Positions 1 to 64,000 of a stretch of DNA of 64,000 nt are shown here, in pieces. The stretch lies in IMG/VR virus record IMGVR_UViG_3300027819_000006; one strand, written 5' to 3'. The position numbers and the translations under genes were made by a program. Origin of the DNA: a virus. Lineage: Duplodnaviria > Caudoviricetes. Positions within the stretch are counted from its first letter, which is position 1, and each line of letters starts with the position of its first letter. The notes beneath the pieces were generated by a model. It did not search any database. It worked only from the letters and a program-made list of their open reading frames with translations, and was not told where the DNA came from.

Positions 1-276
1 CCTGTAAGTTACTAACATGTTGAACTTAGCAAGTGCTATGATTGTACTGATTCTTGATCCTCCGAATACAAATTTGCTCATTATATCTTCTATAGCTATA
101 TGGTCTATAGAATGCTGCTGTTTCAAATCATTGAAAACTTTATCTACACTATCAATTTTTTCGTATACATCTTTGCATTTTGAAAGATTGATGAAATCAC
201 ATAGAAGCAAACTTCTGTTTTGATCTAAAATGCTATATCCAATAGTAAGAGTTGAGATGTCAAGACCTAATATCAA
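1..276 (-). CDS. ruvC: RuvC-like Holliday junction resolvase (3' end beyond window edge)
   Basis: Manual minus-strand translation from TTG at 276: MILGLDISTLTIGYSILD...HIAIEDIMSKF; has the RNase H-fold LGLD and IAIE catalytic motifs. Not in the ORF track. Confidence 0.8.
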   Translation of the reverse strand, partial: MILGLDISTLTIGYSILDQNRSLLLCDFINLSKCKDVYEKIDSVDKVFNDLKQQHSIDHIAIEDIMSKFVFGGSRISTIIALAKFNMLVTYR

Positions 277-944
277 ACTATTCTCCACACTAAATCCTCT
301 TCTCCATTCCAAATTCTTACAATTCTATATCCATTTCTTTTTGCTAAATTGTTTTTATATATGTCATTATCAGTTCCGAATGGATAATTATGATAATATT
401 TTCCATCTACTTCCACCAACATGTTAAAATCTGGTAGATAAAAATCAAATGTTCTTGTTTCTATTCTTTTTTGTTTAACATAGTTAATATTGCTCTCTAT
501 CAATATAGATTCTACTTTTAATTCTGGTTTAGTGTCACAAAATTTTGCAGGTATTTTTCTATTACCATTTTCATAACTTTTTTTATTTCCTTCTGATATA
601 TTTTTTTTCCCTTGCTCAGATACTTTTCTACCCTTAGTTTTAATAGACATGTTCTTTTTTTGTTCATCTGTCCATTTATTTCCATAATTAGAATTTTTAT
701 CTCCAGTTCTAAGTTTAGCTGCTTTTGAAAGTTTCTTTATGCTTTCTTCTGAAAAGGTCCTTCCATAAAAAGAATTTTTATCTCCAGTTCTAAGCTTTAG
801 AGCTTTGATCTTACCTTCTCTACCACATTCTTTAGAACAATATTTTTTAAATATATTTTCATAACATTTAGCATATTTGCAATATACTATAAATTCTAAA
901 TTACAATTGGCACATATAAAGCTTTTAGGTATTAATACTCTCAT
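273..944 (-). CDS. Homing-type endonuclease, Zn-ribbon + NUMOD3 repeats + Vsr/DUF559 catalytic domain
   Basis: Repeated KLRTGDKNSxYG motifs; TKPE..V, FDFYLPD, LVEVDGKYYH, YRIVRIW. Confidence 0.85.
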   Translation of the reverse strand: MRVLIPKSFICANCNLEFIVYCKYAKCYENIFKKYCSKECGREGKIKALKLRTGDKNSFYGRTFSEESIKKLSKAAKLRTGDKNSNYGNKWTDEQKKNMSIKTKGRKVSEQGKKNISEGNKKSYENGNRKIPAKFCDTKPELKVESILIESNINYVKQKRIETRTFDFYLPDFNMLVEVDGKYYHNYPFGTDNDIYKNNLAKRNGYRIVRIWNGEEDLVWRIV

Positions 945-1026
945 TCTATTCTCCTTTTATAATAAATATAAAGAGAGAATAGAAAATTACATCAAGTTAA
1001 ATACATCCATCCCACAAACTAAAATA

Positions 1027-1476
1027 TCATTCCTCCTCTATTTTCATCTTCACTATGTCAGAAGATTTAAAGAAAGAAGCGACTGGAGGCTCTTGTTTTT
1101 TAACTAAAGATGGATTTGACATTTCAATAAGTCTTTTAGGTCCAACACCTCTTTCATTTAGAATTCTCATTAAATCAGATTCTTTTGTAGATTCATCTTT
1201 TTCATCATCAGATGAAATATCTAATATCTTGGGTATTGTACCTAATAGTTTTGTAATGTTGTCTGTAGCTTTTTGTGCAATCTCAAGATATGAAGCGGGT
1301 TTATCTCCATTCATAAATAGACCCTCATCATCATCAATCATAGCTTTATATTCTTTAAAAGTACTTAAAGCTTCATTTCTTTCTTCTAGAGCATTTGTTA
1401 CTACTATCTTAAATATATCTTCTAGTGTTACATCTCCATAGAGCTTAATACTCTTTACTTCTTCTACATTGTTCAA
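1027..1476 (-). CDS. hypothetical protein
   Basis: 149-aa ORF with a GGAG RBS, in a co-directional operon. Confidence 0.65.
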   Translation of the reverse strand: MNNVEEVKSIKLYGDVTLEDIFKIVVTNALEERNEALSTFKEYKAMIDDDEGLFMNGDKPASYLEIAQKATDNITKLLGTIPKILDISSDDEKDESTKESDLMRILNERGVGPKRLIEMSNPSLVKKQEPPVASFFKSSDIVKMKIEEE

Positions 1477-1491
1477 AATACTTCTCCGATT

Positions 1492-1797
1492 TTAATTTTC
1501 TTCATTTTCAATGTCATAATTCTCATTGACATTTTTAAGATAACCATTAATTTCTGCTAATCTATGAACAAAATCTTGTATGACTGGGTCATTGCTATAT
1601 ATTTCTCTGCTAAGTAAATCATTACAAGCAATTCTAAAATCTCTAAACATTGGAATAAGAGAATCTAAATTTAATTCTCTTTCTTGTGAATAGTTTAGAG
1701 ATCTATTCAGAAGAATACCAAGTAGAGTATTAATTCCAATACTTATTATCAGACAAATAATTAGAATGATCATGTTTTCTCCACAAACGTTATCCAA
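1492..1797 (-). CDS. hypothetical protein with N-terminal transmembrane helix
   Basis: Hydrophobic IIILIICLIISIGINTLLGILL stretch. Confidence 0.6.
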   Translation of the reverse strand: MDNVCGENMIILIICLIISIGINTLLGILLNRSLNYSQERELNLDSLIPMFRDFRIACNDLLSREIYSNDPVIQDFVHRLAEINGYLKNVNENYDIENEEN

Positions 1798-2411
1798 GAA
1801 TCAGTGAAACTCAATAATCTATATAATTTATTCTTAGAATATAAAACTTCTTTATTTTGATTTTCTGGAACATAAAGTCCATCATGATGTAAAATGCTAT
1901 CATATTCTTGATTTGATAACTTTACACTACTCTGCATCAATATTCTAACACTTCTCTGAGCATGAGTAAGTCCATCTTTCAGTTCTTCATTCCATTTATA
2001 CATCTCTCCAAGTTTATTTCTTCTCCACTCATCATCCTGGACTATGTATTGAGGAACTCCGTCTAGAGTTCCTATCTTGCCAATATCATGAAATAGTCCA
2101 CATAATATAAGACTACTTTTTGAAACATCTTCATCATCTATAGATAGAGCAGAATGCATTTTCATCAAAAGTTTAGTCTGCTCTACTGAATGCATAACCA
2201 ACCCGCCAGGATATGCTCCATGATAATCTTCTTTTGTAGAAGCTGGACATGAAAAATATCTGTCTCCAATAGATTCTAGCATTGCTTCAACTGATTCTTT
2301 TCTGTCATCTAGCATAGAAATCAGTCCATATGTAGCATTAACGTATTTCTCTACATCAATTTTCATGTTTCTCTTTCTTTCTTTATCTATATATTTTTTG
2401 AAATCTGACAT
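1770..2411 (-). CDS. HD-domain phosphohydrolase (YhaM-like)
   Basis: YHGAYPGGLVMHS, LFHDIGK and ILHHDG motifs. Confidence 0.8.
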   Translation of the reverse strand: MSDFKKYIDKERKRNMKIDVEKYVNATYGLISMLDDRKESVEAMLESIGDRYFSCPASTKEDYHGAYPGGLVMHSVEQTKLLMKMHSALSIDDEDVSKSSLILCGLFHDIGKIGTLDGVPQYIVQDDEWRRNKLGEMYKWNEELKDGLTHAQRSVRILMQSSVKLSNQEYDSILHHDGLYVPENQNKEVLYSKNKLYRLLSFTDSWITFVEKT

Positions 2412-2415
2412 ATAG

Positions 2416-3024
2416 TTATTTTTCTAAGAATAGATTACACTGATGAATTTCAAAAGCTTGTTTGCATGTGTTTTTACATGTCTTGCATAGCTTTGCTTCT
2501 TTTATCCAGAAATAATAGTTTGATACTTCTTCTAGTACTTTGTTATAATCTATCTCTGTAAATTCATCTGAAACTTTGAGTCTATATATTAGCTTCCATC
2601 CAGTATCTGTTTTCTCTAATATATCTCCAACGTTGAAACTTATATTTTCTTCTGCAAGTTCACTTTTTGATAATCTGTAGAATGTCTCATTTAAAAAGTC
2701 TAATAAGATATAACCTCTTTTTATTGGCACATTGAAAAAGAAGTCAGAAACTTTAATGCATAGAAGAGTAGTCTTTATGTCAAATTTTTTATACTCTAAA
2801 TAGATAGGTTTCAAATTAGTGTTCTTTGAATCACGTTTCTGTTCATTTATGATTTCTTTATGAGCACTTTTAAATTTAGAGACTACACTTTTAACATTTT
2901 CTGTAAAAAATCCACTTCTCAGACTATAAAAATGACTCTTGACAGCTTTGTTTTTTGAATCTACTGGATGCACATCTATTAATTCTAATCTATCCACCAG
3001 TGTGGTACTGTTCTTCTTGTCCAT
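2416..3024 (-). CDS. hypothetical protein
   Basis: 202-aa ORF with C-terminal CxxCxxxC. Confidence 0.6.
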   Translation of the reverse strand: MDKKNSTTLVDRLELIDVHPVDSKNKAVKSHFYSLRSGFFTENVKSVVSKFKSAHKEIINEQKRDSKNTNLKPIYLEYKKFDIKTTLLCIKVSDFFFNVPIKRGYILLDFLNETFYRLSKSELAEENISFNVGDILEKTDTGWKLIYRLKVSDEFTEIDYNKVLEEVSNYYFWIKEAKLCKTCKNTCKQAFEIHQCNLFLEK

Positions 3025-3455
3025 TTTGCTAAATGTCTCTTTTCTTTGTTGTAGTAGTTTCTATATGATTCAACAGCATTTTCTGTTTTGCAATAATCAG
3101 GCATGCATAGAGGAACAGATGTTAGCTCTTCTGAATCAAATTTCAGCAAACGTTTGTTGCTATCAACCCATTCTAATATTTTAGAACAAGCATGAATCTT
3201 GCCATATCTAAAAGTGTATTCATAACATATGTTCTGTGCTAATTTTAACAATAGATTAAAATTTTTTAAACTGTGTCTACACCATTTAGAGCAAGGATGA
3301 TTTTTATGTACTAATTTGTATGGAGCTTCTAAATTCTGCAACCAGAAAGCTGAGCATAACATCTGACAACTTTCAATCTGCATTTTAAGAATGTGGCGGT
3401 CAACATAGAATCTGACCGCCAATTCAGGATTTTCATCTAGATAGAATACATTCAT
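2985..3455 (-). CDS. Pyrimidine-dimer DNA glycosylase / endonuclease V-like protein
   Basis: MNVFYLD..P, KMQIESCQMLCSA, HKNHPCSKW and YRNYY motifs typical of the phage family. Confidence 0.65.
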   Translation of the reverse strand: MNVFYLDENPELAVRFYVDRHILKMQIESCQMLCSAFWLQNLEAPYKLVHKNHPCSKWCRHSLKNFNLLLKLAQNICYEYTFRYGKIHACSKILEWVDSNKRLLKFDSEELTSVPLCMPDYCKTENAVESYRNYYNKEKRHLAKWTRRTVPHWWID

Positions 3456-3459
3456 CTGT

Positions 3460-4257
3460 TTAGAATCTTACTTTAAATCCATTACCATAGAATTGAATCT
3501 TATCATCATGCTTCTTATGTCCAAAAATCAGAGCATCAACAATATTCATTGCATAGATGCCCGCTGCCACATAAGTAGCTCCTCTGCGATAAGTCTTCCA
3601 ATCCTGTCCCTTGAAATTATTTTTCTCAAGTACATAGCAAGTGCCTGCTGCTAGACCTGCAAGAGTTGCTGTAGTTGCATAGAATACTCCTGGTCCAACT
3701 CTACCCTGTCTGATCTGTCCCCATCCAGGATATACAGCACTATGGACAACTGCATCGAATCGATATGCAATTCCCTTGCCTACACTTGCAATAAGAGAGG
3801 GACTATTCTTCTGCTTCTTAAATAGAATATAGTAATGCTGAGCAGCCTTTCCATTCTGAGCAGAAACTTCTGTATAATCAGCAACAAAAGCCAACCCATT
3901 CAATTTTGCTGCATTAAATACGACTGTAGCTTCTGTGGCAAGACTCTCTGCTTGAGCAGTAACTTTTACATAGTCTACAAGATTATCAGTCGATCCTTGC
4001 TGTGTTGCCATAATATATTTACGTACAGCATCTACACGAGCTTTCAGCTTTGCTTGCTCATAATTGACATCAATTGCATCTCCTTTATAATAGTCAAAAT
4101 AATCACTATTGGGAAGTGCATAAACCCATTTAGGAGCTGTAATTACATTAACTACTGTATTTTGATTTTGCTGAAAATTGTAATATGGTTGAGCATCTGT
4201 CTTTGAAGAAACAAAAACTGTCAGCATAAGTGCTGATGCAACAATAAACTTTTTCAT
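3460..4257 (-). CDS. Secreted/membrane protein
   Basis: Signal peptide MKKFIVASALMLTVFVSS; SAVYPGWGQ followed by hydrophobic helices. Confidence 0.6.
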   Translation of the reverse strand: MKKFIVASALMLTVFVSSKTDAQPYYNFQQNQNTVVNVITAPKWVYALPNSDYFDYYKGDAIDVNYEQAKLKARVDAVRKYIMATQQGSTDNLVDYVKVTAQAESLATEATVVFNAAKLNGLAFVADYTEVSAQNGKAAQHYYILFKKQKNSPSLIASVGKGIAYRFDAVVHSAVYPGWGQIRQGRVGPGVFYATTATLAGLAAGTCYVLEKNNFKGQDWKTYRRGATYVAAGIYAMNIVDALIFGHKKHDDKIQFYGNGFKVRF

Positions 4258-4269
4258 CTGAATTCTCCT

Positions 4270-4941
4270 TTAGCGTTTTAATCGTTTCTCAACTATGTCA
4301 TTACGCTTCTTTTTATATTCTTCAGGCATAATTTCATCTTCTGCATTTTCATCTAGCAATTCATCTTCTAATTTTACTGCTTCTTTACCTATTGCATCAG
4401 ACCATAGATCTTTATATTTTAACTTTAAGCATTCTATTTCTAATGCCAATTCTTTTTTTTCTTTCTGTCTGTTTTTGTTTGTTTGTTTCAGTAACCTTTT
4501 CTTTTCGCACTCTTCCTCCTTTCTAAGATCATTTAATGCTTGACACCTGTCTAAATCTAATTTAAGAACTTCTATTGTAGCATCATCGTCTAAAAATAAA
4601 CATTTAGTTGTTGCATATCTATCTTTACTATATTTTCTATATAGAAAAACATCATAACAAGAACTTCTATTATTTATAACTGATAGAAATTGATAAAAAT
4701 CATTTTTAGTAATCTTAAATTTATATAATTCATGGCTAATCAAAAAATTTACGTTTCTGTCGGAGAAAATATCTAGCTCTACATAGTGGGCTAAACATTT
4801 CTTCCAATTTTTACCACCATAAAATCTGTTTACAATTCCAACTTTTGCTATTGAACCTGTAACATAGTCACCAAATTCTAGCTGAGCAATTTTATGTTTA
4901 ATAGAATGATCTATAATCTCGTTAGTATAGAGCCATTTCAT
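4270..4941 (-). CDS. hypothetical protein
   Basis: 223-aa ORF with charged C-terminus, downstream of a predicted promoter. Confidence 0.6.
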   Translation of the reverse strand: MKWLYTNEIIDHSIKHKIAQLEFGDYVTGSIAKVGIVNRFYGGKNWKKCLAHYVELDIFSDRNVNFLISHELYKFKITKNDFYQFLSVINNRSSCYDVFLYRKYSKDRYATTKCLFLDDDATIEVLKLDLDRCQALNDLRKEEECEKKRLLKQTNKNRQKEKKELALEIECLKLKYKDLWSDAIGKEAVKLEDELLDENAEDEIMPEEYKKKRNDIVEKRLKR

Positions 4942-4973
4942 GAGTTATATCAACCTTTCTTTTTATATAGTTA

Positions 4974-5002
4974 AATATAAACAATCTATGTTATAAAGTA
5001 AA
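4974..5002 (-). promoter_or_regulatory. sigma70-like early promoter
   Basis: Minus strand TTTACT-17 nt-TATATT; the same motif recurs 7 times in the window. Confidence 0.75.
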
Positions 5003-5005
5003 CAA

Positions 5006-6139
5006 TTATTTCACAATTATACCAATATTTTTTATATAATCATATCCATGATCAAGTAGCCATTTTTTCATCTTTTTACTTACCCATATTTCTGATATTG
5101 TGGCTGATAGCTTTCCTGTATCTACTATAACTTCATTTTGCCCATGAAACTGAAATTGTTTCTTAGTTTCATAACTCAATTCTGTAAAATCTATTATAAC
5201 TTGTTCTGGTTTTATACTTGTGCACACTAAAAAATTTATAGAATTTAAAGACATAGTGAATGTTTTTGCTATTTGTGGTGTAGTGCTCCAAGAAGATTCT
5301 TTACCTCTAGATAATAATATTTTGTTGCCGACATAAATATCTTCTATATTTTTTAATCCTATATATTTTTTTATTTTTTTTAAAATATATTCTATAGTAG
5401 CTTCTTCGTAACTTACTATATCATCAATATCTAATCCGAATCCTCTATATATTTTTTTTGATTCATATTGCTTTGATAAATTTGTTTTAAGCCACTCTTT
5501 TACACCTTTATTCATTTTTACTTCTGCACTGTTTGTATATTTTTTCAATTCATCCACTACAAATTTAGGGAATTCTATATCTATATTTGAATCTTTTGAA
5601 AATCTTTTTAGCATCCCATCTATTAAAGTTAAATTGTTTTTTATTTTTTCAAAATCAGCCCACATAGTAGGATGCTCATCATTTATTGTTTTGTAATTTA
5701 TAAATCCATCATAATAATTTAAAAATTCTTCAGAAATTCTTTGCATAATTTCATTTGTAATATTTAAATTTCCCATTTTGAGTTTTTCATATATATATGT
5801 TATCAGTGATTCATTGTCTATATCGAGATTATAATATGATTTTATATTTTCAGACTCTATTATGTTTTTGTTTAAAGCATTTCTAAATTCTCTAATATTT
5901 TTTATGTCGAATAAATTCAAGATTTTATCAGATTTATAAATAAAATTATATGATGGTCTAGCCATTGAAAAACTAGCAATATTTTTTTTAAAAGACATAT
6001 AATCTTTTTTGTCCACTATTTGTATATATTTTCCTAATTCTAGTTCATAATTCTGTAAATTATCAATTGATGATTTTAAATAAATATATGAATATCCAAT
6101 TTGGTGTTCTATCAATAGTTGTTTTAATCTCAATTTCAA
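5006..6139 (-). CDS. Putative ADP-ribosyltransferase-fold protein (R-S-E type)
   Basis: IYRG ... ESSWSTTPQIAKTF ... QNEVIV in the expected order and spacing. Confidence 0.5.
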   Translation of the reverse strand: MKLRLKQLLIEHQIGYSYIYLKSSIDNLQNYELELGKYIQIVDKKDYMSFKKNIASFSMARPSYNFIYKSDKILNLFDIKNIREFRNALNKNIIESENIKSYYNLDIDNESLITYIYEKLKMGNLNITNEIMQRISEEFLNYYDGFINYKTINDEHPTMWADFEKIKNNLTLIDGMLKRFSKDSNIDIEFPKFVVDELKKYTNSAEVKMNKGVKEWLKTNLSKQYESKKIYRGFGLDIDDIVSYEEATIEYILKKIKKYIGLKNIEDIYVGNKILLSRGKESSWSTTPQIAKTFTMSLNSINFLVCTSIKPEQVIIDFTELSYETKKQFQFHGQNEVIVDTGKLSATISEIWVSKKMKKWLLDHGYDYIKNIGIIVK

Positions 6140-6166
6140 TTTTCTCCATTAAAAATTATATTCGTA

Positions 6167-6388
6167 TTAAACATGTTCATCTACATTAGTTTTAATAGAA
6201 TTCATACTTGCTAATTTTTCATTGACCATCTCTAATTCTTGTCCATAATTGTTTAATTGTATTACAAGTTTCTTGACAAGATTTTCTGTTTCTACTACTC
6301 GTTTATGTAGAGCAATCAGAACCTCTGTGGGTTCAACTTCATCTGGTCGTATACCATATTTGTTAATTAGCATTATTTTCTTCAACAT
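6167..6388 (-). CDS. hypothetical coiled-coil protein
   Basis: 73-aa ORF, co-directional. Confidence 0.5.
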   Translation of the reverse strand: MLKKIMLINKYGIRPDEVEPTEVLIALHKRVVETENLVKKLVIQLNNYGQELEMVNEKLASMNSIKTNVDEHV

Positions 6389-6857
6389 CCTTTGCTACGA
6401 TTGTTAATTTTTTAGTATTCTTTGTCATCATATCTATAGTACTCAGTTTACTATTTCTTACTTTTTCATTTCTATGCAGTATAACAGAATCTATGCTATA
6501 AGTTCTTGAAGCACCATTTGGATCAACTACAGTTACAGCTTTATCACTTACTCCCATCAACTTAAAATAGTCATTATTCTTGTATCCAGCTACTTCTAAT
6601 ATTGCTCCAACATCTTCTAGTTTTGGAGTCAGCTCTTTTGGATAATCTTTATATACTTCAAATTTTCTGCCATACAGCCATTCTTTTTCAATAGTTTCTA
6701 GTTTGCCATATTTGACAGTTTTGTGAAATTTACTCTGTCTTTTCTTTCTGGTTTTTTTAGATGCAGTATCAGTTTTTACAACTTCTTCATTAGCTGCAGT
6801 AACAACTTCTTTTGCTTTATTTTTAGATTTATTTTTGCCACCTTTTCTTCTACCCAT
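6363..6857 (-). CDS. hypothetical basic protein
   Basis: 164-aa ORF with Lys/Arg-rich N-terminus and a GGAG RBS. Confidence 0.6.
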   Translation of the reverse strand: MGRRKGGKNKSKNKAKEVVTAANEEVVKTDTASKKTRKKRQSKFHKTVKYGKLETIEKEWLYGRKFEVYKDYPKELTPKLEDVGAILEVAGYKNNDYFKLMGVSDKAVTVVDPNGASRTYSIDSVILHRNEKVRNSKLSTIDMMTKNTKKLTIVAKDVEENNAN

Positions 6858-7236
6858 CTAGTTCTCCTTTGGGTTCATTGATGACAAAATTGAATTTATA
6901 GCCTTCAGATTCTGTTTTAATGATCTGTATATCAAATTGAGCTAATAGATTCATCAAATTGCCTTTGCAACCTTCCCACATAATATACAAAAGTCTGTTG
7001 AATTCAGAATTGTCTTCATCTTTATTCGACAGACTTATGATATTTGATATGATTAAACAACTTTTATAGACATCAGAATTTACTAACTCTTCTTCTGACA
7101 TCTTTTCATCTATTTTGTTTCTTAATACATCATAATAATTGTTTAAACGTGCTCTGATTAGATTCAATCTACTGTTTAGAGTATCTTCGGATATATCTAT
7201 CAGATTGTCTAATTCTTGTTCGAGATCTTCTTCCAC
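6850..7236 (-). CDS. hypothetical protein
   Basis: 128-aa acidic ORF. Confidence 0.55.
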   Translation of the reverse strand: MEEDLEQELDNLIDISEDTLNSRLNLIRARLNNYYDVLRNKIDEKMSEEELVNSDVYKSCLIISNIISLSNKDEDNSEFNRLLYIMWEGCKGNLMNLLAQFDIQIIKTESEGYKFNFVINEPKGELDG

Positions 7237-7344
7237 TTAAAATGATCCTTTCTATTTTTTTGAAAACTTTTAAAAGCTGAAATATGAATTCTGCTGCTAC
7301 TAACCAGTTGCTTTAAGGGAGACTGCAGCATCACAAATCAGCTT

Positions 7345-7875
7345 TTAAAAGTTCTCATTATTCTCGATTCCATCATGCACCTCGTATTGTTTAGTCTCCT
7401 TATTGAATACAAGATGTGTCAGTTTTTCCTCTTCATATGCATCAAAATTATTTTCGTCAGCAGAATAGTTGACAGAACTTCTCTGTAAAATGCTTCTGAT
7501 TTGTGTCAGTTTCAGAGGCACAAAAAATGTAGGCAGAGCGGGATTTATCAAAATATTATCTAAAATGCTGACAGTCTCAGGATTTAACATAGTCTGTAAA
7601 TACATCAAAGATAGATTGGCACAAACTATATGTTCACCAAAATTATTCAGTAATAGTTTTCTATTTCTGTTCATGAAAGCATGAGCTATATTGAAATCTG
7701 TAAATGCTACTATTCCATAAGAATTATTCACTCCAACAGTTAGCAGGGCTGTACCAAATAGATTGCCGATGAACCACAGCTTGTTGTTGTTCTTAGATAT
7801 TTTGTCTAATACGATTTGAGCAGATAATAATCCAGGTTTACTTTCTATTTCGTCTGTCGTCATTTTTAATATCAT
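7345..7875 (-). CDS. hypothetical protein (possibly SseB-like)
   Basis: 176-aa ORF with a VAFTD motif; family uncertain. Confidence 0.5.
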   Translation of the reverse strand: MILKMTTDEIESKPGLLSAQIVLDKISKNNNKLWFIGNLFGTALLTVGVNNSYGIVAFTDFNIAHAFMNRNRKLLLNNFGEHIVCANLSLMYLQTMLNPETVSILDNILINPALPTFFVPLKLTQIRSILQRSSVNYSADENNFDAYEEEKLTHLVFNKETKQYEVHDGIENNENF

Positions 7876-7985
7876 CTATAAAATCCTCTGTAATATTATA
7901 AATATACTACTAAGTTTTAAAAAAGTACATTTTCACAATAACATAATAACAATAAACTATAAACACTTTAGTATACATCTGTATA

Positions 7986-8942
7986 CTATTGTTTGTTTAA
8001 ACTTCTCAACACAAAATTGGTATATGGATTATGTTTTGAAATCATAATACCTATAAAACTCTTACTAATTTGTTTTTTATATTTCAATTTTGAATAACAT
8101 ATTAATAATTCTACTATATCTTCAATAAATTTATTATCATGATGCTTGAAATCAGGATTATCATTGTAATAACATAAAAATCTATTATACTGTTCAATTT
8201 CTTTTAATTCATCAATCCAAGAAATCATTTTGCTACTTTCAAAATTCATCTTATTTTGAATTGTTGTTTCTACATCATTTATTTGTTGTACTTTTTCAAA
8301 TTCTGTTTCATACAAATGTAAACTATTAACTATATGTGTATATGTTCCAATTTCTATTCCTAATTCTGTAGCAAACATCTCCTGTATCATTGTAAAATTA
8401 AACAAATCATTTGGAAATCCAAAATATATATCATTACTTCTCATGTGAGAAATCATATTAAGTTTATTATTTCTTATAAAAAATTGAAAATCAATTGTAC
8501 ATGGCACATCTTTAGTATTAATGAAATCTATTTGTGGGTCCAAAATAGTCATGACTGCTTGACGTGTGTCAATATCTTTCAATTTATTCAAAACATATTC
8601 AAATTGATCTATATTTCTATTTCTCAATCTTTTTCCATATGCACCATGTAATGTTCTGCCATTATCAGAATATTTTAACATTTTAGAATTATAGAATGTC
8701 AACATTTTTAAATCATCTTGGCCAGACACTATCCACAACCATTCTGCAATAGAAAATGCCATATTCATATTTCTAATTGTGTCATAAAATATTCTATCAT
8801 GTGGATTATTAACTATTATTGTACATGGAGATATTTCTAATGTATTCATCCCTCTTGGAGAAACTTTTTTACCATGTTCAAAAACATTGTCTATTACTTT
8901 TTTATATCCTGTAGATATTCCATCAATTTCAATAATTTTCAT
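7986..8942 (-). CDS. Thymidylate synthase-family enzyme, probable dCMP hydroxymethylase
   Basis: DTRQA, DVPCT (catalytic Cys), RSNDIYFGFPND, HIVNSLHLYE; Asp at the position of E. coli ThyA Asn177. Confidence 0.75.
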   Translation of the reverse strand: MKIIEIDGISTGYKKVIDNVFEHGKKVSPRGMNTLEISPCTIIVNNPHDRIFYDTIRNMNMAFSIAEWLWIVSGQDDLKMLTFYNSKMLKYSDNGRTLHGAYGKRLRNRNIDQFEYVLNKLKDIDTRQAVMTILDPQIDFINTKDVPCTIDFQFFIRNNKLNMISHMRSNDIYFGFPNDLFNFTMIQEMFATELGIEIGTYTHIVNSLHLYETEFEKVQQINDVETTIQNKMNFESSKMISWIDELKEIEQYNRFLCYYNDNPDFKHHDNKFIEDIVELLICYSKLKYKKQISKSFIGIMISKHNPYTNFVLRSLNKQ

Positions 8943-10129
8943 ATGTCACTTAAATTTGTTAGAATTTTATCTAATTTATTTATGACGATCTCAGAAGAAT
9001 AATTTGATAAATAGAAATTTTTTACATTTTCTATTGTACAATCATATGGATGATTAACATAATAACATATTTTTTTAACATAAGATTGTATATCTTCACA
9101 CAACCCACTATAATTATCTGGTACCATTTCTTTGTATCCTGAATGATTTGGAAGAATAACTATGTAATTAGATAATATACTTTCTGCTATAGACATAGAC
9201 CAACATCCACCATTATTTGAAAATGTAGATACAGACATGTTGCATTCTTTTAAAACTTTATTGTATTCTTCTCTAGATAAGTTATTTTTAAGAATTATTT
9301 TAATGTGTTTTGTGTCTTTTAATGGTATATCATTTCTAGATGATAATTTACCACTAACATCTGTAAATATTACTTCTATTTTATTTTCTAAAAATTGTTC
9401 TAATTCTATTAAAATGTTTAAAAATTTTTTGAAAGCATCATCATAATACCTCATTGTAGAAATTCTATGATTATATAAAATTTTAATATCTCGATTATAT
9501 CCTGAATTAAAAAGATTTTCTTCATTTATAATTGGTTGAACCGCAAACAATTTATCAAAACAACTTTCATCTTTATTTCTTAACATCAATGGAAAAGTTT
9601 TAATAAATTGTTCTTTAATTTGTAAAATTGCAAATTTAGAATTGCATAGATAAGCATCAGACAACAACAATCCTTCAAGTTGTCTAATAAAATATGGACA
9701 TCTTGCATCTATTTTTGAATATTCATATGTATCTATCCAATGATTATATGCAACTACTTTAATTTTGTCTATTAATTTTTCTTCCAACAACAATGTTTTC
9801 CAGTTATTTACTAATGTGGGATTGTTTTCAAATATAATATCAGGTTGAAATTCTATGATCATGTTTGAATATTTTTCTGAATCCCAATCATATCTAGAAC
9901 TGAATACTCTTTTATTAAAATTTGTCATAATGAATGAAACATTTTCCGCATGAACATACTTACTTCCATGTGGTATCAAAATTAGAAATTTGTATTTGTT
10001 TGGCAAATATTTATTACAACCATTAACTATATTAGTGAAAAAGTTAAAATTAGAATCATTCTCTAAAAGAAACTCATGTGTATCTTTTGATATACAACTA
10101 AGTTGAGGGTTCCACAATATTGTTTTCAT
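8939..10129 (-). CDS. GT-B fold glycosyltransferase
   Basis: Two Rossmann-like halves; ILYNHR, and WSMSIAESILSNYIVILP resembling the GT-B E-x7 signature. Confidence 0.65.
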   Translation of the reverse strand: MKTILWNPQLSCISKDTHEFLLENDSNFNFFTNIVNGCNKYLPNKYKFLILIPHGSKYVHAENVSFIMTNFNKRVFSSRYDWDSEKYSNMIIEFQPDIIFENNPTLVNNWKTLLLEEKLIDKIKVVAYNHWIDTYEYSKIDARCPYFIRQLEGLLLSDAYLCNSKFAILQIKEQFIKTFPLMLRNKDESCFDKLFAVQPIINEENLFNSGYNRDIKILYNHRISTMRYYDDAFKKFLNILIELEQFLENKIEVIFTDVSGKLSSRNDIPLKDTKHIKIILKNNLSREEYNKVLKECNMSVSTFSNNGGCWSMSIAESILSNYIVILPNHSGYKEMVPDNYSGLCEDIQSYVKKICYYVNHPYDCTIENVKNFYLSNYSSEIVINKLDKILTNLSDI

Positions 10130-10653
10130 TTAGATTTGTCAACAATAAATTGCATTATTTGACTTATTTCATCTGATAAACACTCAGAATCAGTATACAA
10201 TTTTATTGTATTACATTTAGTCCAAATATAAAAATCTTTCTTGTACATATCATGCAACAATTTTATGTTGTCTTTATTAACAAATTCATCATCATATTTA
10301 TACTTCATTCTCAAACAAATTATAATAAAAGTATTTAATTCACTAAATTTTTTGTCTACTAATTCTAAAATTTCTTCATTGGTTTCTCTATTAAACACTT
10401 TTGAATAGACATACTCTGACGGAAAAGCTCTATCAAATATTACAGAGGTATTAGTTTGTTTCAAAAAATCTACAATATATGTTTGATCATATATCATAGC
10501 ATCTTTAAAATTAAATTTGTTATCTGTAAACAGTGTTTTTTCTTTAATTTCATCTAAAGATCTTTTGAACACCGGAATGTTTAATATTTCAGACATTCTA
10601 CTTGCAATTGTAGATTTTCCTACTCTGTCTGGACCCTCAAAAATTAATATCAT
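10126..10653 (-). CDS. dNMP (thymidylate-like) kinase
   Basis: IFEGPDRVGKST P-loop; IFDRAFPSEYVY. Confidence 0.85.
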   Translation of the reverse strand: MILIFEGPDRVGKSTIASRMSEILNIPVFKRSLDEIKEKTLFTDNKFNFKDAMIYDQTYIVDFLKQTNTSVIFDRAFPSEYVYSKVFNRETNEEILELVDKKFSELNTFIIICLRMKYKYDDEFVNKDNIKLLHDMYKKDFYIWTKCNTIKLYTDSECLSDEISQIMQFIVDKSK

Positions 10654-10932
10654 CTAAACCTCTAGTTTTGGTACATTAACCATTTCACTTCTAGATTTTG
10701 TTTGATCATAATAATGTCTAATTTCAAAATGAGATTCACTAATATCTTCTATAAATTTTTTTATAGCAATTTCTCTATTACAGTTTCTATTTGATAATAT
10801 TGAAACTTCTTGTTTGTTTTTAAATATTACTGTAGTGTCTATATACTTTATATAACAAATATATTCACCATATGCATATTGTATATTAAATGTTATATCA
10901 TCTCTAGTATCAATAAATTGTTCTATTGTCAT
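10654..10932 (-). CDS. hypothetical protein
   Basis: 92-aa ORF abutting its neighbours. Confidence 0.5.
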   Translation of the reverse strand: MTIEQFIDTRDDITFNIQYAYGEYICYIKYIDTTVIFKNKQEVSILSNRNCNREIAIKKFIEDISESHFEIRHYYDQTKSRSEMVNVPKLEV

Positions 10933-10936
10933 AATT

Positions 10937-11989
10937 TTATAAAAATACCTTTTCAGTTATAGATGAATTTTGAGAAGCTTGTAACCAATCATCATAATTC
11001 CAATTAGCTACATTATATCTATCACACATTTTACAAACACTTTCTTGTGCATTATATACTCTATTTCTAATTTTCTTTGCTCTTTCAGATATCCAAATTT
11101 TATTTATGTCTTCTTGTAATACATTTCCCATTACAATTGATGGATCTCTTATAAATGAACCATTGTCCCGAGCCATTCTACAACAATTTAGAATATCTCC
11201 ATTTGCATCACAAAATATATGAACCCATGGCATTATACAAAGTGGTGGTGTTTTTCTATCCAATAAACTTATAAAACTTTTAATATTAGTTTTATATTTA
11301 GTTTTAACACAAAGTGCTTCATCTACATATTCTTTAACTTTATTCTTATCTATATTATTTACCTGCAACTCTGACCAAGTATGTAATGGATAAAAATTAT
11401 TTTCAATTTCTAATTCTTCATTACACATTGTTAATATATCTTTCATCTCATGTATGTTGACTGTAGATATCGTAGAATTACACCGTATTCTTAAGTTTGG
11501 ATTATATTCATTCTTAAGTTTATTCAACAGTTTAATATTTTCTTTTACAGATTTAAGTGTATTTACTCCTCTAGTAGCTGTATATATTTTTTCAGATGCT
11601 CCATCTATAGATATAGAAATCCAATTAGAATTTATTACGAATTTTTCTGTGTTAAATCTACTACCCCACAAACATGCAGTAAGTGTGCCTGTACCCAATC
11701 CAATATTGTGAGCAGTTTCTAAAAATTCGATAAAATTTTCATGTGCAGGAGGATCTCCGCCTGAAAAAACTACAGTATTTGCAGGATTAAAATTAGCCCA
11801 TTGAATTATGTTTAATACAATATCTTTTGGCAGTTTTACATCAGGCCAATCAGGTTTACGACATCCTATACATCTTTGATAACATTTATTTAGAATATTA
11901 AGTTGTATTGATAGTGGTAGATATGTATTTGTAGATTTTGTTTCTATAGCATTTTTAATATTTTTATAATATGGATACAATTTGTCCAA
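10937..11989 (-). CDS. Radical SAM enzyme with SPASM/twitch domain
   Basis: CYQRCIGC (CxxxCxxC), FSGGDP, ISIDG; C-terminal C-x15-CC...CKMC. Confidence 0.9.
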   Translation of the reverse strand: MDKLYPYYKNIKNAIETKSTNTYLPLSIQLNILNKCYQRCIGCRKPDWPDVKLPKDIVLNIIQWANFNPANTVVFSGGDPPAHENFIEFLETAHNIGLGTGTLTACLWGSRFNTEKFVINSNWISISIDGASEKIYTATRGVNTLKSVKENIKLLNKLKNEYNPNLRIRCNSTISTVNIHEMKDILTMCNEELEIENNFYPLHTWSELQVNNIDKNKVKEYVDEALCVKTKYKTNIKSFISLLDRKTPPLCIMPWVHIFCDANGDILNCCRMARDNGSFIRDPSIVMGNVLQEDINKIWISERAKKIRNRVYNAQESVCKMCDRYNVANWNYDDWLQASQNSSITEKVFL

Positions 11990-11990
11990 T

Positions 11991-12836
11991 TTATTTCTCC
12001 AGTGTATTGTAAACTTTTTTCATATTTTTACGATACAAATCAATATCATTACCTTGTCTCATTATATATGATGGGTGAAATATTTTTGCAATTCTATAGT
12101 CTTTAAATAAATTACTGTTGCATATTATATCATGTACAAAATTTCCCAAACACACAATAAATTCAGGATTTAGTATATGTAATTCTTTTTGTAAATATTT
12201 TAAACTGTTGTCCAAACGTTCATCTAATATTTTATCTTCAGGAAACACTCCACATTTAAATATATTTGTATACCAATTTTTAGTACCAAATACTAGATTA
12301 GACAATATTCTAAACAATAGACAATTTTTGCCTTGAGTATATACTCTTGTTTTTGTATTGTAATAAGTATTTGACTCATTCGATAATCTAGATTTACTTG
12401 GAGCTTCACCTATAAAAACATACCTTGGATGTAAAAATCCAGATGGCAGTGAAACATCGCCTTTGTCAAATTTTGTGTCAATGTAATATTCTTCATTATA
12501 ATACAGTGACCAAATATTTGTCAAATTTAATATATCATTATCACATGACGTTGGTAATGTAAGAAATGGATAAATGTTAAATTTTGTTATATCACCATTA
12601 TTATATAAAAAACATAAATCATGTTCATTTGTTAAAATTTCTTTATTTTCTAATTTCCAATGACAAAAATTGAATTTTTTAATCAGATAGTCTTCAAATT
12701 TACATAATTTATCTCTACCATTATTTCTTTTAAATTCTAACAATTCTTGTATATTTGTATTTTGTATATCAATAACACTATTAGTTGTTATCAGTTTCAT
12801 TTCTTTGCAACATTTTTTTGTTGTTTTTAGTAACAA
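11991..12836 (-). CDS. Uracil-DNA glycosylase superfamily protein (family 4-like C-terminal domain)
   Basis: VFIGEAP, YTNIFKC, IVCLG, IFHPSY. Confidence 0.75.
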   Translation of the reverse strand: MLLKTTKKCCKEMKLITTNSVIDIQNTNIQELLEFKRNNGRDKLCKFEDYLIKKFNFCHWKLENKEILTNEHDLCFLYNNGDITKFNIYPFLTLPTSCDNDILNLTNIWSLYYNEEYYIDTKFDKGDVSLPSGFLHPRYVFIGEAPSKSRLSNESNTYYNTKTRVYTQGKNCLLFRILSNLVFGTKNWYTNIFKCGVFPEDKILDERLDNSLKYLQKELHILNPEFIVCLGNFVHDIICNSNLFKDYRIAKIFHPSYIMRQGNDIDLYRKNMKKVYNTLEK

Positions 12837-13719
12837 TGTTGAATTGTTTCAATATTGGTATATATAATTTTTTATTACTTCCAGCTGCATAATGTATCAT
12901 TACAGGTGCATTTAACATTTTCTTTTGTATTTTTGAAGTATCTTTTAATTTGGTTAAAATTAATCTTACTTCACCGTTTTCATAAGTAAACTTATTGTTA
13001 TTGTCTTTGATTATTTTTTTAAAATACCAATTCCAAAATTGATCTGCAAAAAAAGATTTTGAAACATAACCATCTTTTTTATATCCATTTTCATATTTGT
13101 AATAGTGTTGTTTAAATATGTTCATTAAAAAATCATTGGCATAAAATTTATTAAGATAGTCAATCATCCTGTCTTCAAACGTATATGTAAATGTTCCTGC
13201 ACCAAGTGTATCTGAGTTATATTCATCAACTGAAATGTCTAATTCAAATATATTTCTATATTCATAAAACTGTTGTGGAATATTGTTTTTATCATATTTA
13301 TTAAACGGTACACGAATAAATGCATTGTCATATTTAAATAATAAAGAAGCATCCTGATATATAACAATATCATCATCTGTCATAACTATCTTGTCTGTCT
13401 TGTCACTGAAGTATATTGGTATCGTAAATTGTGAATTATATCTATAGTAATTAAAAAACAACTTTGCATCTATGTTTAAAGGATTTAATTTACTAATTGC
13501 TTTTGTGTCGATGTCTTTAGAATCATATATACAATAATTATTTTTTATAGAACTACATTTACTATTCATAATCATTTTATCTATTTCTTTTCTTTTGTCC
13601 ACATTTCTAGTATCATTTACAAAATGAAATAACACATTGTTGTCTGTTTCTTTGGGATATTTATATAGTAATAACTCTAACATATCCATATCATTTTGTA
13701 ATATAATTAAATCTTTCAT
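12781..13719 (-). CDS. GT-A fold glycosyltransferase-like protein
   Basis: VMTDDDIVI (DxD) and a late MIHYAAG motif, as in GT8-like enzymes. Confidence 0.55.
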   Translation of the reverse strand: MKDLIILQNDMDMLELLLYKYPKETDNNVLFHFVNDTRNVDKRKEIDKMIMNSKCSSIKNNYCIYDSKDIDTKAISKLNPLNIDAKLFFNYYRYNSQFTIPIYFSDKTDKIVMTDDDIVIYQDASLLFKYDNAFIRVPFNKYDKNNIPQQFYEYRNIFELDISVDEYNSDTLGAGTFTYTFEDRMIDYLNKFYANDFLMNIFKQHYYKYENGYKKDGYVSKSFFADQFWNWYFKKIIKDNNNKFTYENGEVRLILTKLKDTSKIQKKMLNAPVMIHYAAGSNKKLYIPILKQFNIVTKNNKKMLQRNETDNN

Positions 13720-16037
13720 TTGTTTCCGTTTAAAAGATTATCTATGTTCATTATTGAAAAATCAGCTTGATCTTGGGTATATTTCCATGTTTTGAATCCC
13801 AACATTATTTCATTCTTATCATTTTTGTAAAATCTTATTAAATACAATCCATTCAATATCAAATTTTTTATGAATGAATACAATCCTGTAAATATTGGAA
13901 ATGACAATTTTGTATTATTCATATCACTTACTTGAATAAATGCCATATCATTTTTGTTTTTATCTTTCATTTCTCTTTTACTATCTATTTTTACCACTAC
14001 ATATGCTTCCTCATCTTTTGAATTTTGAAATTCTTCAAATTCACATATATTTAAATCTTTAAAAAATGAACATGATGTTTTATGTATTTCATAAAATTCT
14101 ACAATTTTTTTGGCTTGTTTCATCACTTTTACTTCACTTTGTTTGTTTATGAATAAAACATTGCCATACAATTCTTCCTCAAAAATTGATAGTTCATCAT
14201 TAGTGAATTCTTTTACAGCTAAATTATCAGCATCTTTTTCAAATCTATCATGATTTGAAATATATCTTTTTTTTCTTTTTTCATTGTTTTCTGAATAAGA
14301 TGAACCATATAACTCTAATTCATGTATTAATTTATTTCTATTTTCAGTCCCATGTAAAGAATCAAATGCACCAAGTTTAATCAAATTTATGATATTTTTA
14401 TTACCACATTTTAAATTTCTATACAAAAAGTCTCTGAAAGATTTATAATTACCATTTTTTTCTCTATCTTCTATGATAACTGTAGGAGATTTTTCTCCCA
14501 TGCCCTTTATTTTGCTAAATGGTAATCTTATAGAATTTTGTTCAATACTAAATTCTAAAAATGAATTGTTTGTATCCGGTTGTAATATATTAATTTTAGT
14601 ATTTCTTATTTCTTTTACAGCTGTAACAAAATCCTCTTTACCACTATATGATAATGTAGCTGTATAAAATTCAAGCGGATAATGTGTAGCAAGATATGCT
14701 GTTTGATATGAAATCATGGAATAGCTAAAAGAGTGGGCCCGATTGAAAGAGTACCCTGCATGATTCATTATTTTTTTCCACAAATCTTCTGCAACTTCCT
14801 TTTTACATCCATTAACAATTGCATTGCTTACAAATTTATTTTCAAACTCTTTCCATTCTTTGTGAACTTTTTCCATGTCTAAAGACTTGCTTCTTTTAAC
14901 AACAGATTTTCTAAATGCATTTATTTCTGGCCAGGTAAATCCGCCCAATTCTTTACATAAAATCATAAAATCATCTTGAAAACATACAATAGAATATGTT
15001 TCTTTTAAAACTTTTTCTATAATTGGATGTTCATATGCAATCAACTCAGGACTATGTTTTCCTTTTGCATATTCATCCAGCATTCCAGATCTTAATGGAC
15101 CAGGTCTATATAATGCAGCTATAACAGCAATGTCTACAAAACAATCAGGTATTATTTTTTTTGCTAATTTTCTAATACCATTCTCTGTAAATTGAAATAT
15201 GCCACAAAAATTTCCATCTTGAAAAACATGTTTAAAAACTTGTTGATCTTTTATGTCTATATTATTTGGATGAAATCTTTTTACTATTTCTTTGTAGTCA
15301 ATACATTCTTTTTTTGATATTAATCTATATGTATGGTCCAAAACTCTTAATGTACTTAATCCCAACACATCAAATTTTAAAAATCCAAATTCAGACAATG
15401 TTTTAGATGCTACACCTTCAGTATAAGCAGTTTGCATCACTCTTTTACCATCATCTCCAGCAGTAGATTGTAATGGCATTTTTTTATATAAATCATCAGC
15501 AATACATATACCAGCAGCATGTTTACCCAATGATCTATTTTTACCAAACAACACTTTAAATGTTTCTTCAATACCATCAGCAGATTTAACAAAATTAACA
15601 AATGTTGGTGAATATTCTGACAATTCATCAAATCCTATTTTAATCGTAGATTTGTCTTGATCGTTGTTGTCATGATATATTTCAGATAATTCTATAGAAA
15701 TATTTTTTGTAATTTTATTCATTTCTTCAAATGAACGTCCATATATTCTACCAATATCTTTTACTAAGTTTCTATAAGAAAATGTACCATATAAACTTAC
15801 TTGAGCAACATTATCTTCATGATATCTTTGTTTTAGATATGTTTTTATTCTATCTGGATATTCCCAATCCATGTCGATATCTGGAAGTTCTGAATTGTGT
15901 GAAATTATATATGTATTTCCGAGTTGAGATATTTGATATGAATGGACATTTTCAATTTCTAAATCATATACAATTCCATCATAATCTATTTCTTCTATAG
16001 ATGAAACTTTATGAAAATTTACATTTTCAATATCCAA
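13716..16037 (-). CDS. dnaE: DNA polymerase III alpha, C-terminal part, with N-terminal C-intein
   Basis: ELPDIDMD, GKHAAG, LKFDVLGL, ALYRPGP, YSFNRAHS; preceded by ...VYDLEI...ISHN/S. Confidence 0.95.
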   Translation of the reverse strand: MDIENVNFHKVSSIEEIDYDGIVYDLEIENVHSYQISQLGNTYIISHNSELPDIDMDWEYPDRIKTYLKQRYHEDNVAQVSLYGTFSYRNLVKDIGRIYGRSFEEMNKITKNISIELSEIYHDNNDQDKSTIKIGFDELSEYSPTFVNFVKSADGIEETFKVLFGKNRSLGKHAAGICIADDLYKKMPLQSTAGDDGKRVMQTAYTEGVASKTLSEFGFLKFDVLGLSTLRVLDHTYRLISKKECIDYKEIVKRFHPNNIDIKDQQVFKHVFQDGNFCGIFQFTENGIRKLAKKIIPDCFVDIAVIAALYRPGPLRSGMLDEYAKGKHSPELIAYEHPIIEKVLKETYSIVCFQDDFMILCKELGGFTWPEINAFRKSVVKRSKSLDMEKVHKEWKEFENKFVSNAIVNGCKKEVAEDLWKKIMNHAGYSFNRAHSFSYSMISYQTAYLATHYPLEFYTATLSYSGKEDFVTAVKEIRNTKINILQPDTNNSFLEFSIEQNSIRLPFSKIKGMGEKSPTVIIEDREKNGNYKSFRDFLYRNLKCGNKNIINLIKLGAFDSLHGTENRNKLIHELELYGSSYSENNEKRKKRYISNHDRFEKDADNLAVKEFTNDELSIFEEELYGNVLFINKQSEVKVMKQAKKIVEFYEIHKTSCSFFKDLNICEFEEFQNSKDEEAYVVVKIDSKREMKDKNKNDMAFIQVSDMNNTKLSFPIFTGLYSFIKNLILNGLYLIRFYKNDKNEIMLGFKTWKYTQDQADFSIMNIDNLLNGNK
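15894..16037 (-). other. Split intein C-terminal fragment (48 aa)
   Basis: Block F VYDLEIENVHSY; block G HN followed by Ser+1. Confidence 0.9.
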
Positions 16038-17138
16038 TTTTCACCTTCTTTGATGTAGACATTATCATTTAAATTTTTCATATGCCATTTATGTTTGTTG
16101 GCACACAAACTATTGCAATATGTTTTTTTCTTAGAATTTTTCGTAACTTTACCAATAAGAAAATATTCATTACATCCAATACATCTTTTATAATATTGTT
16201 TTTCTAAATATTTTATTGAATCTTCATATTTTAATTCTAAATTTGATATTACATTTATTAACTTGGAATTTACAAGTAATTTATAAAAATCATTTTGATA
16301 TATAACTTTCAAATTTTTTATAAAATTATTTTGTATATATTGATATTTTTTTTCTATTTCTTCTGTTTTAAAGCCCTTCAGTTCTATATATTCATCTTCA
16401 TCTATTATATAAAAATCAGGAGTATATGATTTGAATCCAATATCAAAAGTTTTAGGATGAAAAACGTAATTTTTATTAATATAAATAAGATATCTTATAA
16501 AATTTGCTTCAAAACTTGAGTGACACAATTCATTAATATCATCTCTATAACCAATAAATCCTCTTGAATATATTTTTATTTGTCCATTTGATTGAGCTAA
16601 AAATTGACATTTTCTAGAACAAAATCTTTTTTTTGCAGATGTTTTTTTTATCTATCCTTATATTAAATTATTACAAGATATATATTCACATTTTTTTTCT
16701 ATAGTACTTTGTTGTATTTTATTATTTTTGAATGTTTTTTTACACTCTGTGGAACAAAATTTTTCAGCAGCCATGACTCTTTTATTCAGCTTAGATATAT
16801 AATAAGTTATCCCACAATTTTTACAAATTACTTCTAATTTATTATATTCAAATTTTAATTTGTTCAAGATAGTTGTATTTATATCTACAAATGTTTGAAC
16901 AGCATTTAACATAAATATCATTTTTGTATATTATAAATTTATTTTTGCAAACTATACATTCCTTTTCTATTAATATTGCATTTTGTAAATTGATATCTAT
17001 TAAACTTGTATTTCTATAATTTTTAGTACATTCTATTGAACAACAATTAACATTACCAATTGTATCAAATAAACTTTTACAATTTAAGCATTTTTTCTGC
17101 ATTTTTTCACCTGTTTGAAAGATTATATAATATATCAT
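16019..17138 (-). pseudogene. Fragmented Cys-rich/PD-(D/E)XK endonuclease between the dnaE halves
   Basis: Three overlapping ORFs with repeated CxxC...CSxxC zinc motifs, ending in SSFEANF...YTPDF...IELKG. The last frame extends upstream as KKRFCSRKC, which indicates frameshifts. Confidence 0.7.
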
Positions 17139-17166
17139 TCAAAGCAAAAAAATACAAAAAAAATAT

Positions 17167-17445
17167 TTATTTTTTTACCTCAACTAGATAATCGTTTAAT
17201 GTGATATCACATGCTAATTTGTATTCAATTTTATCTTTATTATATACTAATAATCTATGATTCTTTGTACATATTATAAAATCATCATGATATTTTATCT
17301 TCAAAAGCTTTTCTTTCTTGTTGTATTTAAAAACATTTTTTACTATATCTTCACTATTTATATTTTTTACAATGTCATTCTTAATTACTTTATTAATTTG
17401 TTTTACAGAATCATTCATCATTATTTTTGTAGTTGGTACCAAACA
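17167..17445 (-). other. Split intein N-terminal fragment (92 aa)
   Basis: Block A CLVPTTKI; block B CTKNH. Confidence 0.9.
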
Positions 17446-18774
17446 TCTACCTGGACTTAGAAATCGTTCAAACATAATATCATATTTAATAGGATCCAAA
17501 GCTATTATATCTAACAAATGAAGCAATAAAGATCCCCCACCTGATCCTCTTCCGGGTCCTGCTAATTGATTCTGTAAACCATATTTATAAATATCATAGA
17601 TTATATAAAAATATGTTCCCAAATTTCTTTCTTGTATTGTACTTATTTCAGTCTTTAATCTATCTACATATACTTTGTTTACATGTAAATTTCTATCTTT
17701 CAAATTTTTTATAGCAACTTTAGTCAAAATTTGCATACATTCTTCTTCAGACAACTCAATATTGTTTTCATCATATACAACAGGTATTTTTAAAGATCTG
17801 TCTAAATGTATTGTGTCTATGATAGTAGATAGTTGGAATGAGTTATCTATGGCTTCTTCTACATTTATCTTGTTTATATCTTTTGAAAATATACTAGCAG
17901 AAGATAGTATTTCTTCTGCACTCTTCAAATAAAGATTTTCACATTTAAATTCATCATTAACAAGTGTTTCATTATCTAATTTTGTTTTTTCTAGTTCTTC
18001 ATCTGTCATATTCATCATTTTATTACCCTCAAGCATCTTAAGTATATCATAAATTTTATGATGCTCTTGTTTAATATAATGAGAATCTGTAGTAACTATA
18101 TAAGGTATTTTTAAAAATTTATTTATTTTCAACAATATCTTGTTGTATGTATCTTGCCATGGTATTTCATTAAATTGTAATTCTAAAAAGTACCTATCTC
18201 CAAATACACTTTTCCACCATTCTACTTCTTTCACAACATTATTTATATTTATATTTTTGCCATCTGTAGAAGCAATTCTACTAATTGGTCCTGCAATACA
18301 AGAGCTTGTAGTTATTATACCTTCATTGTATTTTTCTAGTAATTTTTTGTCTATTCTTGGTTTTCTATAAAATCCATATTTATGTGATAAAAAATTGAGT
18401 TGAAATATATTTTCCAACCCAACATTATTTTGTGCCAATAATACTACATGTGCATAACTATTTACCTTTTTTCTTCTACCTTTTAATTCTTCTTTGCTTA
18501 AAGTTTCTTTTAATTCATCTAATTCTTTTCTATCATTTGCATTTTTTTCCAAATCATTTACTAAATATGCTTCAATACCAAAAATGTGTTTAGTTACAAA
18601 ATTGTTCTTTTCTGCAGCTGTATAAAAATCAGCTATACCATTAAGATTACCATGATCTGTTAGTGCAATTGCATCTATATTTTTATCAATAGCAGTTTTT
18701 ATAATTTCTGCAGGTTTTGCAAGTCCGTCCTGAATACTTGCATCTGAATGATTGTGAATAGATGCATATTTCAT
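17167..18774 (-). CDS. dnaE: DNA polymerase III alpha, N-terminal part (PHP domain), with C-terminal N-intein
   Basis: HNHSDAS, ALTDHG, GPGRGSGGGSLL, FERFLSPGR, then CLVPTT. Confidence 0.95.
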   Translation of the reverse strand: MKYASIHNHSDASIQDGLAKPAEIIKTAIDKNIDAIALTDHGNLNGIADFYTAAEKNNFVTKHIFGIEAYLVNDLEKNANDRKELDELKETLSKEELKGRRKKVNSYAHVVLLAQNNVGLENIFQLNFLSHKYGFYRKPRIDKKLLEKYNEGIITTSSCIAGPISRIASTDGKNININNVVKEVEWWKSVFGDRYFLELQFNEIPWQDTYNKILLKINKFLKIPYIVTTDSHYIKQEHHKIYDILKMLEGNKMMNMTDEELEKTKLDNETLVNDEFKCENLYLKSAEEILSSASIFSKDINKINVEEAIDNSFQLSTIIDTIHLDRSLKIPVVYDENNIELSEEECMQILTKVAIKNLKDRNLHVNKVYVDRLKTEISTIQERNLGTYFYIIYDIYKYGLQNQLAGPGRGSGGGSLLLHLLDIIALDPIKYDIMFERFLSPGRCLVPTTKIMMNDSVKQINKVIKNDIVKNINSEDIVKNVFKYNKKEKLLKIKYHDDFIICTKNHRLLVYNKDKIEYKLACDITLNDYLVEVKK

Positions 18775-18786
18775 GATAAACCTTTC

Positions 18787-19152
18787 TTAATATTTTTCAT
18801 CAACTCTCTTGTTATTTTTATCATTTTTACTTATATACAAATTAGTAATTTTATCTGCATCAATATTAGACAATATTAACAATTCTAAAAATAGATGTAG
18901 TGCATCAACTAATTCTTCTTCATATTCTTCTCTATTAAAATCTTTTATTTCAGATACTCTATTTGGTCTATTTTTTAAATGATATATTGCTTCAAATAAT
19001 TCTTGTGTAATATGAAAAACACATTCTCTTACAGTCTTTACATCATTTTTTACAGATAAATCTAGTGGAAATTGTGGAAGAAATCCAAGATTTACATATC
19101 TTTTCATTAATTTTGTTTGTAGATTAAACAACATGTCTAATTTGTCACTCAT
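18787..19152 (-). CDS. All-alpha NTP pyrophosphatase (dCTPase/dUTPase-like)
   Basis: QELFEA ... EEELVDALHLFL motif of the MazG/T4 gp56 superfamily. Confidence 0.7.
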   Translation of the reverse strand: MSDKLDMLFNLQTKLMKRYVNLGFLPQFPLDLSVKNDVKTVRECVFHITQELFEAIYHLKNRPNRVSEIKDFNREEYEEELVDALHLFLELLILSNIDADKITNLYISKNDKNNKRVDEKY

Positions 19153-19155
19153 CTA

Positions 19156-19647
19156 TCATATCTCCAGTTTAACTGTTTCAACATTATATTGTTTTAAAAA
19201 ATCTAACCCCTCTGTTAAACGGTATTCTTCTAAATATTTAAATATTTTAATTCCAGATGCTACCAATAATCTTGCACACGATATACAGGGAGTCATAGTA
19301 CAATAAATTGTTGAACCAAAAACAGAAACTCCTTGCATGTTAGAATATGATATTGCATTTTGTTCAGCATGTATTGCACGTAAACAACTATTTTGACTAT
19401 CTTTACCACATATGCTTTCACCATTCTCTAATTCTATACAATTTATATCACCAGAAACAGGACCATTTATTCCTAAAGATATAATCCTATTGTTTTTTAC
19501 TATCAAAGCAGCCTGTTTAGTTTTTGCACAACTAGATCTATAGGATACTATTTTAACTATAGATGAAAATATGTCATCCCATGATGCTCTAGATTTTTCA
19601 TATTTTTTATCTAGTTGTTCAAATAAAAATTTGTTATCAAATAACAT
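19156..19647 (-). CDS. dCMP deaminase
   Basis: HAEQNA and PCISC zinc motifs. Confidence 0.9.
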   Translation of the reverse strand: MLFDNKFLFEQLDKKYEKSRASWDDIFSSIVKIVSYRSSCAKTKQAALIVKNNRIISLGINGPVSGDINCIELENGESICGKDSQNSCLRAIHAEQNAISYSNMQGVSVFGSTIYCTMTPCISCARLLVASGIKIFKYLEEYRLTEGLDFLKQYNVETVKLEI

Positions 19648-19649
19648 TG

Positions 19650-20072
19650 TTACTCTTGAAATATAGTTTTTGTGTTTTCATCATATACTACTTTACCAGT
19701 TTTCATATTAATTATTTGATTTTCTTTAGTGATATATTTTAATAATTGCCCATTAGAGCAATGTCTAAAAATTTCATGTATAGTTTTATATTTTTTAGCC
19801 AAAGTCTGTATAGTTCCTTCAAACTGAAGACCTGCACTGCTATAGTTAGCTTTCTTGTTGTGAGCTTCCTTTTCAAATAAATTAATGATTCTTTCTGAAC
19901 TCAATTGCTTACTTCTCCACTTATCATGATTTGTAGGATCTGTTTTTGTTGCTCTATTATGTAATTCTCTATCTATTCCGCTTAAAGAATCTGTCTCGTA
20001 TTTTGTATCGATGCCAGCATAATGTTCAGCTTTCTTAATAACTTCTTTCAACAGATTCCTATTCATTTTCAT
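19650..20072 (-). CDS. hypothetical protein
   Basis: 140-aa ORF, co-directional. Confidence 0.55.
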   Translation of the reverse strand: MKMNRNLLKEVIKKAEHYAGIDTKYETDSLSGIDRELHNRATKTDPTNHDKWRSKQLSSERIINLFEKEAHNKKANYSSAGLQFEGTIQTLAKKYKTIHEIFRHCSNGQLLKYITKENQIINMKTGKVVYDENTKTIFQE

Positions 20073-20079
20073 ATCCTTT

Positions 20080-20625
20080 TCAGATTAAGAATTGTGAAAA
20101 TCTTTTGAATTGAGAATTTATCATTATGTATCTTAAATGCGTACCATCTCTTCTGCTAACTATATATGGAAGTTTTGTAAATGCTACTTTAGGTTCTATG
20201 TAACCTACTTCTATATAATTAAGTTTTCCATCCTCTTTTAATAAAATCGAGAGTGCGTATAAACTGGTGTCTTTAAAATAGTCCTTTTCGCTACCAATAA
20301 AAATTCTAATTTTGTTTTCTTCTATCAGTGGGCATTTTAAATCAATATTCTTTCCATTTTCATCTATAAAATCAATACCATTTCTGTCGAATTCACTGCC
20401 TCTTTCTGGCTGTATGATATCACCATTTCTTTTCTTCTTGTACATGACTTCGCCTAAAATTCCTACAGCAAAACTCTCTGTGTTAACTCTATCAGGATAT
20501 TTTGTCTTAACTACTTTTGAAGCCTCATCTATATCTTTTTTTGTTACTCTCAATCTTTTGCTACTTAATATGATCTCGTGCAATTTGCTGCTCAAAAGTG
20601 TTCTCCAAATGTTATAGTTTTTCAA
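20080..20625 (-). CDS. Putative PD-(D/E)XK nuclease
   Basis: GILGE ... GIDF ... NIDLK pattern. Confidence 0.45.
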   Translation of the reverse strand: MKNYNIWRTLLSSKLHEIILSSKRLRVTKKDIDEASKVVKTKYPDRVNTESFAVGILGEVMYKKKRNGDIIQPERGSEFDRNGIDFIDENGKNIDLKCPLIEENKIRIFIGSEKDYFKDTSLYALSILLKEDGKLNYIEVGYIEPKVAFTKLPYIVSRRDGTHLRYIMINSQFKRFSQFLI

Positions 20626-21360
20626 ACATCATCACATATTCATGTTTGAAAAGTAAAGTTCCCCAAGCTAAAGACCTGTATGTTCTTAACGGTTCATTTT
20701 TACTATTTTGTGTTTCTCCAAAATCTTTCACAGCTACAAACGTACATTTATATCCATTATTCTCTATTATATCTGCTAGTTTACTTGATAATCTATACCA
20801 AGAAGACTTGTAATAAACATCGCCGATAACTAAACATATTAAAGATTCTGCATCTGTAAAAATGTTTATATTTTGTATAACAGAAGAAAATTTAACTAAA
20901 AAATCTTCAACAGAATAATTACTTAAATCTAATTCATCTTCAGAAAATTTTATAATATTTGTATATGGAGGATGTAACATCACTAAAGATGGTTTTATAA
21001 TATTTTTTCATGCATCATTTTTACTTCAGCTATATTAGATATGTCACATTTAATTATAGAGTCTCGAGTTGGATTCAAATCTGAAGATATGCATTTTCTG
21101 TTTAGTTTTTTACAAACATCTATAGTTGTTCCAGATCCAGCAAATGGATCAAATACTGTATCTCCTTCTTTTGTAAATCTTATCACTGCTTGCTTAACTA
21201 TGTCGGGATGGAAATTACCATGAAATTTATTATCTCCACAATTGTCTCTATCTACAAATTTTCCAATCCATATAGATGAAATCCAGATAATATTATCTTT
21301 AATTTGTTTCCAATTATTTTTAATATCAGCAGAAGTTTTCTTATGATATTTTGTTAACAT
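20612..21360 (-). CDS. N4/N6 DNA methyltransferase, split by a frameshift near 21003-21008
   Basis: FDPFAGSGTT (motif I) in the upstream ORF and HPPY (motif IV) in the downstream ORF; one extra A in the A6 run joins them (HEKNIIKPSLVMLHPPY). Confidence 0.8.
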
Positions 21361-21367
21361 TTTTTAT

Positions 21368-21799
21368 TTATTCTAACCCTAGTTCATGTCTTGTTTTAAT
21401 CAGATCAATCCTTTTCAGCTTATTTTCTTCTGACAAATCTTCATATCTACTCTCATTAATGTCAAAATTCTTAACATCAAAAAGTGTTCTGCTGTCATTC
21501 ATGCATACTATTAGATACTCATCGTTATCAGTTTTGTAGTGCAGACAAAGACCTCCTATTCCATTCTCATCATGCGATGGAAATATTTTTTTAAAACAAG
21601 AAAATTCTATTTTTTCCATTAATACTAAACAATTGCTTATAGCAATTCTATTTGGATGTTCAAAATCGCCATCCCAAGTTTCTTTAAAGTTATTGTATAG
21701 AGCTTCTACTCTTTCTTCATGAGATAAATCATCAGTATTCAGTGTGAGATTGTCTTTGTTTATCACTTTATTCTCTCTATGAACATTTTGAATAGCCAC
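21368..21799 (-). CDS. hypothetical protein
   Basis: 143-aa ORF. Confidence 0.55.
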   Translation of the reverse strand: MAIQNVHRENKVINKDNLTLNTDDLSHEERVEALYNNFKETWDGDFEHPNRIAISNCLVLMEKIEFSCFKKIFPSHDENGIGGLCLHYKTDNDEYLIVCMNDSRTLFDVKNFDINESRYEDLSEENKLKRIDLIKTRHELGLE

Positions 21800-24677
21800 A
21801 TGATATGCACACGCTGCAGCCGTTCTCCAATTTTAAACTTTTAGTATAACATTTAGGACAATCTAAATAGTTTAAAATTATTGTGGTTTTTTCATCAAGT
21901 TTAGCTAAATAATTTTTTATATTTTTCTTCTCTTCTTCATCTGTTATTTCTTCTGAAGAATAGCATGTAAGATTTTTATTTGAAATATCTGATTTTATAG
22001 CATCTATATCTTTTTCAGTCAAATTGTTTACTTTTTTTCTACTAACAAACATGTCTAATGCTACACTGATTGCTTTTGAAACAGAGTTCATATAATGTCT
22101 ATTATCATTACAATCATACCACCATACTCCCTGATTAGGAGATTCTATCTTCTTCAGATGGTTTATGATAAAAGTCATGTCTTCTGTTCGTCTCATTAGA
22201 GCAGATAGCAATATAGAGATAGTCTTTACATCTGTGTCATCTTTGCCATGAGAATTTACAAATATTTCAAATGGTCTGTTAGGATTGTCAGTAAAAGAAT
22301 TGATTGTTATGTATAAGTTTCTGTCAGGATCACATGGGATTTTGTAAGTTTCTCCTTTCAGAACTCTATCTCTTTTCTTTTTCTTTTCAGGTTTTGTAAC
22401 AACTTTTTTCTCAGTATCCAACAAATTCCAAAACTCTTTGTTCACAGCTTGCTGTATATCTGTATCTAATGGTTTACTATTTTCTATCAAATTTTCTGCA
22501 ACTTTATTCATTTCTTCTAACATCTTTGATTCTATGCCTGAAAGTATTTCATCTGAAGAATTAGCAGCTTCTAAAGTTTGTACTATTTTATCTAATTCTT
22601 CTGTGTTATCTTTCATTATTCTCATTTTTTCATTGAATTCTTTTTCTGTTTTCAACCCTTTGTTTTTGAATTCATCAGATATCAAAACTCCTTCTCTAGA
22701 TCCTTCTCTATATACTGTTATAGATTTTAATCCATCTTTCCAAGCTTGTCTATATATCTGATCTACAATGGCTACTGGAATATCATTTTTTAAGGACACA
22801 GTACTAGATATACTATTATCAATATATCTCTGAACGACTGACTGCAATTTAACTCTATAGAATGGATCTATATCGTGAGATGTTATTACATAATCTGGAA
22901 GTTTTGAATAATCTTCAAATAATTCTTTAATAACTCCAGGATATGTTTTAAACTCTTTGAAAGTTTCGCCATCAGCTTGTCTAACTCTTCTAGCATAAGA
23001 TTTAGCGAACAGAGGTTCGATTCCCGAAGACACTCCGACAGTCATGTTATTTTTTTCTTCACAGCCATTCCTGCAAATTATAGAGCCAGTCCCAACAGGA
23101 GCTACAGTAGTTAAAAATGAATTTCGAATGCCAAATTCTTTTAAAGTAGCTACTATATTAGATTCTATTCCACAATTAGTAGAATGATCTTCTATCCATC
23201 TTTGTACAAATTCAGATTTAGACCATTTTTCAAAATTGAATAATAAGAAAGATTTCTTTTCTTTTGCTAGTTCTACAGAAGTTTCATAAGCTGAATTTCT
23301 AAAAGTTTTCATTACTTCTTCAGTGAATTTTAAAGCTTCTTCAGAATCATATTTTATTTCTAATCTTATCAAACAATCTGCTAACCCTGTTATTCCTAAC
23401 CCTATTCTTCTTTCATTTAAAACAGTTTCTTCTTGCTGAGGTAAAGCATGTTTTCCTTTATTCCAGTCTATTACATTGTCTAAAAATCTTACAGCAATTT
23501 TAACATCTTTAAAGAAAGAATCAAAATTGAATTTATGTTTTTCAATACCAGCTACATTTATGCCAGTTATATAAACATATTTACTTAAATTCATATGTCC
23601 AAGATCACATGCAGAAAATGCACCTAAGAATTGCTCTCCGCATGGATTGACTGATATAGCTGGATTACAATACCATAGAGCATCATTTCTTCTATGATTA
23701 TCAATCAGCAGAATTCCTGGTTCTGCATGCTCATGAGCATTTCTAATCAATTCATCCCAAATATCTCTTGCTTTTACTATTTTAATTATCTTTGGATTAT
23801 CAGAATCTATTGGCCATTTTTGTACAAAATCCGTATCATTTTCAACAGCTTTCATAAATTCATCTGTTATCATCACAGAAATATTAGCATGCTCTACTAA
23901 CTTATACAGATTATTTCTATTTTTTTTATCTTCTTCATTGACATAATCTATTTTGCCCAATATTTTCTTTACATTAATGAATGACAAGATTGATGGATTC
24001 TGGACACTCATCGTGAGCATCAGAGCTCCTCTTCTTAGTTTCTGATGCACTGTATGTGTAGATTCAGACATCAAATTCATAAAAGAGCATGGTCCTGGTG
24101 AGAATCCACCAGAATTTTTAACCGGCATTCCTTCTGGTCTTAATACATCTAGAGAAGTTCCTACACCTCCAGTTGAACGAAAAACAACTGCCGACTCTTT
24201 TAGCCAAGTATAGATACCTTCTAAAGAATCAGCCGGTATTTTGTATTTATTTAATACAGAATCATCAAATGCATTACTATAATCTATTAATTCAAATTTT
24301 TCATCTGTATCTATATACCATCTTTCCCAATCTATTGTTTCTCGAATTGGTATAACATAACAATTCATTGCTGTTACTTTTTCATCTCTTCCAAGAGCAT
24401 AGTTTATTCTACCACCTGGTATAAATTTCCAATCATCTAATAGATTATAGAATTCGTTATACCAGTGTTTCACTCTTGAATCTATAGAATTAGCTGTTTG
24501 TTCTCCATATTCTCTTTCAATATTTGCTGCAGCACTAGCTAGTCTTTTCCACATATCTGAAGGATGATTTTCATTATCCATTAGATATTTATCTATTAGA
24601 ACTTGGCTAGCTAATTCATCTCCATTGTAGTAGTCTAAAATCTTATTATATCTATCTTGTTTTTGCTCTTCAGTCAT
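21777..24677 (-). CDS. nrdJ: Class II (B12-dependent) ribonucleotide reductase
   Basis: FIPGGRI, NCYV, RRGALM, NPCGEQ, RRIGLGITG, TVAPVGT; C-terminal TSCPD/Zn ribbon CPKC..CISC. Confidence 0.92.
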   Translation of the reverse strand: MTEEQKQDRYNKILDYYNGDELASQVLIDKYLMDNENHPSDMWKRLASAAANIEREYGEQTANSIDSRVKHWYNEFYNLLDDWKFIPGGRINYALGRDEKVTAMNCYVIPIRETIDWERWYIDTDEKFELIDYSNAFDDSVLNKYKIPADSLEGIYTWLKESAVVFRSTGGVGTSLDVLRPEGMPVKNSGGFSPGPCSFMNLMSESTHTVHQKLRRGALMLTMSVQNPSILSFINVKKILGKIDYVNEEDKKNRNNLYKLVEHANISVMITDEFMKAVENDTDFVQKWPIDSDNPKIIKIVKARDIWDELIRNAHEHAEPGILLIDNHRRNDALWYCNPAISVNPCGEQFLGAFSACDLGHMNLSKYVYITGINVAGIEKHKFNFDSFFKDVKIAVRFLDNVIDWNKGKHALPQQEETVLNERRIGLGITGLADCLIRLEIKYDSEEALKFTEEVMKTFRNSAYETSVELAKEKKSFLLFNFEKWSKSEFVQRWIEDHSTNCGIESNIVATLKEFGIRNSFLTTVAPVGTGSIICRNGCEEKNNMTVGVSSGIEPLFAKSYARRVRQADGETFKEFKTYPGVIKELFEDYSKLPDYVITSHDIDPFYRVKLQSVVQRYIDNSISSTVSLKNDIPVAIVDQIYRQAWKDGLKSITVYREGSREGVLISDEFKNKGLKTEKEFNEKMRIMKDNTEELDKIVQTLEAANSSDEILSGIESKMLEEMNKVAENLIENSKPLDTDIQQAVNKEFWNLLDTEKKVVTKPEKKKKRDRVLKGETYKIPCDPDRNLYITINSFTDNPNRPFEIFVNSHGKDDTDVKTISILLSALMRRTEDMTFIINHLKKIESPNQGVWWYDCNDNRHYMNSVSKAISVALDMFVSRKKVNNLTEKDIDAIKSDISNKNLTCYSSEEITDEEEKKNIKNYLAKLDEKTTIILNYLDCPKCYTKSLKLENGCSVCISCGYSKCS

Positions 24678-25025
24678 CTATTTCTCAGTTTTAAAAGTTA
24701 GTATATAGTCAAAATCATTTCTGTCAATGTGTTTTATTGTAAATTCTCTTAAAGCTTTTGCTCCTAATTCTATTTCATTTACAACATATCCTGTAGGATC
24801 TAGTGATTGCATTTTTATATTTCTTGAATCATGCATTAATATGTATTCTGTGAGAATGCATTGAGCAGCATAATCTATTAAATCGTATAGAGTTATGCTA
24901 TTAAAAATATTTGGCAAACTTCTTGTAAATCCTACAGGTTTATCATCTATGAATAGAAGATATCTGTTTTTCTTTGCAGACTCATATTGAGCTACATTTT
25001 CACTTGTCATTTTTAATCTGCTCAT
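24678..25025 (-). CDS. hypothetical protein
   Basis: 115-aa ORF. Confidence 0.55.
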   Translation of the reverse strand: MSRLKMTSENVAQYESAKKNRYLLFIDDKPVGFTRSLPNIFNSITLYDLIDYAAQCILTEYILMHDSRNIKMQSLDPTGYVVNEIELGAKALREFTIKHIDRNDFDYILTFKTEK

Positions 25026-25419
25026 TCAATTCTATAAAGAAAAATTTAGCTGCGCTGATCAAGTTCATAAAAGATTTAGCTTTGAATGTTAGAACTGACT
25101 GCTCATCAGCAAATAAACTTTTTCTTTCTACTAACTGTCCATCTTTTTTAATATGTTCTGGAATGCTCACAACTTTTAAATACCATACATCTTCGAACAT
25201 TTCTGAAGCTCTGCCCCAGGGTTCAAATTCTTGTTTAAAGCTTATTTCGAACTCATCTAATGTTTGATATTCATGCCTAAGAACTCTATATTCCATCATC
25301 AATCTTTTTAATTCTGTCACAGGCAAATATTCTTGTTTATCAGACATGTAGCGATCAAAATCATTATTTCTTTTACTCTGCAAAGAATTAACTTTTGAAT
25401 CTATGTCTGAAACTTTCAT
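25000..25419 (-). CDS. hypothetical protein
   Basis: 139-aa ORF. Confidence 0.55.
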   Translation of the reverse strand: MKVSDIDSKVNSLQSKRNNDFDRYMSDKQEYLPVTELKRLMMEYRVLRHEYQTLDEFEISFKQEFEPWGRASEMFEDVWYLKVVSIPEHIKKDGQLVERKSLFADEQSVLTFKAKSFMNLISAAKFFFIELNEQIKNDK

Positions 25420-25640
25420 ACACCATAAATCCTCTCTTGAGTACCGCTTTCATGAGTAACCCATAGCTCAAATTCAATTTTCTGGTTGAATCTGGGTTTT
25501 GAATTATTCTTCATCTCTTGACATATTCTTCTCATTTTTTCTTCTGAAGTCTTGTGTTTTGGTGCAGACATAACTACAGAAGTAGAAATACCTTCTAGTC
25601 CATCATATAAAATTTCATTTATGAAAAATCTTGCATTCAT
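25416..25640 (-). CDS. hypothetical protein
   Basis: 74-aa ORF with a GGAG RBS. Confidence 0.5.
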   Translation of the reverse strand: MNARFFINEILYDGLEGISTSVVMSAPKHKTSEEKMRRICQEMKNNSKPRFNQKIEFELWVTHESGTQERIYGV

Positions 25641-25812
25641 CTATTACTCCTTATTAATTCTACATTGATACAAAAAATAATGCAAATAATAGCCAAGCTA
25701 CACAAGCCAATATCTTTGATAAAAATGATACTAGATGCAATATATTCATGCAAACTATCGGCCACCCTAATAGCCAGACTAATATCGTTAGTGCTTTGAA
25801 ATTTTTATCCAT

Positions 25813-26052
25813 TTAATATTTCCCTTTATTGCTAAACCAGTTTCCGACCCAGTTAAACATTACTTTTCCAGTATATAGTCGTGTGCATTCTGTATTTCCG
25901 CAATTATTACAATATGGAATAACTTTAGAAGCATCTTTTATTCCTTTACCTTTATCAGAACTCCACTCATCATATTCTTTGAAAGACATTTCAACTTCCC
26001 ATATTCTTTTGCATTTATTGCACTGAAAATCATAAATTGGCACAAAAATCAA
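25813..26052 (-). CDS. FmdB-like zinc-ribbon protein
   Basis: PIYDFQCNKC ... CNNCG. Confidence 0.7.
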   Translation of the reverse strand: MIFVPIYDFQCNKCKRIWEVEMSFKEYDEWSSDKGKGIKDASKVIPYCNNCGNTECTRLYTGKVMFNWVGNWFSNKGKY

Positions 26053-27452
26053 TCACCTCTATCTGCTTTGAAATCATCATAGAGCTTACCCAATTTTGCT
26101 CTAACAGTTTGTTGGGGATCTAAATATTCTGAACTACTCTGATCTTGTCCTTGTTCATTGATTTCATTAGTTATATCTATAAAGCTTGTAGCTGTATCTA
26201 TAAAAACATTATATATCTGACCATCTTTACCGATTCTATTTTTAGCAATATATAGTTTGCCATGATTTGTCAATTTATCTTTCAGACTTCTTGAAAAACT
26301 CATTACGAAATCTGCAACTTGAGCTTTAGCATAAGATTCACCAATTCTGTCTAAAGTTATTATTTCCTCATTATTTCCCATCCTATTACTCTGAGAAGCA
26401 CTCAAGATTGGGAGTTGCAATTCACCAGACATCCTTCTCAAATCTTCATATATTGCCTCTACTTCAAATCTTTTCTGTTCATATCCCCTTTTTGAAAGCA
26501 TTAAATCTGCATAATCTACAATCACTAATCCTGGTTTAAAACCCGATGAAAGCAATCTTCCTAAGTGAAATCTAAGAGTATTTACAGTAGCAGATTTAGT
26601 AGGATATTCTTTAATAATTAATTTGCCACCTTTAAACTGACTTAATTTTTCTTCCGCTTCTTCAGCTCTTTCTCTGATTTTCTTTATCGGAATTCCTGTA
26701 ATTCTTGCATCATATCTATTTCCAATATTTCTTTCAGATAATTCAAAACTATAATGAACTACATCTATACCAGCTTTCAGAGCACCATATCCAAGATTAA
26801 TTAACCAGAAACTTTTGCCCCCACCAGTTGGAGCTAATATTATAGCAAGTTCTCCTCCAGCAAATCCACCATCTAGACAATCTATATCATCTAGTTGTTT
26901 GAATCCTGTAGGTACTGCTTTTCTAATATTTATTTGAGTTCTAATATTCAACCCTTCAAAATAATCATGCCCTAAATCTATACTTGTTCCAATTTTTAGA
27001 GCATCTTCTACTGTCTTGAATATTTTTTCAAATCTTGAATCATCACCAGTTTTCAATAAATCAACAGATCTTAATATAGCATGTTCCATTGATTTATTTT
27101 TGCAGAATTCAAAAACTTTATCTTTAGTCTGTTCTAATTCTTTTACATTCACTTTATGCTCTATATCAAATAGAGCTTTTAAAATCAATTCTTTTAGATC
27201 ATCATCTGGATAATATGCTATTTCTACTTTTACTGCATCAAATGTTGGTAAACATTGATATTTTTCGTAGTACTTTTTAATCTCATTCCATATTACTTTA
27301 TGAGGTTCAGATCCAAAATATTCAGATTTTAGAACTTCATATACATTATCAAAAAATTTAGCATCTGTTAGTGCACTTTGTAAAGTTTTTGTTTGAAAAT
27401 CAATTCCAAACATTGAAAATGTATCATAGTGGTTAGACATCAAGTTCTCCAA
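26049..27452 (-). CDS. dnaB: Replicative DNA helicase (DnaB/gp41 family)
   Basis: APTGGGKS, FELSE, VIVDYADL, SASQSNR, IAKNR. Confidence 0.92.
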   Translation of the reverse strand: MENLMSNHYDTFSMFGIDFQTKTLQSALTDAKFFDNVYEVLKSEYFGSEPHKVIWNEIKKYYEKYQCLPTFDAVKVEIAYYPDDDLKELILKALFDIEHKVNVKELEQTKDKVFEFCKNKSMEHAILRSVDLLKTGDDSRFEKIFKTVEDALKIGTSIDLGHDYFEGLNIRTQINIRKAVPTGFKQLDDIDCLDGGFAGGELAIILAPTGGGKSFWLINLGYGALKAGIDVVHYSFELSERNIGNRYDARITGIPIKKIRERAEEAEEKLSQFKGGKLIIKEYPTKSATVNTLRFHLGRLLSSGFKPGLVIVDYADLMLSKRGYEQKRFEVEAIYEDLRRMSGELQLPILSASQSNRMGNNEEIITLDRIGESYAKAQVADFVMSFSRSLKDKLTNHGKLYIAKNRIGKDGQIYNVFIDTATSFIDITNEINEQGQDQSSSEYLDPQQTVRAKLGKLYDDFKADRGD

Positions 27453-28550
27453 AATGTGTTATTGTTCTTCGAATATCCATATTGCCAAGATGTATCAAAA
27501 TCATAAAAAGTATCTATCCATTTATCTACTTTCTGTTGAGATAGATCATCTTCTACTGTTAAATATCTTGTTGTAACTGCATTGAATGTTGGTTCTACTG
27601 AAAATGTTTTTTCTATTGAGTCTATTGCTGCGAGGCTTATATTTGGTTCAAGAAGCTGTATAAGTTCTTGATTTTGTTGAAGTGTTGCTATATTTTCTTC
27701 TGTTATGTACTTTTCATATCTCTTATTTATTTTGCTCTCCTGTTTAGCATATTGTACAATATCGTTGATCTCATATTTTCTTTCAGAAGACAGAAATGGA
27801 AAATCTTTCAACACTGTTTTCTCACCTACTCTTGGTATTCCTTTGATATTATCAGCATCTCCAGTAAAGCATTTTATTATGATATAATTCTGAGGATAAC
27901 ATTTAACATAATTAACTAAATAGTTGTATGTGATTATTTCACCATATGTTTTTAAATTATCCCCTTTCTTATTTAAAACTGGAGTTGCTTCTTTTGTTAA
28001 ATCTTTTCCAATTGCTATATTCCCATCTAATATGTCGTTTGCTAATATGTTTCTTTTTACTGGTCTCAACAATTTAGTATGCTTATCTATTAGCTGATAG
28101 TAATCTCTATCAGTAGATAGAATTATTTTTTCATAATTGCTACTTTTAAATACTTTGTTACAGCTATATGCTATGACATCATCTGCTTCTAGATAGTCTA
28201 TACTGAACTGGTAAAATGGAAATGAATTGACATATTTTTTCAATCTTATCAATTCACTTTTTATTGCTGCTCTTTCAACATCTGGATCAGTAAACATTTT
28301 TCTATTAAATCCTGAACTTTTGCGCCCTGCTTTATATTCTGCTAATAGTTTTCTTCTTCTTTCTGCTGAACCCTTGCCTTCCCAATAGAAACATACTATA
28401 TCAGGTTTTAATCTATTCATAACTCCTAATATGCTATCTATAGAAGTTATATATCCTCCTGTATGTTCACCATTATCATTACATAGAGAAGAAGCGCAAA
28501 AATTTCTAAAAAAAAAGGTTCATGCTATCAATTAACAGCACTGTTTTCAA
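27440..28550 (-). CDS. 5'-3' exonuclease / flap endonuclease (Pol I N-terminal type); frameshift in the A9 run at 28508-28516
   Basis: TTG start at 28550 gives MKTVLLIDSMNL; removing one T joins it to FFRNF...EADDVIA...STDRD...GDADNIKGIPRVGEKT. Confidence 0.85.
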
Positions 28551-29404
28551 TTATATTATTCTCCATTCTTTATGAATTTCATTATCCCAAATACGTATCA
28601 ATTTATATCCATACTTTTTTGCTAACTGGTTTTTATATTCATCATTTTTCATTATTTCTTGCCACATCTTAGGTCTACATTCTTCATATCTAGCATGCCA
28701 ACAACAACCATCTAATTCAATCAATGTATTATAATCAATTAAAAATCATAACATTTATTTTCTAATCTATATTGCTGTTTGAAATTTATGTTCATACTTT
28801 TTAATATTTCTTTAACTTCTAGTTCTGGCTTAGATATCGATACATTATGGTGAGTAGATAAATAATTCAATCTAGCATCTGACATTTTAAGCTTAGATGC
28901 TTCAGAATGTGCTCTTCCATAAGCAGCTGATAATTCACCAGTTAGGCCATACTGCGAATGATTTTCTCCTCTCAGATGATCATTACAGTACTGATCCCAT
29001 ACTTTAACTCCTTCAACTTCTCCGAATGTTTTAAATATAAAAGATTTTTGACTGTGATGTTTACTTCCTTTCTTCATATTAGCTTTATGCTCTTCAGTTT
29101 TCTCCTTTCCTTTCATTGAAAGACTGATTTTATTTCTAGAAAAATCAGAAGTTATTTCAGCTAATTCAAATTTTGTTAAATATTCAGCTGTTGTCATATT
29201 ATGTTTATCTAACAAGTGTTGAGCATTTACTCTTCTGAATTTTTCATGACATATTAAGCATTCGACAGTTCTTTCTATATCATTTATTTTATTTTCTGCT
29301 TTTATTTCAGCTTGACAATCTTTACATATTCCACATTTATTTGTTACTCCTAATGGTTTAATTTTACATACAGAGCATCTTTCATTATTCTTAAATCCTC
29401 TCAT
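28551..29404 (-). CDS. NUMOD3 + Vsr/DUF559 endonuclease (frameshift near 28741-28745)
   Basis: SKPELEV...CYDF, continuing in a shifted frame as LIDYNTLIELDGCCWH...LIRIWD...EWRII*. Confidence 0.8.
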
Positions 29405-29420
29405 CTTATTTCTCCAACTA

Positions 29421-29506
29421 ACAAACCAATTAGTGACGTCCTAATAGGTAGACCTACAGGCTAATTGGTTTGTAATATATTTATATTTAAGCCTATTAGA
29501 ACGTCA
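29421..29506 (-). promoter_or_regulatory. Structured two-stem leader, copy 1
   Basis: Inverted repeats 29421-29433/29461-29473 and 29434-29448/29492-29506, interleaved; U.G wobble on the minus strand. Confidence 0.8.
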
Positions 29507-29536
29507 TATATAAATATACTATGAGAAATAAAAGAA

Positions 29537-29590
29537 TTACAAATTATGAGAATCTACTAAAAGTATTGTTCTTTTTGAATTGTTGTCCAT
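29537..29590 (-). pseudogene. Truncated duplicate N-terminus of the 5'-3' exonuclease
   Basis: AAGGAG RBS then MDNNSKRTILLVDSHNL*; compare MKTVLLIDSMNL at 28550. Confidence 0.75.
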
Positions 29591-29649
29591 TAAACTCCTT
29601 GTATTTATAAATATCACTTTCAAAGCTTATAAGACATGAAGAACAAACT

Positions 29650-29689
29650 AAAATGGTAACCATTTTTAATTAAAATAGTTACTATTTTA
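29650..29689. repeat. Two tandem imperfect 17-19 bp palindromes
   Basis: AAAATGGTAACCATTTT and TAAAATAGTTACTATTTTA. Confidence 0.6.
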
Positions 29690-29757
29690 AAACAAATTGT
29701 CTATTCATTTATGACTGAGGATACTCATTTAAAAAATCAACATTATCAGATATTTCA

Positions 29758-30315
29758 TCAACTATAAATTTGATCACATGAATGTCCTCTAAATGTTTGA
29801 GCTTCTTTTTCATACCATTCTTCTGGATGAGTCAAAAAAGAATTTGGTATAGAAAATCTTCTATCTACTCCATATTCTTTATCTTCATACAGATAATCAA
29901 ATGCTTCTTTATAAGACAATCCTTCAGACAGCTTCTGATTAAAATCTTCTCTCAATGGAATACTAGAATTTGATTCACCCTTTACAGGTCTTGAAGCTAA
30001 TTTATCAGAATTTCCATCAATTTTTTCACCACATTCATAGCAATAAATACATTTATCTATTGTATTGATGAAAAAACTGACATTCAATTTGCTATATAGA
30101 TGATTAGCTATATCACTTGTTGCAGTGTACAAATATTTTCTACTTGTCCTTTTTATTGCTAGTGCTTGAAAATAGCATGATTCATAATGCCATTTTCTGT
30201 GAAGATCTCTAAGTTGGTAATCTTGTAGTTTCATAGTTTTAACAATTTCATAAAAATACCCATGCTCATCATAAATGGCATGCCAGAAGTGAATACTGAA
30301 AAGAATGTGATACAA
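29758..30315 (-). CDS. hypothetical protein
   Basis: 185-aa ORF with CxxCxxC. Confidence 0.5.
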   Translation of the reverse strand: MYHILFSIHFWHAIYDEHGYFYEIVKTMKLQDYQLRDLHRKWHYESCYFQALAIKRTSRKYLYTATSDIANHLYSKLNVSFFINTIDKCIYCYECGEKIDGNSDKLASRPVKGESNSSIPLREDFNQKLSEGLSYKEAFDYLYEDKEYGVDRRFSIPNSFLTHPEEWYEKEAQTFRGHSCDQIYS

Positions 30316-31082
30316 ATTATGGCTGAGCTTGTATCGCCAAAACGCATCTTGTTCAGTAATTAAATTAGCTTTCTATCTCTCAAACAATTTAGAAATAAAA
30401 TAATCGCTGGGCCAAATGCTGCATACACAAAAGAATAAATTAATCCCCATTGATGGCTCATGCTATAGAAAAATAACAGAGCATATAGAATAGCATTGAG
30501 AGCACAATAATATCCTGAGTACATTATTCAGCCCTTCATATCAAATGTAGACTCATACATAGTTCTCATCTTAGCATCTATGAAGCTCTGAGATGACCAT
30601 AGAACAAACTTAAGTCTTTGTTTATATAATCTATTTAACTTAGCTTTATAGTTGATCAGATGTACATCTTTGATCATCTAGTTAACTATGGTTAACATAG
30701 CTACAACTTCATTGTTATGCAAGAATACTTTGTAGTCAGAAATTGTTACATTTTCCATGTGCACATTGTTGTGATTCTTTACTCCAAAATCTAAAATTCC
30801 ATTCATTCTCTGTGTTAACTCTTCGTAGTTTTTACATTTCAGTTGCAGATAAAAAGTGCTGTTCATTTATTCTCCTTTCTGAGTGTTAATTTAGATCAAC
30901 TCCTACAACATCGACAGGATAACGTGCAATATTCACTACAACCTTCTTCCGAGGATTCAGTTTAGAAGACTTTGTCATCTGAACAATCTTCATGCCGTTG
31001 ACAATTGTTTGTGAGAAATGGATATTTGTAGCATTCATTTTTTTAAGTCTCCTATGTGTTAAGTTGTTGCATTCAATGGTTA

Positions 31083-31111
31083 AATATAAACAATCTATGT
31101 TCAAAAGTAAA
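31083..31111 (-). promoter_or_regulatory. sigma70-like early promoter
   Basis: TTTACT-17-TATATT with the conserved spacer ATAGATTGTT. Confidence 0.75.
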
Positions 31112-31117
31112 CAGTTT

Positions 31118-31567
31118 TTAATTCCACAGTGCTCTAAAATATATTGCAAAATTCATTAATCCTTCATTTATTATTTTTTCATTAGCTTCGAACAACTCTT
31201 GTGAAAAATGTCCATCTACATAGTCTATATCAAAATGATCATCTTCTCTTTTAATCAGTTCAAATGCTTCTATCATAGATTGCAATTTATCTTGCCATTC
31301 AGCAGAATATTTTACATCTCTTTCTTTTGATTCTTCTGTAGTCAGCTTTTGAGTGTCGTTATAATCAGAGAAAAAACATCCAGGAATTGTAGCATCTCCA
31401 TATTTCTCTTTAAATAATTTCAGCTTTGGAAGTACAAACTCTACTATAGCATGATCTAAATTCCAAATCTGAATATCTGAATAGCCTCTGAATGTTTTTT
31501 GTAGAAACATTTTGATTCTAAATTTATAGTCTGATATAGTATAAAGTATTCTATGTAAATGTATCAT
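31118..31567 (-). CDS. hypothetical phage protein
   Basis: 149-aa ORF (WNLDHAI...LPKL...GL..F..YF..LW). Confidence 0.6.
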   Translation of the reverse strand: MIHLHRILYTISDYKFRIKMFLQKTFRGYSDIQIWNLDHAIVEFVLPKLKLFKEKYGDATIPGCFFSDYNDTQKLTTEESKERDVKYSAEWQDKLQSMIEAFELIKREDDHFDIDYVDGHFSQELFEANEKIINEGLMNFAIYFRALWN

Positions 31568-31818
31568 ATTAGATCCCTCTGATGTAGGTCTTCAATTTCT
31601 TCTCTTGTCAATCGTTTCAACACACATTTCGGAATGCCTTCTTTGCAGTTTCCATTCATATAGAAAGAAGCTTCTTTTAGGTAAGCTTTCTTGTCTATTA
31701 ATGGTAAGTCATCAAAACCTGTATATTCTGCTAACTCATTAATGCTCCACAGTCTATCTTCTCTTTTATCTTCTTCAAACATTATCTGAGCAAATCTTTG
31801 TACAGAAAGTTGAGACAT
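31564..31818 (-). CDS. hypothetical protein
   Basis: 84-aa ORF with a GGAG RBS. Confidence 0.55.
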   Translation of the reverse strand: MSQLSVQRFAQIMFEEDKREDRLWSINELAEYTGFDDLPLIDKKAYLKEASFYMNGNCKEGIPKCVLKRLTREEIEDLHQRDLI

Positions 31819-31833
31819 TCTGAAAATCTCCTT

Positions 31834-32283
31834 CTATGAAAGAGGTTCATATACTACTATTCTACATTCACAATCTGAAAGTGTTAACTCGATTTGTTCT
31901 TTAACTGTTTTCCATTCTAAATTGCCTAATCCACAGCCTAATGCTGGAATTGCTATTGATTCAATATTTAACCTGCTCATTTCAGCTTTCATAGCAGTCA
32001 GTCCTTGAGTAATATATTCCATTTTAGAATCATCTTTAAAATGATCTTTTGTAGGAAAATTGACAATGTAGACAAAATCTCTATCTAGATTATGAGTAAC
32101 TAGAACTCTACCAGTAGTCAGCTCATCTTCTACACAAGCATCATAATATTCTTTGAAATTATCTGGATATCTGATCCTAAATTGTTTTGCCAGACCTGCT
32201 CCCATTACACCTACACAATTTACAGTATTCACAATAGCTTGAGTTCCAGCATCAAAAATGTTACCTTTAGTGTAAGTTATCAT
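31834..32283 (-). CDS. Macro domain protein (DarG-N-like ADP-ribosylhydrolase)
   Basis: GNIF, IVNTVNCVGVMGAGLA, IVNFPTK, SIAIPALGCGLG. Confidence 0.88.
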   Translation of the reverse strand: MITYTKGNIFDAGTQAIVNTVNCVGVMGAGLAKQFRIRYPDNFKEYYDACVEDELTTGRVLVTHNLDRDFVYIVNFPTKDHFKDDSKMEYITQGLTAMKAEMSRLNIESIAIPALGCGLGNLEWKTVKEQIELTLSDCECRIVVYEPLS

Positions 32284-32391
32284 GTTTTGCTCCTTATTTT
32301 GTCATAGACATCTGTGAAGCATGAAAATGTACAGTATTCACAAAAATTAATGATTTAATAAACAATAAAAAATTTTAACATAGCAAAAACT

Positions 32392-32703
32392 CTATATTCG
32401 TGTTAATATCAGATAGTTTAGTTGCTGATTTGAAATTACTTGATTTGCTAATTTTCTATTTATGACAACATCAGATTTGCCATATCTATTTTTCAGAACT
32501 CTGACTCCTCTGTTCAAGAACACAAAAACTACATCATTCATTTCTAAATCTATGTTCTGTTTTATAGCAGCTAAGTTTTGTGCAATGTCTTGTTGATTGT
32601 TAGCTCTGTTAACTCTTCGAATTAAATCATTTTCATGAATACAGAGTATTTTCATTTCACAACCTTTCTGCAGTAATCGTACATTGCTATTGCTGAGGCA
32701 CAT
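32392..32703 (-). CDS. hypothetical protein
   Basis: ORF; true start is probably the internal MKIL. Confidence 0.5.
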   Translation of the reverse strand: MCLSNSNVRLLQKGCEMKILCIHENDLIRRVNRANNQQDIAQNLAAIKQNIDLEMNDVVFVFLNRGVRVLKNRYGKSDVVINRKLANQVISNQQLNYLILTRI

Positions 32704-33179
32704 CCCACGTTAAGAGATCTAATAGACCCCTGCATTCTGATAAAAATTATATCATTACACATGTCTAAAATATCTTTTGAAATTCCCAGCTGTTCTTCTC
32801 CAAATAACATTAGAACATGTTTATCTGCTTGCCATTCATAAGTCTCTATGGACTTTGAATTCTCTACATTATCAATCCCAACTGTATAGAATTGTTTGAA
32901 AAATGTTTCTAAATCTGTATCTATTGGCAAGTGTACAATCTTTTCATAGTGATTAGTTCCTACACAACCTCTTCTGTCAAATCTTTTGTTGCCATAGATA
33001 AATATTTGTTTAGCTAGAAATGCGTTGCAGTTACGAACGATAGATCCTAAATTGAAATCGTGGTGAATATTTACACAGAATACAGAAAAATTGTGTCTCT
33101 TTGCATCAAGGTCTGAAATTATTTCAGAATGAAGCCAATAATGATAGTAGTTGCAGATATTTCTGGTTTCTTTTTGCAT
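32652..33179 (-). CDS. SpoU/TrmH family RNA 2'-O-methyltransferase
   Basis: NLGSIVR, LFGEEQLGI, SLNVGCASAIAMY (SPOUT motifs). Confidence 0.85.
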   Translation of the reverse strand: MQKETRNICNYYHYWLHSEIISDLDAKRHNFSVFCVNIHHDFNLGSIVRNCNAFLAKQIFIYGNKRFDRRGCVGTNHYEKIVHLPIDTDLETFFKQFYTVGIDNVENSKSIETYEWQADKHVLMLFGEEQLGISKDILDMCNDIIFIRMQGSIRSLNVGCASAIAMYDYCRKVVK

Positions 33180-33200
33180 TATAAAACCCTTTAGATAAAT

Positions 33201-33506
33201 TTAATCTATATCCTCTTCTGATTCACACATTTCAATGAGCCCAGTGAAAATATCTATCAACTTGTTTGAAAAGTTGTTGATTGCAAAACCAATATCTGTT
33301 GCAACTTTACTTGAGAACTGTTCTACTATCTGTAGCTGCTCAACCTGATGTCTTTTTGTTATTTGGCAAATACGCTTGAGAAAAACTGCTTTCTGTTCAT
33401 CGGTAATAGATTCAATGACAAAATCATCTTCTGGTTCATTGATCATATAGCTCATGATATCAACTCTTTCTCTTAAAAGAAACTGCAGGATAGACCTTGA
33501 CATCAA
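33201..33506 (-). CDS. hypothetical protein
   Basis: 101-aa ORF. Confidence 0.5.
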   Translation of the reverse strand: MMSRSILQFLLRERVDIMSYMINEPEDDFVIESITDEQKAVFLKRICQITKRHQVEQLQIVEQFSSKVATDIGFAINNFSNKLIDIFTGLIEMCESEEDID

Positions 33507-33831
33507 AAACTTCAGAATTCACTGTATCTGAAACATCTAAATTTTTCTTGAGTTCCTTTGAAATTGAATGAGAAACTTTTGTTTCGACATACTTGCTATA
33601 CATATCACCAAAGAAAGATTTTAAAACATTCTCATCATTACTTTTGAAACTGAAAGACTTCCTCCAGAGAATTTCACAAATTGCAGTATCACCATCAAAA
33701 AGAGCTTTTGTACTATTAGATTTTTCAATCATACAAGATCTAATTTGTCCAAGTCTAAATGACAATTCTGCAATTTGATCTTGAATGTCAATAGCTTCAT
33801 CGATCAATCTTGCAATAGAGTCTGAATTCAT
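33460..33831 (-). CDS. hypothetical protein
   Basis: 123-aa ORF with a GGAG RBS. Confidence 0.55.
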   Translation of the reverse strand: MNSDSIARLIDEAIDIQDQIAELSFRLGQIRSCMIEKSNSTKALFDGDTAICEILWRKSFSFKSNDENVLKSFFGDMYSKYVETKVSHSISKELKKNLDVSDTVNSEVFDVKVYPAVSFKRKS

Positions 33832-33842
33832 TTTATAACTCC

Positions 33843-34043
33843 TTAACGAGAGTCATCCATCATTGCAAAAGCTTGCCCATTTTCCACAATCCACATTCCA
33901 TACTTGTCTTTTGGCAGTTTACGATTCAGATATTCAACCTTGATAGTAGCAGATTTTTCAGAAAGTTCGCTATAAAGAGTTCTGAGATATTGATAATTTC
34001 CATTCTTCATTTGCAAGTAGAGATTGACATCGAAGAGTCTCAT
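33843..34043 (-). CDS. hypothetical protein
   Basis: 66-aa ORF. Confidence 0.45.
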   Translation of the reverse strand: MRLFDVNLYLQMKNGNYQYLRTLYSELSEKSATIKVEYLNRKLPKDKYGMWIVENGQAFAMMDDSR

Positions 34044-34054
34044 TTTTTCTTATC

Positions 34055-34282
34055 CTATGAGATGAGATTCATTACTACATCTTCTCTAAAGCTATAAACA
34101 TTTTTTGGACATATTGGGCTATCATCAGAAGTTATAGCTTTTATAATACCCGTCTTAAAAAGATTTGTAGATAGTACTGTATATTCAACTCCATCAACAT
34201 AAAACTTTTTTCCTAACGGAGAACCCTTACCATTAAAGCGCTTTTCAGTAAGATTTTTAAAATATTCCTCTAGATTGTTCAT
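34055..34282 (-). CDS. hypothetical protein
   Basis: 75-aa ORF directly after a promoter and a GGAG RBS. Confidence 0.55.
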   Translation of the reverse strand: MNNLEEYFKNLTEKRFNGKGSPLGKKFYVDGVEYTVLSTNLFKTGIIKAITSDDSPICPKNVYSFREDVVMNLIS

Positions 34283-34324
34283 TTGAATTCTCCCGTTTAA
34301 GTTATAACCATTTTGTAATGTTTA

Positions 34325-34353
34325 AATATAAACAATCTATGAACGAATGTAAA
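34325..34353 (-). promoter_or_regulatory. sigma70-like early promoter
   Basis: TTTACA-17-TATATT. Confidence 0.75.
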
Positions 34354-34424
34354 CAAAAAAGATTAAACTCCGACAAAATAATTCATCAGAGCTTTTAATT
34401 TTCTACCTTATTCACAGATAAAAT

Positions 34425-34862
34425 CTATCTCAAAACAATTTCTCTGATCTTTTGCTTAACTTCTTCTCTATTAAGATTTATATCATGCTCCCAAAATCTT
34501 AGCAATTGAAACCCTCTCTTTCTAGCTAACCAATTTTTGACAACATCATTTCTTTTATTCTTCAATTGCATATAATTCTTATTTTCATTCATCTCATCAG
34601 AACCATGCCAATAATCTCCATCAACTTCTATAAGGATGTTTTTGCTCAGAATTCTAAAGTCATATACTTTCCAGCTATTGATGAAATTTATTGGATACTC
34701 AATTTCAAATTCTATTCCAAGCTCTGTTAAAATGCAAGACATCTCTTCTTCTGGAGCAGTTCTTTTTCTATTCTTTCTTTGTGGTTCTCTAAAAGTAACT
34801 CTGCCTTCTTTTCTCTTGTTTTTCAGAAATTTTACAAATGTCTTCTTAAAGCCTCTCTTCAA
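34425..34862 (-). CDS. Stand-alone Vsr/DUF559 endonuclease-domain protein
   Basis: TAPE, VYDF, IEVDGDYWH, LLRFWE. Confidence 0.8.
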   Translation of the reverse strand: MKRGFKKTFVKFLKNKRKEGRVTFREPQRKNRKRTAPEEEMSCILTELGIEFEIEYPINFINSWKVYDFRILSKNILIEVDGDYWHGSDEMNENKNYMQLKNKRNDVVKNWLARKRGFQLLRFWEHDINLNREEVKQKIREIVLR

Positions 34863-34871
34863 GCATAATCT

Positions 34872-35300
34872 CTATTTTGATCCCTCAGGAGATTCATCAG
34901 GATCTATGATCTTACCTAAATTTTCAGAAACATGATTTGATGCATTCTGTATCATGTCATTTATCATGGCATTTCCGCCTCCAGGAACTTGTTCTGCTAT
35001 CAGACTAAGTTTGGTTTCTACATCTTGTCTAGCTATAAATCTCTGTAATACCTCAAATAAATATACTTGAGCTTCACAGAAATTAGCTTGTGCACTCTTG
35101 ATTCTCTTACACTGTTCAAGAATTTCCATTGGATCAGTTAAATCTAAAAATTCTCTTTTTGTAGATAGTAATTGTAGAGCTGCATATACGTTGTCTAATT
35201 GGTTTTTGACACTGTCATATATTTGAGTTACAGAACTGATTGTTAGATTAACATCTAATCTTTGTTCTTTATTTACATTTTTACCATTGCTTTTTTTCAT
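34872..35300 (-). CDS. hypothetical protein
   Basis: 142-aa ORF. Confidence 0.55.
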   Translation of the reverse strand: MKKSNGKNVNKEQRLDVNLTISSVTQIYDSVKNQLDNVYAALQLLSTKREFLDLTDPMEILEQCKRIKSAQANFCEAQVYLFEVLQRFIARQDVETKLSLIAEQVPGGGNAMINDMIQNASNHVSENLGKIIDPDESPEGSK

Positions 35301-35318
35301 TATATAGCTTTCTATTTG

Positions 35319-35912
35319 CTAAAATTGTTTAATATATGTGAATGATGCTCTTCTAAGTACTTTGTCAGCATAATTTGTAGTGCTAAATTTGTTTCCTTTA
35401 TTGTATCTCTCTAATGCTCTTACTAGATTATTGTTTTCTATTTTCAGACACCACTCTAAATGATTGATACCTGCTTTCAGATTTTCTTTTGTATTGTACA
35501 GATCATAACCTCTTACTCCATATATTTCAGCTGTAGCAGGTTTTACTTGCATCAGACCACGAGCATTTTTATTAGATTTACTATTTGTATTGAAATCTGA
35601 TTCTATGCTGATAATGCTGAAAACTATTGCAGGATTGATTTTCTTGTTTGTAGACATAAAATAGATGTATATAGCAAGAGTAGTATCAATTTTAAATTCT
35701 TTGGCATAAAGTTTAGATTTATTTATATGTTGTTCGAGTATTTTTGTTCTATGTTCTATGTCCTGTATTTTAGAGTTCAGTTCTGATATCTTTGTATTAT
35801 TTTTATCGATAATTTCTAATTTCTTTATGTAGCTCAAGCTACACACCATAAAGACAAAAATAATAAATACAGATAGAGAAATCTTTATAGTGAATAGAGC
35901 TTTAAACAGCAT
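35319..35912 (-). CDS. Membrane-anchored lytic transglycosylase (SLT)
   Basis: N-terminal TM helix and coiled coil; IESDF, ARGLMQV, ALERYNKG. Confidence 0.85.
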   Translation of the reverse strand: MLFKALFTIKISLSVFIIFVFMVCSLSYIKKLEIIDKNNTKISELNSKIQDIEHRTKILEQHINKSKLYAKEFKIDTTLAIYIYFMSTNKKINPAIVFSIISIESDFNTNSKSNKNARGLMQVKPATAEIYGVRGYDLYNTKENLKAGINHLEWCLKIENNNLVRALERYNKGNKFSTTNYADKVLRRASFTYIKQF

Positions 35913-36636
35913 TTTCTAGAGTAATAAAAAAATCTTTTTCTAAATTTAAATTAGAAGCATGACAAATTCCAGAGCCATTAACAATAGCTAAACGTCTAGC
36001 CTTTACATCAGAAATCCATTTAGGATTTGCAGTTTCTGCTCTTTTAATAGCTATTATAGTAAGTTTTTGAACTTCATCAGTTATATTCTGTTTTACAAAA
36101 GTTTGCAATATATCTAATTTCATTGTATCAGAAATTCCACCTTGCTGTGTTCTCAAATCGAAGAACATCGCTGCCGCTCTTTGAGACTTAACCTGGTATA
36201 TTGGCATCATAGCCAAAGCTTTATCAAATACATTTTTAGCAACTTTCAACTGAATTTGTTGCATTTCATTAGTCTGACCTAATTTATAGAATCTATCTTT
36301 CCATTCTGGTAATATTTTATTATTTGTTTGTATTGCAGCTGACCAAGCTACTTGTGATTGTATATCTGTTTTATTCAACATCTCTTTAAAAGTAGCCGAA
36401 CCATTGCCAAAAATATTATCTACTATAGCACTATGACTCTGAATCATTTCTTTTAAAAGTGGTTGTAATGATCCTTGTCCTAAACAAAATTGTAAACATC
36501 CAAATGAAAAACCTTGTCCGTCAAAATTTCCACTCATGCCACTATAACTTTCAAGTGGCATTTTACCTGTCTCTATAAAACTTGTAAGAGCTACACACTT
36601 CTCTAATAATGTAGAGTCTTTATTTAATCTATTCAT
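35902..36636 (-). CDS. Lysozyme-like peptidoglycan hydrolase (putative endolysin)
   Basis: FIE...YSGMSGNFDGQGFSFGCLQ pattern; adjacent to SLT; ATG at 36636 follows a GGAG RBS. Confidence 0.55.
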   Translation of the reverse strand: MNRLNKDSTLLEKCVALTSFIETGKMPLESYSGMSGNFDGQGFSFGCLQFCLGQGSLQPLLKEMIQSHSAIVDNIFGNGSATFKEMLNKTDIQSQVAWSAAIQTNNKILPEWKDRFYKLGQTNEMQQIQLKVAKNVFDKALAMMPIYQVKSQRAAAMFFDLRTQQGGISDTMKLDILQTFVKQNITDEVQKLTIIAIKRAETANPKWISDVKARRLAIVNGSGICHASNLNLEKDFFITLENAV

Positions 36637-37477
36637 ATAATTCTCCAAAGTTTATTAACATCACTTTCCCATATTCTAACTAATTTATAACCATATTTTT
36701 TAGCTAATTCATTTTTTAATTGATCTATTTCTATTTTTATTTTCTGAAATTCGTTTACTGGTCCATTTGGATAATATTCAGGATTACAATGATGATAATT
36801 GCCGTCTACTTCTACTAGTATATTAAAATCTTGTAAATAAAAATCATAATATCTGTTTTCGATCTTGAATTGATTTTCATACCTAATATTACTTTCTATA
36901 TTTTTTCTACTGATTCTTCTACTTTTGAAGTTCTTCTATGCCAATCTTTAGCTACTTTTTCTTTCCACATTTTTTCAGCTATTTCTATACCAAAACTTTT
37001 AGCCCAAAAATCTTTGACTGTTTTGCCATACATCACATTCTTTGAACCTTTTTTATCATCTGACATTTTTAGCAATCTATCATCTGTATTCTTATTTAAC
37101 CCGTCATTCCAGTTTTTACCACCATTTTCATAAAATAAAATCATGCCTGCAGAAGTTTTATTTCCATGTATTTTTACTCTCTCATCTGTTTCTTTTGTAA
37201 GACCTTTATTCCAAGCACCCGATTTGACAAAACCAATTTTTAAAATGCTATTACGACATCCATAACATCTATTATTAGGTCCTTTCACTTCTTTATTACA
37301 GTCATTTTCTATACATTTATATTTATCTAATTTCAGAATTTCAAACCAATATTTTTTAGAATTTACCTTATGTTTTGCTCCAACATGACCAAATAAAGCA
37401 TTATAGCTTTTGAAAACTTTCTTGCAAATAAAACATGATGGTAGTGGATTATTACTTTTATATTCACTTATATTCAA
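36633..37477 (-). CDS. Zn-finger/NUMOD3 + Vsr endonuclease (frameshift near 36900)
   Basis: WNKGLTKET and WNDGLNKNT repeats; the shifted frame continues YYDFYLQD..LVEVDGNYHH...LVRIWE...LWRII*. Confidence 0.8.
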
Positions 37478-37497
37478 TCTATTTCTCCTATAATAAA

Positions 37498-37583
37498 AGC
37501 CAAGCAATTGTAATCTACAATAGACTATGAATCTAGTAGTTGCTTGGCTCAAACTATTGGTTAAGTTTATTGTAGATTACAAT
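37498..37583 (-). promoter_or_regulatory. Structured two-stem leader, copy 2
   Basis: Inverted repeats 37498-37507/37540-37549 and 37507-37522/37568-37583. Confidence 0.75.
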
Positions 37584-37619
37584 ATAAATATATTTATAAG
37601 AGAAATAAATGCAAATCAC

Positions 37620-37769
37620 TCACTGCTGGATAGGGCCATACGAAATTCCCATGAGATCGAAATTTCCAGAAATGCAGCTGTAACACTCGGGTGGCATCTT
37701 ACTGTTTTCAATAAATCCAGTGAGACAGACTACCTTTTCTAATAGAGATGAATCTTTAGTTAATTTCAA
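37620..37769 (-). pseudogene. Truncated duplicate N-terminus of the lysozyme-like gene
   Basis: MKLTKDSSLLEKVVCLTGFIENSKMPPECYSCISGNFDLMGISYGPIQQ*; 29 of 48 residues identical to the start of 35902..36636. Confidence 0.9.
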
Positions 37770-37815
37770 ATTAACTCTCCATATTAATTGTTCAATATAA
37801 ATATATAATGCTAAT

Positions 37816-38115
37816 CTATAATGTCAGAACAGTATAGTCTCTTAACATTTGTCTGAACGGTGAAACTTTCTTTTTAGGATACAACTCTTCATCAGCTTTC
37901 ACAAAATCTTCATATTGTAGAGTAACAATATTCATATATTCGACATAGTCCATATCTTCTTTATTAACTTTCAGTTGTTTTACTCTTTCATTTTTAATCT
38001 GTACAGCTCTTTCTGCTATTTTTACTCTTTTAGCATAAACTGCGTTATCAAAATGAGCCACAATTGTTGGCATAAAAGCTATCAATATGAAAAGAACAAT
38101 GCAAGCTATGATCAT
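37816..38115 (-). CDS. hypothetical membrane protein
   Basis: N-terminal hydrophobic helix. Confidence 0.55.
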   Translation of the reverse strand: MIIACIVLFILIAFMPTIVAHFDNAVYAKRVKIAERAVQIKNERVKQLKVNKEDMDYVEYMNIVTLQYEDFVKADEELYPKKKVSPFRQMLRDYTVLTL

Positions 38116-38132
38116 TTCTATACTCCTCTTAT

Positions 38133-38181
38133 GTGAACTAATTCCACCTAAAGGTTGGAATCTTTCTTTTTGAAATTTTAT
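38133..38181 (-). mobile_element. 49-bp left-end/right-end relic of the IS605-like element at 59599..60995
   Basis: TCAAAAAGAAAGATTCC matches the element left end; CCTTTAGGTGGAATTAGTTCAC matches the right end; preceded by TTAC. Confidence 0.7.
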
Positions 38182-38558
38182 GTAAAATAAGCAATTGCTA
38201 AATAGTTACACAACAAATGAAATGTATTATCTGTAACAATGTAGACTAACCACTTAATAGATTCTATTCTGTCTGATCTCAGACCAGTGATTTCACAAAC
38301 TTTATGTTCATCAATACAATCTACATACATGTTTCTGAATTTGCAGAAAAATTTAGCCAATGAAAATCTATCTAGAATGAAATGACTGCTGAAAATTAGC
38401 AATACAGAAGCATAAGATAGATGTAGAAAATAAGCAAATGGAAGACTATATGTTATACAGTGAGTAATACAGATAAGAGAATCTTTAGACTTGTTTAAAG
38501 CCATTCTCTCAGTTTGCAACAGATAGTCTCCAACTAGATGACAGAGTAATTGTAACAT
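38178..38558 (-). CDS. DUF3307-like membrane protein
   Basis: CHLVGDYLLQ, HCITY, HFILDR, DNTFH. Confidence 0.7.
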   Translation of the reverse strand: MLQLLCHLVGDYLLQTERMALNKSKDSLICITHCITYSLPFAYFLHLSYASVLLIFSSHFILDRFSLAKFFCKFRNMYVDCIDEHKVCEITGLRSDRIESIKWLVYIVTDNTFHLLCNYLAIAYFT

Positions 38559-38756
38559 TTAATCTCTCTTCTTGATTATTGTTATATCTAGTGCAGTTTT
38601 CAAATAAAACATGACTGCAGGAATTGGTCCAATTACTAGAGAAATCAATATAGTAAAAATTATATCAAACAACGTTAAATCATACTTTTTTGAATCAGAT
38701 ATGATATTGAATGCAATTCCAGATATAGCCCATATAATATAAAGTAAGATTGACAT
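38559..38756 (-). CDS. small membrane protein
   Basis: Two hydrophobic helices. Confidence 0.5.
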   Translation of the reverse strand: MSILLYIIWAISGIAFNIISDSKKYDLTLFDIIFTILISLVIGPIPAVMFYLKTALDITIIKKRD

Positions 38757-39640
38757 TTATCCATTCTCCTGTAAATAATCATTTGTGATTTCTACTAATA
38801 GTTTGTCTATGGCTTTATCATTTGGTGAATACGGCAGATCACTAGTTTCATACAGCTCTTCCATTTCTTTATCATATTTCTCAGCAATTTCTATGATCTC
38901 TTCATATGTATATTTACCATTTCTAATAGCTAACAGTTCTTCTCTGTCATGCTCTCTGTAAGTAATAACTTGTTTATCTCTGTATTTCTATACCCATTCT
39001 CATGAGTCTGAAAAGATGAACACAGTGTTTTGTATCTACTTTATATTTTTCCTCTAACTCTGCTCTTTCTTTATTTCTGTTTTGCTTCCAATGCTCATAC
39101 TGTTCATATTTCTTTTTAGCATTCTCATATGCATCTTTATCAAAATAGTATCCGCCATTTTTAGTATATTCTTTTGGAATATCAAACATATTTGTTTCTA
39201 GCTTTTTCAGGTATTTCTCTGGTTCTGGCTTTGGCGGAGGATTATCTATCCAAACTTTATGCCCTTTTACTCTCTTAAGTTGACTATATGCGTAACCTGC
39301 GAAGCGGTGACGTGCTAATTTTGATAAAAATATATCTCTATTGTCAACCAATCTTTGTCCATTTGTCGCAGAATAGAATATTTTTAGGGTGTGAAAATAA
39401 AAGTTCTAAAACATTGGGATTGCAGTCTCTTGCAAGCTGAACAAACTTGTTTATAGAATATATTACAGTATCTGGCTCTTTATATTCTTGTTGCTCAAAT
39501 TTGTGCAGTCCATAGTAGAATTCTCGAGGTGCTATGCAAATCCCACGTATGTCTTCATCTGACAAAGAAGTAGAAATTCCATAGCCTATGCTGCCAGATA
39601 TACATTTGAAAATAGTTCTTTTTTCAATCCAATCAAACAT
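38757..39640 (-). CDS. Pol-beta-type nucleotidyltransferase, broken by two frameshifts
   Basis: GSIGYG...SDEDIRG, CNPNVLELL, FAGYAYSQL, HLFRLMRMG, then a shifted frame ELLAIRNGKY. Confidence 0.75.
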
Positions 39641-39842
39641 TTTTAATCCTTGTCATAAAATCTACAACAGCTACAGAAATATTTTGTAACAATTCTAATA
39701 GTTGTGTTTTAATTTTATCGTTGAAATCTTTAGAATCAAAAATGTAAGCGTTCATTTTCTTTATTTCATCTGGAATAGTTATAAGATTCTCAGACATAGC
39801 TGACTCCTTTGAAAGTTTTTAGCAACCATTTTGTAATGTTTA

Positions 39843-39871
39843 AATATAAACAATTTGCTATGAAAAGTAAA
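39843..39871 (-). promoter_or_regulatory. sigma70-like early promoter
   Basis: TTTACT-17-TATATT. Confidence 0.7.
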
Positions 39872-39880
39872 CAGATATTT

Positions 39881-40048
39881 TTAAACATCAATTATGGACT
39901 CTAAATAGTAATTTGGTAACATATCTTTGTTCATTTTCAAAATATTGTTAAAACATGAATCTAAAATGTAAGTATTTGCATAATCTGTATCATTTCTTAT
40001 AGATCTACCGCAGCCTTGAAGTATCTCGACGATCGTCTTCCACTGATA
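39881..40048 (-). pseudogene. Orphan duplicate C-terminus of the DinG-like helicase
   Basis: YQWKTIVEILQGCGRSIRNDTDYANTYILDSCFNNILKMNKDMLPNYYLESIIDV*; 36 of 55 residues identical to the end of 41364..42977. Confidence 0.92.
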
Positions 40049-40052
40049 ATTG

Positions 40053-41237
40053 CTATTTGCAGCTGCTTTCTTTGTCAGAGGGATTATAAACTCCTCTGTG
40101 CAGAATGTTTAAAGCAGCATTATAGTCTGCATCTAAACTTAGACCGCATTCCAGACATAAAAATTTATCTAATTTCCTATTTTCTTTATGTTTGAATCCA
40201 CATGAAGAACATTCCTGACTAGTATAGAAAGAAGAAACTTTCTTCAACTCTATACCCTGTTCTTCACACATCGACTGTAATTTTGAAATAGTTTTTGTAT
40301 AAGACCAATATTGCATTTTATTATTCATTTTCTTAGAATATTTTGATTTGTGTTTTACATTTTTCAAATCTTCTAAAACAACAATGGAGTTATTATAAAA
40401 ATCAATTTTATTGCATATTTCATTGATCTTATTATCTTTAAAAATAAGATATTGCTTATAATTTATAGACCCTCGTTTCATATTTGATAATTTAGTATAC
40501 AATTGTTTCATTTCTACACCATAGACATCATTGTTTGAAGAAACTAGAAGCTTATCATACCCGATGTCAAAAGCAACAGCAGCTTGCTGTTGTTTCAGCA
40601 TTATTTCTTTTTCATAAATAAATGTAATATAAAAATTACCATGTATTTTTCTTAGCAATATCGTATTTTTTCTATTCCAATTTTTGTATTTTAAAGATTG
40701 TTTATGTTGTTTGATAGGTAGATTAATTTTAAAAGCTCTTCTTTTGCTTTTTAAATATGGTAATTTTATGCCTATAAATTCATCAAAATGAGATGAAGAT
40801 TTATCATAACTTATAATTCTATAATCCATATTTATGCATATGTTTTTTATATTGATTCGTATTCTTGAAAATATATGATTTAATCGAAGCTCTGAAAATC
40901 TTTTACTCAGAAATTTTAACTGTCTATTATTTTTAGCGAAATATTTATAGCATTTTTTATATCTACTATATCTTTTATTTCTAGCATATCTAATATTAGA
41001 GCGTATTATTTCAGAAGCTTGTTTATGTATTATCTGTTTCCATCTTGAGTGTATTATTATGTTTGAGCTAACAGATTCAAAAAATTTAGCACTATTTAAG
41101 TCTGGTTTTTGCTTCAATATTTGTTCTATATAAAATATAAGATCTGTTTTATAGTCTTCAAAAACTTGCTCTAGCTGCTCTATCTTATTCTTATTAGAAA
41201 ATTTTAAAATGTGAGTGCTGCTTCTTTTTATAATCAA
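40053..41237 (-). CDS. tnpB: TnpB / Cas12f-like RNA-guided nuclease
   Basis: RuvC-I AFDIG, RuvC-II VLEDL, Zn finger CSSC..CLEC, RuvC-III DADYNAALNI; no tnpA nearby. Confidence 0.9.
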   Translation of the reverse strand: MIIKRSSTHILKFSNKNKIEQLEQVFEDYKTDLIFYIEQILKQKPDLNSAKFFESVSSNIIIHSRWKQIIHKQASEIIRSNIRYARNKRYSRYKKCYKYFAKNNRQLKFLSKRFSELRLNHIFSRIRINIKNICINMDYRIISYDKSSSHFDEFIGIKLPYLKSKRRAFKINLPIKQHKQSLKYKNWNRKNTILLRKIHGNFYITFIYEKEIMLKQQQAAVAFDIGYDKLLVSSNNDVYGVEMKQLYTKLSNMKRGSINYKQYLIFKDNKINEICNKIDFYNNSIVVLEDLKNVKHKSKYSKKMNNKMQYWSYTKTISKLQSMCEEQGIELKKVSSFYTSQECSSCGFKHKENRKLDKFLCLECGLSLDADYNAALNILHRGVYNPSDKESSCK

Positions 41238-41257
41238 GTATATATCTCAAATAAAAA

Positions 41258-41334
41258 TGCCAAGTATTGGATCTTAAAAGACTATATGTCTAAAGATACT
41301 TGGCAGTTGATGTCAAGCCTTTTAAGATCCAATA
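41258..41334 (-). promoter_or_regulatory. Structured two-stem leader, copy 3 (in front of tnpB)
   Basis: Inverted repeats 41258-41267/41296-41305 and 41265-41280/41319-41334; inner AGAC-N5-GTCT hairpin. Confidence 0.8.
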
Positions 41335-41363
41335 ATAAATATGAAATATAGAATAATGCAATA

Positions 41364-42977
41364 CTAAGCATCTATTATGGCATCTAAAAAATATTTTGGA
41401 AATAAATTTTTGTTCATTTTTAGCATATTATCGAAACAGGAGTCTAGAATGTAAGTTTTAGCATAATCATTTTCACTCCTTATAGATCTACCATAAGACT
41501 GTAATATTTCTGCTACAGATTTCCATTGATACCAGTCAGGCATAGTTTTCAATCTTTTCTTTACTTTTGGTGATGCTAAATTTGGAAATGGCACTTTGAC
41601 TATAATCTGAAATCTAGACAAGTCGTCTTTCAAATCTATACCATTTGTCATAGACGGAGATACAATCACTGAAGCATTTGTTGATTCATAATGCTCTTGT
41701 AGCTTGTCTTCTCTGTCATCTATATCGTGAAATATCAATCTATCATTATCAATACTGTGCATAATGATATTAGATATTTCGTAGCTATTAGTATGAATTA
41801 TGCCTTTTTCATTTTTGTGCTTATTCAAAATTGTATTTATAACTTGAGGTAAGTCTTTATAAGTATCATGTTTCTCTCTGTATGACAGCTTACCGATATC
41901 TAAATTGTACACCAATCTATTCTTGACTTCAAATGGAGAATCTAGACTCATATATGCTACATCTTGTTTTAGACCCATGTAATTTTTGAAGAAATTTTTA
42001 TTAAGAATAGTACCAGACATGAATATTACATGATCATAGTTCTTCCATATCATTTCTAGATGATCTTTGCCCCAGACTAATTCTGTTTTCAACACAGTCA
42101 AACCATCTTTATCTTTCTCTTTATAAAATACCCATTTTTCTGTATTATCTTCAGATTCATTTATAAATCTGTTAAATTTACAAATTACTTTATCTAAAAA
42201 TGAATAATCTTTTAATATTTTCAATTTTACATTTTGCACTGCAGCTAACTTGCATTGTTCTTTCAATTCTTTGTATCTAATATTTAAAACTGGTATTAGA
42301 TCATCAGTTACAAATTTAATATAAGTTTCTATTGATCCAATTCTATCAAGCTTAGACAGAAGTCTTGCATTTTTTATACCCCATCTGTTCATAGAACTTC
42401 TAGATATTGTGGAAGAAATGAATTCACAGAACACTTCTTCAAATGAATGTGCTTCATCTACGAATAGAACATTAGAACATCTTTTTTCTATAAATGTTGG
42501 AACATATATTAAATATGATAAGTAGACATGAAAATTTGCTAAACCCACTTTAGCATTTAAAAATTCTTCATATGCAGCTTTAGATGGACAGAAACTGCAT
42601 TCTGTTTTATTGAGCTTGTTTAAATCTTGTCCATCATCACAAGTCAGATTCCATTTTTCGCAGTTATAGTTATTCTTACCTTTGATACTTCTGATGAAAT
42701 CAAAATCAGCAGTATATTGATTTTGTAGAATTTTAGTATTAGTTAGAATATCAAATTTAGCATTTTTATCTATATTCTCAACATACCACTTCATTGCCAT
42801 GACAGCAAAATAACTCTTACCACACCCTACAGAAACGTCTAATAATAAAAATTTCTTCTTAGAATTGATTGACTCTTTGAAGAAATTTAACATCTGGTCT
42901 TGTTGCTGTCTTGGATTATGCTTTAGAGTGATCATAGAAAATAAATGAATGCACCTATTATAGGAATTTTGCTCCAT
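41364..42977 (-). CDS. DinG/XPD-like SF2 helicase
   Basis: VGCGKS, VDEAH, FMSGT, IIHTNSY, GIDL, KVPFP, QSYGRSIR. Confidence 0.88.
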   Translation of the reverse strand: MEQNSYNRCIHLFSMITLKHNPRQQQDQMLNFFKESINSKKKFLLLDVSVGCGKSYFAVMAMKWYVENIDKNAKFDILTNTKILQNQYTADFDFIRSIKGKNNYNCEKWNLTCDDGQDLNKLNKTECSFCPSKAAYEEFLNAKVGLANFHVYLSYLIYVPTFIEKRCSNVLFVDEAHSFEEVFCEFISSTISRSSMNRWGIKNARLLSKLDRIGSIETYIKFVTDDLIPVLNIRYKELKEQCKLAAVQNVKLKILKDYSFLDKVICKFNRFINESEDNTEKWVFYKEKDKDGLTVLKTELVWGKDHLEMIWKNYDHVIFMSGTILNKNFFKNYMGLKQDVAYMSLDSPFEVKNRLVYNLDIGKLSYREKHDTYKDLPQVINTILNKHKNEKGIIHTNSYEISNIIMHSIDNDRLIFHDIDDREDKLQEHYESTNASVIVSPSMTNGIDLKDDLSRFQIIVKVPFPNLASPKVKKRLKTMPDWYQWKSVAEILQSYGRSIRSENDYAKTYILDSCFDNMLKMNKNLFPKYFLDAIIDA

Positions 42978-43291
42978 TTATCAACAAATCTATCTTTCCA
43001 ATCTATTTCATTAGCTCGAATATAAATTCTATTTTCATCTTTTTCATCATACTCTATGTGATACAAATCAGTTTTAAAATATGCTTTACTTTCGCATAAC
43101 TTTATAATATGTTTTGCATCATCTACACATTCAATAGATATTTTTATATACTTTTTATCTCGCACTTTATCAAGCTCACGTAATCTTGAAAAATCAAAAT
43201 AGACGACTTTTTTTTCAGCATATTTTGCATTTTTCAATTGATTCAATTTATCTATGATTGAATCTACTATATCTTCTATACTTTCTGACAT
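42932..43291 (-). CDS. hypothetical protein
   Basis: 119-aa ORF. Confidence 0.5.
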   Translation of the reverse strand: MSESIEDIVDSIIDKLNQLKNAKYAEKKVVYFDFSRLRELDKVRDKKYIKISIECVDDAKHIIKLCESKAYFKTDLYHIEYDEKDENRIYIRANEIDWKDRFVDKWSKIPIIGAFIYFL

Positions 43292-43486
43292 TTATTCCTC
43301 TCTATTGTAATGAGACAAGTCTTTTATCAAATCTAAGTTTTTACCGCCTCTTCTTATATAATCTAATCCGCCGTCTGTAAATGTTTTATTTTCACATTTG
43401 CACATTTTAAAATCATGTCTATGCTTTGATTCTAAAATTTCTCCACAAGACAAACATTCACAGATATTTCTATACTGTTTTTGCAT
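43292..43486 (-). CDS. small Cys-rich phage protein
   Basis: CLSCGE..SKHRHDF..CKC...DGG..YIRR. Confidence 0.6.
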   Translation of the reverse strand: MQKQYRNICECLSCGEILESKHRHDFKMCKCENKTFTDGGLDYIRRGGKNLDLIKDLSHYNREE

Positions 43487-43948
43487 TTACTTATCTCCAT
43501 AAATCCACACAATTGGCCACAAAAATCCAACTTTTCTTATTTCAATATCTCTTTTAGCATCTACTACAGCACATCTTGCATTTGCCAAATCTTTATTTGC
43601 TTGTGCTAATTGATCTACAATAGTTCTAATTGGAGAATCAGCATTTGCTACTACGAGTAGATTGCCATTATCTATATTTTTATTATCTTTGATTAGTCCA
43701 GATAGTTCTTTGACTCTGTTATCAAGAATCTGAATTCTTTCAAATTGTGTCCTGAGAGTTGCTAAGTTTTTAAAATGGCTATCTGAATTTACAGCAAATA
43801 TCAGCGAAGAAAATAAAAATAGTACTATAGAAAAGAATGCATAAATTCCAGTTTCAAAATGCTCATTATCACTATTTGTTTCATTTCTTCTAATATATGC
43901 TAAACTTGCAAATAATAAGCATATAGAATATAAAAATATGAATAACAT
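43487..43948 (-). CDS. hypothetical membrane protein
   Basis: Two N-terminal TM helices plus a coiled coil. Confidence 0.55.
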   Translation of the reverse strand: MLFIFLYSICLLFASLAYIRRNETNSDNEHFETGIYAFFSIVLFLFSSLIFAVNSDSHFKNLATLRTQFERIQILDNRVKELSGLIKDNKNIDNGNLLVVANADSPIRTIVDQLAQANKDLANARCAVVDAKRDIEIRKVGFLWPIVWIYGDK

Positions 43949-43961
43949 TTCTATCTCCCTT

Positions 43962-44252
43962 TTAATTTCCAGATGACAGCATCAAAGTTTCTACAGAACC
44001 TAAAATTCTACTAATCATTCTTTTGTGATTTTCACAAGTTCTGATTTTATGTCTTATAAGAGATAGTTCTCCTCTTTGCTTATTTTCTAATGCTTCTGAC
44101 ATTTCATTGTGCAGAACAGAAATGTTCAAAGACTCTCCATCGTACTTCTTCCTTAATTGTAGCAGAATTTGCTCATAAGTAATATTATCTTCAGTATGAT
44201 TCATATGTAGTAGTGTCTTATAAAAGCTGTGCATTAGTGATATCTGAGCCAT
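43962..44252 (-). CDS. hypothetical protein
   Basis: 96-aa ORF. Confidence 0.45.
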   Translation of the reverse strand: MAQISLMHSFYKTLLHMNHTEDNITYEQILLQLRKKYDGESLNISVLHNEMSEALENKQRGELSLIRHKIRTCENHKRMISRILGSVETLMLSSGN

Positions 44253-45333
44253 CTTTTGTCTCAGAAAATATGATCTTGTTCAATCCAGTCTCTACTTTTG
44301 TGATTCTTTCTAAATTCTCTAAAAATCTCTGTGGTGTTCTGTAAGTCTTCAATTCTCTGTTAAATACAAATCTATACGGATTCAGTTCTATTTCTCTTGG
44401 TATCTGCCTTAGCACATCCATTTTATTGAATATTACATGAGTGCCTCCAATAGATTTAACAGCATGAATAATCTTGTCTAGATTCATTACACCAATTTTT
44501 CTTGGTCTACCAGTAGTTTCACCAACTTCTTGACCGATGTCTCTGATTAGAGATTCCATTCCTTTTTTAAAGATATATTCAAATGGTTGTTCTTTGAAGC
44601 CAGAATAAGTAGAATATACTTTACAAACTGCATATACATTTCTCAATAAGCTAACTGGCATGTTAAAAGTAGTAAAAAAATGTCCGGGATGCAAATGTGA
44701 GCTAGTGCAATATGGATAGGAGTCAGAATCTATAGAAATTTGCATCCCTTGACTCCCTTCTAGCAAACAGTTACCAGAAAACTTAGTACATTTATTGTGG
44801 TAGAAATCATCTTGTTCCATGTATACATCTTTTATTGTAAATCTGTCATTATACTGTTCTGATTTACCTGATTCAAATTCTTGATCTTTTATATCTTTTA
44901 ATCTAATTCCTGTTCTATTATATTTGTCGACATAGCATGGACCAATGCCTTGTCTAGTAGTTCCTATTTTTATATCTTTTCCATCATCCTCCAAATTCTT
45001 ATCAGTTATAATATGACACTTTGAAGATATAAACATTCTATCTTTTAGATCAAATATATTATAAAATTTATCATATTCATCAAAAAATTTCTTCAAATTT
45101 ATACAGCAGCCGGGTCCAATGATCACGTTTGTGCTCTTATTATATATTCCCGAAGATAGAAGATGGGTTACATATTTCTGCCCATCTGCATATACAGAAT
45201 GTCCAGCATTGCTCCCACCTGAATATCGGATACAATTTTTATAGTTTTCTGTATCGATGAGTCTTTTAGAAATCTTTCCCTTCGATTCGTCGCCTTTGTC
45301 TATTCCTATAACTGCATCTACAAATTTTATCAT
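44218..45333 (-). CDS. purA: Adenylosuccinate synthetase
   Basis: GDESKGK, GGSNAGH, GTTRQGIGPCY, EGSQG, TTGRPR, NKMDVL. Confidence 0.9.
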   Translation of the reverse strand: MIKFVDAVIGIDKGDESKGKISKRLIDTENYKNCIRYSGGSNAGHSVYADGQKYVTHLLSSGIYNKSTNVIIGPGCCINLKKFFDEYDKFYNIFDLKDRMFISSKCHIITDKNLEDDGKDIKIGTTRQGIGPCYVDKYNRTGIRLKDIKDQEFESGKSEQYNDRFTIKDVYMEQDDFYHNKCTKFSGNCLLEGSQGMQISIDSDSYPYCTSSHLHPGHFFTTFNMPVSLLRNVYAVCKVYSTYSGFKEQPFEYIFKKGMESLIRDIGQEVGETTGRPRKIGVMNLDKIIHAVKSIGGTHVIFNKMDVLRQIPREIELNPYRFVFNRELKTYRTPQRFLENLERITKVETGLNKIIFSETKDGSDITNAQLL

Positions 45334-46320
45334 AAAATCTTCAATTCTTTTAATTTATTTTTATCCCATAGTTCGATTGGAATTTTGATACACTCCTGTA
45401 ATAGTGCAGGATATTTTTCACTACCATCAAACCATCCTTTAACCTCTATTATTTTTAATATTTCCTTCTATATCATAAACTATAAAATCTGGTAAATAAC
45501 TTCTATCTCTTATTATACATATTCTAAATTGTTCATATTTCCAAATAATGTTATTATTGTCGAAATATTTAGCGACTTTTGCTTCCCAAGTAGATTTAAA
45601 ACATATACCATTATAATATATTTTCTTTCCATGAGCTCTTGGTTTGCCAAATCTGGGATTTTTAATCCCTTTGGCCACTCCCTTTGATTTTCTTGTATTG
45701 GAAACACTATTTGCTAATTTTATCAGCCTAACATCTGTTTCTTTAGTTAGCCCTTTTTGCCAAGATGTCCAGCCATTAGCTACTAATTCTTTTTTTCTAT
45801 CAGACATTCTTTTTTTAGTTTCTTCAGAATGATTTCTACCATAAAAAGAAGCATTCTCGCCTGTACAGGAACCTGTCAATATTTTAGTCATGCATCCTTT
45901 TTCATGCCATTCTCTAAATTTTTCATCTGTATCTTTAGTCTTTCCTTTTTGCCAATTCACTATATTTCCTAAAGCATACCCCTCTTTTATAACTTTCGAC
46001 ATATTGCTTCTATATTCTTCAGAAAATATTCGATGAGAATTTCTACAACCATAACACATATTGCACTCTGCTTTAACTTCATTAAGACATCCTTGAACAG
46101 CGCAATAATATGTTAAAGAAGCTACACATTCAGAGCATCTATCTCCTCTATATCCAGTTACTTTGCTTAATATATCTCCACAAGTAGTGCATCTTTTTCT
46201 GTTTTTATTATATTCTGCTGCTTCACATTCTTTGCAAAATTTACTTTTTCTTCTACCATCATAAATATTGTTGCATATATCAAAATTTGAACATTTCGTT
46301 ACTCTCATCTTCTTCTCCAA
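45330..46320 (-). CDS. Cys-rich/NUMOD3 + PD-(D/E)XK endonuclease (frameshift near 45445)
   Basis: WQKGLTKET repeats; FKSTWE...YLPDF, then a shifted frame IIEVKGWF. Confidence 0.78.
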
Positions 46321-46321
46321 C

Positions 46322-46415
46322 TAGTAAAGCCGATTAGTATCATCCTGATAGGGTATCCTACTGGCTAATCGGCTTTACTACAAAGTATATTTATGATTAA
46401 CCTATCAGAATGATA
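46322..46415 (-). promoter_or_regulatory. Structured two-stem leader, copy 4
   Basis: Inverted repeats 46322-46337/46365-46380 and 46338-46352/46401-46415; covaries with copy 1. Confidence 0.85.
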
Positions 46416-46449
46416 ATATAAATATACTCTTGGAGAAAAATAGTACATT

Positions 46450-46508
46450 TTAAGGTTGTAACTTTGCCTCATCGCCTGCCTCCCCTCATAGACGCAATCT
46501 ACATACAT
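46450..46508 (-). pseudogene. Truncated duplicate N-terminus of purA
   Basis: MYVDCVYEG, then after a 1-nt slip AGDEAKLQP*; compare MIKFVDAVIGIDKGDESKGK. Confidence 0.65.
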
Positions 46509-46512
46509 GCTT

Positions 46513-46818
46513 CTATTTCCTTTCTAACAATCCTTTTCTCAACTTTGCAATGAAATAATCTACACAATCTACTAAATCGTCAGAATCACTGTATTTATCT
46601 GCATAGTAATTCACAATCTTTGTTATCTGTTCACAGTTAAAATTCAGCATTCTAAATGCTTCATTTTTATCATGCTCTTTGATAACTTCTGGATAGTTAT
46701 CTGTTATAAATTTCTTACATTTTGCCATAGCTTCATCACATGCAGTAGATCTATCTGGCCACATTCTAGTTGCATATTCTACTTCTAGTATGTTCTCATA
46801 TAGCTCTAAAATGTTCAT
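46513..46818 (-). CDS. hypothetical protein
   Basis: 101-aa ORF. Confidence 0.5.
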   Translation of the reverse strand: MNILELYENILEVEYATRMWPDRSTACDEAMAKCKKFITDNYPEVIKEHDKNEAFRMLNFNCEQITKIVNYYADKYSDSDDLVDCVDYFIAKLRKGLLERK

Positions 46819-47000
46819 TATTCCTCCGCTACTGATATTTCAAAAATTTCATAGCCAAAGTTCTTAGCATAGAAATGCTCTTTCATTTCTTCATCTGCAT
46901 CTTCATAGCTATCATATAGTTTAACTTCATCATTCTCTTCTTCTATGGGTATTATTTTAGTGCCCTTCTGGTTGAACATCATCACGAAGAACATAGTTTT

Positions 47001-48713
47001 TCACTTTCTAATTGAGAATTCATACAGTTTATTTTCAGAGTAGACTACTACTTTCTGTCCATTATTGCTAATTATCATATTGTCTAGCAGCTTGCTGTCT
47101 TTTATGACTATGTTTCTATCATCTGACATGGCAGAATAGAATATTTCTATTGCTTTATCTTCTATTTGAGAAATAGCTATTCCAGTATCGAGTACAGTGA
47201 AATTAACATCTTCAAAATCAATGTCTTCTACTAACTGAGATTTATATGTTTTGAATTCTTCATTGAATTTTACTGTCAGTTTATATTTAATTCCATCCTT
47301 GAACATTATAAACATAATAATATTCTTACATTTTTTAGCATTCAATATCTTATAACCATCTAATTCTTTGACATGCAAAATAGAGCAGCTAGATCTATTA
47401 TTGAAATAGTACGGAATACTCAAATGTATTCTGCCAAATATATCTGTAGCGCAGAATTCACTATAGATAGTTGTAGCATTTTCTAATATATCCCAACTAT
47501 TCTTCACATTTGGAATGATTCTTCCATTTATTTCTTTGAACTGTATTTCTGATAATTTTCCAGCACTTATAGCATATAGTCTGTTTTCAGATACAAATTT
47601 CTTGTTCACTGCAATAAATACATTGTTTAGCATTTTCTTTTTGTTGCAGTTAAATTCTAATAGTCTATTCTTTACGCTAACAGCAATCCATACATCTTCA
47701 TCTAAAAATATTATATGATCATCTTTATTGCAGTTTGTAGTTATATGATTGAACAGAAATTTGTCTGACATGAATACAGCATCTCTGTTAAAAACATTTT
47801 TATAGAATGTAATATCTGATCCATATGTTTTTAATAGCTTGAATTCAAATTTATCACTACCAGTAATTACTTGAGTTGAAGATCTAACCACTGTAAATGC
47901 ACCGGTTACATATGGAGGCGCTAATCTTTCTCCTTTTTCAAATATTTTTAGAAACCATTCTTTGTAGTCTCCAGGAATGTGTGAAAAATTTCTAACATTT
48001 GCAGGTACAGATACATCTTTATTGAAGACAGAGATATTAGACTTCATTCTGCCCTCTAAATCTTTTTTCTGAAATTTTGGATGTGTTCCTTTATATGGAT
48101 GAATGCCTACAAACATCTGACAAGATATGATTCCAAAGCTGAACCAGTCAGATTCAGCATTGAATTGTTTAGCATGCCAGTCTCTGATAGATGGCATAAT
48201 TACAGTAGCAGGATAATGTGGAGTCTGATATGAATCTACATCTATGAAATATGGAATTTTAAATTTTTCATCTACTAAAAAATTGAAATCATTACAATCT
48301 ACAATCAGACATTTCTTGTCATGAATGAATTGAATAGTAGATTGCATCTCTTTTGTAAGTTCTAATATAATATTGGCATTTATACTATTCTGTGTCCAAA
48401 ATGAATTAGCAAATAGCTTGCACAGAGGCAGAGTATTTTCTACATAATCCATAGTAAAGCCAATATATTTGCTTTTTGAATCAAATATTTGATCTTTAGG
48501 GATTAGAACATTATTTTTATTTAAGCTTTTTAATTCTTGTATTTTATCAATAGCTATAGCATGTTTAGCATCTTGATATATTTTATAGACTACTCCATTC
48601 TTAGAATATAAATCTGCCTCTCCCCCAGCTCCAAGGAAATCGTTTTGAGAAAGAATAGTTTTAATTCCAGCTACAGAAACACTTAATTTGCTATTCATCT
48701 CTATTCTCCACAA
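47001..48713 (-). CDS. Ser/Thr protein kinase-like protein with beta-rich C-terminus
   Basis: LGAGGEA, VYKIY, IVDCNDFNFLV, FIDVDS, SDWFSF, GIHPYKG. Confidence 0.85.
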   Translation of the reverse strand: MWRIEMNSKLSVSVAGIKTILSQNDFLGAGGEADLYSKNGVVYKIYQDAKHAIAIDKIQELKSLNKNNVLIPKDQIFDSKSKYIGFTMDYVENTLPLCKLFANSFWTQNSINANIILELTKEMQSTIQFIHDKKCLIVDCNDFNFLVDEKFKIPYFIDVDSYQTPHYPATVIMPSIRDWHAKQFNAESDWFSFGIISCQMFVGIHPYKGTHPKFQKKDLEGRMKSNISVFNKDVSVPANVRNFSHIPGDYKEWFLKIFEKGERLAPPYVTGAFTVVRSSTQVITGSDKFEFKLLKTYGSDITFYKNVFNRDAVFMSDKFLFNHITTNCNKDDHIIFLDEDVWIAVSVKNRLLEFNCNKKKMLNNVFIAVNKKFVSENRLYAISAGKLSEIQFKEINGRIIPNVKNSWDILENATTIYSEFCATDIFGRIHLSIPYYFNNRSSCSILHVKELDGYKILNAKKCKNIIMFIMFKDGIKYKLTVKFNEEFKTYKSQLVEDIDFEDVNFTVLDTGIAISQIEDKAIEIFYSAMSDDRNIVIKDSKLLDNMIISNNGQKVVVYSENKLYEFSIRK

Positions 48714-49501
48714 TAAATAGCTGCTACAGACACATCGTCATAGTTGACAATTCCTTCTTTTTCATAATCTTTCATCAGTTTATACATTCGTCTTTTGACA
48801 AATTCACCAGTGTGATTCTTGAATGCTATAACATCTTTTACTACTCTGTCTATTGGAATATTTTCACCAGTGCTTTTGTTGAAGAAAGAAGATAATCCAT
48901 CAGAAGCAATGCAGACATATTTCAGATTTTTATATTGATGATCTCTAATCGTAAAAGTATAATCAAACGCATCGTTAAAATATTTGATCTCTTCTTCTAT
49001 TTTGTTATTGAAATATAGTTTTTCACTTTTTATAGAAACACTAGTTAACGAAGCTATATACTGATTTTGTCTATCTATATCGAAATAGTAACTTAAATAG
49101 AATGGAGCATTGTTAGAATATTTCAGTTCATAATGATATGTTTCATCATTTCCGTAACAAAATATTAGATTACCATCGCCAAAAATTTTTACATCTACAA
49201 GATCATCATTTACCTTACAAATTATTAGCGTTGCATCTAAACTTTCTTGCTCTAATCCTAATCTATCAATTGTTTCTTTACAATGTTCAAATACAGATAT
49301 ATCAAAATCATCATCTCTAACATGTCTTAGTACTTCTTTTTTAAAATGTTGTAACAACACTCTTGCTCCAATATCTGTATTTGGAGAAGATGAACAACCA
49401 TCTCCAATCATTACAAAAGGAAATGGTTTCATTACAGATAGAGCATAATCTTGACAGATGTGATGTTGTCTAGTTCCTGTGAAGAAACAGTCAGAGTTCA
49501 T
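48701..49501 (-). CDS. PP2C-like phosphatase
   Basis: ICQDYA, GDGCSS, LDATL, FGDG, IASDG, DDVSVA. Confidence 0.85.
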   Translation of the reverse strand: MNSDCFFTGTRQHHICQDYALSVMKPFPFVMIGDGCSSSPNTDIGARVLLQHFKKEVLRHVRDDDFDISVFEHCKETIDRLGLEQESLDATLIICKVNDDLVDVKIFGDGNLIFCYGNDETYHYELKYSNNAPFYLSYYFDIDRQNQYIASLTSVSIKSEKLYFNNKIEEEIKYFNDAFDYTFTIRDHQYKNLKYVCIASDGLSSFFNKSTGENIPIDRVVKDVIAFKNHTGEFVKRRMYKLMKDYEKEGIVNYDDVSVAAIYCGE

Positions 49502-49503
49502 AG

Positions 49504-49851
49504 TTAATATGTTTCTTTATAGAGATAGCTCATAACATCAAGTAAAGAATGAATGACACCTCTTAATCTGTCAATTTCATTTTCTAATTCTCTATCAGAT
49601 CCATACATCATATCTTGAAGATTGTTTCTATCTCTTTCTACTGTCTCAATAATATCTACTAACTCTTCTTTCAATATATTATCTAACTGTGTTCTGTCTA
49701 TATTGATTCTTAGATGCTCTGTTTTATGCTTATCGACAATATTTTTGAAAGTTCTTTTTCTATTTCTTTTTTCATAGTCTTTTTCATTTTCTCTTGGAGC
49801 AGTAGCAGCTAATAGAGCATCTATTTCATCTTGACTTAGAATATCTGGCAT
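49504..49851 (-). CDS. Hypothetical protein with a FliM/FliY-like N-terminal peptide
   Basis: Starts MPDILSQDEIDALL, followed by a coiled coil. Confidence 0.6.
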   Translation of the reverse strand: MPDILSQDEIDALLAATAPRENEKDYEKRNRKRTFKNIVDKHKTEHLRINIDRTQLDNILKEELVDIIETVERDRNNLQDMMYGSDRELENEIDRLRGVIHSLLDVMSYLYKETY

Positions 49852-49860
49852 TCAATGCTC

Positions 49861-51034
49861 CTAAAATGTTAATTGCTGTGATTTGTTGTTTATAATACAA
49901 TTTAAATCTTCTTTAAATAAAATATGATATATTTTAGATTCTTTTTCATATAAACGCAAAAAATTTGCTATTTTTACTTTGCTGTTTTCATATGTATAAA
50001 TTGATTTAACTTCTTCTATTCTTATCAAATTATCATTTTCGTCATATATGAAAAAATCGGGAGTATATGTAGTTCCATCTAGTTTATAAGTTATTTCTTC
50101 ATATTTTGATATAGAATCTAAAAATTGAGCTCTTTCTAGTTCATAAGATGATTTTAAATATGTTTTGTTATATATTTTGTCCATCTATCAGTATTAGTGT
50201 ATTTATCATGCCACATTAATAAAGCTGTTTTCAAACCATATTTTTCAATCCAAACATCGAAAACAGATTTACCATACATTCCATTATTTTTACCATAAGT
50301 TGGGCAAGTTTCGCCTGTCAGACCTAATCTGTACGGAATAATTTCTCCTGAAGCATATTTTATTTTTAATGCGTCAGAAATATTTTTTTACATTCATCTG
50401 ATAGAGGAATTCCAAAACTGTGTGATAATTCTCCAGTAAGACCTTTATTCCACTGAATTCTGCCATTAGCAAATTGATCTTTTAACGTTATAGATACATT
50501 TTCTGACTGTTTTCTAACTCCGTCGCTAGTTTCTTTAGTGAGACCAGTATTCCACTGAATTCTTTCATTGGCAAACTGATATTTTAAAGTTTCTGAAATC
50601 TGCTGCTTCTCTTCTTCAGTGTGTAATCTTCCAAAATTATGGCATAGTTCTCCAGTCAATCCATAATTCCATGCATTTTCTCCTCTAGTTTTTTCATTTC
50701 TGTCTTCCCATCTCCCACTTCCTTCTTCTTCTCCATATTTTTCTATTATTACATTTTTTATTCCTCTACAAAAGACACTATGTTCTGACATATATTCAGA
50801 TAATTTGTAGTTATTACACTTCCGACATAGTTCTGCACTTCTGTTCTTTTTGTTTCCACATTTGCAAAATTTTAAAGATAGATAATACGATAAATTAGTG
50901 TTATTTTTTATTTCGATACTGAGATCTTCTATTTTATTAATGTTTTTATCTATTTTATAGTCACATTCTTTACAAACATTAGTAATATTGTTGAGCGATA
51001 ATTTGTTTGTGTTGCATATGCTGCATAATTTCAA
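49861..51034 (-). pseudogene. NUMOD3 + PD-(D/E)XK endonuclease with several frameshifts
   Basis: WNxGLT(G/K)E repeats in 50366..51034; LKSSYE...YTPDF...IEEVK in 49861..50184; shifted frames link the two. Confidence 0.75.
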
Positions 51035-51046
51035 GTTATTTCTCCA

Positions 51047-51128
51047 AATAATAAAGCCTATAGTAATTGGTACAGAAATAATATTGCTATTAAGTCTTCA
51101 CTATAGGCTTTATTATTTCTGTACCAAT
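51047..51128 (-). promoter_or_regulatory. Structured two-stem leader, copy 5
   Basis: Inverted repeats 51047-51064/51100-51117 and 51066-51080/51114-51128. Confidence 0.75.
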
Positions 51129-51146
51129 ATAAATATATTAAGAAAA

Positions 51147-51908
51147 TTAAAATACAAGCTGTTGCGATTTATTAGGATTTCCCAAGCTTGTACTTGTACT
51201 TGAGATACTGCGAGAAATGAATGCACACAATTTAGCCAATTTACCAGGACTAGCCTCACCAACATCAATGTACTGAGTCAAATTAGCTTCATCTTTAAAC
51301 TTATTCAGCACGTAACTACAAATTCCATCTTGAGTGTTAATTCCTACTAGAACTGTGATCATTGACTCAAGCTTCTCTTCTTTTGTCACTTTTGCAACCT
51401 GATCTCTAATCATAGATGGAGTAACTCTTGAAGCATTATCTACACCATCAGTGATAATAAACATAATAGCATTTACAGTATAGTCTTGATCAGATAGCAA
51501 CTGTCCATATTTTACAGTGGAAGCTACTGCATCAAATGTGGCATCATATAGAGAAGTCATTCCTCCGCAGTTGAAAGGAAGATAATCTTTATCTACATCA
51601 ATTTCATTTAAATTCTTGAATCCATGAATCTCCTTTACTCCAATTCCAGAATTGAATTGGAGAGCTCGTACAAGAATATTTTCAGACTTTGGTGCTTTCT
51701 TGCAAGAATTGACTGCACTTTTAAGTGCATCTAAAAGATTGTTTGCAAATGGTTCTACTGAACCTGTAATATCTGTTACGATTGATACAAGAGTATATTC
51801 TGTTTCTGTTAGAGCATCAGGTCTGACAGCAGAGAATGTAAATGATCCATCTGCAGCTGTGAAATTCTGCATGCTACCATCTGCATTTTGATTAAGGAAC
51901 TTAGGCAT
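51147..51908 (-). CDS. von Willebrand factor A domain protein (TerY-like)
   Basis: DITGSV (MIDAS-like), GGMTSLYDA, FIITDG. Confidence 0.85.
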   Translation of the reverse strand: MPKFLNQNADGSMQNFTAADGSFTFSAVRPDALTETEYTLVSIVTDITGSVEPFANNLLDALKSAVNSCKKAPKSENILVRALQFNSGIGVKEIHGFKNLNEIDVDKDYLPFNCGGMTSLYDATFDAVASTVKYGQLLSDQDYTVNAIMFIITDGVDNASRVTPSMIRDQVAKVTKEEKLESMITVLVGINTQDGICSYVLNKFKDEANLTQYIDVGEASPGKLAKLCAFISRSISSTSTSLGNPNKSQQLVF

Positions 51909-52284
51909 TTTGTTCTTCTCCTTTTTGTTTATCTGCTAGTTCAATAGCTTTTAAATAGCGGTTAATAGCTTTATCTGAGTCTAATAAATATGAAGTATGT
52001 GAATCTTTGTCATATTGAATAGACACCGCTTCTACTTCATATTTATTAACTTTTACTGCTCCATCATTCGATGAATAATCATTTAAATTCTTATTCAAGA
52101 CTGTCATAGCATACAAATTCAAAGGATCTAGTCTACCATTTTTATTTGTAAATGTTCCAACTAGTAGTTTTTCATGTTTAGGATCAAGATTTTGTGGAAG
52201 TCTGTCATCCCTAACATCTTCTAGAAACTTGATCACCTTATTCCAATTCTTGTGTAAATTCTTTACTTTCATTTTTAGCTCCAA
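51901..52284 (-). CDS. hypothetical protein (paralog of next ORF)
   Basis: EKLLVGT..NKN...DP..L and YLL...KAI.R.LK shared with 52275..52607. Confidence 0.6.
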   Translation of the reverse strand: MELKMKVKNLHKNWNKVIKFLEDVRDDRLPQNLDPKHEKLLVGTFTNKNGRLDPLNLYAMTVLNKNLNDYSSNDGAVKVNKYEVEAVSIQYDKDSHTSYLLDSDKAINRYLKAIELADKQKGEEQNA

Positions 52285-52607
52285 TCATTTTTAAAAGAAT
52301 CTATTACTTTTAACATTCTCTTGATAGCTTTTTCTCTTGGTAATAGATAGGGCATCTTTGTCATACCATCATAATCATGGAACATACTTGAAAAATCAAA
52401 TTCAAAATCTACTATATGAAATGATTCATTTCTAATGTCTTCATAACTATATCTCATCTTTTCATGAAGAAATAGACCAATTGGATCTACTTTATTGTTT
52501 TTATTGCACCATGTCCCTACAAGAAGTTTTTCTGGCATAGAATCATCATTCTGAACTTTTACAAGAAAATTTCTGAATTGCTTTAGAGTTACTCTTTTAG
52601 ATTTCAT
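52275..52607 (-). CDS. hypothetical protein (paralog of previous ORF)
   Basis: Same shared motifs. Confidence 0.6.
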   Translation of the reverse strand: MKSKRVTLKQFRNFLVKVQNDDSMPEKLLVGTWCNKNNKVDPIGLFLHEKMRYSYEDIRNESFHIVDFEFDFSSMFHDYDGMTKMPYLLPREKAIKRMLKVIDSFKNDWS

Positions 52608-52619
52608 TTTTGTATCTTT

Positions 52620-53411
52620 CTATTTTAGAAATTTATCATGAGTAGTTAAATTAAGTCCTCTTTTTACTAGTGAATCTAAAACTTTATTTGTATTATCCTC
52701 AAATCCAGGAATAATAGAACAACAATCTTTCACTAGATGTATTTTTTGAATATTCTCTTCTCCAAAATTGGCACAAATGTCGATCAAACTATACAATACG
52801 CAATGTGATAAAGCTTCGCCATAGAACCCAATTACATCGGCTCTCTGTAAAGTCTCAATTAATCTAACATTTAATTGAGTTGAGGGATCGTTTGAGTCAG
52901 GGACATCTGCAACCAACACACCAAAATGTTCCGTCGTGTAGTTGCTCCCCTTGGTAACGTAATCTACCATAGCAACTCCTTTTTCCCATTCAAGAAGCTG
53001 TTCTGCTACTGGAGAGATAACTGTAGCTCCGACGGACCCTATGAGGCAATGCGGTGGCCAAATACAAAGTTTATATCTGCCATTCTTTGCCAATGTCTCA
53101 GTATATGTTAGCATCTTTTGTGTTTCAGCAGGATTTGAAGGTTTCCATACTCCATTTTTTACATCTTCATAAGAAATAATAGTAAATGGATTCGGATGAT
53201 TTCCTTTTGAGTCTACCCAGAAAATAGGATGTGCTACGTCGTAGAAATGATGAGTATCTAGCGTTACATGGTAGTCATCTACTCTGTCTCGAATTCTTTC
53301 CATCATTTTAACCATTCTCAAAACATCTTGATCAGCACCAGGAACAAATAGCTCTCCACTTGGTGAACAAAATGATACCTGTGTGTCGATCATTAAACAT
53401 TCTATTTTCAT
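52620..53411 (-). CDS. pncA: Nicotinamidase (isochorismatase family)
   Basis: IDTQVSF, TLDTH, WPPHC, TKG, GEALSHCV. Confidence 0.85.
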   Translation of the reverse strand: MKIECLMIDTQVSFCSPSGELFVPGADQDVLRMVKMMERIRDRVDDYHVTLDTHHFYDVAHPIFWVDSKGNHPNPFTIISYEDVKNGVWKPSNPAETQKMLTYTETLAKNGRYKLCIWPPHCLIGSVGATVISPVAEQLLEWEKGVAMVDYVTKGSNYTTEHFGVLVADVPDSNDPSTQLNVRLIETLQRADVIGFYGEALSHCVLYSLIDICANFGEENIQKIHLVKDCCSIIPGFEDNTNKVLDSLVKRGLNLTTHDKFLK

Positions 53412-54295
53412 ATTAGTCTCCATATTAATTTAACTTCATCTTCCCAGACTCTAACTATTCTATCTATAACCATTGTTTTTAGCAACATTATTTTTATTAT
53501 GATCACTGGCAATTCTCTCTTTCCAGTTAAATGGTTTTTATATCCCTCTCTACAATGCCAATAATTTCCATCTACTTCTATAAGTATATTATAATCAATT
53601 AATAAAAAATCATAAACACTATACCTATTAGTGATTTCATCTAATATAAAGAATTGTTTTTTAAAATTTATGTTACACTCTATAAGCAGCTGCTCCATTT
53701 CTAATTCACATTTAGTAGTTTGATATTTTCGATTGCATAAAGATTTAGCAGCAGATAAAGATCTTTTAGCTTTTTCTTCTTCACCCATTACTCTACCTTT
53801 AGTTGTAATACCTCCATCTTGATAAAATTTTTTCAAACCCTCTGATATTTTATTTTTTGTTTCATCAGAACTAATTCTTTCAAAATTCCAGTGTAATTCA
53901 CCAGTTAACCCTTTATTAAATTGTGTTTCAGATATCTTATTGTTTCTTTCTATCCACATCTGCTCAGCTATTTCTATTCCATGTTTTAGAATCCAAATAT
54001 CTAAAACAGATTTTTCAAAAGTTCCATTTCTAGATCCAGAACTTGCACACTTTCTACATCTTACTCCTGCACTCTTTACTTGATTTTCACAATTTTCTTC
54101 TATACAATAATATATACGATGTTTAGGACATTTAAATTCTCCTTTTAAAATTGATTTTTGATATACTCTAGAAGTGCAGTTTTCTTCTGAACAATACGTG
54201 CTATTTACTGCTGAATGATATCCACAAGTGTTTTGGCCTTTTTCAACAGCACGTACACTAGCTTCATTATTGCATTTATCAACGACACATTTCAC
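53408..54295 (-). CDS. Cys-rich/NUMOD3 + Vsr endonuclease
   Basis: GTG start after GGAG; TKCE, YDFLLID, IEVDGNYWH, RVWE, LIWRLI*; compensating indels near 53460-53520. Confidence 0.8.
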   Translation of the reverse strand: MKCVVDKCNNEASVRAVEKGQNTCGYHSAVNSTYCSEENCTSRVYQKSILKGEFKCPKHRIYYCIEENCENQVKSAGVRCRKCASSGSRNGTFEKSVLDIWILKHGIEIAEQMWIERNNKISETQFNKGLTGELHWNFERISSDETKNKISEGLKKFYQDGGITTKGRVMGEEEKAKRSLSAAKSLCNRKYQTTKCELEMEQLLIECNINFKKQFFILDEITNRYSVYDFLLIDYNILIEVDGNYWHCREGYKNHLTGKRELPVIIIKIMLLKTMVIDRIVRVWEDEVKLIWRLI

Positions 54296-54317
54296 TTTTC
54301 TTCTCCATAAATAAATA

Positions 54318-54398
54318 TGCCAAGCTGTGTACTCCAAAATAGACTGTTAAGTCTAAAGGCAGCTTGGCAATAGATTTATGAATCTATTTTGGAGTACA
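54318..54398 (-). promoter_or_regulatory. Structured two-stem leader, copy 6
   Basis: Inverted repeats 54318-54327/54360-54369 and 54328-54343/54383-54398; inner TAGAC-N6-GTCTA hairpin. Confidence 0.82.
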
Positions 54399-54518
54399 AT
54401 ATAAATATATTTGACAGAGAAGAAAAGACACTACATTGTAAAACTCCTTTTATTTGGTTGGTTGTTTTGATCTGTCTATTCTATATAATATTTGAGTATA
54501 GTTTTATAAACTCTATTT

Positions 54519-55763
54519 TTACAAAACCCTCTTAAGATTAGAGTTTGGTCTTGGACCTCTACCAACTTTATGGACTTCTGTCATAGTATCAATTGTATCT
54601 CCTACAGCTACAACATCCGCGCCGGCCATTCTCATATGCTCATCCCATGAACATTCTCCGCAGCCAATCCCGTCAAATAGCTTCCAGTCTTCTCCCCAGA
54701 ATTCCTGGCACAATTTCTCATATTCTAAAAATGCTTTTACTTTTTCTATATTGCCAAAACCTGAAGATAGCAAAATCTTTACATGTGGGAATCCACTGAA
54801 ATTTAGAGTATTTCTCAATCTATGAACTCCAATTGCTGCAACTCCTTTGCATAGATAGAATTTATTGTAGTCATTCACATCATCAAATGGCAAGAATCCA
54901 TTATCATACAAAATACCTTGCATGAAATTTTCACCACAAGTATCTACTCTTACATAGTCTAAATTGCTTCCTACTTTATCTAAACATTTAGCAGTATCCA
55001 GTGAGTCTGAATATTCATGATTGTTATAATCTATTAGAGCAATTCTTGGTACAGATTTATCAATGTGCTTATCAAATGCTAGAGTTGAATTTACTACAGC
55101 ATTTTCCATTCCATATTTCCAAGCATAAATATTTTCTAGTGCATGTGGAATAGTTCCTACTCCCAACTTATTTTCATCTGCTGCACCAATATCTGTAGAA
55201 CAATCATCTGCTCCACCATCAAATGCAGCCTTTGCAATTTCAGCATCCAATTCCCAGCCCCAATGTCTAGCACCCATGTAGATGAGTTTTCTATCTTTGC
55301 CAATAAGCTCTCTAATTTCTGAGAATGTCTGAAAAGTATTATCTAATATATGTTTTTCTACATATTTCTTATGCTCATCATAATGAGCTTGCTGAATATC
55401 ACTATTTATAGCATGCAGATAATTGCATGAAGCATGTAGAGTAGTTTCTCTTGAAATTACTCCAAGGTACATTGTTTCCAACTCAATAATATCTTGAATT
55501 TTAGCTTCAATGATCATGCAAGTTTCTTTTGGAGCATAATTATCTCCTTCAGATAAAGAATATATTCTTGCATCTGTCAGCTTTGAATATTTTTGTAGAA
55601 TTTCAAGAGCTTCATTTAAGCCATGTATCTGGTTATTGTTAGATTTTCTCACAAATACTTGCATTCTGACAAATGGATTGAGATTATCAGCTTTTAGAAT
55701 CTCATTTGATCTGAGAAAATATTTGTCTGTATATGGACGATGATCAATTTGCAAATTGAACAT
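54519..55763 (-). CDS. pncB: Nicotinate phosphoribosyltransferase-like protein
   Basis: TDKYFLRS, MGARH, GTIPHAL, LIDY, VRVDT, LLSSG, DGIG. Confidence 0.78.
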   Translation of the reverse strand: MFNLQIDHRPYTDKYFLRSNEILKADNLNPFVRMQVFVRKSNNNQIHGLNEALEILQKYSKLTDARIYSLSEGDNYAPKETCMIIEAKIQDIIELETMYLGVISRETTLHASCNYLHAINSDIQQAHYDEHKKYVEKHILDNTFQTFSEIRELIGKDRKLIYMGARHWGWELDAEIAKAAFDGGADDCSTDIGAADENKLGVGTIPHALENIYAWKYGMENAVVNSTLAFDKHIDKSVPRIALIDYNNHEYSDSLDTAKCLDKVGSNLDYVRVDTCGENFMQGILYDNGFLPFDDVNDYNKFYLCKGVAAIGVHRLRNTLNFSGFPHVKILLSSGFGNIEKVKAFLEYEKLCQEFWGEDWKLFDGIGCGECSWDEHMRMAGADVVAVGDTIDTMTEVHKVGRGPRPNSNLKRVL

Positions 55764-55965
55764 TGGAACTCCTTTCTAACTTTTTATGCATGAAATCTAA
55801 AAAGTTTAAATATAGCGCCATAAACATTTCTCTTTCACTTAAATTTTTTAGAAAATCATTATTAGTTAATGAAAGAGTTTTAGAGAATTCATCTGCATAT
55901 AGAGTTAAATTTTTTAGATAATTTTCTACGAAAACATTTGGTTGTTCTTTTGGTGTTGAGTGCAT
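55744..55965 (-). CDS. hypothetical protein
   Basis: 73-aa ORF directly after a promoter. Confidence 0.45.
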   Translation of the reverse strand: MHSTPKEQPNVFVENYLKNLTLYADEFSKTLSLTNNDFLKNLSEREMFMALYLNFLDFMHKKLERSSNVQFAN

Positions 55966-55982
55966 TAGTTTACTCTATAGTT

Positions 55983-56011
55983 AATATAACAAATTAGACA
56001 TCGAAAGTAAA
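55983..56011 (-). promoter_or_regulatory. sigma70-like early promoter
   Basis: TTTACT-17-TATATT. Confidence 0.65.
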
Positions 56012-56058
56012 CAGATATTTCGTAAATAATCAAAATTATTGTATTTATTTACTTTGAC

Positions 56059-57312
56059 ATGTATATTTATAATATGGAAACAAAAATGCTAATAGTAGAG
56101 AAACATATAATAGATAAAAATCATAAACAATGGAAAACTATTGATAATTTATGCTTGTTATCTAAAAATCTATATAATCGAGCTCTGTTTCTTATAAATG
56201 AACACTATGAAAAAGAATGTAAATTTTTAAGATACAGCAAGTTAGATAAATATATTAGAGAAACTGACAAAGAACTGTATTGTGCTCTGCCAAACAACAC
56301 ATCTCAAAGAATAATAATCAAACTAGATCAGAATTTCTTAAATTTCTTTGCTGCTTTAAGATCTTGGAAAAAAGATAAGTCAAAATTTTTAGGATGCCCA
56401 AGACCTCCAAAATATAAAGAGAAAAATGGTAGAAATTTACTTATATTTACTACTAGACAAGCCAAAATTAAAGAAGGATATATTCATTTTCCTAAAAGGA
56501 CTGGTTTGCAGCCCATTAAAACAAATGTGAAAAAACTCTGTCTAGTCGAAATCGTACCTCAAGCATCTTGCTATATAGTGAGTATAATGTATGAAAAAGA
56601 AATTTTAGATCATAAATTGAATAAAGATAATTACTTAGGAGTAGACTTAGGAATAAATAATTTAGCAACAATTACTTCAAATCAGCCTGGATTAAGTCCA
56701 ATTCTGGTTAATGGTAGAATTTTAAAATCTATCAATAGTTACTACAATAAGAAAAAAGCTAAACTTCAGTCTAGTTTAGAGAAGAATCATAAAAAAAAGA
56801 CTAGTAATAGAATTAAAAAATTAGCTCTAAAAAGAAATAATAAAATAGAATATTATATGCATCATGTTTCAAAATTTATTGTTACTCACTGTATACAAAA
56901 CGATATTAGCAATATAGTTATAGGTTATAATGAGGGTTGGAAACAAGAAGTGAATATGAGTAGAAAAAATAATCAAAATTTTACAATGATTCCATTCTTA
57001 AAGCTAATAAATCAGATCAAATATAAAGCTAAATTAAACTCTATTGAAGTTATAGAAATGGAAGAATCTTATACTTCTAAATGCTCAGCATTAGATTTAG
57101 AATCTATTGAGAGACATGAAGAATATATTGGAAAAAGAGTAAAAAGAGGTCTGTTCCAATATTCAAAAGGTCTCATTAATGCTGACGTCAATGGTTCTCT
57201 AAACATTCTCAGAAAAGTAATTGGCAATGATTTTATAAATCTAGTCAATATAGGCTGTGTTAGTCAACCAGTGAAGATCGATTTTTCACAAACAAGAGCA
57301 ATCTTGAGCTAA
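56059..57312 (+). CDS. tnpB: TnpB (IS605/IS1341 OrfB family), the only long plus-strand gene
   Basis: SKNLYN, PPKYK, LGVDLGINN, IVIGYN, EESYTSKCS, NADVNGSLNI. Confidence 0.92.
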   Translation: MYIYNMETKMLIVEKHIIDKNHKQWKTIDNLCLLSKNLYNRALFLINEHYEKECKFLRYSKLDKYIRETDKELYCALPNNTSQRIIIKLDQNFLNFFAALRSWKKDKSKFLGCPRPPKYKEKNGRNLLIFTTRQAKIKEGYIHFPKRTGLQPIKTNVKKLCLVEIVPQASCYIVSIMYEKEILDHKLNKDNYLGVDLGINNLATITSNQPGLSPILVNGRILKSINSYYNKKKAKLQSSLEKNHKKKTSNRIKKLALKRNNKIEYYMHHVSKFIVTHCIQNDISNIVIGYNEGWKQEVNMSRKNNQNFTMIPFLKLINQIKYKAKLNSIEVIEMEESYTSKCSALDLESIERHEEYIGKRVKRGLFQYSKGLINADVNGSLNILRKVIGNDFINLVNIGCVSQPVKIDFSQTRAILS

Positions 57313-57316
57313 AGGT

Positions 57317-58438
57317 TTATTTTGAAACTTTAATAGCAATAACTCTATCATCCCATATACCCCCTCTAACTTCTTCTATAGTTTTAGAGTTCAAGTATGA
57401 TAAGCAGCTTCGAAGCCCATTGCTGAACCTATGAACTACATCTACAACAGATTCTCCAGTATATGGAACTAATGTTTCTTTACCTTCGACAAATAGATTC
57501 TCTTTATTGCCATCCCATAGATCATATTCTTCAACTACTTCTTTTGAAGCCATACCTCTAAATTTTTTGAATTTACCAGTAATATGTTCCCCTGGTGGTA
57601 ATCTATTATAATCAGCCTGAGCTTCTATTCGCGTTCTTCCACTTAAATATTGAATTTTATCAAATATTTCTCCTGGTGTTTCTTTACATCCTGCAAATAT
57701 TCCACCACAAATTACAGCATCAGCACCAGCAACAATTGCTTTTGTCAAATCTCCAGGTTCTCTGATTCCGCCATCTAAAAGTATAGATGGACGACCGGGG
57801 TTCTGTCTAATATCATCTTGAGCCAATTGCCAGTTTCTAACAGCTTTCCAAGCATAATGTAGAGCAGTTACTGGAGGGCATCCGATTCCCGTAGTAGAAG
57901 AAGTAAGACAAGCGCTGCCCGTGCCCACAGAATGTCTAACCGAATCTGCACCTATAGATATAGCTCTTGATACAGATTCTTTTGTTAAAGTATTTCCAAT
58001 TGTTACATCTGTATGTGGATAATTTTCTTTAAACCAAATTGTGAAATCTCTAACCTTGTCCATTAATCCATTAGCACAATCTAAAACAAATAGATTAGGT
58101 GTGCAAACTGACCATAGAGCAGATATTCTCTTTTCATAATCTTTCAGCCCAATTGCTACATAGCATTTACCAGACTGTTTCTTTATTTGCTCTGCTTTAT
58201 CTACTTGCTCTTCTATAGGCATGAATCTGTGTAAAATACCTGCAGCTCCCATACTATTCATTGCCACACAAGACTCTACACTAGAAACTGTATCCATTGG
58301 AGACAGAATTAATGGATAGTCTATTTCTATATTTCTAGAAAGTTTTGTTTTCAGAGATACTTCTTTTCTAGAATTTATAGAAGAGAAGCGAGGTAGAATC
58401 TGGATATCTGAGAATCTCAGTCCTTCATATATGCTCAT
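57317..58438 (-). CDS. guaB: IMP dehydrogenase / GMP reductase
   Basis: SPMDTV, LDCANG, VGTGSACLT, LDGGIR, FRGMAS, VEG. Confidence 0.9.
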   Translation of the reverse strand: MSIYEGLRFSDIQILPRFSSINSRKEVSLKTKLSRNIEIDYPLILSPMDTVSSVESCVAMNSMGAAGILHRFMPIEEQVDKAEQIKKQSGKCYVAIGLKDYEKRISALWSVCTPNLFVLDCANGLMDKVRDFTIWFKENYPHTDVTIGNTLTKESVSRAISIGADSVRHSVGTGSACLTSSTTGIGCPPVTALHYAWKAVRNWQLAQDDIRQNPGRPSILLDGGIREPGDLTKAIVAGADAVICGGIFAGCKETPGEIFDKIQYLSGRTRIEAQADYNRLPPGEHITGKFKKFRGMASKEVVEEYDLWDGNKENLFVEGKETLVPYTGESVVDVVHRFSNGLRSCLSYLNSKTIEEVRGGIWDDRVIAIKVSK

Positions 58439-58460
58439 TTAATTCGCCTATAAAAAATTG

Positions 58461-58790
58461 TTAAAAAAAGTGTTTCACTAACATGAAAAATGAAGTGAAT
58501 ATAGATATTAATATGATAGATGCTAAAAGAAATACTATACCCCACTTAAACAGAAACAGAAATATTCTGAACAAGATAGGAATCCAAAACATTAAATGCA
58601 AAGTAATTATAGACCAAAAAGCTATACATATCGCTTGCCACTCTAAACTTCGAACAGCTTCTATTCCATGAGCAGGAACTTTAAAGACATATTCAAGAAT
58701 ACCCTCTGCAATCAGAAAAAATATAATGAATATAAAAATCTGTACTATTACTGAAACTATAGTCAGGAATTCTAAAATTTTTCTTATCAT
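58461..58790 (-). CDS. membrane protein
   Basis: Three hydrophobic helices. Confidence 0.55.
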   Translation of the reverse strand: MIRKILEFLTIVSVIVQIFIFIIFFLIAEGILEYVFKVPAHGIEAVRSLEWQAICIAFWSIITLHLMFWIPILFRIFLFLFKWGIVFLLASIILISIFTSFFMLVKHFF

Positions 58791-58832
58791 ATCAGTAACC
58801 CTTTGTTATAGATTGTTTAGTTCTTATAGTTA

Positions 58833-58861
58833 AATATAAACAATCTATGTTCAAATGTAAA
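58833..58861 (-). promoter_or_regulatory. sigma70-like early promoter
   Basis: TTTACA-17-TATATT. Confidence 0.75.
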
Positions 58862-59028
58862 TAAAAATTTTAGTCTGTATCATGTATTACGTACACTCCT
58901 AAAACCCAAGCAACTATGGATAAGAAAAGCCAACTATCAGAATGTTGAACATACAGAATCAATTTGCACAATACTGGCCATCCTAACATCCATAGAACTA
59001 GAGCAATCTTTTTCATTTTATCTCCGTT

Positions 59029-59445
59029 TCACTCTACATATAGCATTCCAAATCCATCCTCTAAACTATAAAATACTTTCTTTATCCCTATCTGCTTAAT
59101 CAGCTTCTGACAAATCTTACAAGGTTTTGCATTCTTCATGATTCTATTTCTGTCCTCTCTATATGTATAGAGCACAGCCTTTGAAGACAGGTCACCAAAT
59201 CGAAATGAATTATATGAACAGACTACATCTGCCTCTGCATGTGTTCCATTACAATAAGAGGGATAAATCTTGTTTATTGTATGGGTTTTATATCCATTGC
59301 ATGCTGCAATTATCTTATTCTTTGCAATGACTAGACAAGCTCCAACTCTTGTCTGATGATCTGAATTGAGCATAATCTCACGAGCAATGTTGAAGTACTT
59401 ATTTTTGAGAACAATTTCTTTTGACATTTGCGTGTGGGGCTCCAT
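59029..59445 (-). CDS. Cytidine/dCMP deaminase-like protein
   Basis: HAEADV and PCKIC. Confidence 0.8.
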   Translation of the reverse strand: MEPHTQMSKEIVLKNKYFNIAREIMLNSDHQTRVGACLVIAKNKIIAACNGYKTHTINKIYPSYCNGTHAEADVVCSYNSFRFGDLSSKAVLYTYREDRNRIMKNAKPCKICQKLIKQIGIKKVFYSLEDGFGMLYVE

Positions 59446-59598
59446 ATTAAAAAACCTTAGTTATAGATATGCTTTGCAATGAGAGGCTTATTAATTTCTG
59501 AAATATGAAGAGGACAATTTGCAAATTTAGCTAAAACTGATGCATACTCAAAAGCATCTTGAGGATATGGCCCTTCTGAAGATTTGCTATCATAAGTA

Positions 59599-60995
59599 GT
59601 GAATTAATTCCACCTAAAGGATGGAATCTTCCTGCTTCATAGAAGCTGACTTATTTTTGATACTTAAAGTATCATCAGCAGAGGTCAATTTCTCCACAGG
59701 CTTAAAGTCCCTATGTTCCATAGGTATATAAGATTGATTATTTTTACCAACCAATAAAATTGTTTTTGCAGCTTTTATATCTCTATCTTCTTCGAAATTA
59801 CATACATCACATTTGAAAATTCTATCTTTAAGAGTTAAATTTTCATTTATTACACCACATTTATAGCACATCTTTGTAGTAGGGAACCATTTGTCTACAA
59901 TATAAACATTATTAGATGATTTTAATTTAGATTTTATTTTTCCAAGATAACTATGCTGTACTTGTTTCCCAAATAAACCTTTATGCCAACCTCTTAAATT
60001 CTCATCTTGCATAAAGACTCTTAAGTGATTTGTTAGAAGATAGTTTACTAATTTATTGGCAGCATCATTTTTTTTATTTGTTATTTTCTCATACTCTTTC
60101 TGAATTTTAATTCTCAGCTTATATCTATTGTTTGAGTTCTTTTTTGATTTTGCAAGTTTTCTTTGCAATCTTTTAAGATGCTCAGATTCTTCAATAAAGC
60201 AGTTGAAAATTTCACCCTCAGAAGTAGTAACATTGTTTTTGATACCAAAATCAAGACCTAAATCTTGTTTATTACAACAACTATTTAGTTTTTCAAATGT
60301 TACAAATTCAAAACATGTTAATTTTATATAATAACCAGAAGCTTTTTTTACTAGTTTAGCATTTGCTAAATCATAATTATCTTTAATTTGTTCTAATCCA
60401 TGAACTTTTAGAGGTTTCTTTATATTGAAAATCTTAATTTTATTTTTATTTATTATCTTATGTGTATTACCATATTGCGACAGTTCAATAGAGTTATATT
60501 CTCTTTTAAATTTAAGTTTACCGATTTTATGACCATTTCTTTTTAAAACAGATAAAGATTTTATATTTTGATAAACGAGTTTTATCAAATCTTGTTTACA
60601 TTTTGATGGCAGATATTTTAATTCTTTTTCAATGAACTTGTCTTTATATTTTACTAGTATGTTTTTTATTTTGTAGTTTACATCTGATATATTATCTTGA
60701 GCAAGAATATAATTGTACAACCATTTAGCTTCTACAAACCACATTTTTAATTGCTCTTCTTGTTGTTTGTTTAAAGATGATTGATCAATTTTAAGCTCAA
60801 AAACTTTGCATCGCTGAGATTGTCTTTTAATTCTTGTCTTTCTAAGAGATTCTTTGATTTTATTTCTTTTTGACTCATTCATATAGTTTAAATCTTATAT
60901 AGTTTTGTTTATATAAATATACATGAGAAAAATTAAAAAACATTCAAAAATTCATATTCCACATAAATGTCGGAATCTTTCTTTTTGAGAATTAC
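59599..60995 (-). mobile_element. Non-autonomous IS200/IS605-type element (tnpB only)
   Basis: Subterminal ATTCC...GGAAT hairpins at both ends; right end TTCAC; inserted 3' of TTAC with no duplication. Confidence 0.75.
59614..60882 (-). CDS. tnpB: TnpB
   Basis: AKWLYN, LGLDFGIK, FMQDE, PTTKMCYKC, CDVC, DRDIKAA. Confidence 0.9.
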   Translation of the reverse strand: MNESKRNKIKESLRKTRIKRQSQRCKVFELKIDQSSLNKQQEEQLKMWFVEAKWLYNYILAQDNISDVNYKIKNILVKYKDKFIEKELKYLPSKCKQDLIKLVYQNIKSLSVLKRNGHKIGKLKFKREYNSIELSQYGNTHKIINKNKIKIFNIKKPLKVHGLEQIKDNYDLANAKLVKKASGYYIKLTCFEFVTFEKLNSCCNKQDLGLDFGIKNNVTTSEGEIFNCFIEESEHLKRLQRKLAKSKKNSNNRYKLRIKIQKEYEKITNKKNDAANKLVNYLLTNHLRVFMQDENLRGWHKGLFGKQVQHSYLGKIKSKLKSSNNVYIVDKWFPTTKMCYKCGVINENLTLKDRIFKCDVCNFEEDRDIKAAKTILLVGKNNQSYIPMEHRDFKPVEKLTSADDTLSIKNKSASMKQEDSIL

Positions 60996-61126
60996 GTAAG
61001 ATAAGTCATGATATGACCATCATCGATCAAAAGATGAACCTTTTCTCTTGTGTCGAAACTAATAATTACTCTATTTAAATTCTTCATTGCAATCTCCTTG
61101 TTTAATTTTATAACCATTTTGTAATA

Positions 61127-61155
61127 AATATAAACAATCTATACTTAAAAGTAAA
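61127..61155 (-). promoter_or_regulatory. sigma70-like early promoter
   Basis: TTTACT-17-TATATT. Confidence 0.75.
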
Positions 61156-61235
61156 CAATTTTGTTCAAATTCCAAAAATAAATGCTGTACTAAAAATTAA
61201 TTAGCACAGCATTTACATTCAACTTCTAACAATCT

Positions 61236-61445
61236 CTAAACTCCAAACAATCCCTTTCTTGAAAGAGATCCAAACAATTGTAACAATGTAACAAGATCTG
61301 GACTATTAAACAATTTCACCCATTGTATTCTATTCTGAGATAATGTCTGAATTTCTTTTAAAGCTTTATCCATTCTTTCATTATCTGCTTTTAGTCTTTC
61401 ATATTCAGCAAAAACGTCTACATTTACAGCATCACCTTGTGCCAT
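61236..61445 (-). CDS. hypothetical protein
   Basis: 69-aa ORF with a GGAG RBS. Confidence 0.5.
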   Translation of the reverse strand: MAQGDAVNVDVFAEYERLKADNERMDKALKEIQTLSQNRIQWVKLFNSPDLVTLLQLFGSLSRKGLFGV

Positions 61446-61460
61446 GAATTCTCCTTTCTC

Positions 61461-62624
61461 TTAAACATCTACTGCTTCTGTTGAAGTCAATTCTTCTACT
61501 AGAACATCTTCATCTCTTTTTGATGGATCTTGCTCAACAAATAAAACATCTTTAATTCTTGTTCTTAAAAATTCATTGATTTCTTTGTTTTCTTCTTTTC
61601 TTATAAAATCTGAAAATTCTTTATTTTTGAACTCTATAATTTGACCATTGAAATCAATAGAGGATTTTTGTTTACTTATTTCTTTAACAACCTGTAACTC
61701 TCTTAGCATATCTAACCATGTTTCTTCTTCTATAATCCCTCTATTATAATACATATTTAATAAACATTCTCTGAATGGTGGCCCCAATTTATTTTTTTGT
61801 ACTCTTACTTTTATAGAAGCACCAATCGTATCTGTACCAATCTTAATTTTTCCAGCACTATATAATCTTAATCTGACAGAAGCATGAAAAGGAATAGCAA
61901 GTCCTCCAGATTCTGTGAACGGATCGACGAAAGCTGGTGCACCAATTTTACATCTAAGTTGATTGAGAAATACCAATGCTATTCTTTCTCTACCAATATA
62001 TCTAATAATCTTTCTAAGACCTTGTCCAATTAATCTAGCTTGAAGACCCATTGTAGATTCTCCATATTCATTCTCTAATTCTTTTCTTGTTGATGTTGCA
62101 GCTACAGAATCCCAAACTATACAGCATAATTTATCCTTATAATCTGTTCTAATTTTTTTTATTATAGCTTCCATTGCTATAAAAACATCTTCTGTAGAAT
62201 CTACTTGAATATATATCATCTCTCTTTTCTCTGGATCTAATCCTATCATTTTTAGAAAAGAAAAATCAGCTGTATTCTCTGTATCAATTAAAACTGGAAT
62301 ACCACCTCTATCTTTGCAATTTTTAAGTATCATATAACCCAGTAGACTTTTTCCAGTTGCGCTTTCTCCTGCACATGTACTCAAACGACCGACAGGAACT
62401 CCACCATGCTCTCTGTTGTTCGATATAATTGTATCTAATATTACAGATCCAGTAGATATAAACTCTTTTACCTCAGATGGAATGTCCTCATCACCAAGAA
62501 CATATGCAACATTTCCTAATTGTTTATTCAGAGAACTTACTATATCTTCAAATGCTGCTGATGGGGCACTTCCTGTGTTCCCATCTTCAGTATAATTTTG
62601 TTTTAATAATGATTTTCTTCCCAT
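61461..62624 (-). CDS. recA: RecA/UvsX recombinase
   Basis: GESATGKS, IDTE, VWDSVAA, FLNQLR, SGGLAIPFHASVRL, KNK. Confidence 0.92.
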   Translation of the reverse strand: MGRKSLLKQNYTEDGNTGSAPSAAFEDIVSSLNKQLGNVAYVLGDEDIPSEVKEFISTGSVILDTIISNNREHGGVPVGRLSTCAGESATGKSLLGYMILKNCKDRGGIPVLIDTENTADFSFLKMIGLDPEKREMIYIQVDSTEDVFIAMEAIIKKIRTDYKDKLCCIVWDSVAATSTRKELENEYGESTMGLQARLIGQGLRKIIRYIGRERIALVFLNQLRCKIGAPAFVDPFTESGGLAIPFHASVRLRLYSAGKIKIGTDTIGASIKVRVQKNKLGPPFRECLLNMYYNRGIIEEETWLDMLRELQVVKEISKQKSSIDFNGQIIEFKNKEFSDFIRKEENKEINEFLRTRIKDVLFVEQDPSKRDEDVLVEELTSTEAVDV

Positions 62625-63544
62625 TATTTCTTCTTCCCTTTGGCCATCAGTTCTTCAAATTGCTTTTCAATATCATCTTCTACTTTTGTACCATCTAAAA
62701 CTTCTTCATCAGAATCTTCTTTTGCAGGAGACGAGTCTTCTACAACTGTCTTTTCAGTAGAGAAATTCTTGATAGTCCCCTCTTTGACATCTGTATTTGT
62801 ATCTTTAAATTCCAATGATGGATCTAGATAAGTATCAAGTGCTTTCTTCATATCTTCTCTAGACTTGAATTTAAATATTTCATATAGATCTGGAACTGTT
62901 TCTAACATTGTCTTTACTTCTTCAGTTGAAGCTGCTAATGAAGAATCAGCAAATGCTAACTTGATATCTGTCTTACCATAGGGAGGATTTATAACTTTTG
63001 AAATTGCTTCATACTTGAAATCTCTACCTTTTCTTAGATCAAGAATATCAATATTAGACTGTGCTGCATCTTTGATATTTTTTAAAATATCTACGTATAC
63101 AGTTTTACTTAGACCCAACCATCTGACTCCTTGATCTTCTTCTCCTCTAACTACTATTGGTGTGTAAATTCTTAATGAAGATGCAATTTTCTTGAATAGA
63201 TCTAATTTTTCTTTTGCATCTTCACCTTGCTTATCTTTTGCATAATCTTGCCAGATTGTAGTTGCAAACTCACACATGATACAATCTTCACTTTTCATTC
63301 TAGCTGGGCACAAAAAATTCCCATTGATTCCATAATGGAAGTACATTTCAATGAACGGAAGCTCATCAGACTTTCCAGGAATTGGGACTATTCTAATCTC
63401 ATAGCTTCTTTTTGTTTTACCAGCATCAGGTTTCCATAACCTATTTTTTTGCTGAGAATCATCTCCTTGCGTTTTTTGTTTTGGTTCAAGCCTCTCTAAA
63501 GCTGCATTAATTTTCTTCATGTCTATCATGTTACTAAATTTCAC
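62624..63544 (-). CDS. Single-stranded DNA-binding protein (T4 gp32-like)
   Basis: LWKP, IRIVP, HYG, C..C..C zinc site, DLRKGRDF, acidic C-terminus; next to recA. Confidence 0.8.
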   Translation of the reverse strand: MKFSNMIDMKKINAALERLEPKQKTQGDDSQQKNRLWKPDAGKTKRSYEIRIVPIPGKSDELPFIEMYFHYGINGNFLCPARMKSEDCIMCEFATTIWQDYAKDKQGEDAKEKLDLFKKIASSLRIYTPIVVRGEEDQGVRWLGLSKTVYVDILKNIKDAAQSNIDILDLRKGRDFKYEAISKVINPPYGKTDIKLAFADSSLAASTEEVKTMLETVPDLYEIFKFKSREDMKKALDTYLDPSLEFKDTNTDVKEGTIKNFSTEKTVVEDSSPAKEDSDEEVLDGTKVEDDIEKQFEELMAKGKKK

Positions 63545-63762
63545 TCCTAAATTGATTGTTTGTTTTTGTTGTTGTTGTTTTGCTTCTATTTTTGAACCTA
63601 ACCACTTCTACTTCTTGTTACATTTGCTCCTGACTATTTTTAAAATTATTATGCTGCTGTTAATCACCTCTTTTCTGTTTGATAAAAATGAAAAGCTCAC
63701 TATGGTTTGTGCAAATTATAGCAACCATTAATGAGCTTATTGTTGTATCTGTTTTTAAAACT

Positions 63763-63984
63763 TTATCTGTTCAGTTTAAACTTTGGTTTAACAAAAATTC
63801 TTTTAATCATTCTGAACAGAATTTGTATCTGCATTAGAAACCATAGTATAGCTATTAGAATTAGGACTGCAACAAAAAATAGAATTATACATCCAATAAA
63901 TATAAGTGGAATTGCTACAGTTAATCCAACATATGCTGCTACTGCATAGATTAACCATTTTAGAGGAAGAATCAGTTCTGACAT
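63763..63984 (-). CDS. small membrane protein
   Basis: Long hydrophobic stretch. Confidence 0.5.
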   Translation of the reverse strand: MSELILPLKWLIYAVAAYVGLTVAIPLIFIGCIILFFVAVLILIAILWFLMQIQILFRMIKRIFVKPKFKLNR

Positions 63985-64000
63985 TTTTGATTCTTTCTAT

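Follow-up and report, generated by a model that had tools for sequence, protein, structure and literature searches.

The tnpB locus and the two helicase ends

The window (the whole stretch of 64,000 nucleotides that was analysed) comes from a huge groundwater phage of 272 kb. Within it, a tnpB gene preceded by a leader lies between the end of a complete helicase gene and a second, orphaned version of that end; the coordinates of these features are collected in Table 1.

Table 1. Features of the tnpB locus, in coordinates of the window
Feature	Position	Strand	Details
Orphan helicase end (old allele)	39881..40048	(-)	No start codon and no helicase sequence upstream; stop position the same as in the resident gene
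Predicted guide template	40026..40045	(-)	CAGTGGAAGACGATCGTCGA; first 16-20 nt of the flank, predicted from the right-end boundary and the published ~16-nt rule (PMC8612924)
Predicted right end / omegaRNA 3' module	40046..40132	(-)	Spans the ORF end and just beyond; hairpin 40076..40098; terminal motif AGCAATTAT ending at 40046
tnpB	40053..41237	(-)	394 aa; RuvC D-E-D triad and zinc finger intact
Cassette leader	41238..41363	(-)	AT-rich promoter-like motif, two interleaved stems, T-run, TTG start
Resident helicase end, last 55 codons and stop	41364..41531	(-)	TAT at 41529..41531, presumed TAM-like motif; mismatched guide counterpart at 41509..41528
Resident DinG/XPD-like helicase	41364..42977	(-)	Complete; PF13307, PF04851; phrog_2488 DNA helicase, E=1e-85; family alignment

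The TnpB protein was matched to PF07282 in Pfam (E=7e-20), and the profile of its clade, compared with the PDB, matched Cas12f (E=3.5e-22) and ISDra2 TnpB (E about 9e-11). Residues D224, E289 and D369/D371 and the zinc-finger cysteines C343, C346, C361 and C364 (CxxC...CxxC) were invariant in an alignment of 28 proteins, confirming the intact RuvC acidic residues of the original prediction. The absence of tnpA, which it had also reported, was borne out among window ORFs of at least 90 aa, none of which carried a Y1 transposase (HUH) motif, and PF01797 was not detected in five phage records with members of this tnpB clade. The clade is mostly phage-borne, and Y1 TnpA genes lie near a few of its other members, one of them on a phage contig.

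As had been proposed, tnpB is situated between two versions of the last 55 codons of the helicase, of which 36 of 55 amino acids are identical (66% over 56 positions; tblastn E=7e-20). The orphan fragment by itself matches Helicase_C_2 (E=7e-7), and its homology begins sharply at TATCA, 4 nt past the tnpB stop codon TAG, the distance originally given. The KKRLETxPDW block, which is conserved in the helicase family ahead of the junction, is missing ahead of the orphan; a further 19 open codons upstream of the orphan overlap the end of tnpB in another frame, do not match this block and were read as chance. The junction lies 10 codons upstream of helicase motif VI (QxxGRxxR), in agreement with the original placing of the predicted cut just before this motif, which reads QSYGRSIR in the resident gene and falls within the putatively replaced end. 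In the family alignment both ends have in common a rare Q and an insertion of 2 aa, and the orphan has C in place of a Y that is invariant in 120 relatives. Between resident and orphan ends pN was 0.16 and pS 0.72, with no stops and no indels, and because this ratio indicates divergence under purifying selection, the two copies are alleles of sister lineages and not a duplication that decayed in place.

Ends of the cassette and the predicted guide

A covariance model of the right end, built from other phages only, was aligned over its full length with a score of 74 bits (E about 8e-10) and terminates at 40046, a boundary set by many near-identical element pairs in differing contexts. The terminus ...AAC/T-TAT was present in more than 40 distinct loci, and the hairpin listed in Table 1 covaries across the clade, both sides changing jointly in 6 of 7 pairs. 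The original prediction, which had noted none of the ATTCC/GGAAT end hairpins seen at 59599-60995, is thereby corrected in that the element does have a recognisable IS605-type right end. Relative to the covariance model the phage copy has a 16-nt gap corresponding to the second right-end hairpin, which is missing; the RNA fold of the whole scaffold was not significant (z=-1.2), and the tnpB locus gave no Rfam match at gathering or E-value thresholds. The remaining hairpin could serve TnpA binding on DNA rather than an RNA scaffold.

Whereas one of the classical IS605 ends that had been sought was thus found, no classical left end was recognised, and upstream of tnpB there is instead a phage-type promoter with interleaved stems unlike the right-end hairpin; in other subfamilies related left- and right-end repeats are present. 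The leader stems pair 41319..41334 with 41265..41280 (a perfect 16-bp inverted repeat) and 41296..41305 with 41258..41267 (a perfect 10-bp one). At the paralog locus L002 the layout is the same and the outer stem is changed, and similar leaders stand upstream of the NUMOD3 nuclease genes of the phage, so that the leader that tnpB was said to have in common with protein-guided nucleases is corroborated at the level of layout. A similarity search with the leader sequence returned only its own locus, the likeness to other leaders being one of layout and promoter motif only, and matches in a promoter/terminator scan were no commoner than in shuffled sequence.

The guide of a TnpB is transcribed from the flank past the right end. 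At this locus the right end at 40046 joins, base for base, the last 54 codons of the sister-lineage helicase allele, and because it abuts the first orphan base exactly, the guide would be transcribed from the old allele. The guide takes up about 16 nt of flank, and the geometry of guide and cut has been published (PMC8612924); with 40046 as the right end, the predicted template starts at 40045 (CAGTGGAAGACGATCG...). Assigning the junction TAT to the right end moves the guide register by 3 nt, and the start originally proposed was therefore off, the corrected one lying 3 nt to its right. The 7 mismatches in 20 reported for the resident gene hold in the earlier register only and become 8 of 20 positions in the corrected one, leaving intact the claim that the resident helicase is mismatched to a guide from the old allele. 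Enrichment of mismatches across the 20-nt guide was not significant (p=0.13), and was significant only with a post hoc 36-nt cut. The resident copy would be expected to be immune to the guide of its own phage. Elsewhere in the window two sequences resemble the guide, with 3 mismatches each; they have no adjacent TAT and look like chance.

TAT was found directly outside the left end of family members at ordinary sites (four subfamilies) and at the homologous point of the resident alleles, namely TGGTAT/CAATGG in the helicase gene and CAATAT/GGATAT at a second locus, L079 (the slash marks the junction). From this we infer a TAM of about NNTAT. The element's own end, ATTAT, resembles this motif. 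A TAM whose counterpart is a similar motif encoded at the transposon end has been described (Meers preprint), a pattern that a TAM-like right-end motif fits, and by likeness to the published TAM/TEM pairs the occupied site is assumed to be spared self-cleavage.

A second case and searches for the empty site

About 125 related loci, sampled from the more than 900 that the clade has in viral and metagenome collections, were surveyed for tnpB flanked by diverged duplicate gene ends, a search that the original prediction had suggested. The arrangement of tnpB between a gene end and its diverged leftover copy was found at two of them, the helicase locus and L079, on a further phage contig. In the latter the same anatomy affects a tail-tube gene, the TnpB is 34% identical and the right end likewise meets the first orphan base exactly. 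At both loci the body of the gene is followed by a foreign end in frame, the nuclease gene and a remnant of the native end. The gene-end copies of L079 differ with pN 0.04 and pS 0.67, without stops or indels, and synonymous changes were counted in 7 of the 9 codons directly past the junction compared with 4 of the 21 that follow (p=0.004, post hoc). L036 and L037, with an HNH gene and tnpB, were rejected as further cases, the right end lying away from the duplication boundary (at L036 the two genes stand between two SNF2 helicase end copies), as was L195, which consists of tandem small paralogs. In the helicase-locus phage itself, the nuclease gene at 36896..37552 is flanked by two copies of the lysin N-terminus, and this zinc-finger/HNH-like nuclease cassette has an insert-and-replace footprint like that of the tnpB cassette.

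No uninterrupted old allele was found in the source metagenome or among IMG/VR contigs, and degenerate-codon and exact searches of IMG/VR for the old allele or for relatives of L079 returned L079's own contig or nothing. Searches for close relatives of the helicase gave one distant match in IMG/VR and a best identity of 48% in a protein search. Contigs of four groundwater/sediment metagenome runs, compared at the locus, had the same arrangement only, with no joint skipping tnpB; the metagenome assembly breaks at the repeated leader, which recurs at the paralog locus, and at another repeat around 39825-39871. The region was not found in any RNA run. For the canonical copy L019 an empty site was sought in a related record, whose flanks are rearranged and uninformative.

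Proposed homing and alternative readings of the locus

Judged from the sequence, the reading that we favour, with modest confidence, is that the tnpB cassette represents RNA-guided intronless homing, a gene drive inside the essential helicase gene. The tnpB-only IS605-type cassette, of ~1.3 kb, starts at most a few bases from the helicase stop, comprises the phage-type promoter, the leader and tnpB, and ends at AGCAATTAT, 40046; a guide RNA that continues past the right end would carry CAGUGGAAGACGAUCG... In a co-infecting relative with the old allele (TAT plus the guide sequence), the predicted cut falls 15-21 bp inside the target and shortly ahead of helicase motif VI. With the cassette-bearing genome as repair template, tnpB and the mismatched, resistant gene end would be copied in together, and the recipient's own gene end would remain as the orphan, providing both the right homology arm and the guide template. 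Ordinary IS events are a possible and, in our reading, likely origin of this structure: in two genomes replicating together, one IS copy at the TAT right past the stop codon and another at the TAT inside the helicase gene may have been joined by a single crossover in the IS. Such an origin fits a drive and a static leftover equally.

That the locus is such a static by-product, formed by a crossover inside the IS between two copies at TAT sites ~180 bp apart, with a TnpB that merely restores the element after excision or is idle and does not spread by homing, is in our view rather unlikely. It agrees with the TAT at both junctions (TAG-TAT past the stop codon, TGG-TAT in the gene), with the Y1 TnpA genes near some clade members, including that on a phage contig, with the rarity of the architecture among the ~125 loci and with the lack of an empty site among the metagenome contigs. 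Once formed, however, the structure has a guide that must match the unrearranged allele, from which a drive would follow unless TnpB is inactive, and the catalytic residues are intact. The copies, moreover, are diverged alleles rather than a fresh duplicate, and the return of the structure in another essential gene, at L079, suggests retention or selection.

It is improbable that the cassette is a domesticated weapon, in which a fixed-guide TnpB cuts the helicase gene of rival sister phages (marker exclusion) and does not copy itself: although the phage-type promoter and leader in place of a recognisable left end, the loss of the second right-end hairpin and the mostly phage-borne clade are in keeping with it, homology arms on both sides would make copying the expected repair, exclusion and homing being hard to separate, and the orphan, with its Y-to-C change at an invariant residue, gives no sign of selection. 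An earlier protein-guided homing endonuclease that made the duplication, with tnpB later entering or replacing its cassette, is very improbable despite the lysin cassette of this phage, the HNH gene and tnpB at L036 and the likeness of the tnpB leader to nuclease-gene leaders, as no second nuclease gene or remnant lies between the helicase copies, the right end of L036 is not at the duplication boundary, and the exact join of right end and orphan at both the helicase locus and L079 would rarely result twice from later random insertion.

The homing reading can be compared with several known systems. As in the IS200/IS605 TnpB-omegaRNA elements ISDra2 and ISGst (restorative homing), there is a RuvC-type TnpB with an RNA scaffold, here predicted, that overlaps the ORF 3' end and right end; the guide from the flank, the TAM at the left flank and the similar right-end motif would be alike, and a cut is proposed to trigger copying of the element by recombination. 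In contrast to these, the phage cassette lacks tnpA in cis and any recognisable left-end hairpin, it resides in an essential gene that a second, diverged gene end keeps complete, and its predicted target is the allele of another genome, not its own excision site. TnpB drives IS605 through multicopy plasmids independently of TnpA (PMC11870625), a TnpA-independent spread termed 'non-restorative homing' in a review that treats spread into co-infecting phages as a theoretical possibility only (PMC13565253). In that plasmid drive, as presumed here, the guide records the insertion site and IS-less copies are cut (PMC11870625; PMC13565253); the IS there lies in dispensable plasmid DNA, whereas the phage element brings a replacement gene end with it. 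In anatomy the nearest counterparts known, with an identical arrangement, are fungal mitochondrial endonuclease ORFs, which replace gene C-termini in Allomyces atp6 and in Glomus atp6, atp9, cox2 and nad3 (PMC3630166), with a gene body, foreign C-terminus, endonuclease gene and native remnant and with two gene ends that are likewise diverged alleles; those mobile ORFs are protein-guided and often fused in frame, whereas the phage nuclease is presumably RNA-guided and the remnant would encode its guide. In the intronless homing of the T-even SegF, SegG and MobE, too, the nuclease gene adjoins a conserved gene, which is cut in co-infecting relatives while the donor is shielded by substitutions and flanks are co-converted, as is proposed for the tnpB cassette; unlike theirs, its specificity would come from an RNA guide, and one gene end is duplicated.

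Two activities of TnpB are established: it reinstates its own transposon once this has been excised, and it drives the spread of IS copies through populations of plasmids. If the homing reading is correct, the helicase locus and L079 would be natural RNA-guided stand-ins for a free-standing homing endonuclease in an essential conserved gene, in which the replacement gene end removes the cost of insertion and the leftover native end acts as guide template and homology arm. More tentatively, and with less than even confidence, a phage TnpB lineage may have traded its left end for a nuclease-gene promoter and leader and may spread purely by RNA-guided homing in essential genes with a resistant replacement end, each invasion leaving the gene end of the invaded lineage next to the right end and so retargeting the guide to the newly invaded population. 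Homing of this kind would link transposon-type with homing-type selfish strategies, would explain how some mosaic gene ends of huge phages arise and would represent a compact, self-retargeting drive design.

The helicase gene, its two ends and tnpB

The cassette lies in a window with a G+C content of 29% and almost all genes on the minus strand, within a source contig of 271,887 bp originating from groundwater metagenomes. Phage replication genes of the window (DnaB, a family-B DNA polymerase split in two, RecA and ribonucleotide reductase) are accompanied by many nuclease genes. On the minus strand the order is helicase, spacer, tnpB and orphan, and the orphan starts (40048) 4 nt past the tnpB TAG stop, as had been read from the sequence in the original prediction.

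Features of the helicase, lysin-like and tail-tube loci
Feature	Coordinates	Strand	Remarks
Helicase, complete	41364..42977	minus	DinG/XPD-like; 537 aa; PF13307 and PF04851; phrog_2488
Spacer, helicase to tnpB		minus	126 nt
tnpB	40053..41237	minus	394 aa; TTG start, TAG stop; PF07282 E=7e-20
Orphan	39881..40048	minus	last 55 helicase codons with their stop, lacking a start codon
Nuclease gene	36896..37552	minus	zinc-finger, HNH-like
Lysin-like gene, complete	35902..36648		on one side of the nuclease gene
Orphan copy of lysin-like N-terminus	37620..37769		49 codons; 62% aa identity; other side of the nuclease gene
L079 (IMG/VR contig, 20 kb), tail-tube gene	end 2918		phrog_45
L079, tnpB	2995..4071		TnpB 34% identical to the window's
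L079, right end	to 4094		...GGTAATCGT

The two versions of the helicase end noted as flanking tnpB are present, with 66% protein identity (tblastn E=7e-20) and 73% DNA identity; the orphan by itself matches Helicase_C_2 and its stop position is that of the resident. The junction falls 10 codons ahead of motif VI (QSYGRSIR in the resident, QGCGRSIR in the orphan), likewise as predicted. The block preceding it, S-x-K-I-K-K-R-L-E-T-x-P-D/E-W-Y, is strongly conserved in 120 helicase relatives, and nothing similar stands ahead of the orphan, where the end of tnpB is found; the junction is sharp. Over the 55 codons, resident and orphan differ with a pN of 0.16 and a pS of 0.72, with 0 stops and 0 indels. 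A rare Q common to both (YQW, versus YNW in 98 of the 120 relatives) and a common 2-aa insertion argue that the two ends are alleles of sister lineages and not a decayed duplicate. The orphan carries a Y-to-C change at a residue invariant in 120/120 relatives and lies farther than the resident from the consensus of its family (89 of 119 comparisons), which fits a fragment stranded recently and no longer under selection. Some helicase relatives (P0090, P0105, P0110 and P0114) reach a length of about 650 aa, and an intein splicing domain (PF14890) is present in at least one of them; mobile elements acting at the protein level thus target this family too.

By its sequence, the tnpB product is an intact TnpB. 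Its acidic residues D224, E289 and D369/D371, noted earlier as intact, and four cysteines are invariant in a 28-protein clade alignment, and the clade profile matches the solved structures of Cas12f (E=3.5e-22) and ISDra2 TnpB (E about 9e-11). Members of the clade are frequent in large phage contigs (IMG/VR, 382 confirmed stretches; metagenomes, 534) and rare among 185,000 cellular genomes, where the few matches at ≥35% identity are all on MAG contigs. A paralog, L002 (67% identical), occupies an intergenic site without duplication elsewhere on the same phage. The window contains no Y1 transposase motif in ORFs of 90 aa or more, in agreement with the reported lack of tnpA, and five clade-carrying phage records, of which two reach a completeness of 96% or more, lack PF01797. 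A few members of the clade do have a Y1 gene nearby, among them the one on the L078 viral contig (its TnpB is 72% identical to the L079 TnpB), so canonical transposition in trans is possible for the clade. Two further tnpB genes in the window (56059-57312 and 59614-60882) belong to other clades; they show about 22% identity where alignable and both match PF01385 and PF07282.

Right end, predicted guide and putative target motif

In near-identical element pairs found in different contexts, similarity stops exactly past the terminal motif ...[AG][GT][CT]AAC/T-TAT, which is preceded by a hairpin within the last tnpB codons (encoding HRGVYNPS) and, in most subfamilies, by a second hairpin following the first. 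Both sides of the first hairpin change in 6 of 7 pairs (24 loci). A covariance model built on 27 other loci, with this phage left out, recovers the module in the window over its full length, 40132..40046 (74 bits, E about 8e-10), and also that of the L002 paralog at the paralog's own end. In the window copy, as in L003 and L009, relatives with 56% identity, the second hairpin is missing; for the window copy this leaves a 16-nt gap relative to the model. Together with the element-pair boundaries, this match places the right end at ...AGCAATTAT, last base 40046, and the TAT overlapping the conserved Tyr codon, taken in the original prediction as the first codon of the orphan, is part of the element.

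By the ISDra2 rule, in which about 16 nt of flank make the guide and cutting occurs 15-21 bp from the TAM (PMC8612924), the guide template would be CAGTGGAAGACGATCG(TCGA), 40045..40026. The proposed guide from the old allele therefore stands as the flank of the right end but starts 3 nt later than predicted, as the TAT belongs to the element. The resident gene is mismatched to this template at positions 3, 9, 10, 12, 13, 15, 17 and 18; mismatch enrichment in the window is not significant over the 20-nt guide (p=0.13) and is seen only when a 36-nt stretch chosen post hoc is taken (p=0.003). Directly before the guide's counterpart the resident helicase reads TGGTAT. The sequences just outside the left end (AATAT, ATTAT, TGTAT, TTTAT or GATAT, from four subfamilies in independent contexts) point to an NNTAT-type TAM; the TTTAT of a characterised Geobacillus TnpB is of this kind too. 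This putative TAM and the right-end TAT of the clade agree with a described pattern in which the right end carries a motif 1 or 2 positions different from the TAM (Meers preprint).

Recurrence, leaders and other cassettes

The suggested search for tnpB flanked by diverged duplicate gene ends, carried out on 106 full-length loci and subsequently on another 22 by comparing 0.9 kb after tnpB with 3 kb before it, yielded one further locus of this anatomy, L079. There, a copy of the tail-tube gene's last codons starts right at the right end, and the resident gene at the homologous point reads CAATAT followed by GGATAT, with a perfect AATAT. The L079 copies differ almost solely at synonymous sites (pN 0.04, pS 0.67), with 7 of the first 9 codons past the junction changed versus 4 of the 21 that come after (post hoc p=0.004). 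Two other candidates were rejected: L036/L037, in which copies of an SNF2 helicase end enclose an HNH gene and tnpB, has its right end away from the duplication boundary, and L195 consists of tandem small paralogs. In L036 (1564-4489), about 70 C-terminal codons of this other phage's SNF2 helicase are duplicated around the HNH endonuclease gene and tnpB, and the helicase gene is long enough for a possible intein-like insert.

Within the phage itself, the duplicated lysin-like N-terminus around the nuclease gene forms a mirror image of the tnpB arrangement, so tnpB is not the only gene here with an insert-and-replace footprint. The tnpB leader (41258-41334) has perfect 16-bp and 10-bp stems in the interleaved order X-Y-X'-Y'; in the L002 leader (5900-6000) the inner stem is kept and the outer stem is different, still complementary. 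Interleaved leaders also precede the NUMOD3 genes ending at 46320 (46310-46430) and 51034 (51025-51150), and that of the NUMOD3 gene ending at 54337 (54325-54420) is a single long stem. All three come after the motif ATATATTTATATT, in the form GTATATTTATATT ahead of 46320; with ≤1 mismatch allowed, this motif is present 11 times versus 2.8 expected. The predicted kinship of the tnpB leader with those of protein-guided nucleases holds for layout and for an ATATATTTATATT-type motif ahead of it, but not for sequence. In the tnpB leader the inner stem is followed by a T-run, as in a terminator, and the outer stem could keep this structure from forming.

The family-B DNA polymerase comprises two ORFs (17167..18774 and 13716..16037) that match the first and the second part, respectively, of a single PHROG model, and the gap of about 1.1 kb, partly covered by ORF 16019..16528, may be another insertion. 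An RlaP-type nucleotidyltransferase (PF10127, 249-residue model; 38974-39640) apparently consists of two ORFs with an 8-nt overlap, 39344..39640, matching the N-terminal part of PF10127 only, followed by 38974..39351; this may reflect a frameshift or a gene in two parts. Immediately past the orphan stands a short intergenic sequence (39825-39871) that recurs at 34306-34374, and short-read assemblies break at the copy next to the orphan.

Proposed homing and relation to known systems

Cleavage by TnpB requires a TAM plus a guide match. In a co-infecting phage with the old allele, TnpB would cut just ahead of motif VI, and repair would copy the resistant gene end and the cassette into the cut genome, the homology arms being the helicase body on one side and the orphan with its downstream DNA on the other. 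The individual steps have precedents: the TnpB guide is read from the flank (PMC8612924), and a cut allele is repaired off the IS-bearing copy, by which, in plasmids, the IS spread without TnpA (PMC11870625; review PMC13565253). The arrangement could have originated from one IS copy at the TAT directly past the stop codon (TAG-TAT here; TAA-AATAT in L079), a second at the in-gene TAT and one crossover within the IS between two co-replicating genomes; this simple route, made up of known steps only, would put an entire gene to the left and the gene end from the other genome to the right.

The observed basis, as read from the sequence, is an intact TnpB, a right end joined without a gap to the stranded gene end of a sister lineage, and a resident end that is mismatched but keeps the TAT; on this basis, TnpB homing at the helicase locus is considered probable, if narrowly so. 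An uninterrupted old allele or a close relative was found neither in IMG/VR, nor by protein search, nor in the source metagenome runs, contigs of four groundwater/sediment runs contain the present arrangement only, and the region turned up in no RNA run, so gene drive remains a prediction.

The nuclease and right end belong with IS200/IS605 TnpB; the left end and TnpA typical of that group were not found for the window copy. The same anatomy is seen in fungal mitochondrial endonuclease elements (Allomyces atp6; Glomus), in which a foreign C-terminus has been inserted and the native one persists as a remnant (PMC3630166), and the logic is that of intronless homing as known from T-even phages. 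Full-text literature searches turned up no account of TnpB acting in a gene-end-replacing homing role; its spread into co-infecting phages has been described as theoretically possible (2026 review, PMC13565253). The feature itself is real, and the original prediction is largely right after the 3-nt guide correction.

Follow-up and report, generated by a model that had tools for sequence, protein, structure and literature searches.

The window, by which we mean the whole stretch of 64,000 nucleotides of viral DNA that was analysed, contains a TerY/YegL-like vWA gene (51147..51908, minus strand; every feature of the locus given below lies on this strand), an intact ORF of 253 aa. The vWA protein has 427 homologs, the best of which are 55-58% identical across the full length and some of which are named VWA or YegL; the assignment is based on homologs that bear these names or carry PF00092 or PF13519, and the window protein itself matches no Pfam vWA model at E 0.1. 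The vWA gene is the first gene of a triad that continues with a PP2C phosphatase (48701..49501; Pfam PP2C_2, E 6e-7) and a Ser/Thr kinase (47001..48713; Pfam Pkinase, E 6e-8). The same order is found in most of 80 IMG/VR phage loci, and the triad is presumably of the TerY-P type, a name that reportedly stems from Anantharaman et al. in 2012. In the most compact of the related loci (e.g. L015, L037, L080, L011 and L063), only 2-20 nt separate the vWA stop from the PP2C match. In the window, a gene of 115 aa (49504..49862 including its AGGAG; ATG at 49851, AGGAG at 49858-49862) precedes the PP2C gene, and a homolog of its product is absent from the 80 related loci. Upstream of the vWA gene lie two ORFs that are tandem paralogs.

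The cassette and its leader

A cassette (49885-51146) sits between the vWA stop and a stranded second copy of the vWA C-terminus. Six bases past the vWA stop begins TTCTTAATATATTTATATTG, which holds the promoter-like motif AATATATTTATATTG (51125..51139) that is common to the nuclease cassettes. This motif recurs exactly at 37580-37594 and 54397-54411 and almost exactly at 46414-46428, in all three cases 5' of a nuclease-like ORF; when up to 2 mismatches are allowed, 9 matches are obtained versus 3.0 expected, and the core TATATTTATAT is invariant across 6 aligned leaders. The leader itself (51042..51128) comprises two interleaved helices followed by the ribosome-binding site GGAG (51042-51045). 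Helix A pairs 51111-51128 with 51066-51083, and helix B pairs about 51100-51118 with 51046-51064; folding gives an 18-bp stem with -32.6 kcal/mol and a z-score of -4.65. Inverted copies of AATAAAGCCTATAGT are carried in the leader, and its 3' part, ACTA.T.GG.TTT..TA.TTGGAGAA, is also present in the leaders at 46.3 kb and 29.4 kb. A scan for sigma-70 promoters and intrinsic terminators returned none beyond the shuffled expectation. The GC content of the nuclease domain is 20-25%, versus 33-38% for the vWA gene, and no boundary within the vWA gene is readable from the composition profile. Intact single-ORF relatives of the nuclease occupy unrelated contexts, e.g. an ORF of 332 aa in L081. Judged by these relatives and by a motif and leader that are common to other nuclease ORFs, the cassette is real.

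The nuclease gene

The nuclease gene is not one ORF, since two -1 frameshifts distribute it over three frames. Piece 1 (50366..51034, 222 codons, TTG start) contains a Cys-rich zinc-finger-like region and NUMOD3-type repeats and runs into a premature stop after an A7 run. Its NUMOD3 match (PF07460) reaches 20.2 bits against a cut-off of 20.4, and a match to the I-TevI zinc finger is faint; for comparison, NUMOD3 gives 57.5 bits with the relative P0131 and 28 bits with the paralog at 45439..46320. Nuclease homologs of 332-377 aa carry NUMOD3, and piece 1 is collinear with the intact ones.

At the A7 run (50383..50389), a -1 shift is needed to read on: in the homolog P0136, residues 177-259 match 50635-50384, and residues 284-326 match 50291-50175 in a different frame. 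Piece 2, in the second frame (50154..50388, closed by a TAA at 50154-50156), aligns to P0131, P0136, P0137 and P0138 and contains GKNNGMYGKSVFDVWIEKYGLKTALLMWHDKY, a motif also present in the paralogs at 36.9 kb and 53.9 kb. The second -1 shift (50172..50179) lies at or adjoining the A4 run in ACAAAATAT, where the alignment to P0138 switches frame at 50172, the end of residues 25-65 and the start of residues 67-170. Stop codons stand immediately 5' of the third-frame ATG (50184). Both frameshifts rest on one assembly, of which two database records differ only in the translation of the TTG start.

Piece 3 (49885..50184) is the catalytic domain. The third-frame ORF to which it belongs (49861..50184, 107 aa including the downstream vWA tail) is alone in frame with this tail and has no evident ribosome-binding site of its own. 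Piece 3 has 104 homologs, the best 59-67% identical, with P0131 and P0132 at 67%, and matches the profile phrog_190 (E 9e-7). In the PD-(D/E)xK columns of 63 sequences, E29, P42 and F44 are invariant and D43, E58 and K60 are found in at least 90%; the window copy has all of these residues, including the E29, P42-D43, E58 and K60 of the motif. The AF2 model has a pLDDT of 88, with values of 84-97 for residues 31-100 and 56 for residues 101-107. Structural matches to this model include TnsA (Z 7.4), Vsr (Z 6.8), Bax1 (Z 6.5) and I-Bth0305I (Z 6.5), all with Z below 8, and nearly all of the top matches are PD-(D/E)xK nucleases. A Foldseek search of the model against the PDB gave nothing at E 0.001 or below (E-values of 0.014 or worse), and no Pfam family recognized the catalytic domain above threshold. 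Hence, the domain is assigned to the PD-(D/E)xK superfamily and to no narrower family.

The initial annotation described a nuclease fused in frame to the old C-terminus of the vWA gene. This description holds for the 107-codon catalytic piece, which reads into the tail, but a full-length fusion is not encoded because of the two -1 frameshifts. As these frameshifts indicate, the nuclease gene is probably decaying and its product is probably inactive, and it is doubtful whether the cassette is still mobile. The paralog at 45439..46320 is likewise frameshifted, just before its catalytic ExK.

Two copies of the vWA C-terminus

The vWA ORF ends directly before the cassette with NKSQQLVF and a TAA stop (51147..51173, AATAAATCGCAACAGCTTGTATTTTAA), and about 1.3 kb downstream of this end, in frame with piece 3, lies NKSQQLTF with a TAG stop (49861..49887, AACAAATCACAGCAATTAACATTTTAG). 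The junction between nuclease and downstream tail falls within AACAACAAA (about 49882-49890). The TAG of the downstream tail shares its AG with the AGGAG (49862..49858) of the next gene, as the initial annotation had it, and the ATG of the 115-aa ORF follows six bases beyond; in this way, the downstream tail retains the compact stop/ribosome-binding-site junction typical of the vWA operon.

The coordinates and base counts agree with the earlier description of two peptides that match in seven of eight residues with mostly synonymous DNA differences. Nine of the 27 bases differ; six of the differences are at third codon positions, seven are silent (residue or stop kept), and the other two are in the sole V/T codon. 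Among 43,365 pairs of C-terminal 8-mers from window frames of at least 50 codons, the tail pair alone reaches 6 or more identities, and in a simulation, nine random substitutions retained seven of eight residues in approximately 6 per 100,000 trials (6e-5). These two results rule out a chance resemblance. Since nine base differences are accompanied by only one residue change, the copies are neither a chance match nor a fresh duplication, and by this pattern of substitutions they are sequences that diverged under selection at the protein level.

The C-termini of 119 vWA homologs show what kind of peptide this is: F or I is the last residue in 116 of 119, SQ.L.F occurs in 51, and the exact SQQLTF occurs in 6; the same C-terminal pattern is seen in the 80 IMG/VR loci. 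Both window tails have N-K ahead of SQQL, which is found in none of the 119 homologs, and the two tails are therefore best regarded as sister alleles. The upstream tail holds the only TCG of the vWA gene, a codon that makes up 3% of the Ser codons in the long ORFs of the window, although eight codons are too few for codon usage to decide anything.

On the nuclease side, a vWA-type tail occurs in 0 of 103 homologs, whose C-termini extend 0-6 residues past a conserved EDL. The closest full-length homolog, P0133, ends exactly at window position 49885, the junction at which the tail begins. These aligned C-termini, together with the 103 homologs, rule out a tail native to the nuclease family, and by this comparison the tail is foreign to the nuclease. 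A search for homologous nucleases ending with the same peptide whatever their neighbour, the observation that the initial annotation had named as decisive against its own reading, was thus run and left that reading unrefuted. Its proposal that the downstream peptide came from the vWA gene is borne out in that the peptide has the form of a vWA-family C-terminus, is absent from the nuclease homologs and starts where P0133 ends; the comparison of homologs supports this assignment. Judged by its position alone, the downstream copy is best read as the old one and the upstream copy as its replacement.

Origin of the locus

Based on the sequence comparisons above, it is likely that the locus is an end-replacing, free-standing homing-endonuclease cassette. 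Before insertion, the vWA gene would have continued directly into NKSQQLTF-TAG, its stop sharing bases with the AGGAG of the next gene, and the predicted empty site is the vWA body joined directly to AACAAATCACAGCAATTAACATTTTAGGAG. A free-standing nuclease gene, with a zinc-finger/NUMOD3 DNA-binding part and a PD-(D/E)xK domain, would have inserted approximately eight codons before the vWA stop, driven by the promoter-like motif and the interleaved-hairpin leader that appear to be placed before many nuclease genes of the phage. We infer a double-strand break in the vWA 3' region; its repair may have relied on homology at the vWA flank, with the opposite flank joined illegitimately or at a microhomology. 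The donor of the incoming DNA would have been a sister lineage whose vWA gene was already followed by the cassette; therefore, the import would have carried the donor's vWA end, NKSQQLVF-TAA, which would now complete the resident vWA gene. The resident end would have been displaced downstream, where the nuclease frame happens, on this account, to read through to the old stop. Because the vWA C-terminal motif is conserved, only an insertion that supplied a substitute tail would have been tolerated, and the split and re-spelled site may shield carriers from re-cutting. Later, the nuclease gene would have gained its two single-base frameshifts in A runs. The in-frame fusion is thus most likely a scar, a by-product of the junction and not a designed fusion protein.

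The same layout is seen elsewhere in the window, where the end of a helicase gene is duplicated behind a TnpB gene and the start of a gene is duplicated ahead of a Vsr/NUMOD cassette, and these longer duplications show the same third-position bias. In the phage contigs L111 and L151, the ribonucleotide reductase tail is duplicated beside HNH genes. Two observations sit less well with the cassette model: eight codons are duplicated here versus 39-56 codons in the other cases, and cassettes with the same leader occur in the genome with no tail duplication, e.g. at 46 kb. Searches by blastn against GenBank phages and with the vWA protein against IMG/VR and JGI metagenomes brought up no relative near enough for a comparison of empty and filled sites, the 80 related vWA loci contain no tail duplication, and the exact 23-mer of the old tail and ribosome-binding site has no match in IMG/VR.

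The downstream tail might instead be the relic of a tandem vWA paralog, with the cassette having replaced all but the last eight codons of a second gene. TerY-type operons can contain several vWA genes, a further, weak vWA match lies immediately upstream in locus L023, and the tandem ORFs upstream of the vWA gene indicate that local duplication occurs in this region. However, only one vWA gene is present in 79 of the 80 related loci, the L023 paralog is only 25% identical, and the lineage-specific N-K and seven shared residues fit alleles better than old paralogs; a deletion ending precisely at the end of the nuclease would also be required. We consider this origin improbable.

Selection for the fusion itself is a further explanation, in which the tail would serve as a docking peptide or couple translation of the downstream operon to the cassette. 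The frame is open, the peptide is intact, its stop overlaps the AGGAG of the next gene, and its motif is one that the vWA family strongly conserves. Against this, the nuclease is broken twice upstream, the tail is found in none of the 103 nuclease homologs and is poorly modelled (pLDDT 56), and the 115-aa gene has a strong ribosome-binding site of its own; moreover, the prior for an in-frame reading is one in three, and the other frames also stop soon. A functional fusion is accordingly quite unlikely. A related idea is that slippage at the A7 and A4 runs, in transcription or translation, could occasionally yield a full-length nuclease with the vWA C-terminal motif as its docking or coupling signal, which we think has little chance of being correct. 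With regard to such a throttle, the frameshifted paralog at 45439..46320 could hint at a shared expression control of toxic nucleases, beyond the two-state leader.

The position of the copies on either side of an insertion resembles a target-site duplication, and the pair could have arisen in place, by such a duplication or by replication slippage, and then diverged within the genome. An unselected copy would, however, gather non-synonymous changes, whereas 33% DNA divergence is accompanied here by one residue change, and the third-position bias is also found in the longer duplications of the window. To our knowledge, PD-(D/E)xK homing nucleases do not produce duplications of at least 24 bp, which also counts against an origin in place, and we regard it as very improbable. 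Finally, an assembly artefact that stitched together the vWA 3' ends of two strains around an insertion specific to one of them comes to mind for a metagenome-derived genome with one evident underlying assembly, but it is scarcely credible given the intact vWA gene, leader and ribosome-binding site, the old stop in register with the ribosome-binding site of the next gene, and analogous structures at other loci and in unrelated contigs.

Comparison with known systems

The layout on which the end-replacement model is built is already known from fungal mitochondria and yeast. The mORF gene hybrids of fungal mitochondria, in Allomyces macrogynus atp6 and in Glomus sp. atp6, atp9, cox2 and nad3 (Beaudet et al. 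2013, PMC3630166, citing Paquin et al. 1994), have an inserted C-terminus in phase that keeps the gene whole, and the native C-terminus is stranded downstream (PMC3630166). As at the vWA locus, an endonuclease ORF lies near the 3' end of a conserved gene that has received an in-phase substitute end, and the two copies of the end are dissimilar in DNA and nearly identical in protein. The vWA locus differs in belonging to a phage and in its PD-(D/E)xK/NUMOD3 nuclease, which is not of the LAGLIDADG or GIY-YIG type. In addition, the nuclease of the vWA locus does not continue the host gene in phase but has a promoter-like motif, a leader and a ribosome-binding site to itself; the duplication spans only 8 codons, the stranded tail is entered by the nuclease frame, and the native copy was assigned by its position.

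At each integration, the WHO elements of the yeasts Torulaspora and Lachancea exchange the 3' end of FBA1 for their own (Coughlan et al. 2020, PMC7282813). These homing elements need neither an intron nor an intein to replace the end of their target gene, as is proposed for the cassette. Their proteins, of an intein-like (LAGLIDADG) zinc-finger type, belong to nuclear genomes and have allele-specific cleavage shown experimentally, whereas the phage cassette is known from sequence.

In phages, the free-standing seg and mob genes of T4-like phages are comparable in setting, being intergenic nuclease genes that adjoin conserved genes. They spread through break repair with co-conversion of flanks, one-sided illegitimate repair is documented (Edgell, Gibb and Belfort 2010, PMC2988022), and microhomology junctions are possible where one flank has no homology (PMC2988022). 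Their catalytic families are GIY-YIG and HNH, unlike the PD-(D/E)xK domain of the cassette; the model of piece 3, with its E...PD...ExK motif, aligns best with nucleases of the I-Bth0305I/Vsr/TnsA type. Frameshift decay is common among phage homing-endonuclease genes (PMC10448857). The T4 review is silent on gene-end duplication ("duplicat" occurs 0 times in PMC2988022), and a literature search that was thin on subscription journals yielded no report of a phage gene end duplicated beyond a homing endonuclease.

Taken as a single case, the locus is small and its nuclease is decayed, and its value lies mainly in one more documented example. The stranded eight codons fix the insertion point to within a few bases and thereby predict the position of the nuclease target. 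The two tail alleles would record an exchange of DNA between two sister lineages of a 272-kb phage. Together with the two further duplications in the window and those in unrelated phage contigs, the locus suggests that end replacement is a common and under-reported route of gene-level mosaicism in large phages, by which a selfish nuclease gene that brings along a spare gene end can settle inside the terminal part of a conserved phage gene, with no need for an intron or intein.

Organization of the vWA-nuclease locus

All local genes lie on the minus strand. The vWA gene, a 253-aa ORF at 51147..51908, has the C-terminus ...SLGNPNKSQQLVF-TAA, and TTCTTAATATATTTATATTG begins 6 bases past this stop. 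In the cassette leader, an 18-bp hairpin and another inverted repeat are interleaved; GGAG and the TTG start codon (51034) follow. Approximately 1.3 kb downstream of the vWA end, a 107-codon ORF (49861..50184) terminates in ...EDLNCIINNKSQQLTF-TAG; the AG of this stop codon forms the first bases of AGGAG, and 6 bases later comes the ATG of a 115-aa ORF (49504..49851), which is followed by a PP2C phosphatase gene and then a Ser/Thr kinase gene. None of the 80 related vWA loci from IMG/VR (L001-L080) encodes a homolog of the 115-aa protein. Directly upstream of the vWA gene, the small ORFs 51901..52284 and 52275..52607 are diverged tandem paralogs, approximately 40-60% identical over short stretches.

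The sequences and coordinates of the two tails, NKSQQLVF (51147-51173) and NKSQQLTF (49861-49887), and their match at seven of eight residues were all correct as first described, confirming the duplicated vWA end. To assess chance, the last 8 residues before each stop were compared for every frame 50 or more codons long. Among the 43,365 pairs, the two tails are the sole pair with at least 6 identities, and their ORFs are neighbours. Their 27-base stretches have 9 differences, of which 7 preserve the residue or stop and 2 fall in the lone V/T codon. When nine random substitutions were simulated, 7/8 residues were kept in only about 6 of 100,000 trials. The tails therefore diverged while both were selected as protein ends, and hence in two separate lineages.

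The tail belongs to the vWA family

At E <=0.001, 427 homologs of the 253-aa protein were found, several annotated as VWA-domain protein or YegL; full-length identity is 55-58% for the best of them. Conservation at the C-terminus is striking. The last residue is F or I in 116 of the 119 vWA homologs whose C-termini were compared; L.F ends 71/119 and SQ.L.F ends 51/119, with exact SQQLTF in 6 and SQQLVF in 1. This motif is equally conserved in the 80 IMG/VR vWA loci, and both tails are therefore canonical vWA ends. The N-K preceding SQQL is absent from all 119 vWA homologs, so the two copies derive from closely related alleles.

The order vWA, PP2C, kinase is the rule in the 80 loci, on contigs of up to ~600 kb, and this triad is widely distributed among large contigs of uncultured phages. 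Between vWA and PP2C, and likewise between PP2C and the kinase, the gap in these loci can be as short as 2 nt or longer than 4 kb, which suggests that insertions often occur at these junctions.

The tail is foreign to the nuclease

With the 107-aa ORF as query, a full HMMER search retrieved 104 proteins, the best being 59-67% identical. The vWA motif was found neither at the end of nor inside any of the other 103 nuclease homologs (0/103), so that the refuting outcome named in the initial annotation, homologous nucleases ending in this peptide regardless of neighbour, was not observed. The aligned homologs terminate 0-6 residues past the conserved ...ILF.EDL... Among full-length relatives the closest is P0133 (328 aa, the same gene as the 332-codon ORF of contig L081); its C-terminus, ...LHILREN, aligns with ...LNCIINN in the window, and the last base of the latter, 49885, is the exact start of KSQQLTF. 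In the AlphaFold model of the 107-aa ORF, pLDDT averages 88 overall and drops to 56 in residues 101-107.

Identity and probable decay of the nuclease

The catalytic piece contains E29, P42-D43 and E58-x-K60, all invariant or almost invariant in 63 relatives, and matches phrog_190 at E 9e-7. The best alignments of its structural model are with TnsA (Z 7.4), Vsr (Z 6.8), Bax1 (Z 6.5) and the homing-endonuclease domain of I-Bth0305I (Z 6.5). Because these Z-scores are middling and Foldseek with the nuclease model gave no match at E <=0.001, the predicted nuclease is assigned to the PD-(D/E)xK superfamily and to no narrower family. The 222-codon ORF (50366..51034) has Cys pairs and NUMOD3-type repeats; its Pfam NUMOD3 score is borderline (20.2 bits against a cut-off of 20.4), and NUMOD3 matches are clear in relatives.

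The single-ORF relatives P0136 (427 aa), P0137 (285 aa) and P0138 (171 aa) are intact and align collinearly with 50635-50384, 50291-50175 and 50172-49903, each in another frame. The nuclease gene thus spans three frames through two -1 shifts on the minus strand: the first falls at an A7 run (50383-50389), the second at an A4 run (near 50175-50178) or adjacent to it. In the third frame, stop codons stand just before the ATG and there is no evident ribosome-binding site. These shifts are read from effectively one assembly, which underlies both database records of the genome. Wholesale homopolymer error is unlikely, because 43 of the 53 A/T runs of at least 7 bases in the window sit within long intact ORFs. 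The initial annotation had proposed a nuclease fused in frame to the vWA tail. This proposal holds in part: there is indeed a stranded vWA end, but the locus encodes no intact nuclease fusion, the gene being split over three frames.

Phage homing-endonuclease genes are known to decay by frameshift (PMC10448857). A paralogous NUMOD3 and PD-(D/E)xK nuclease at 45334-46320 (minus; 293-aa ORF 45439..46320) has a +1 frameshift just before its IIEVKG catalytic motif (ExK), and its shifted frame ends in an ATGA overlap with an adenylosuccinate-synthetase-like gene.

The motif AATATATTTATATTG occurs exactly at three minus-strand sites, with near copies at others, and a nuclease-like ORF follows every copy; 3.0 matches were expected and 9 were observed. 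All aligned leaders have the invariant core TATATTTATAT in common, and three have a common 3' segment ending ...TTGGAGAA. A six-copy minus-strand repeat, TGTTTAC-N17-TTGTTTATATTTA (4972-5027, 31081, 34323, 39841, 58831 and 61125), is probably a promoter class distinct from this motif.

Proposed mechanism

With the upstream tail copy as its end, the vWA gene is intact. The downstream copy lies against the ribosome-binding site of the next gene, with the compact spacing typical of this operon, and the native end of the nuclease coincides with the junction. The two vWA ends are diverged alleles. We infer a homing event in which a break within the vWA 3' region would have been repaired by copying in the vWA end of the donor together with the cassette, while the far side would have been sealed without homology, leaving the last eight codons of the recipient in place. 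Such one-sided, illegitimate repair of breaks has been described in T4 (PMC2988022). An insertion lacking a substitute tail would probably be lost, because the C-terminal motif is so conserved. The other two reading frames past the nuclease also terminate soon, and the in-frame read-through into the tail, with a one-in-three prior, is treated as a scar.

Related layouts

The last 56 codons (41364-41531) of a helicase gene (41364..42977, minus) recur at 39884-40048, directly behind the TnpB gene 40053..41237, with 72% DNA identity and 29 of 48 differences at third positions. The end-replacement layout is the same as at the vWA gene, but the nuclease in this case is RNA-guided. Three TnpB (OrfB_IS605 / Cas12f-like TNB) genes lie within the 64 kb (40053..41237, 56059..57312 (+) and 59614..60882). 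The first ~37 codons of a 248-aa gene (35902..36648, minus) recur at 37656-37766 with 68% identity (tblastn E 5e-13), ahead of a cassette with a NUMOD3/zinc-finger ORF (36896..37552) and a Vsr/DUF559-like frame (36633..36935); this looks like gene-start replacement.

In another phage contig, L111 (2145-6105), intein-like ends divide a ribonucleotide reductase gene into two halves, and a same-family PD-(D/E)xK nuclease lies between them. Next come an HNH gene and, after it, a stranded 39-residue reductase-tail copy that runs straight into the ribosome-binding site of the next gene; the tail copies are 78% identical in DNA, with 18 of 26 differences at third positions. A further locus, L151, has a similar reductase-tail copy. 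The DNA polymerase III alpha gene of the window (13716-18774, minus) is in two pieces, N-terminal (17167..18774) and C-terminal (13716..16037), with small ORFs between; the N-terminal piece terminates in an intein-splicing-like segment, and a 'fractured gene' carrying a split intein is one possibility for this locus.

No published phage case of such a layout was found in the literature searched, and no close relative in GenBank phages, IMG/VR or JGI metagenomes. The layout matches that of mORF gene hybrids in fungal mitochondria, in which the native C-terminus is stranded and accompanied by an endonuclease ORF and an inserted C-terminus (PMC3630166). It also matches that of yeast WHO elements; each time one of these integrates, it replaces the 3' end of FBA1 (PMC7282813). 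The vWA-nuclease locus is a further example of a known layout, modest in significance.
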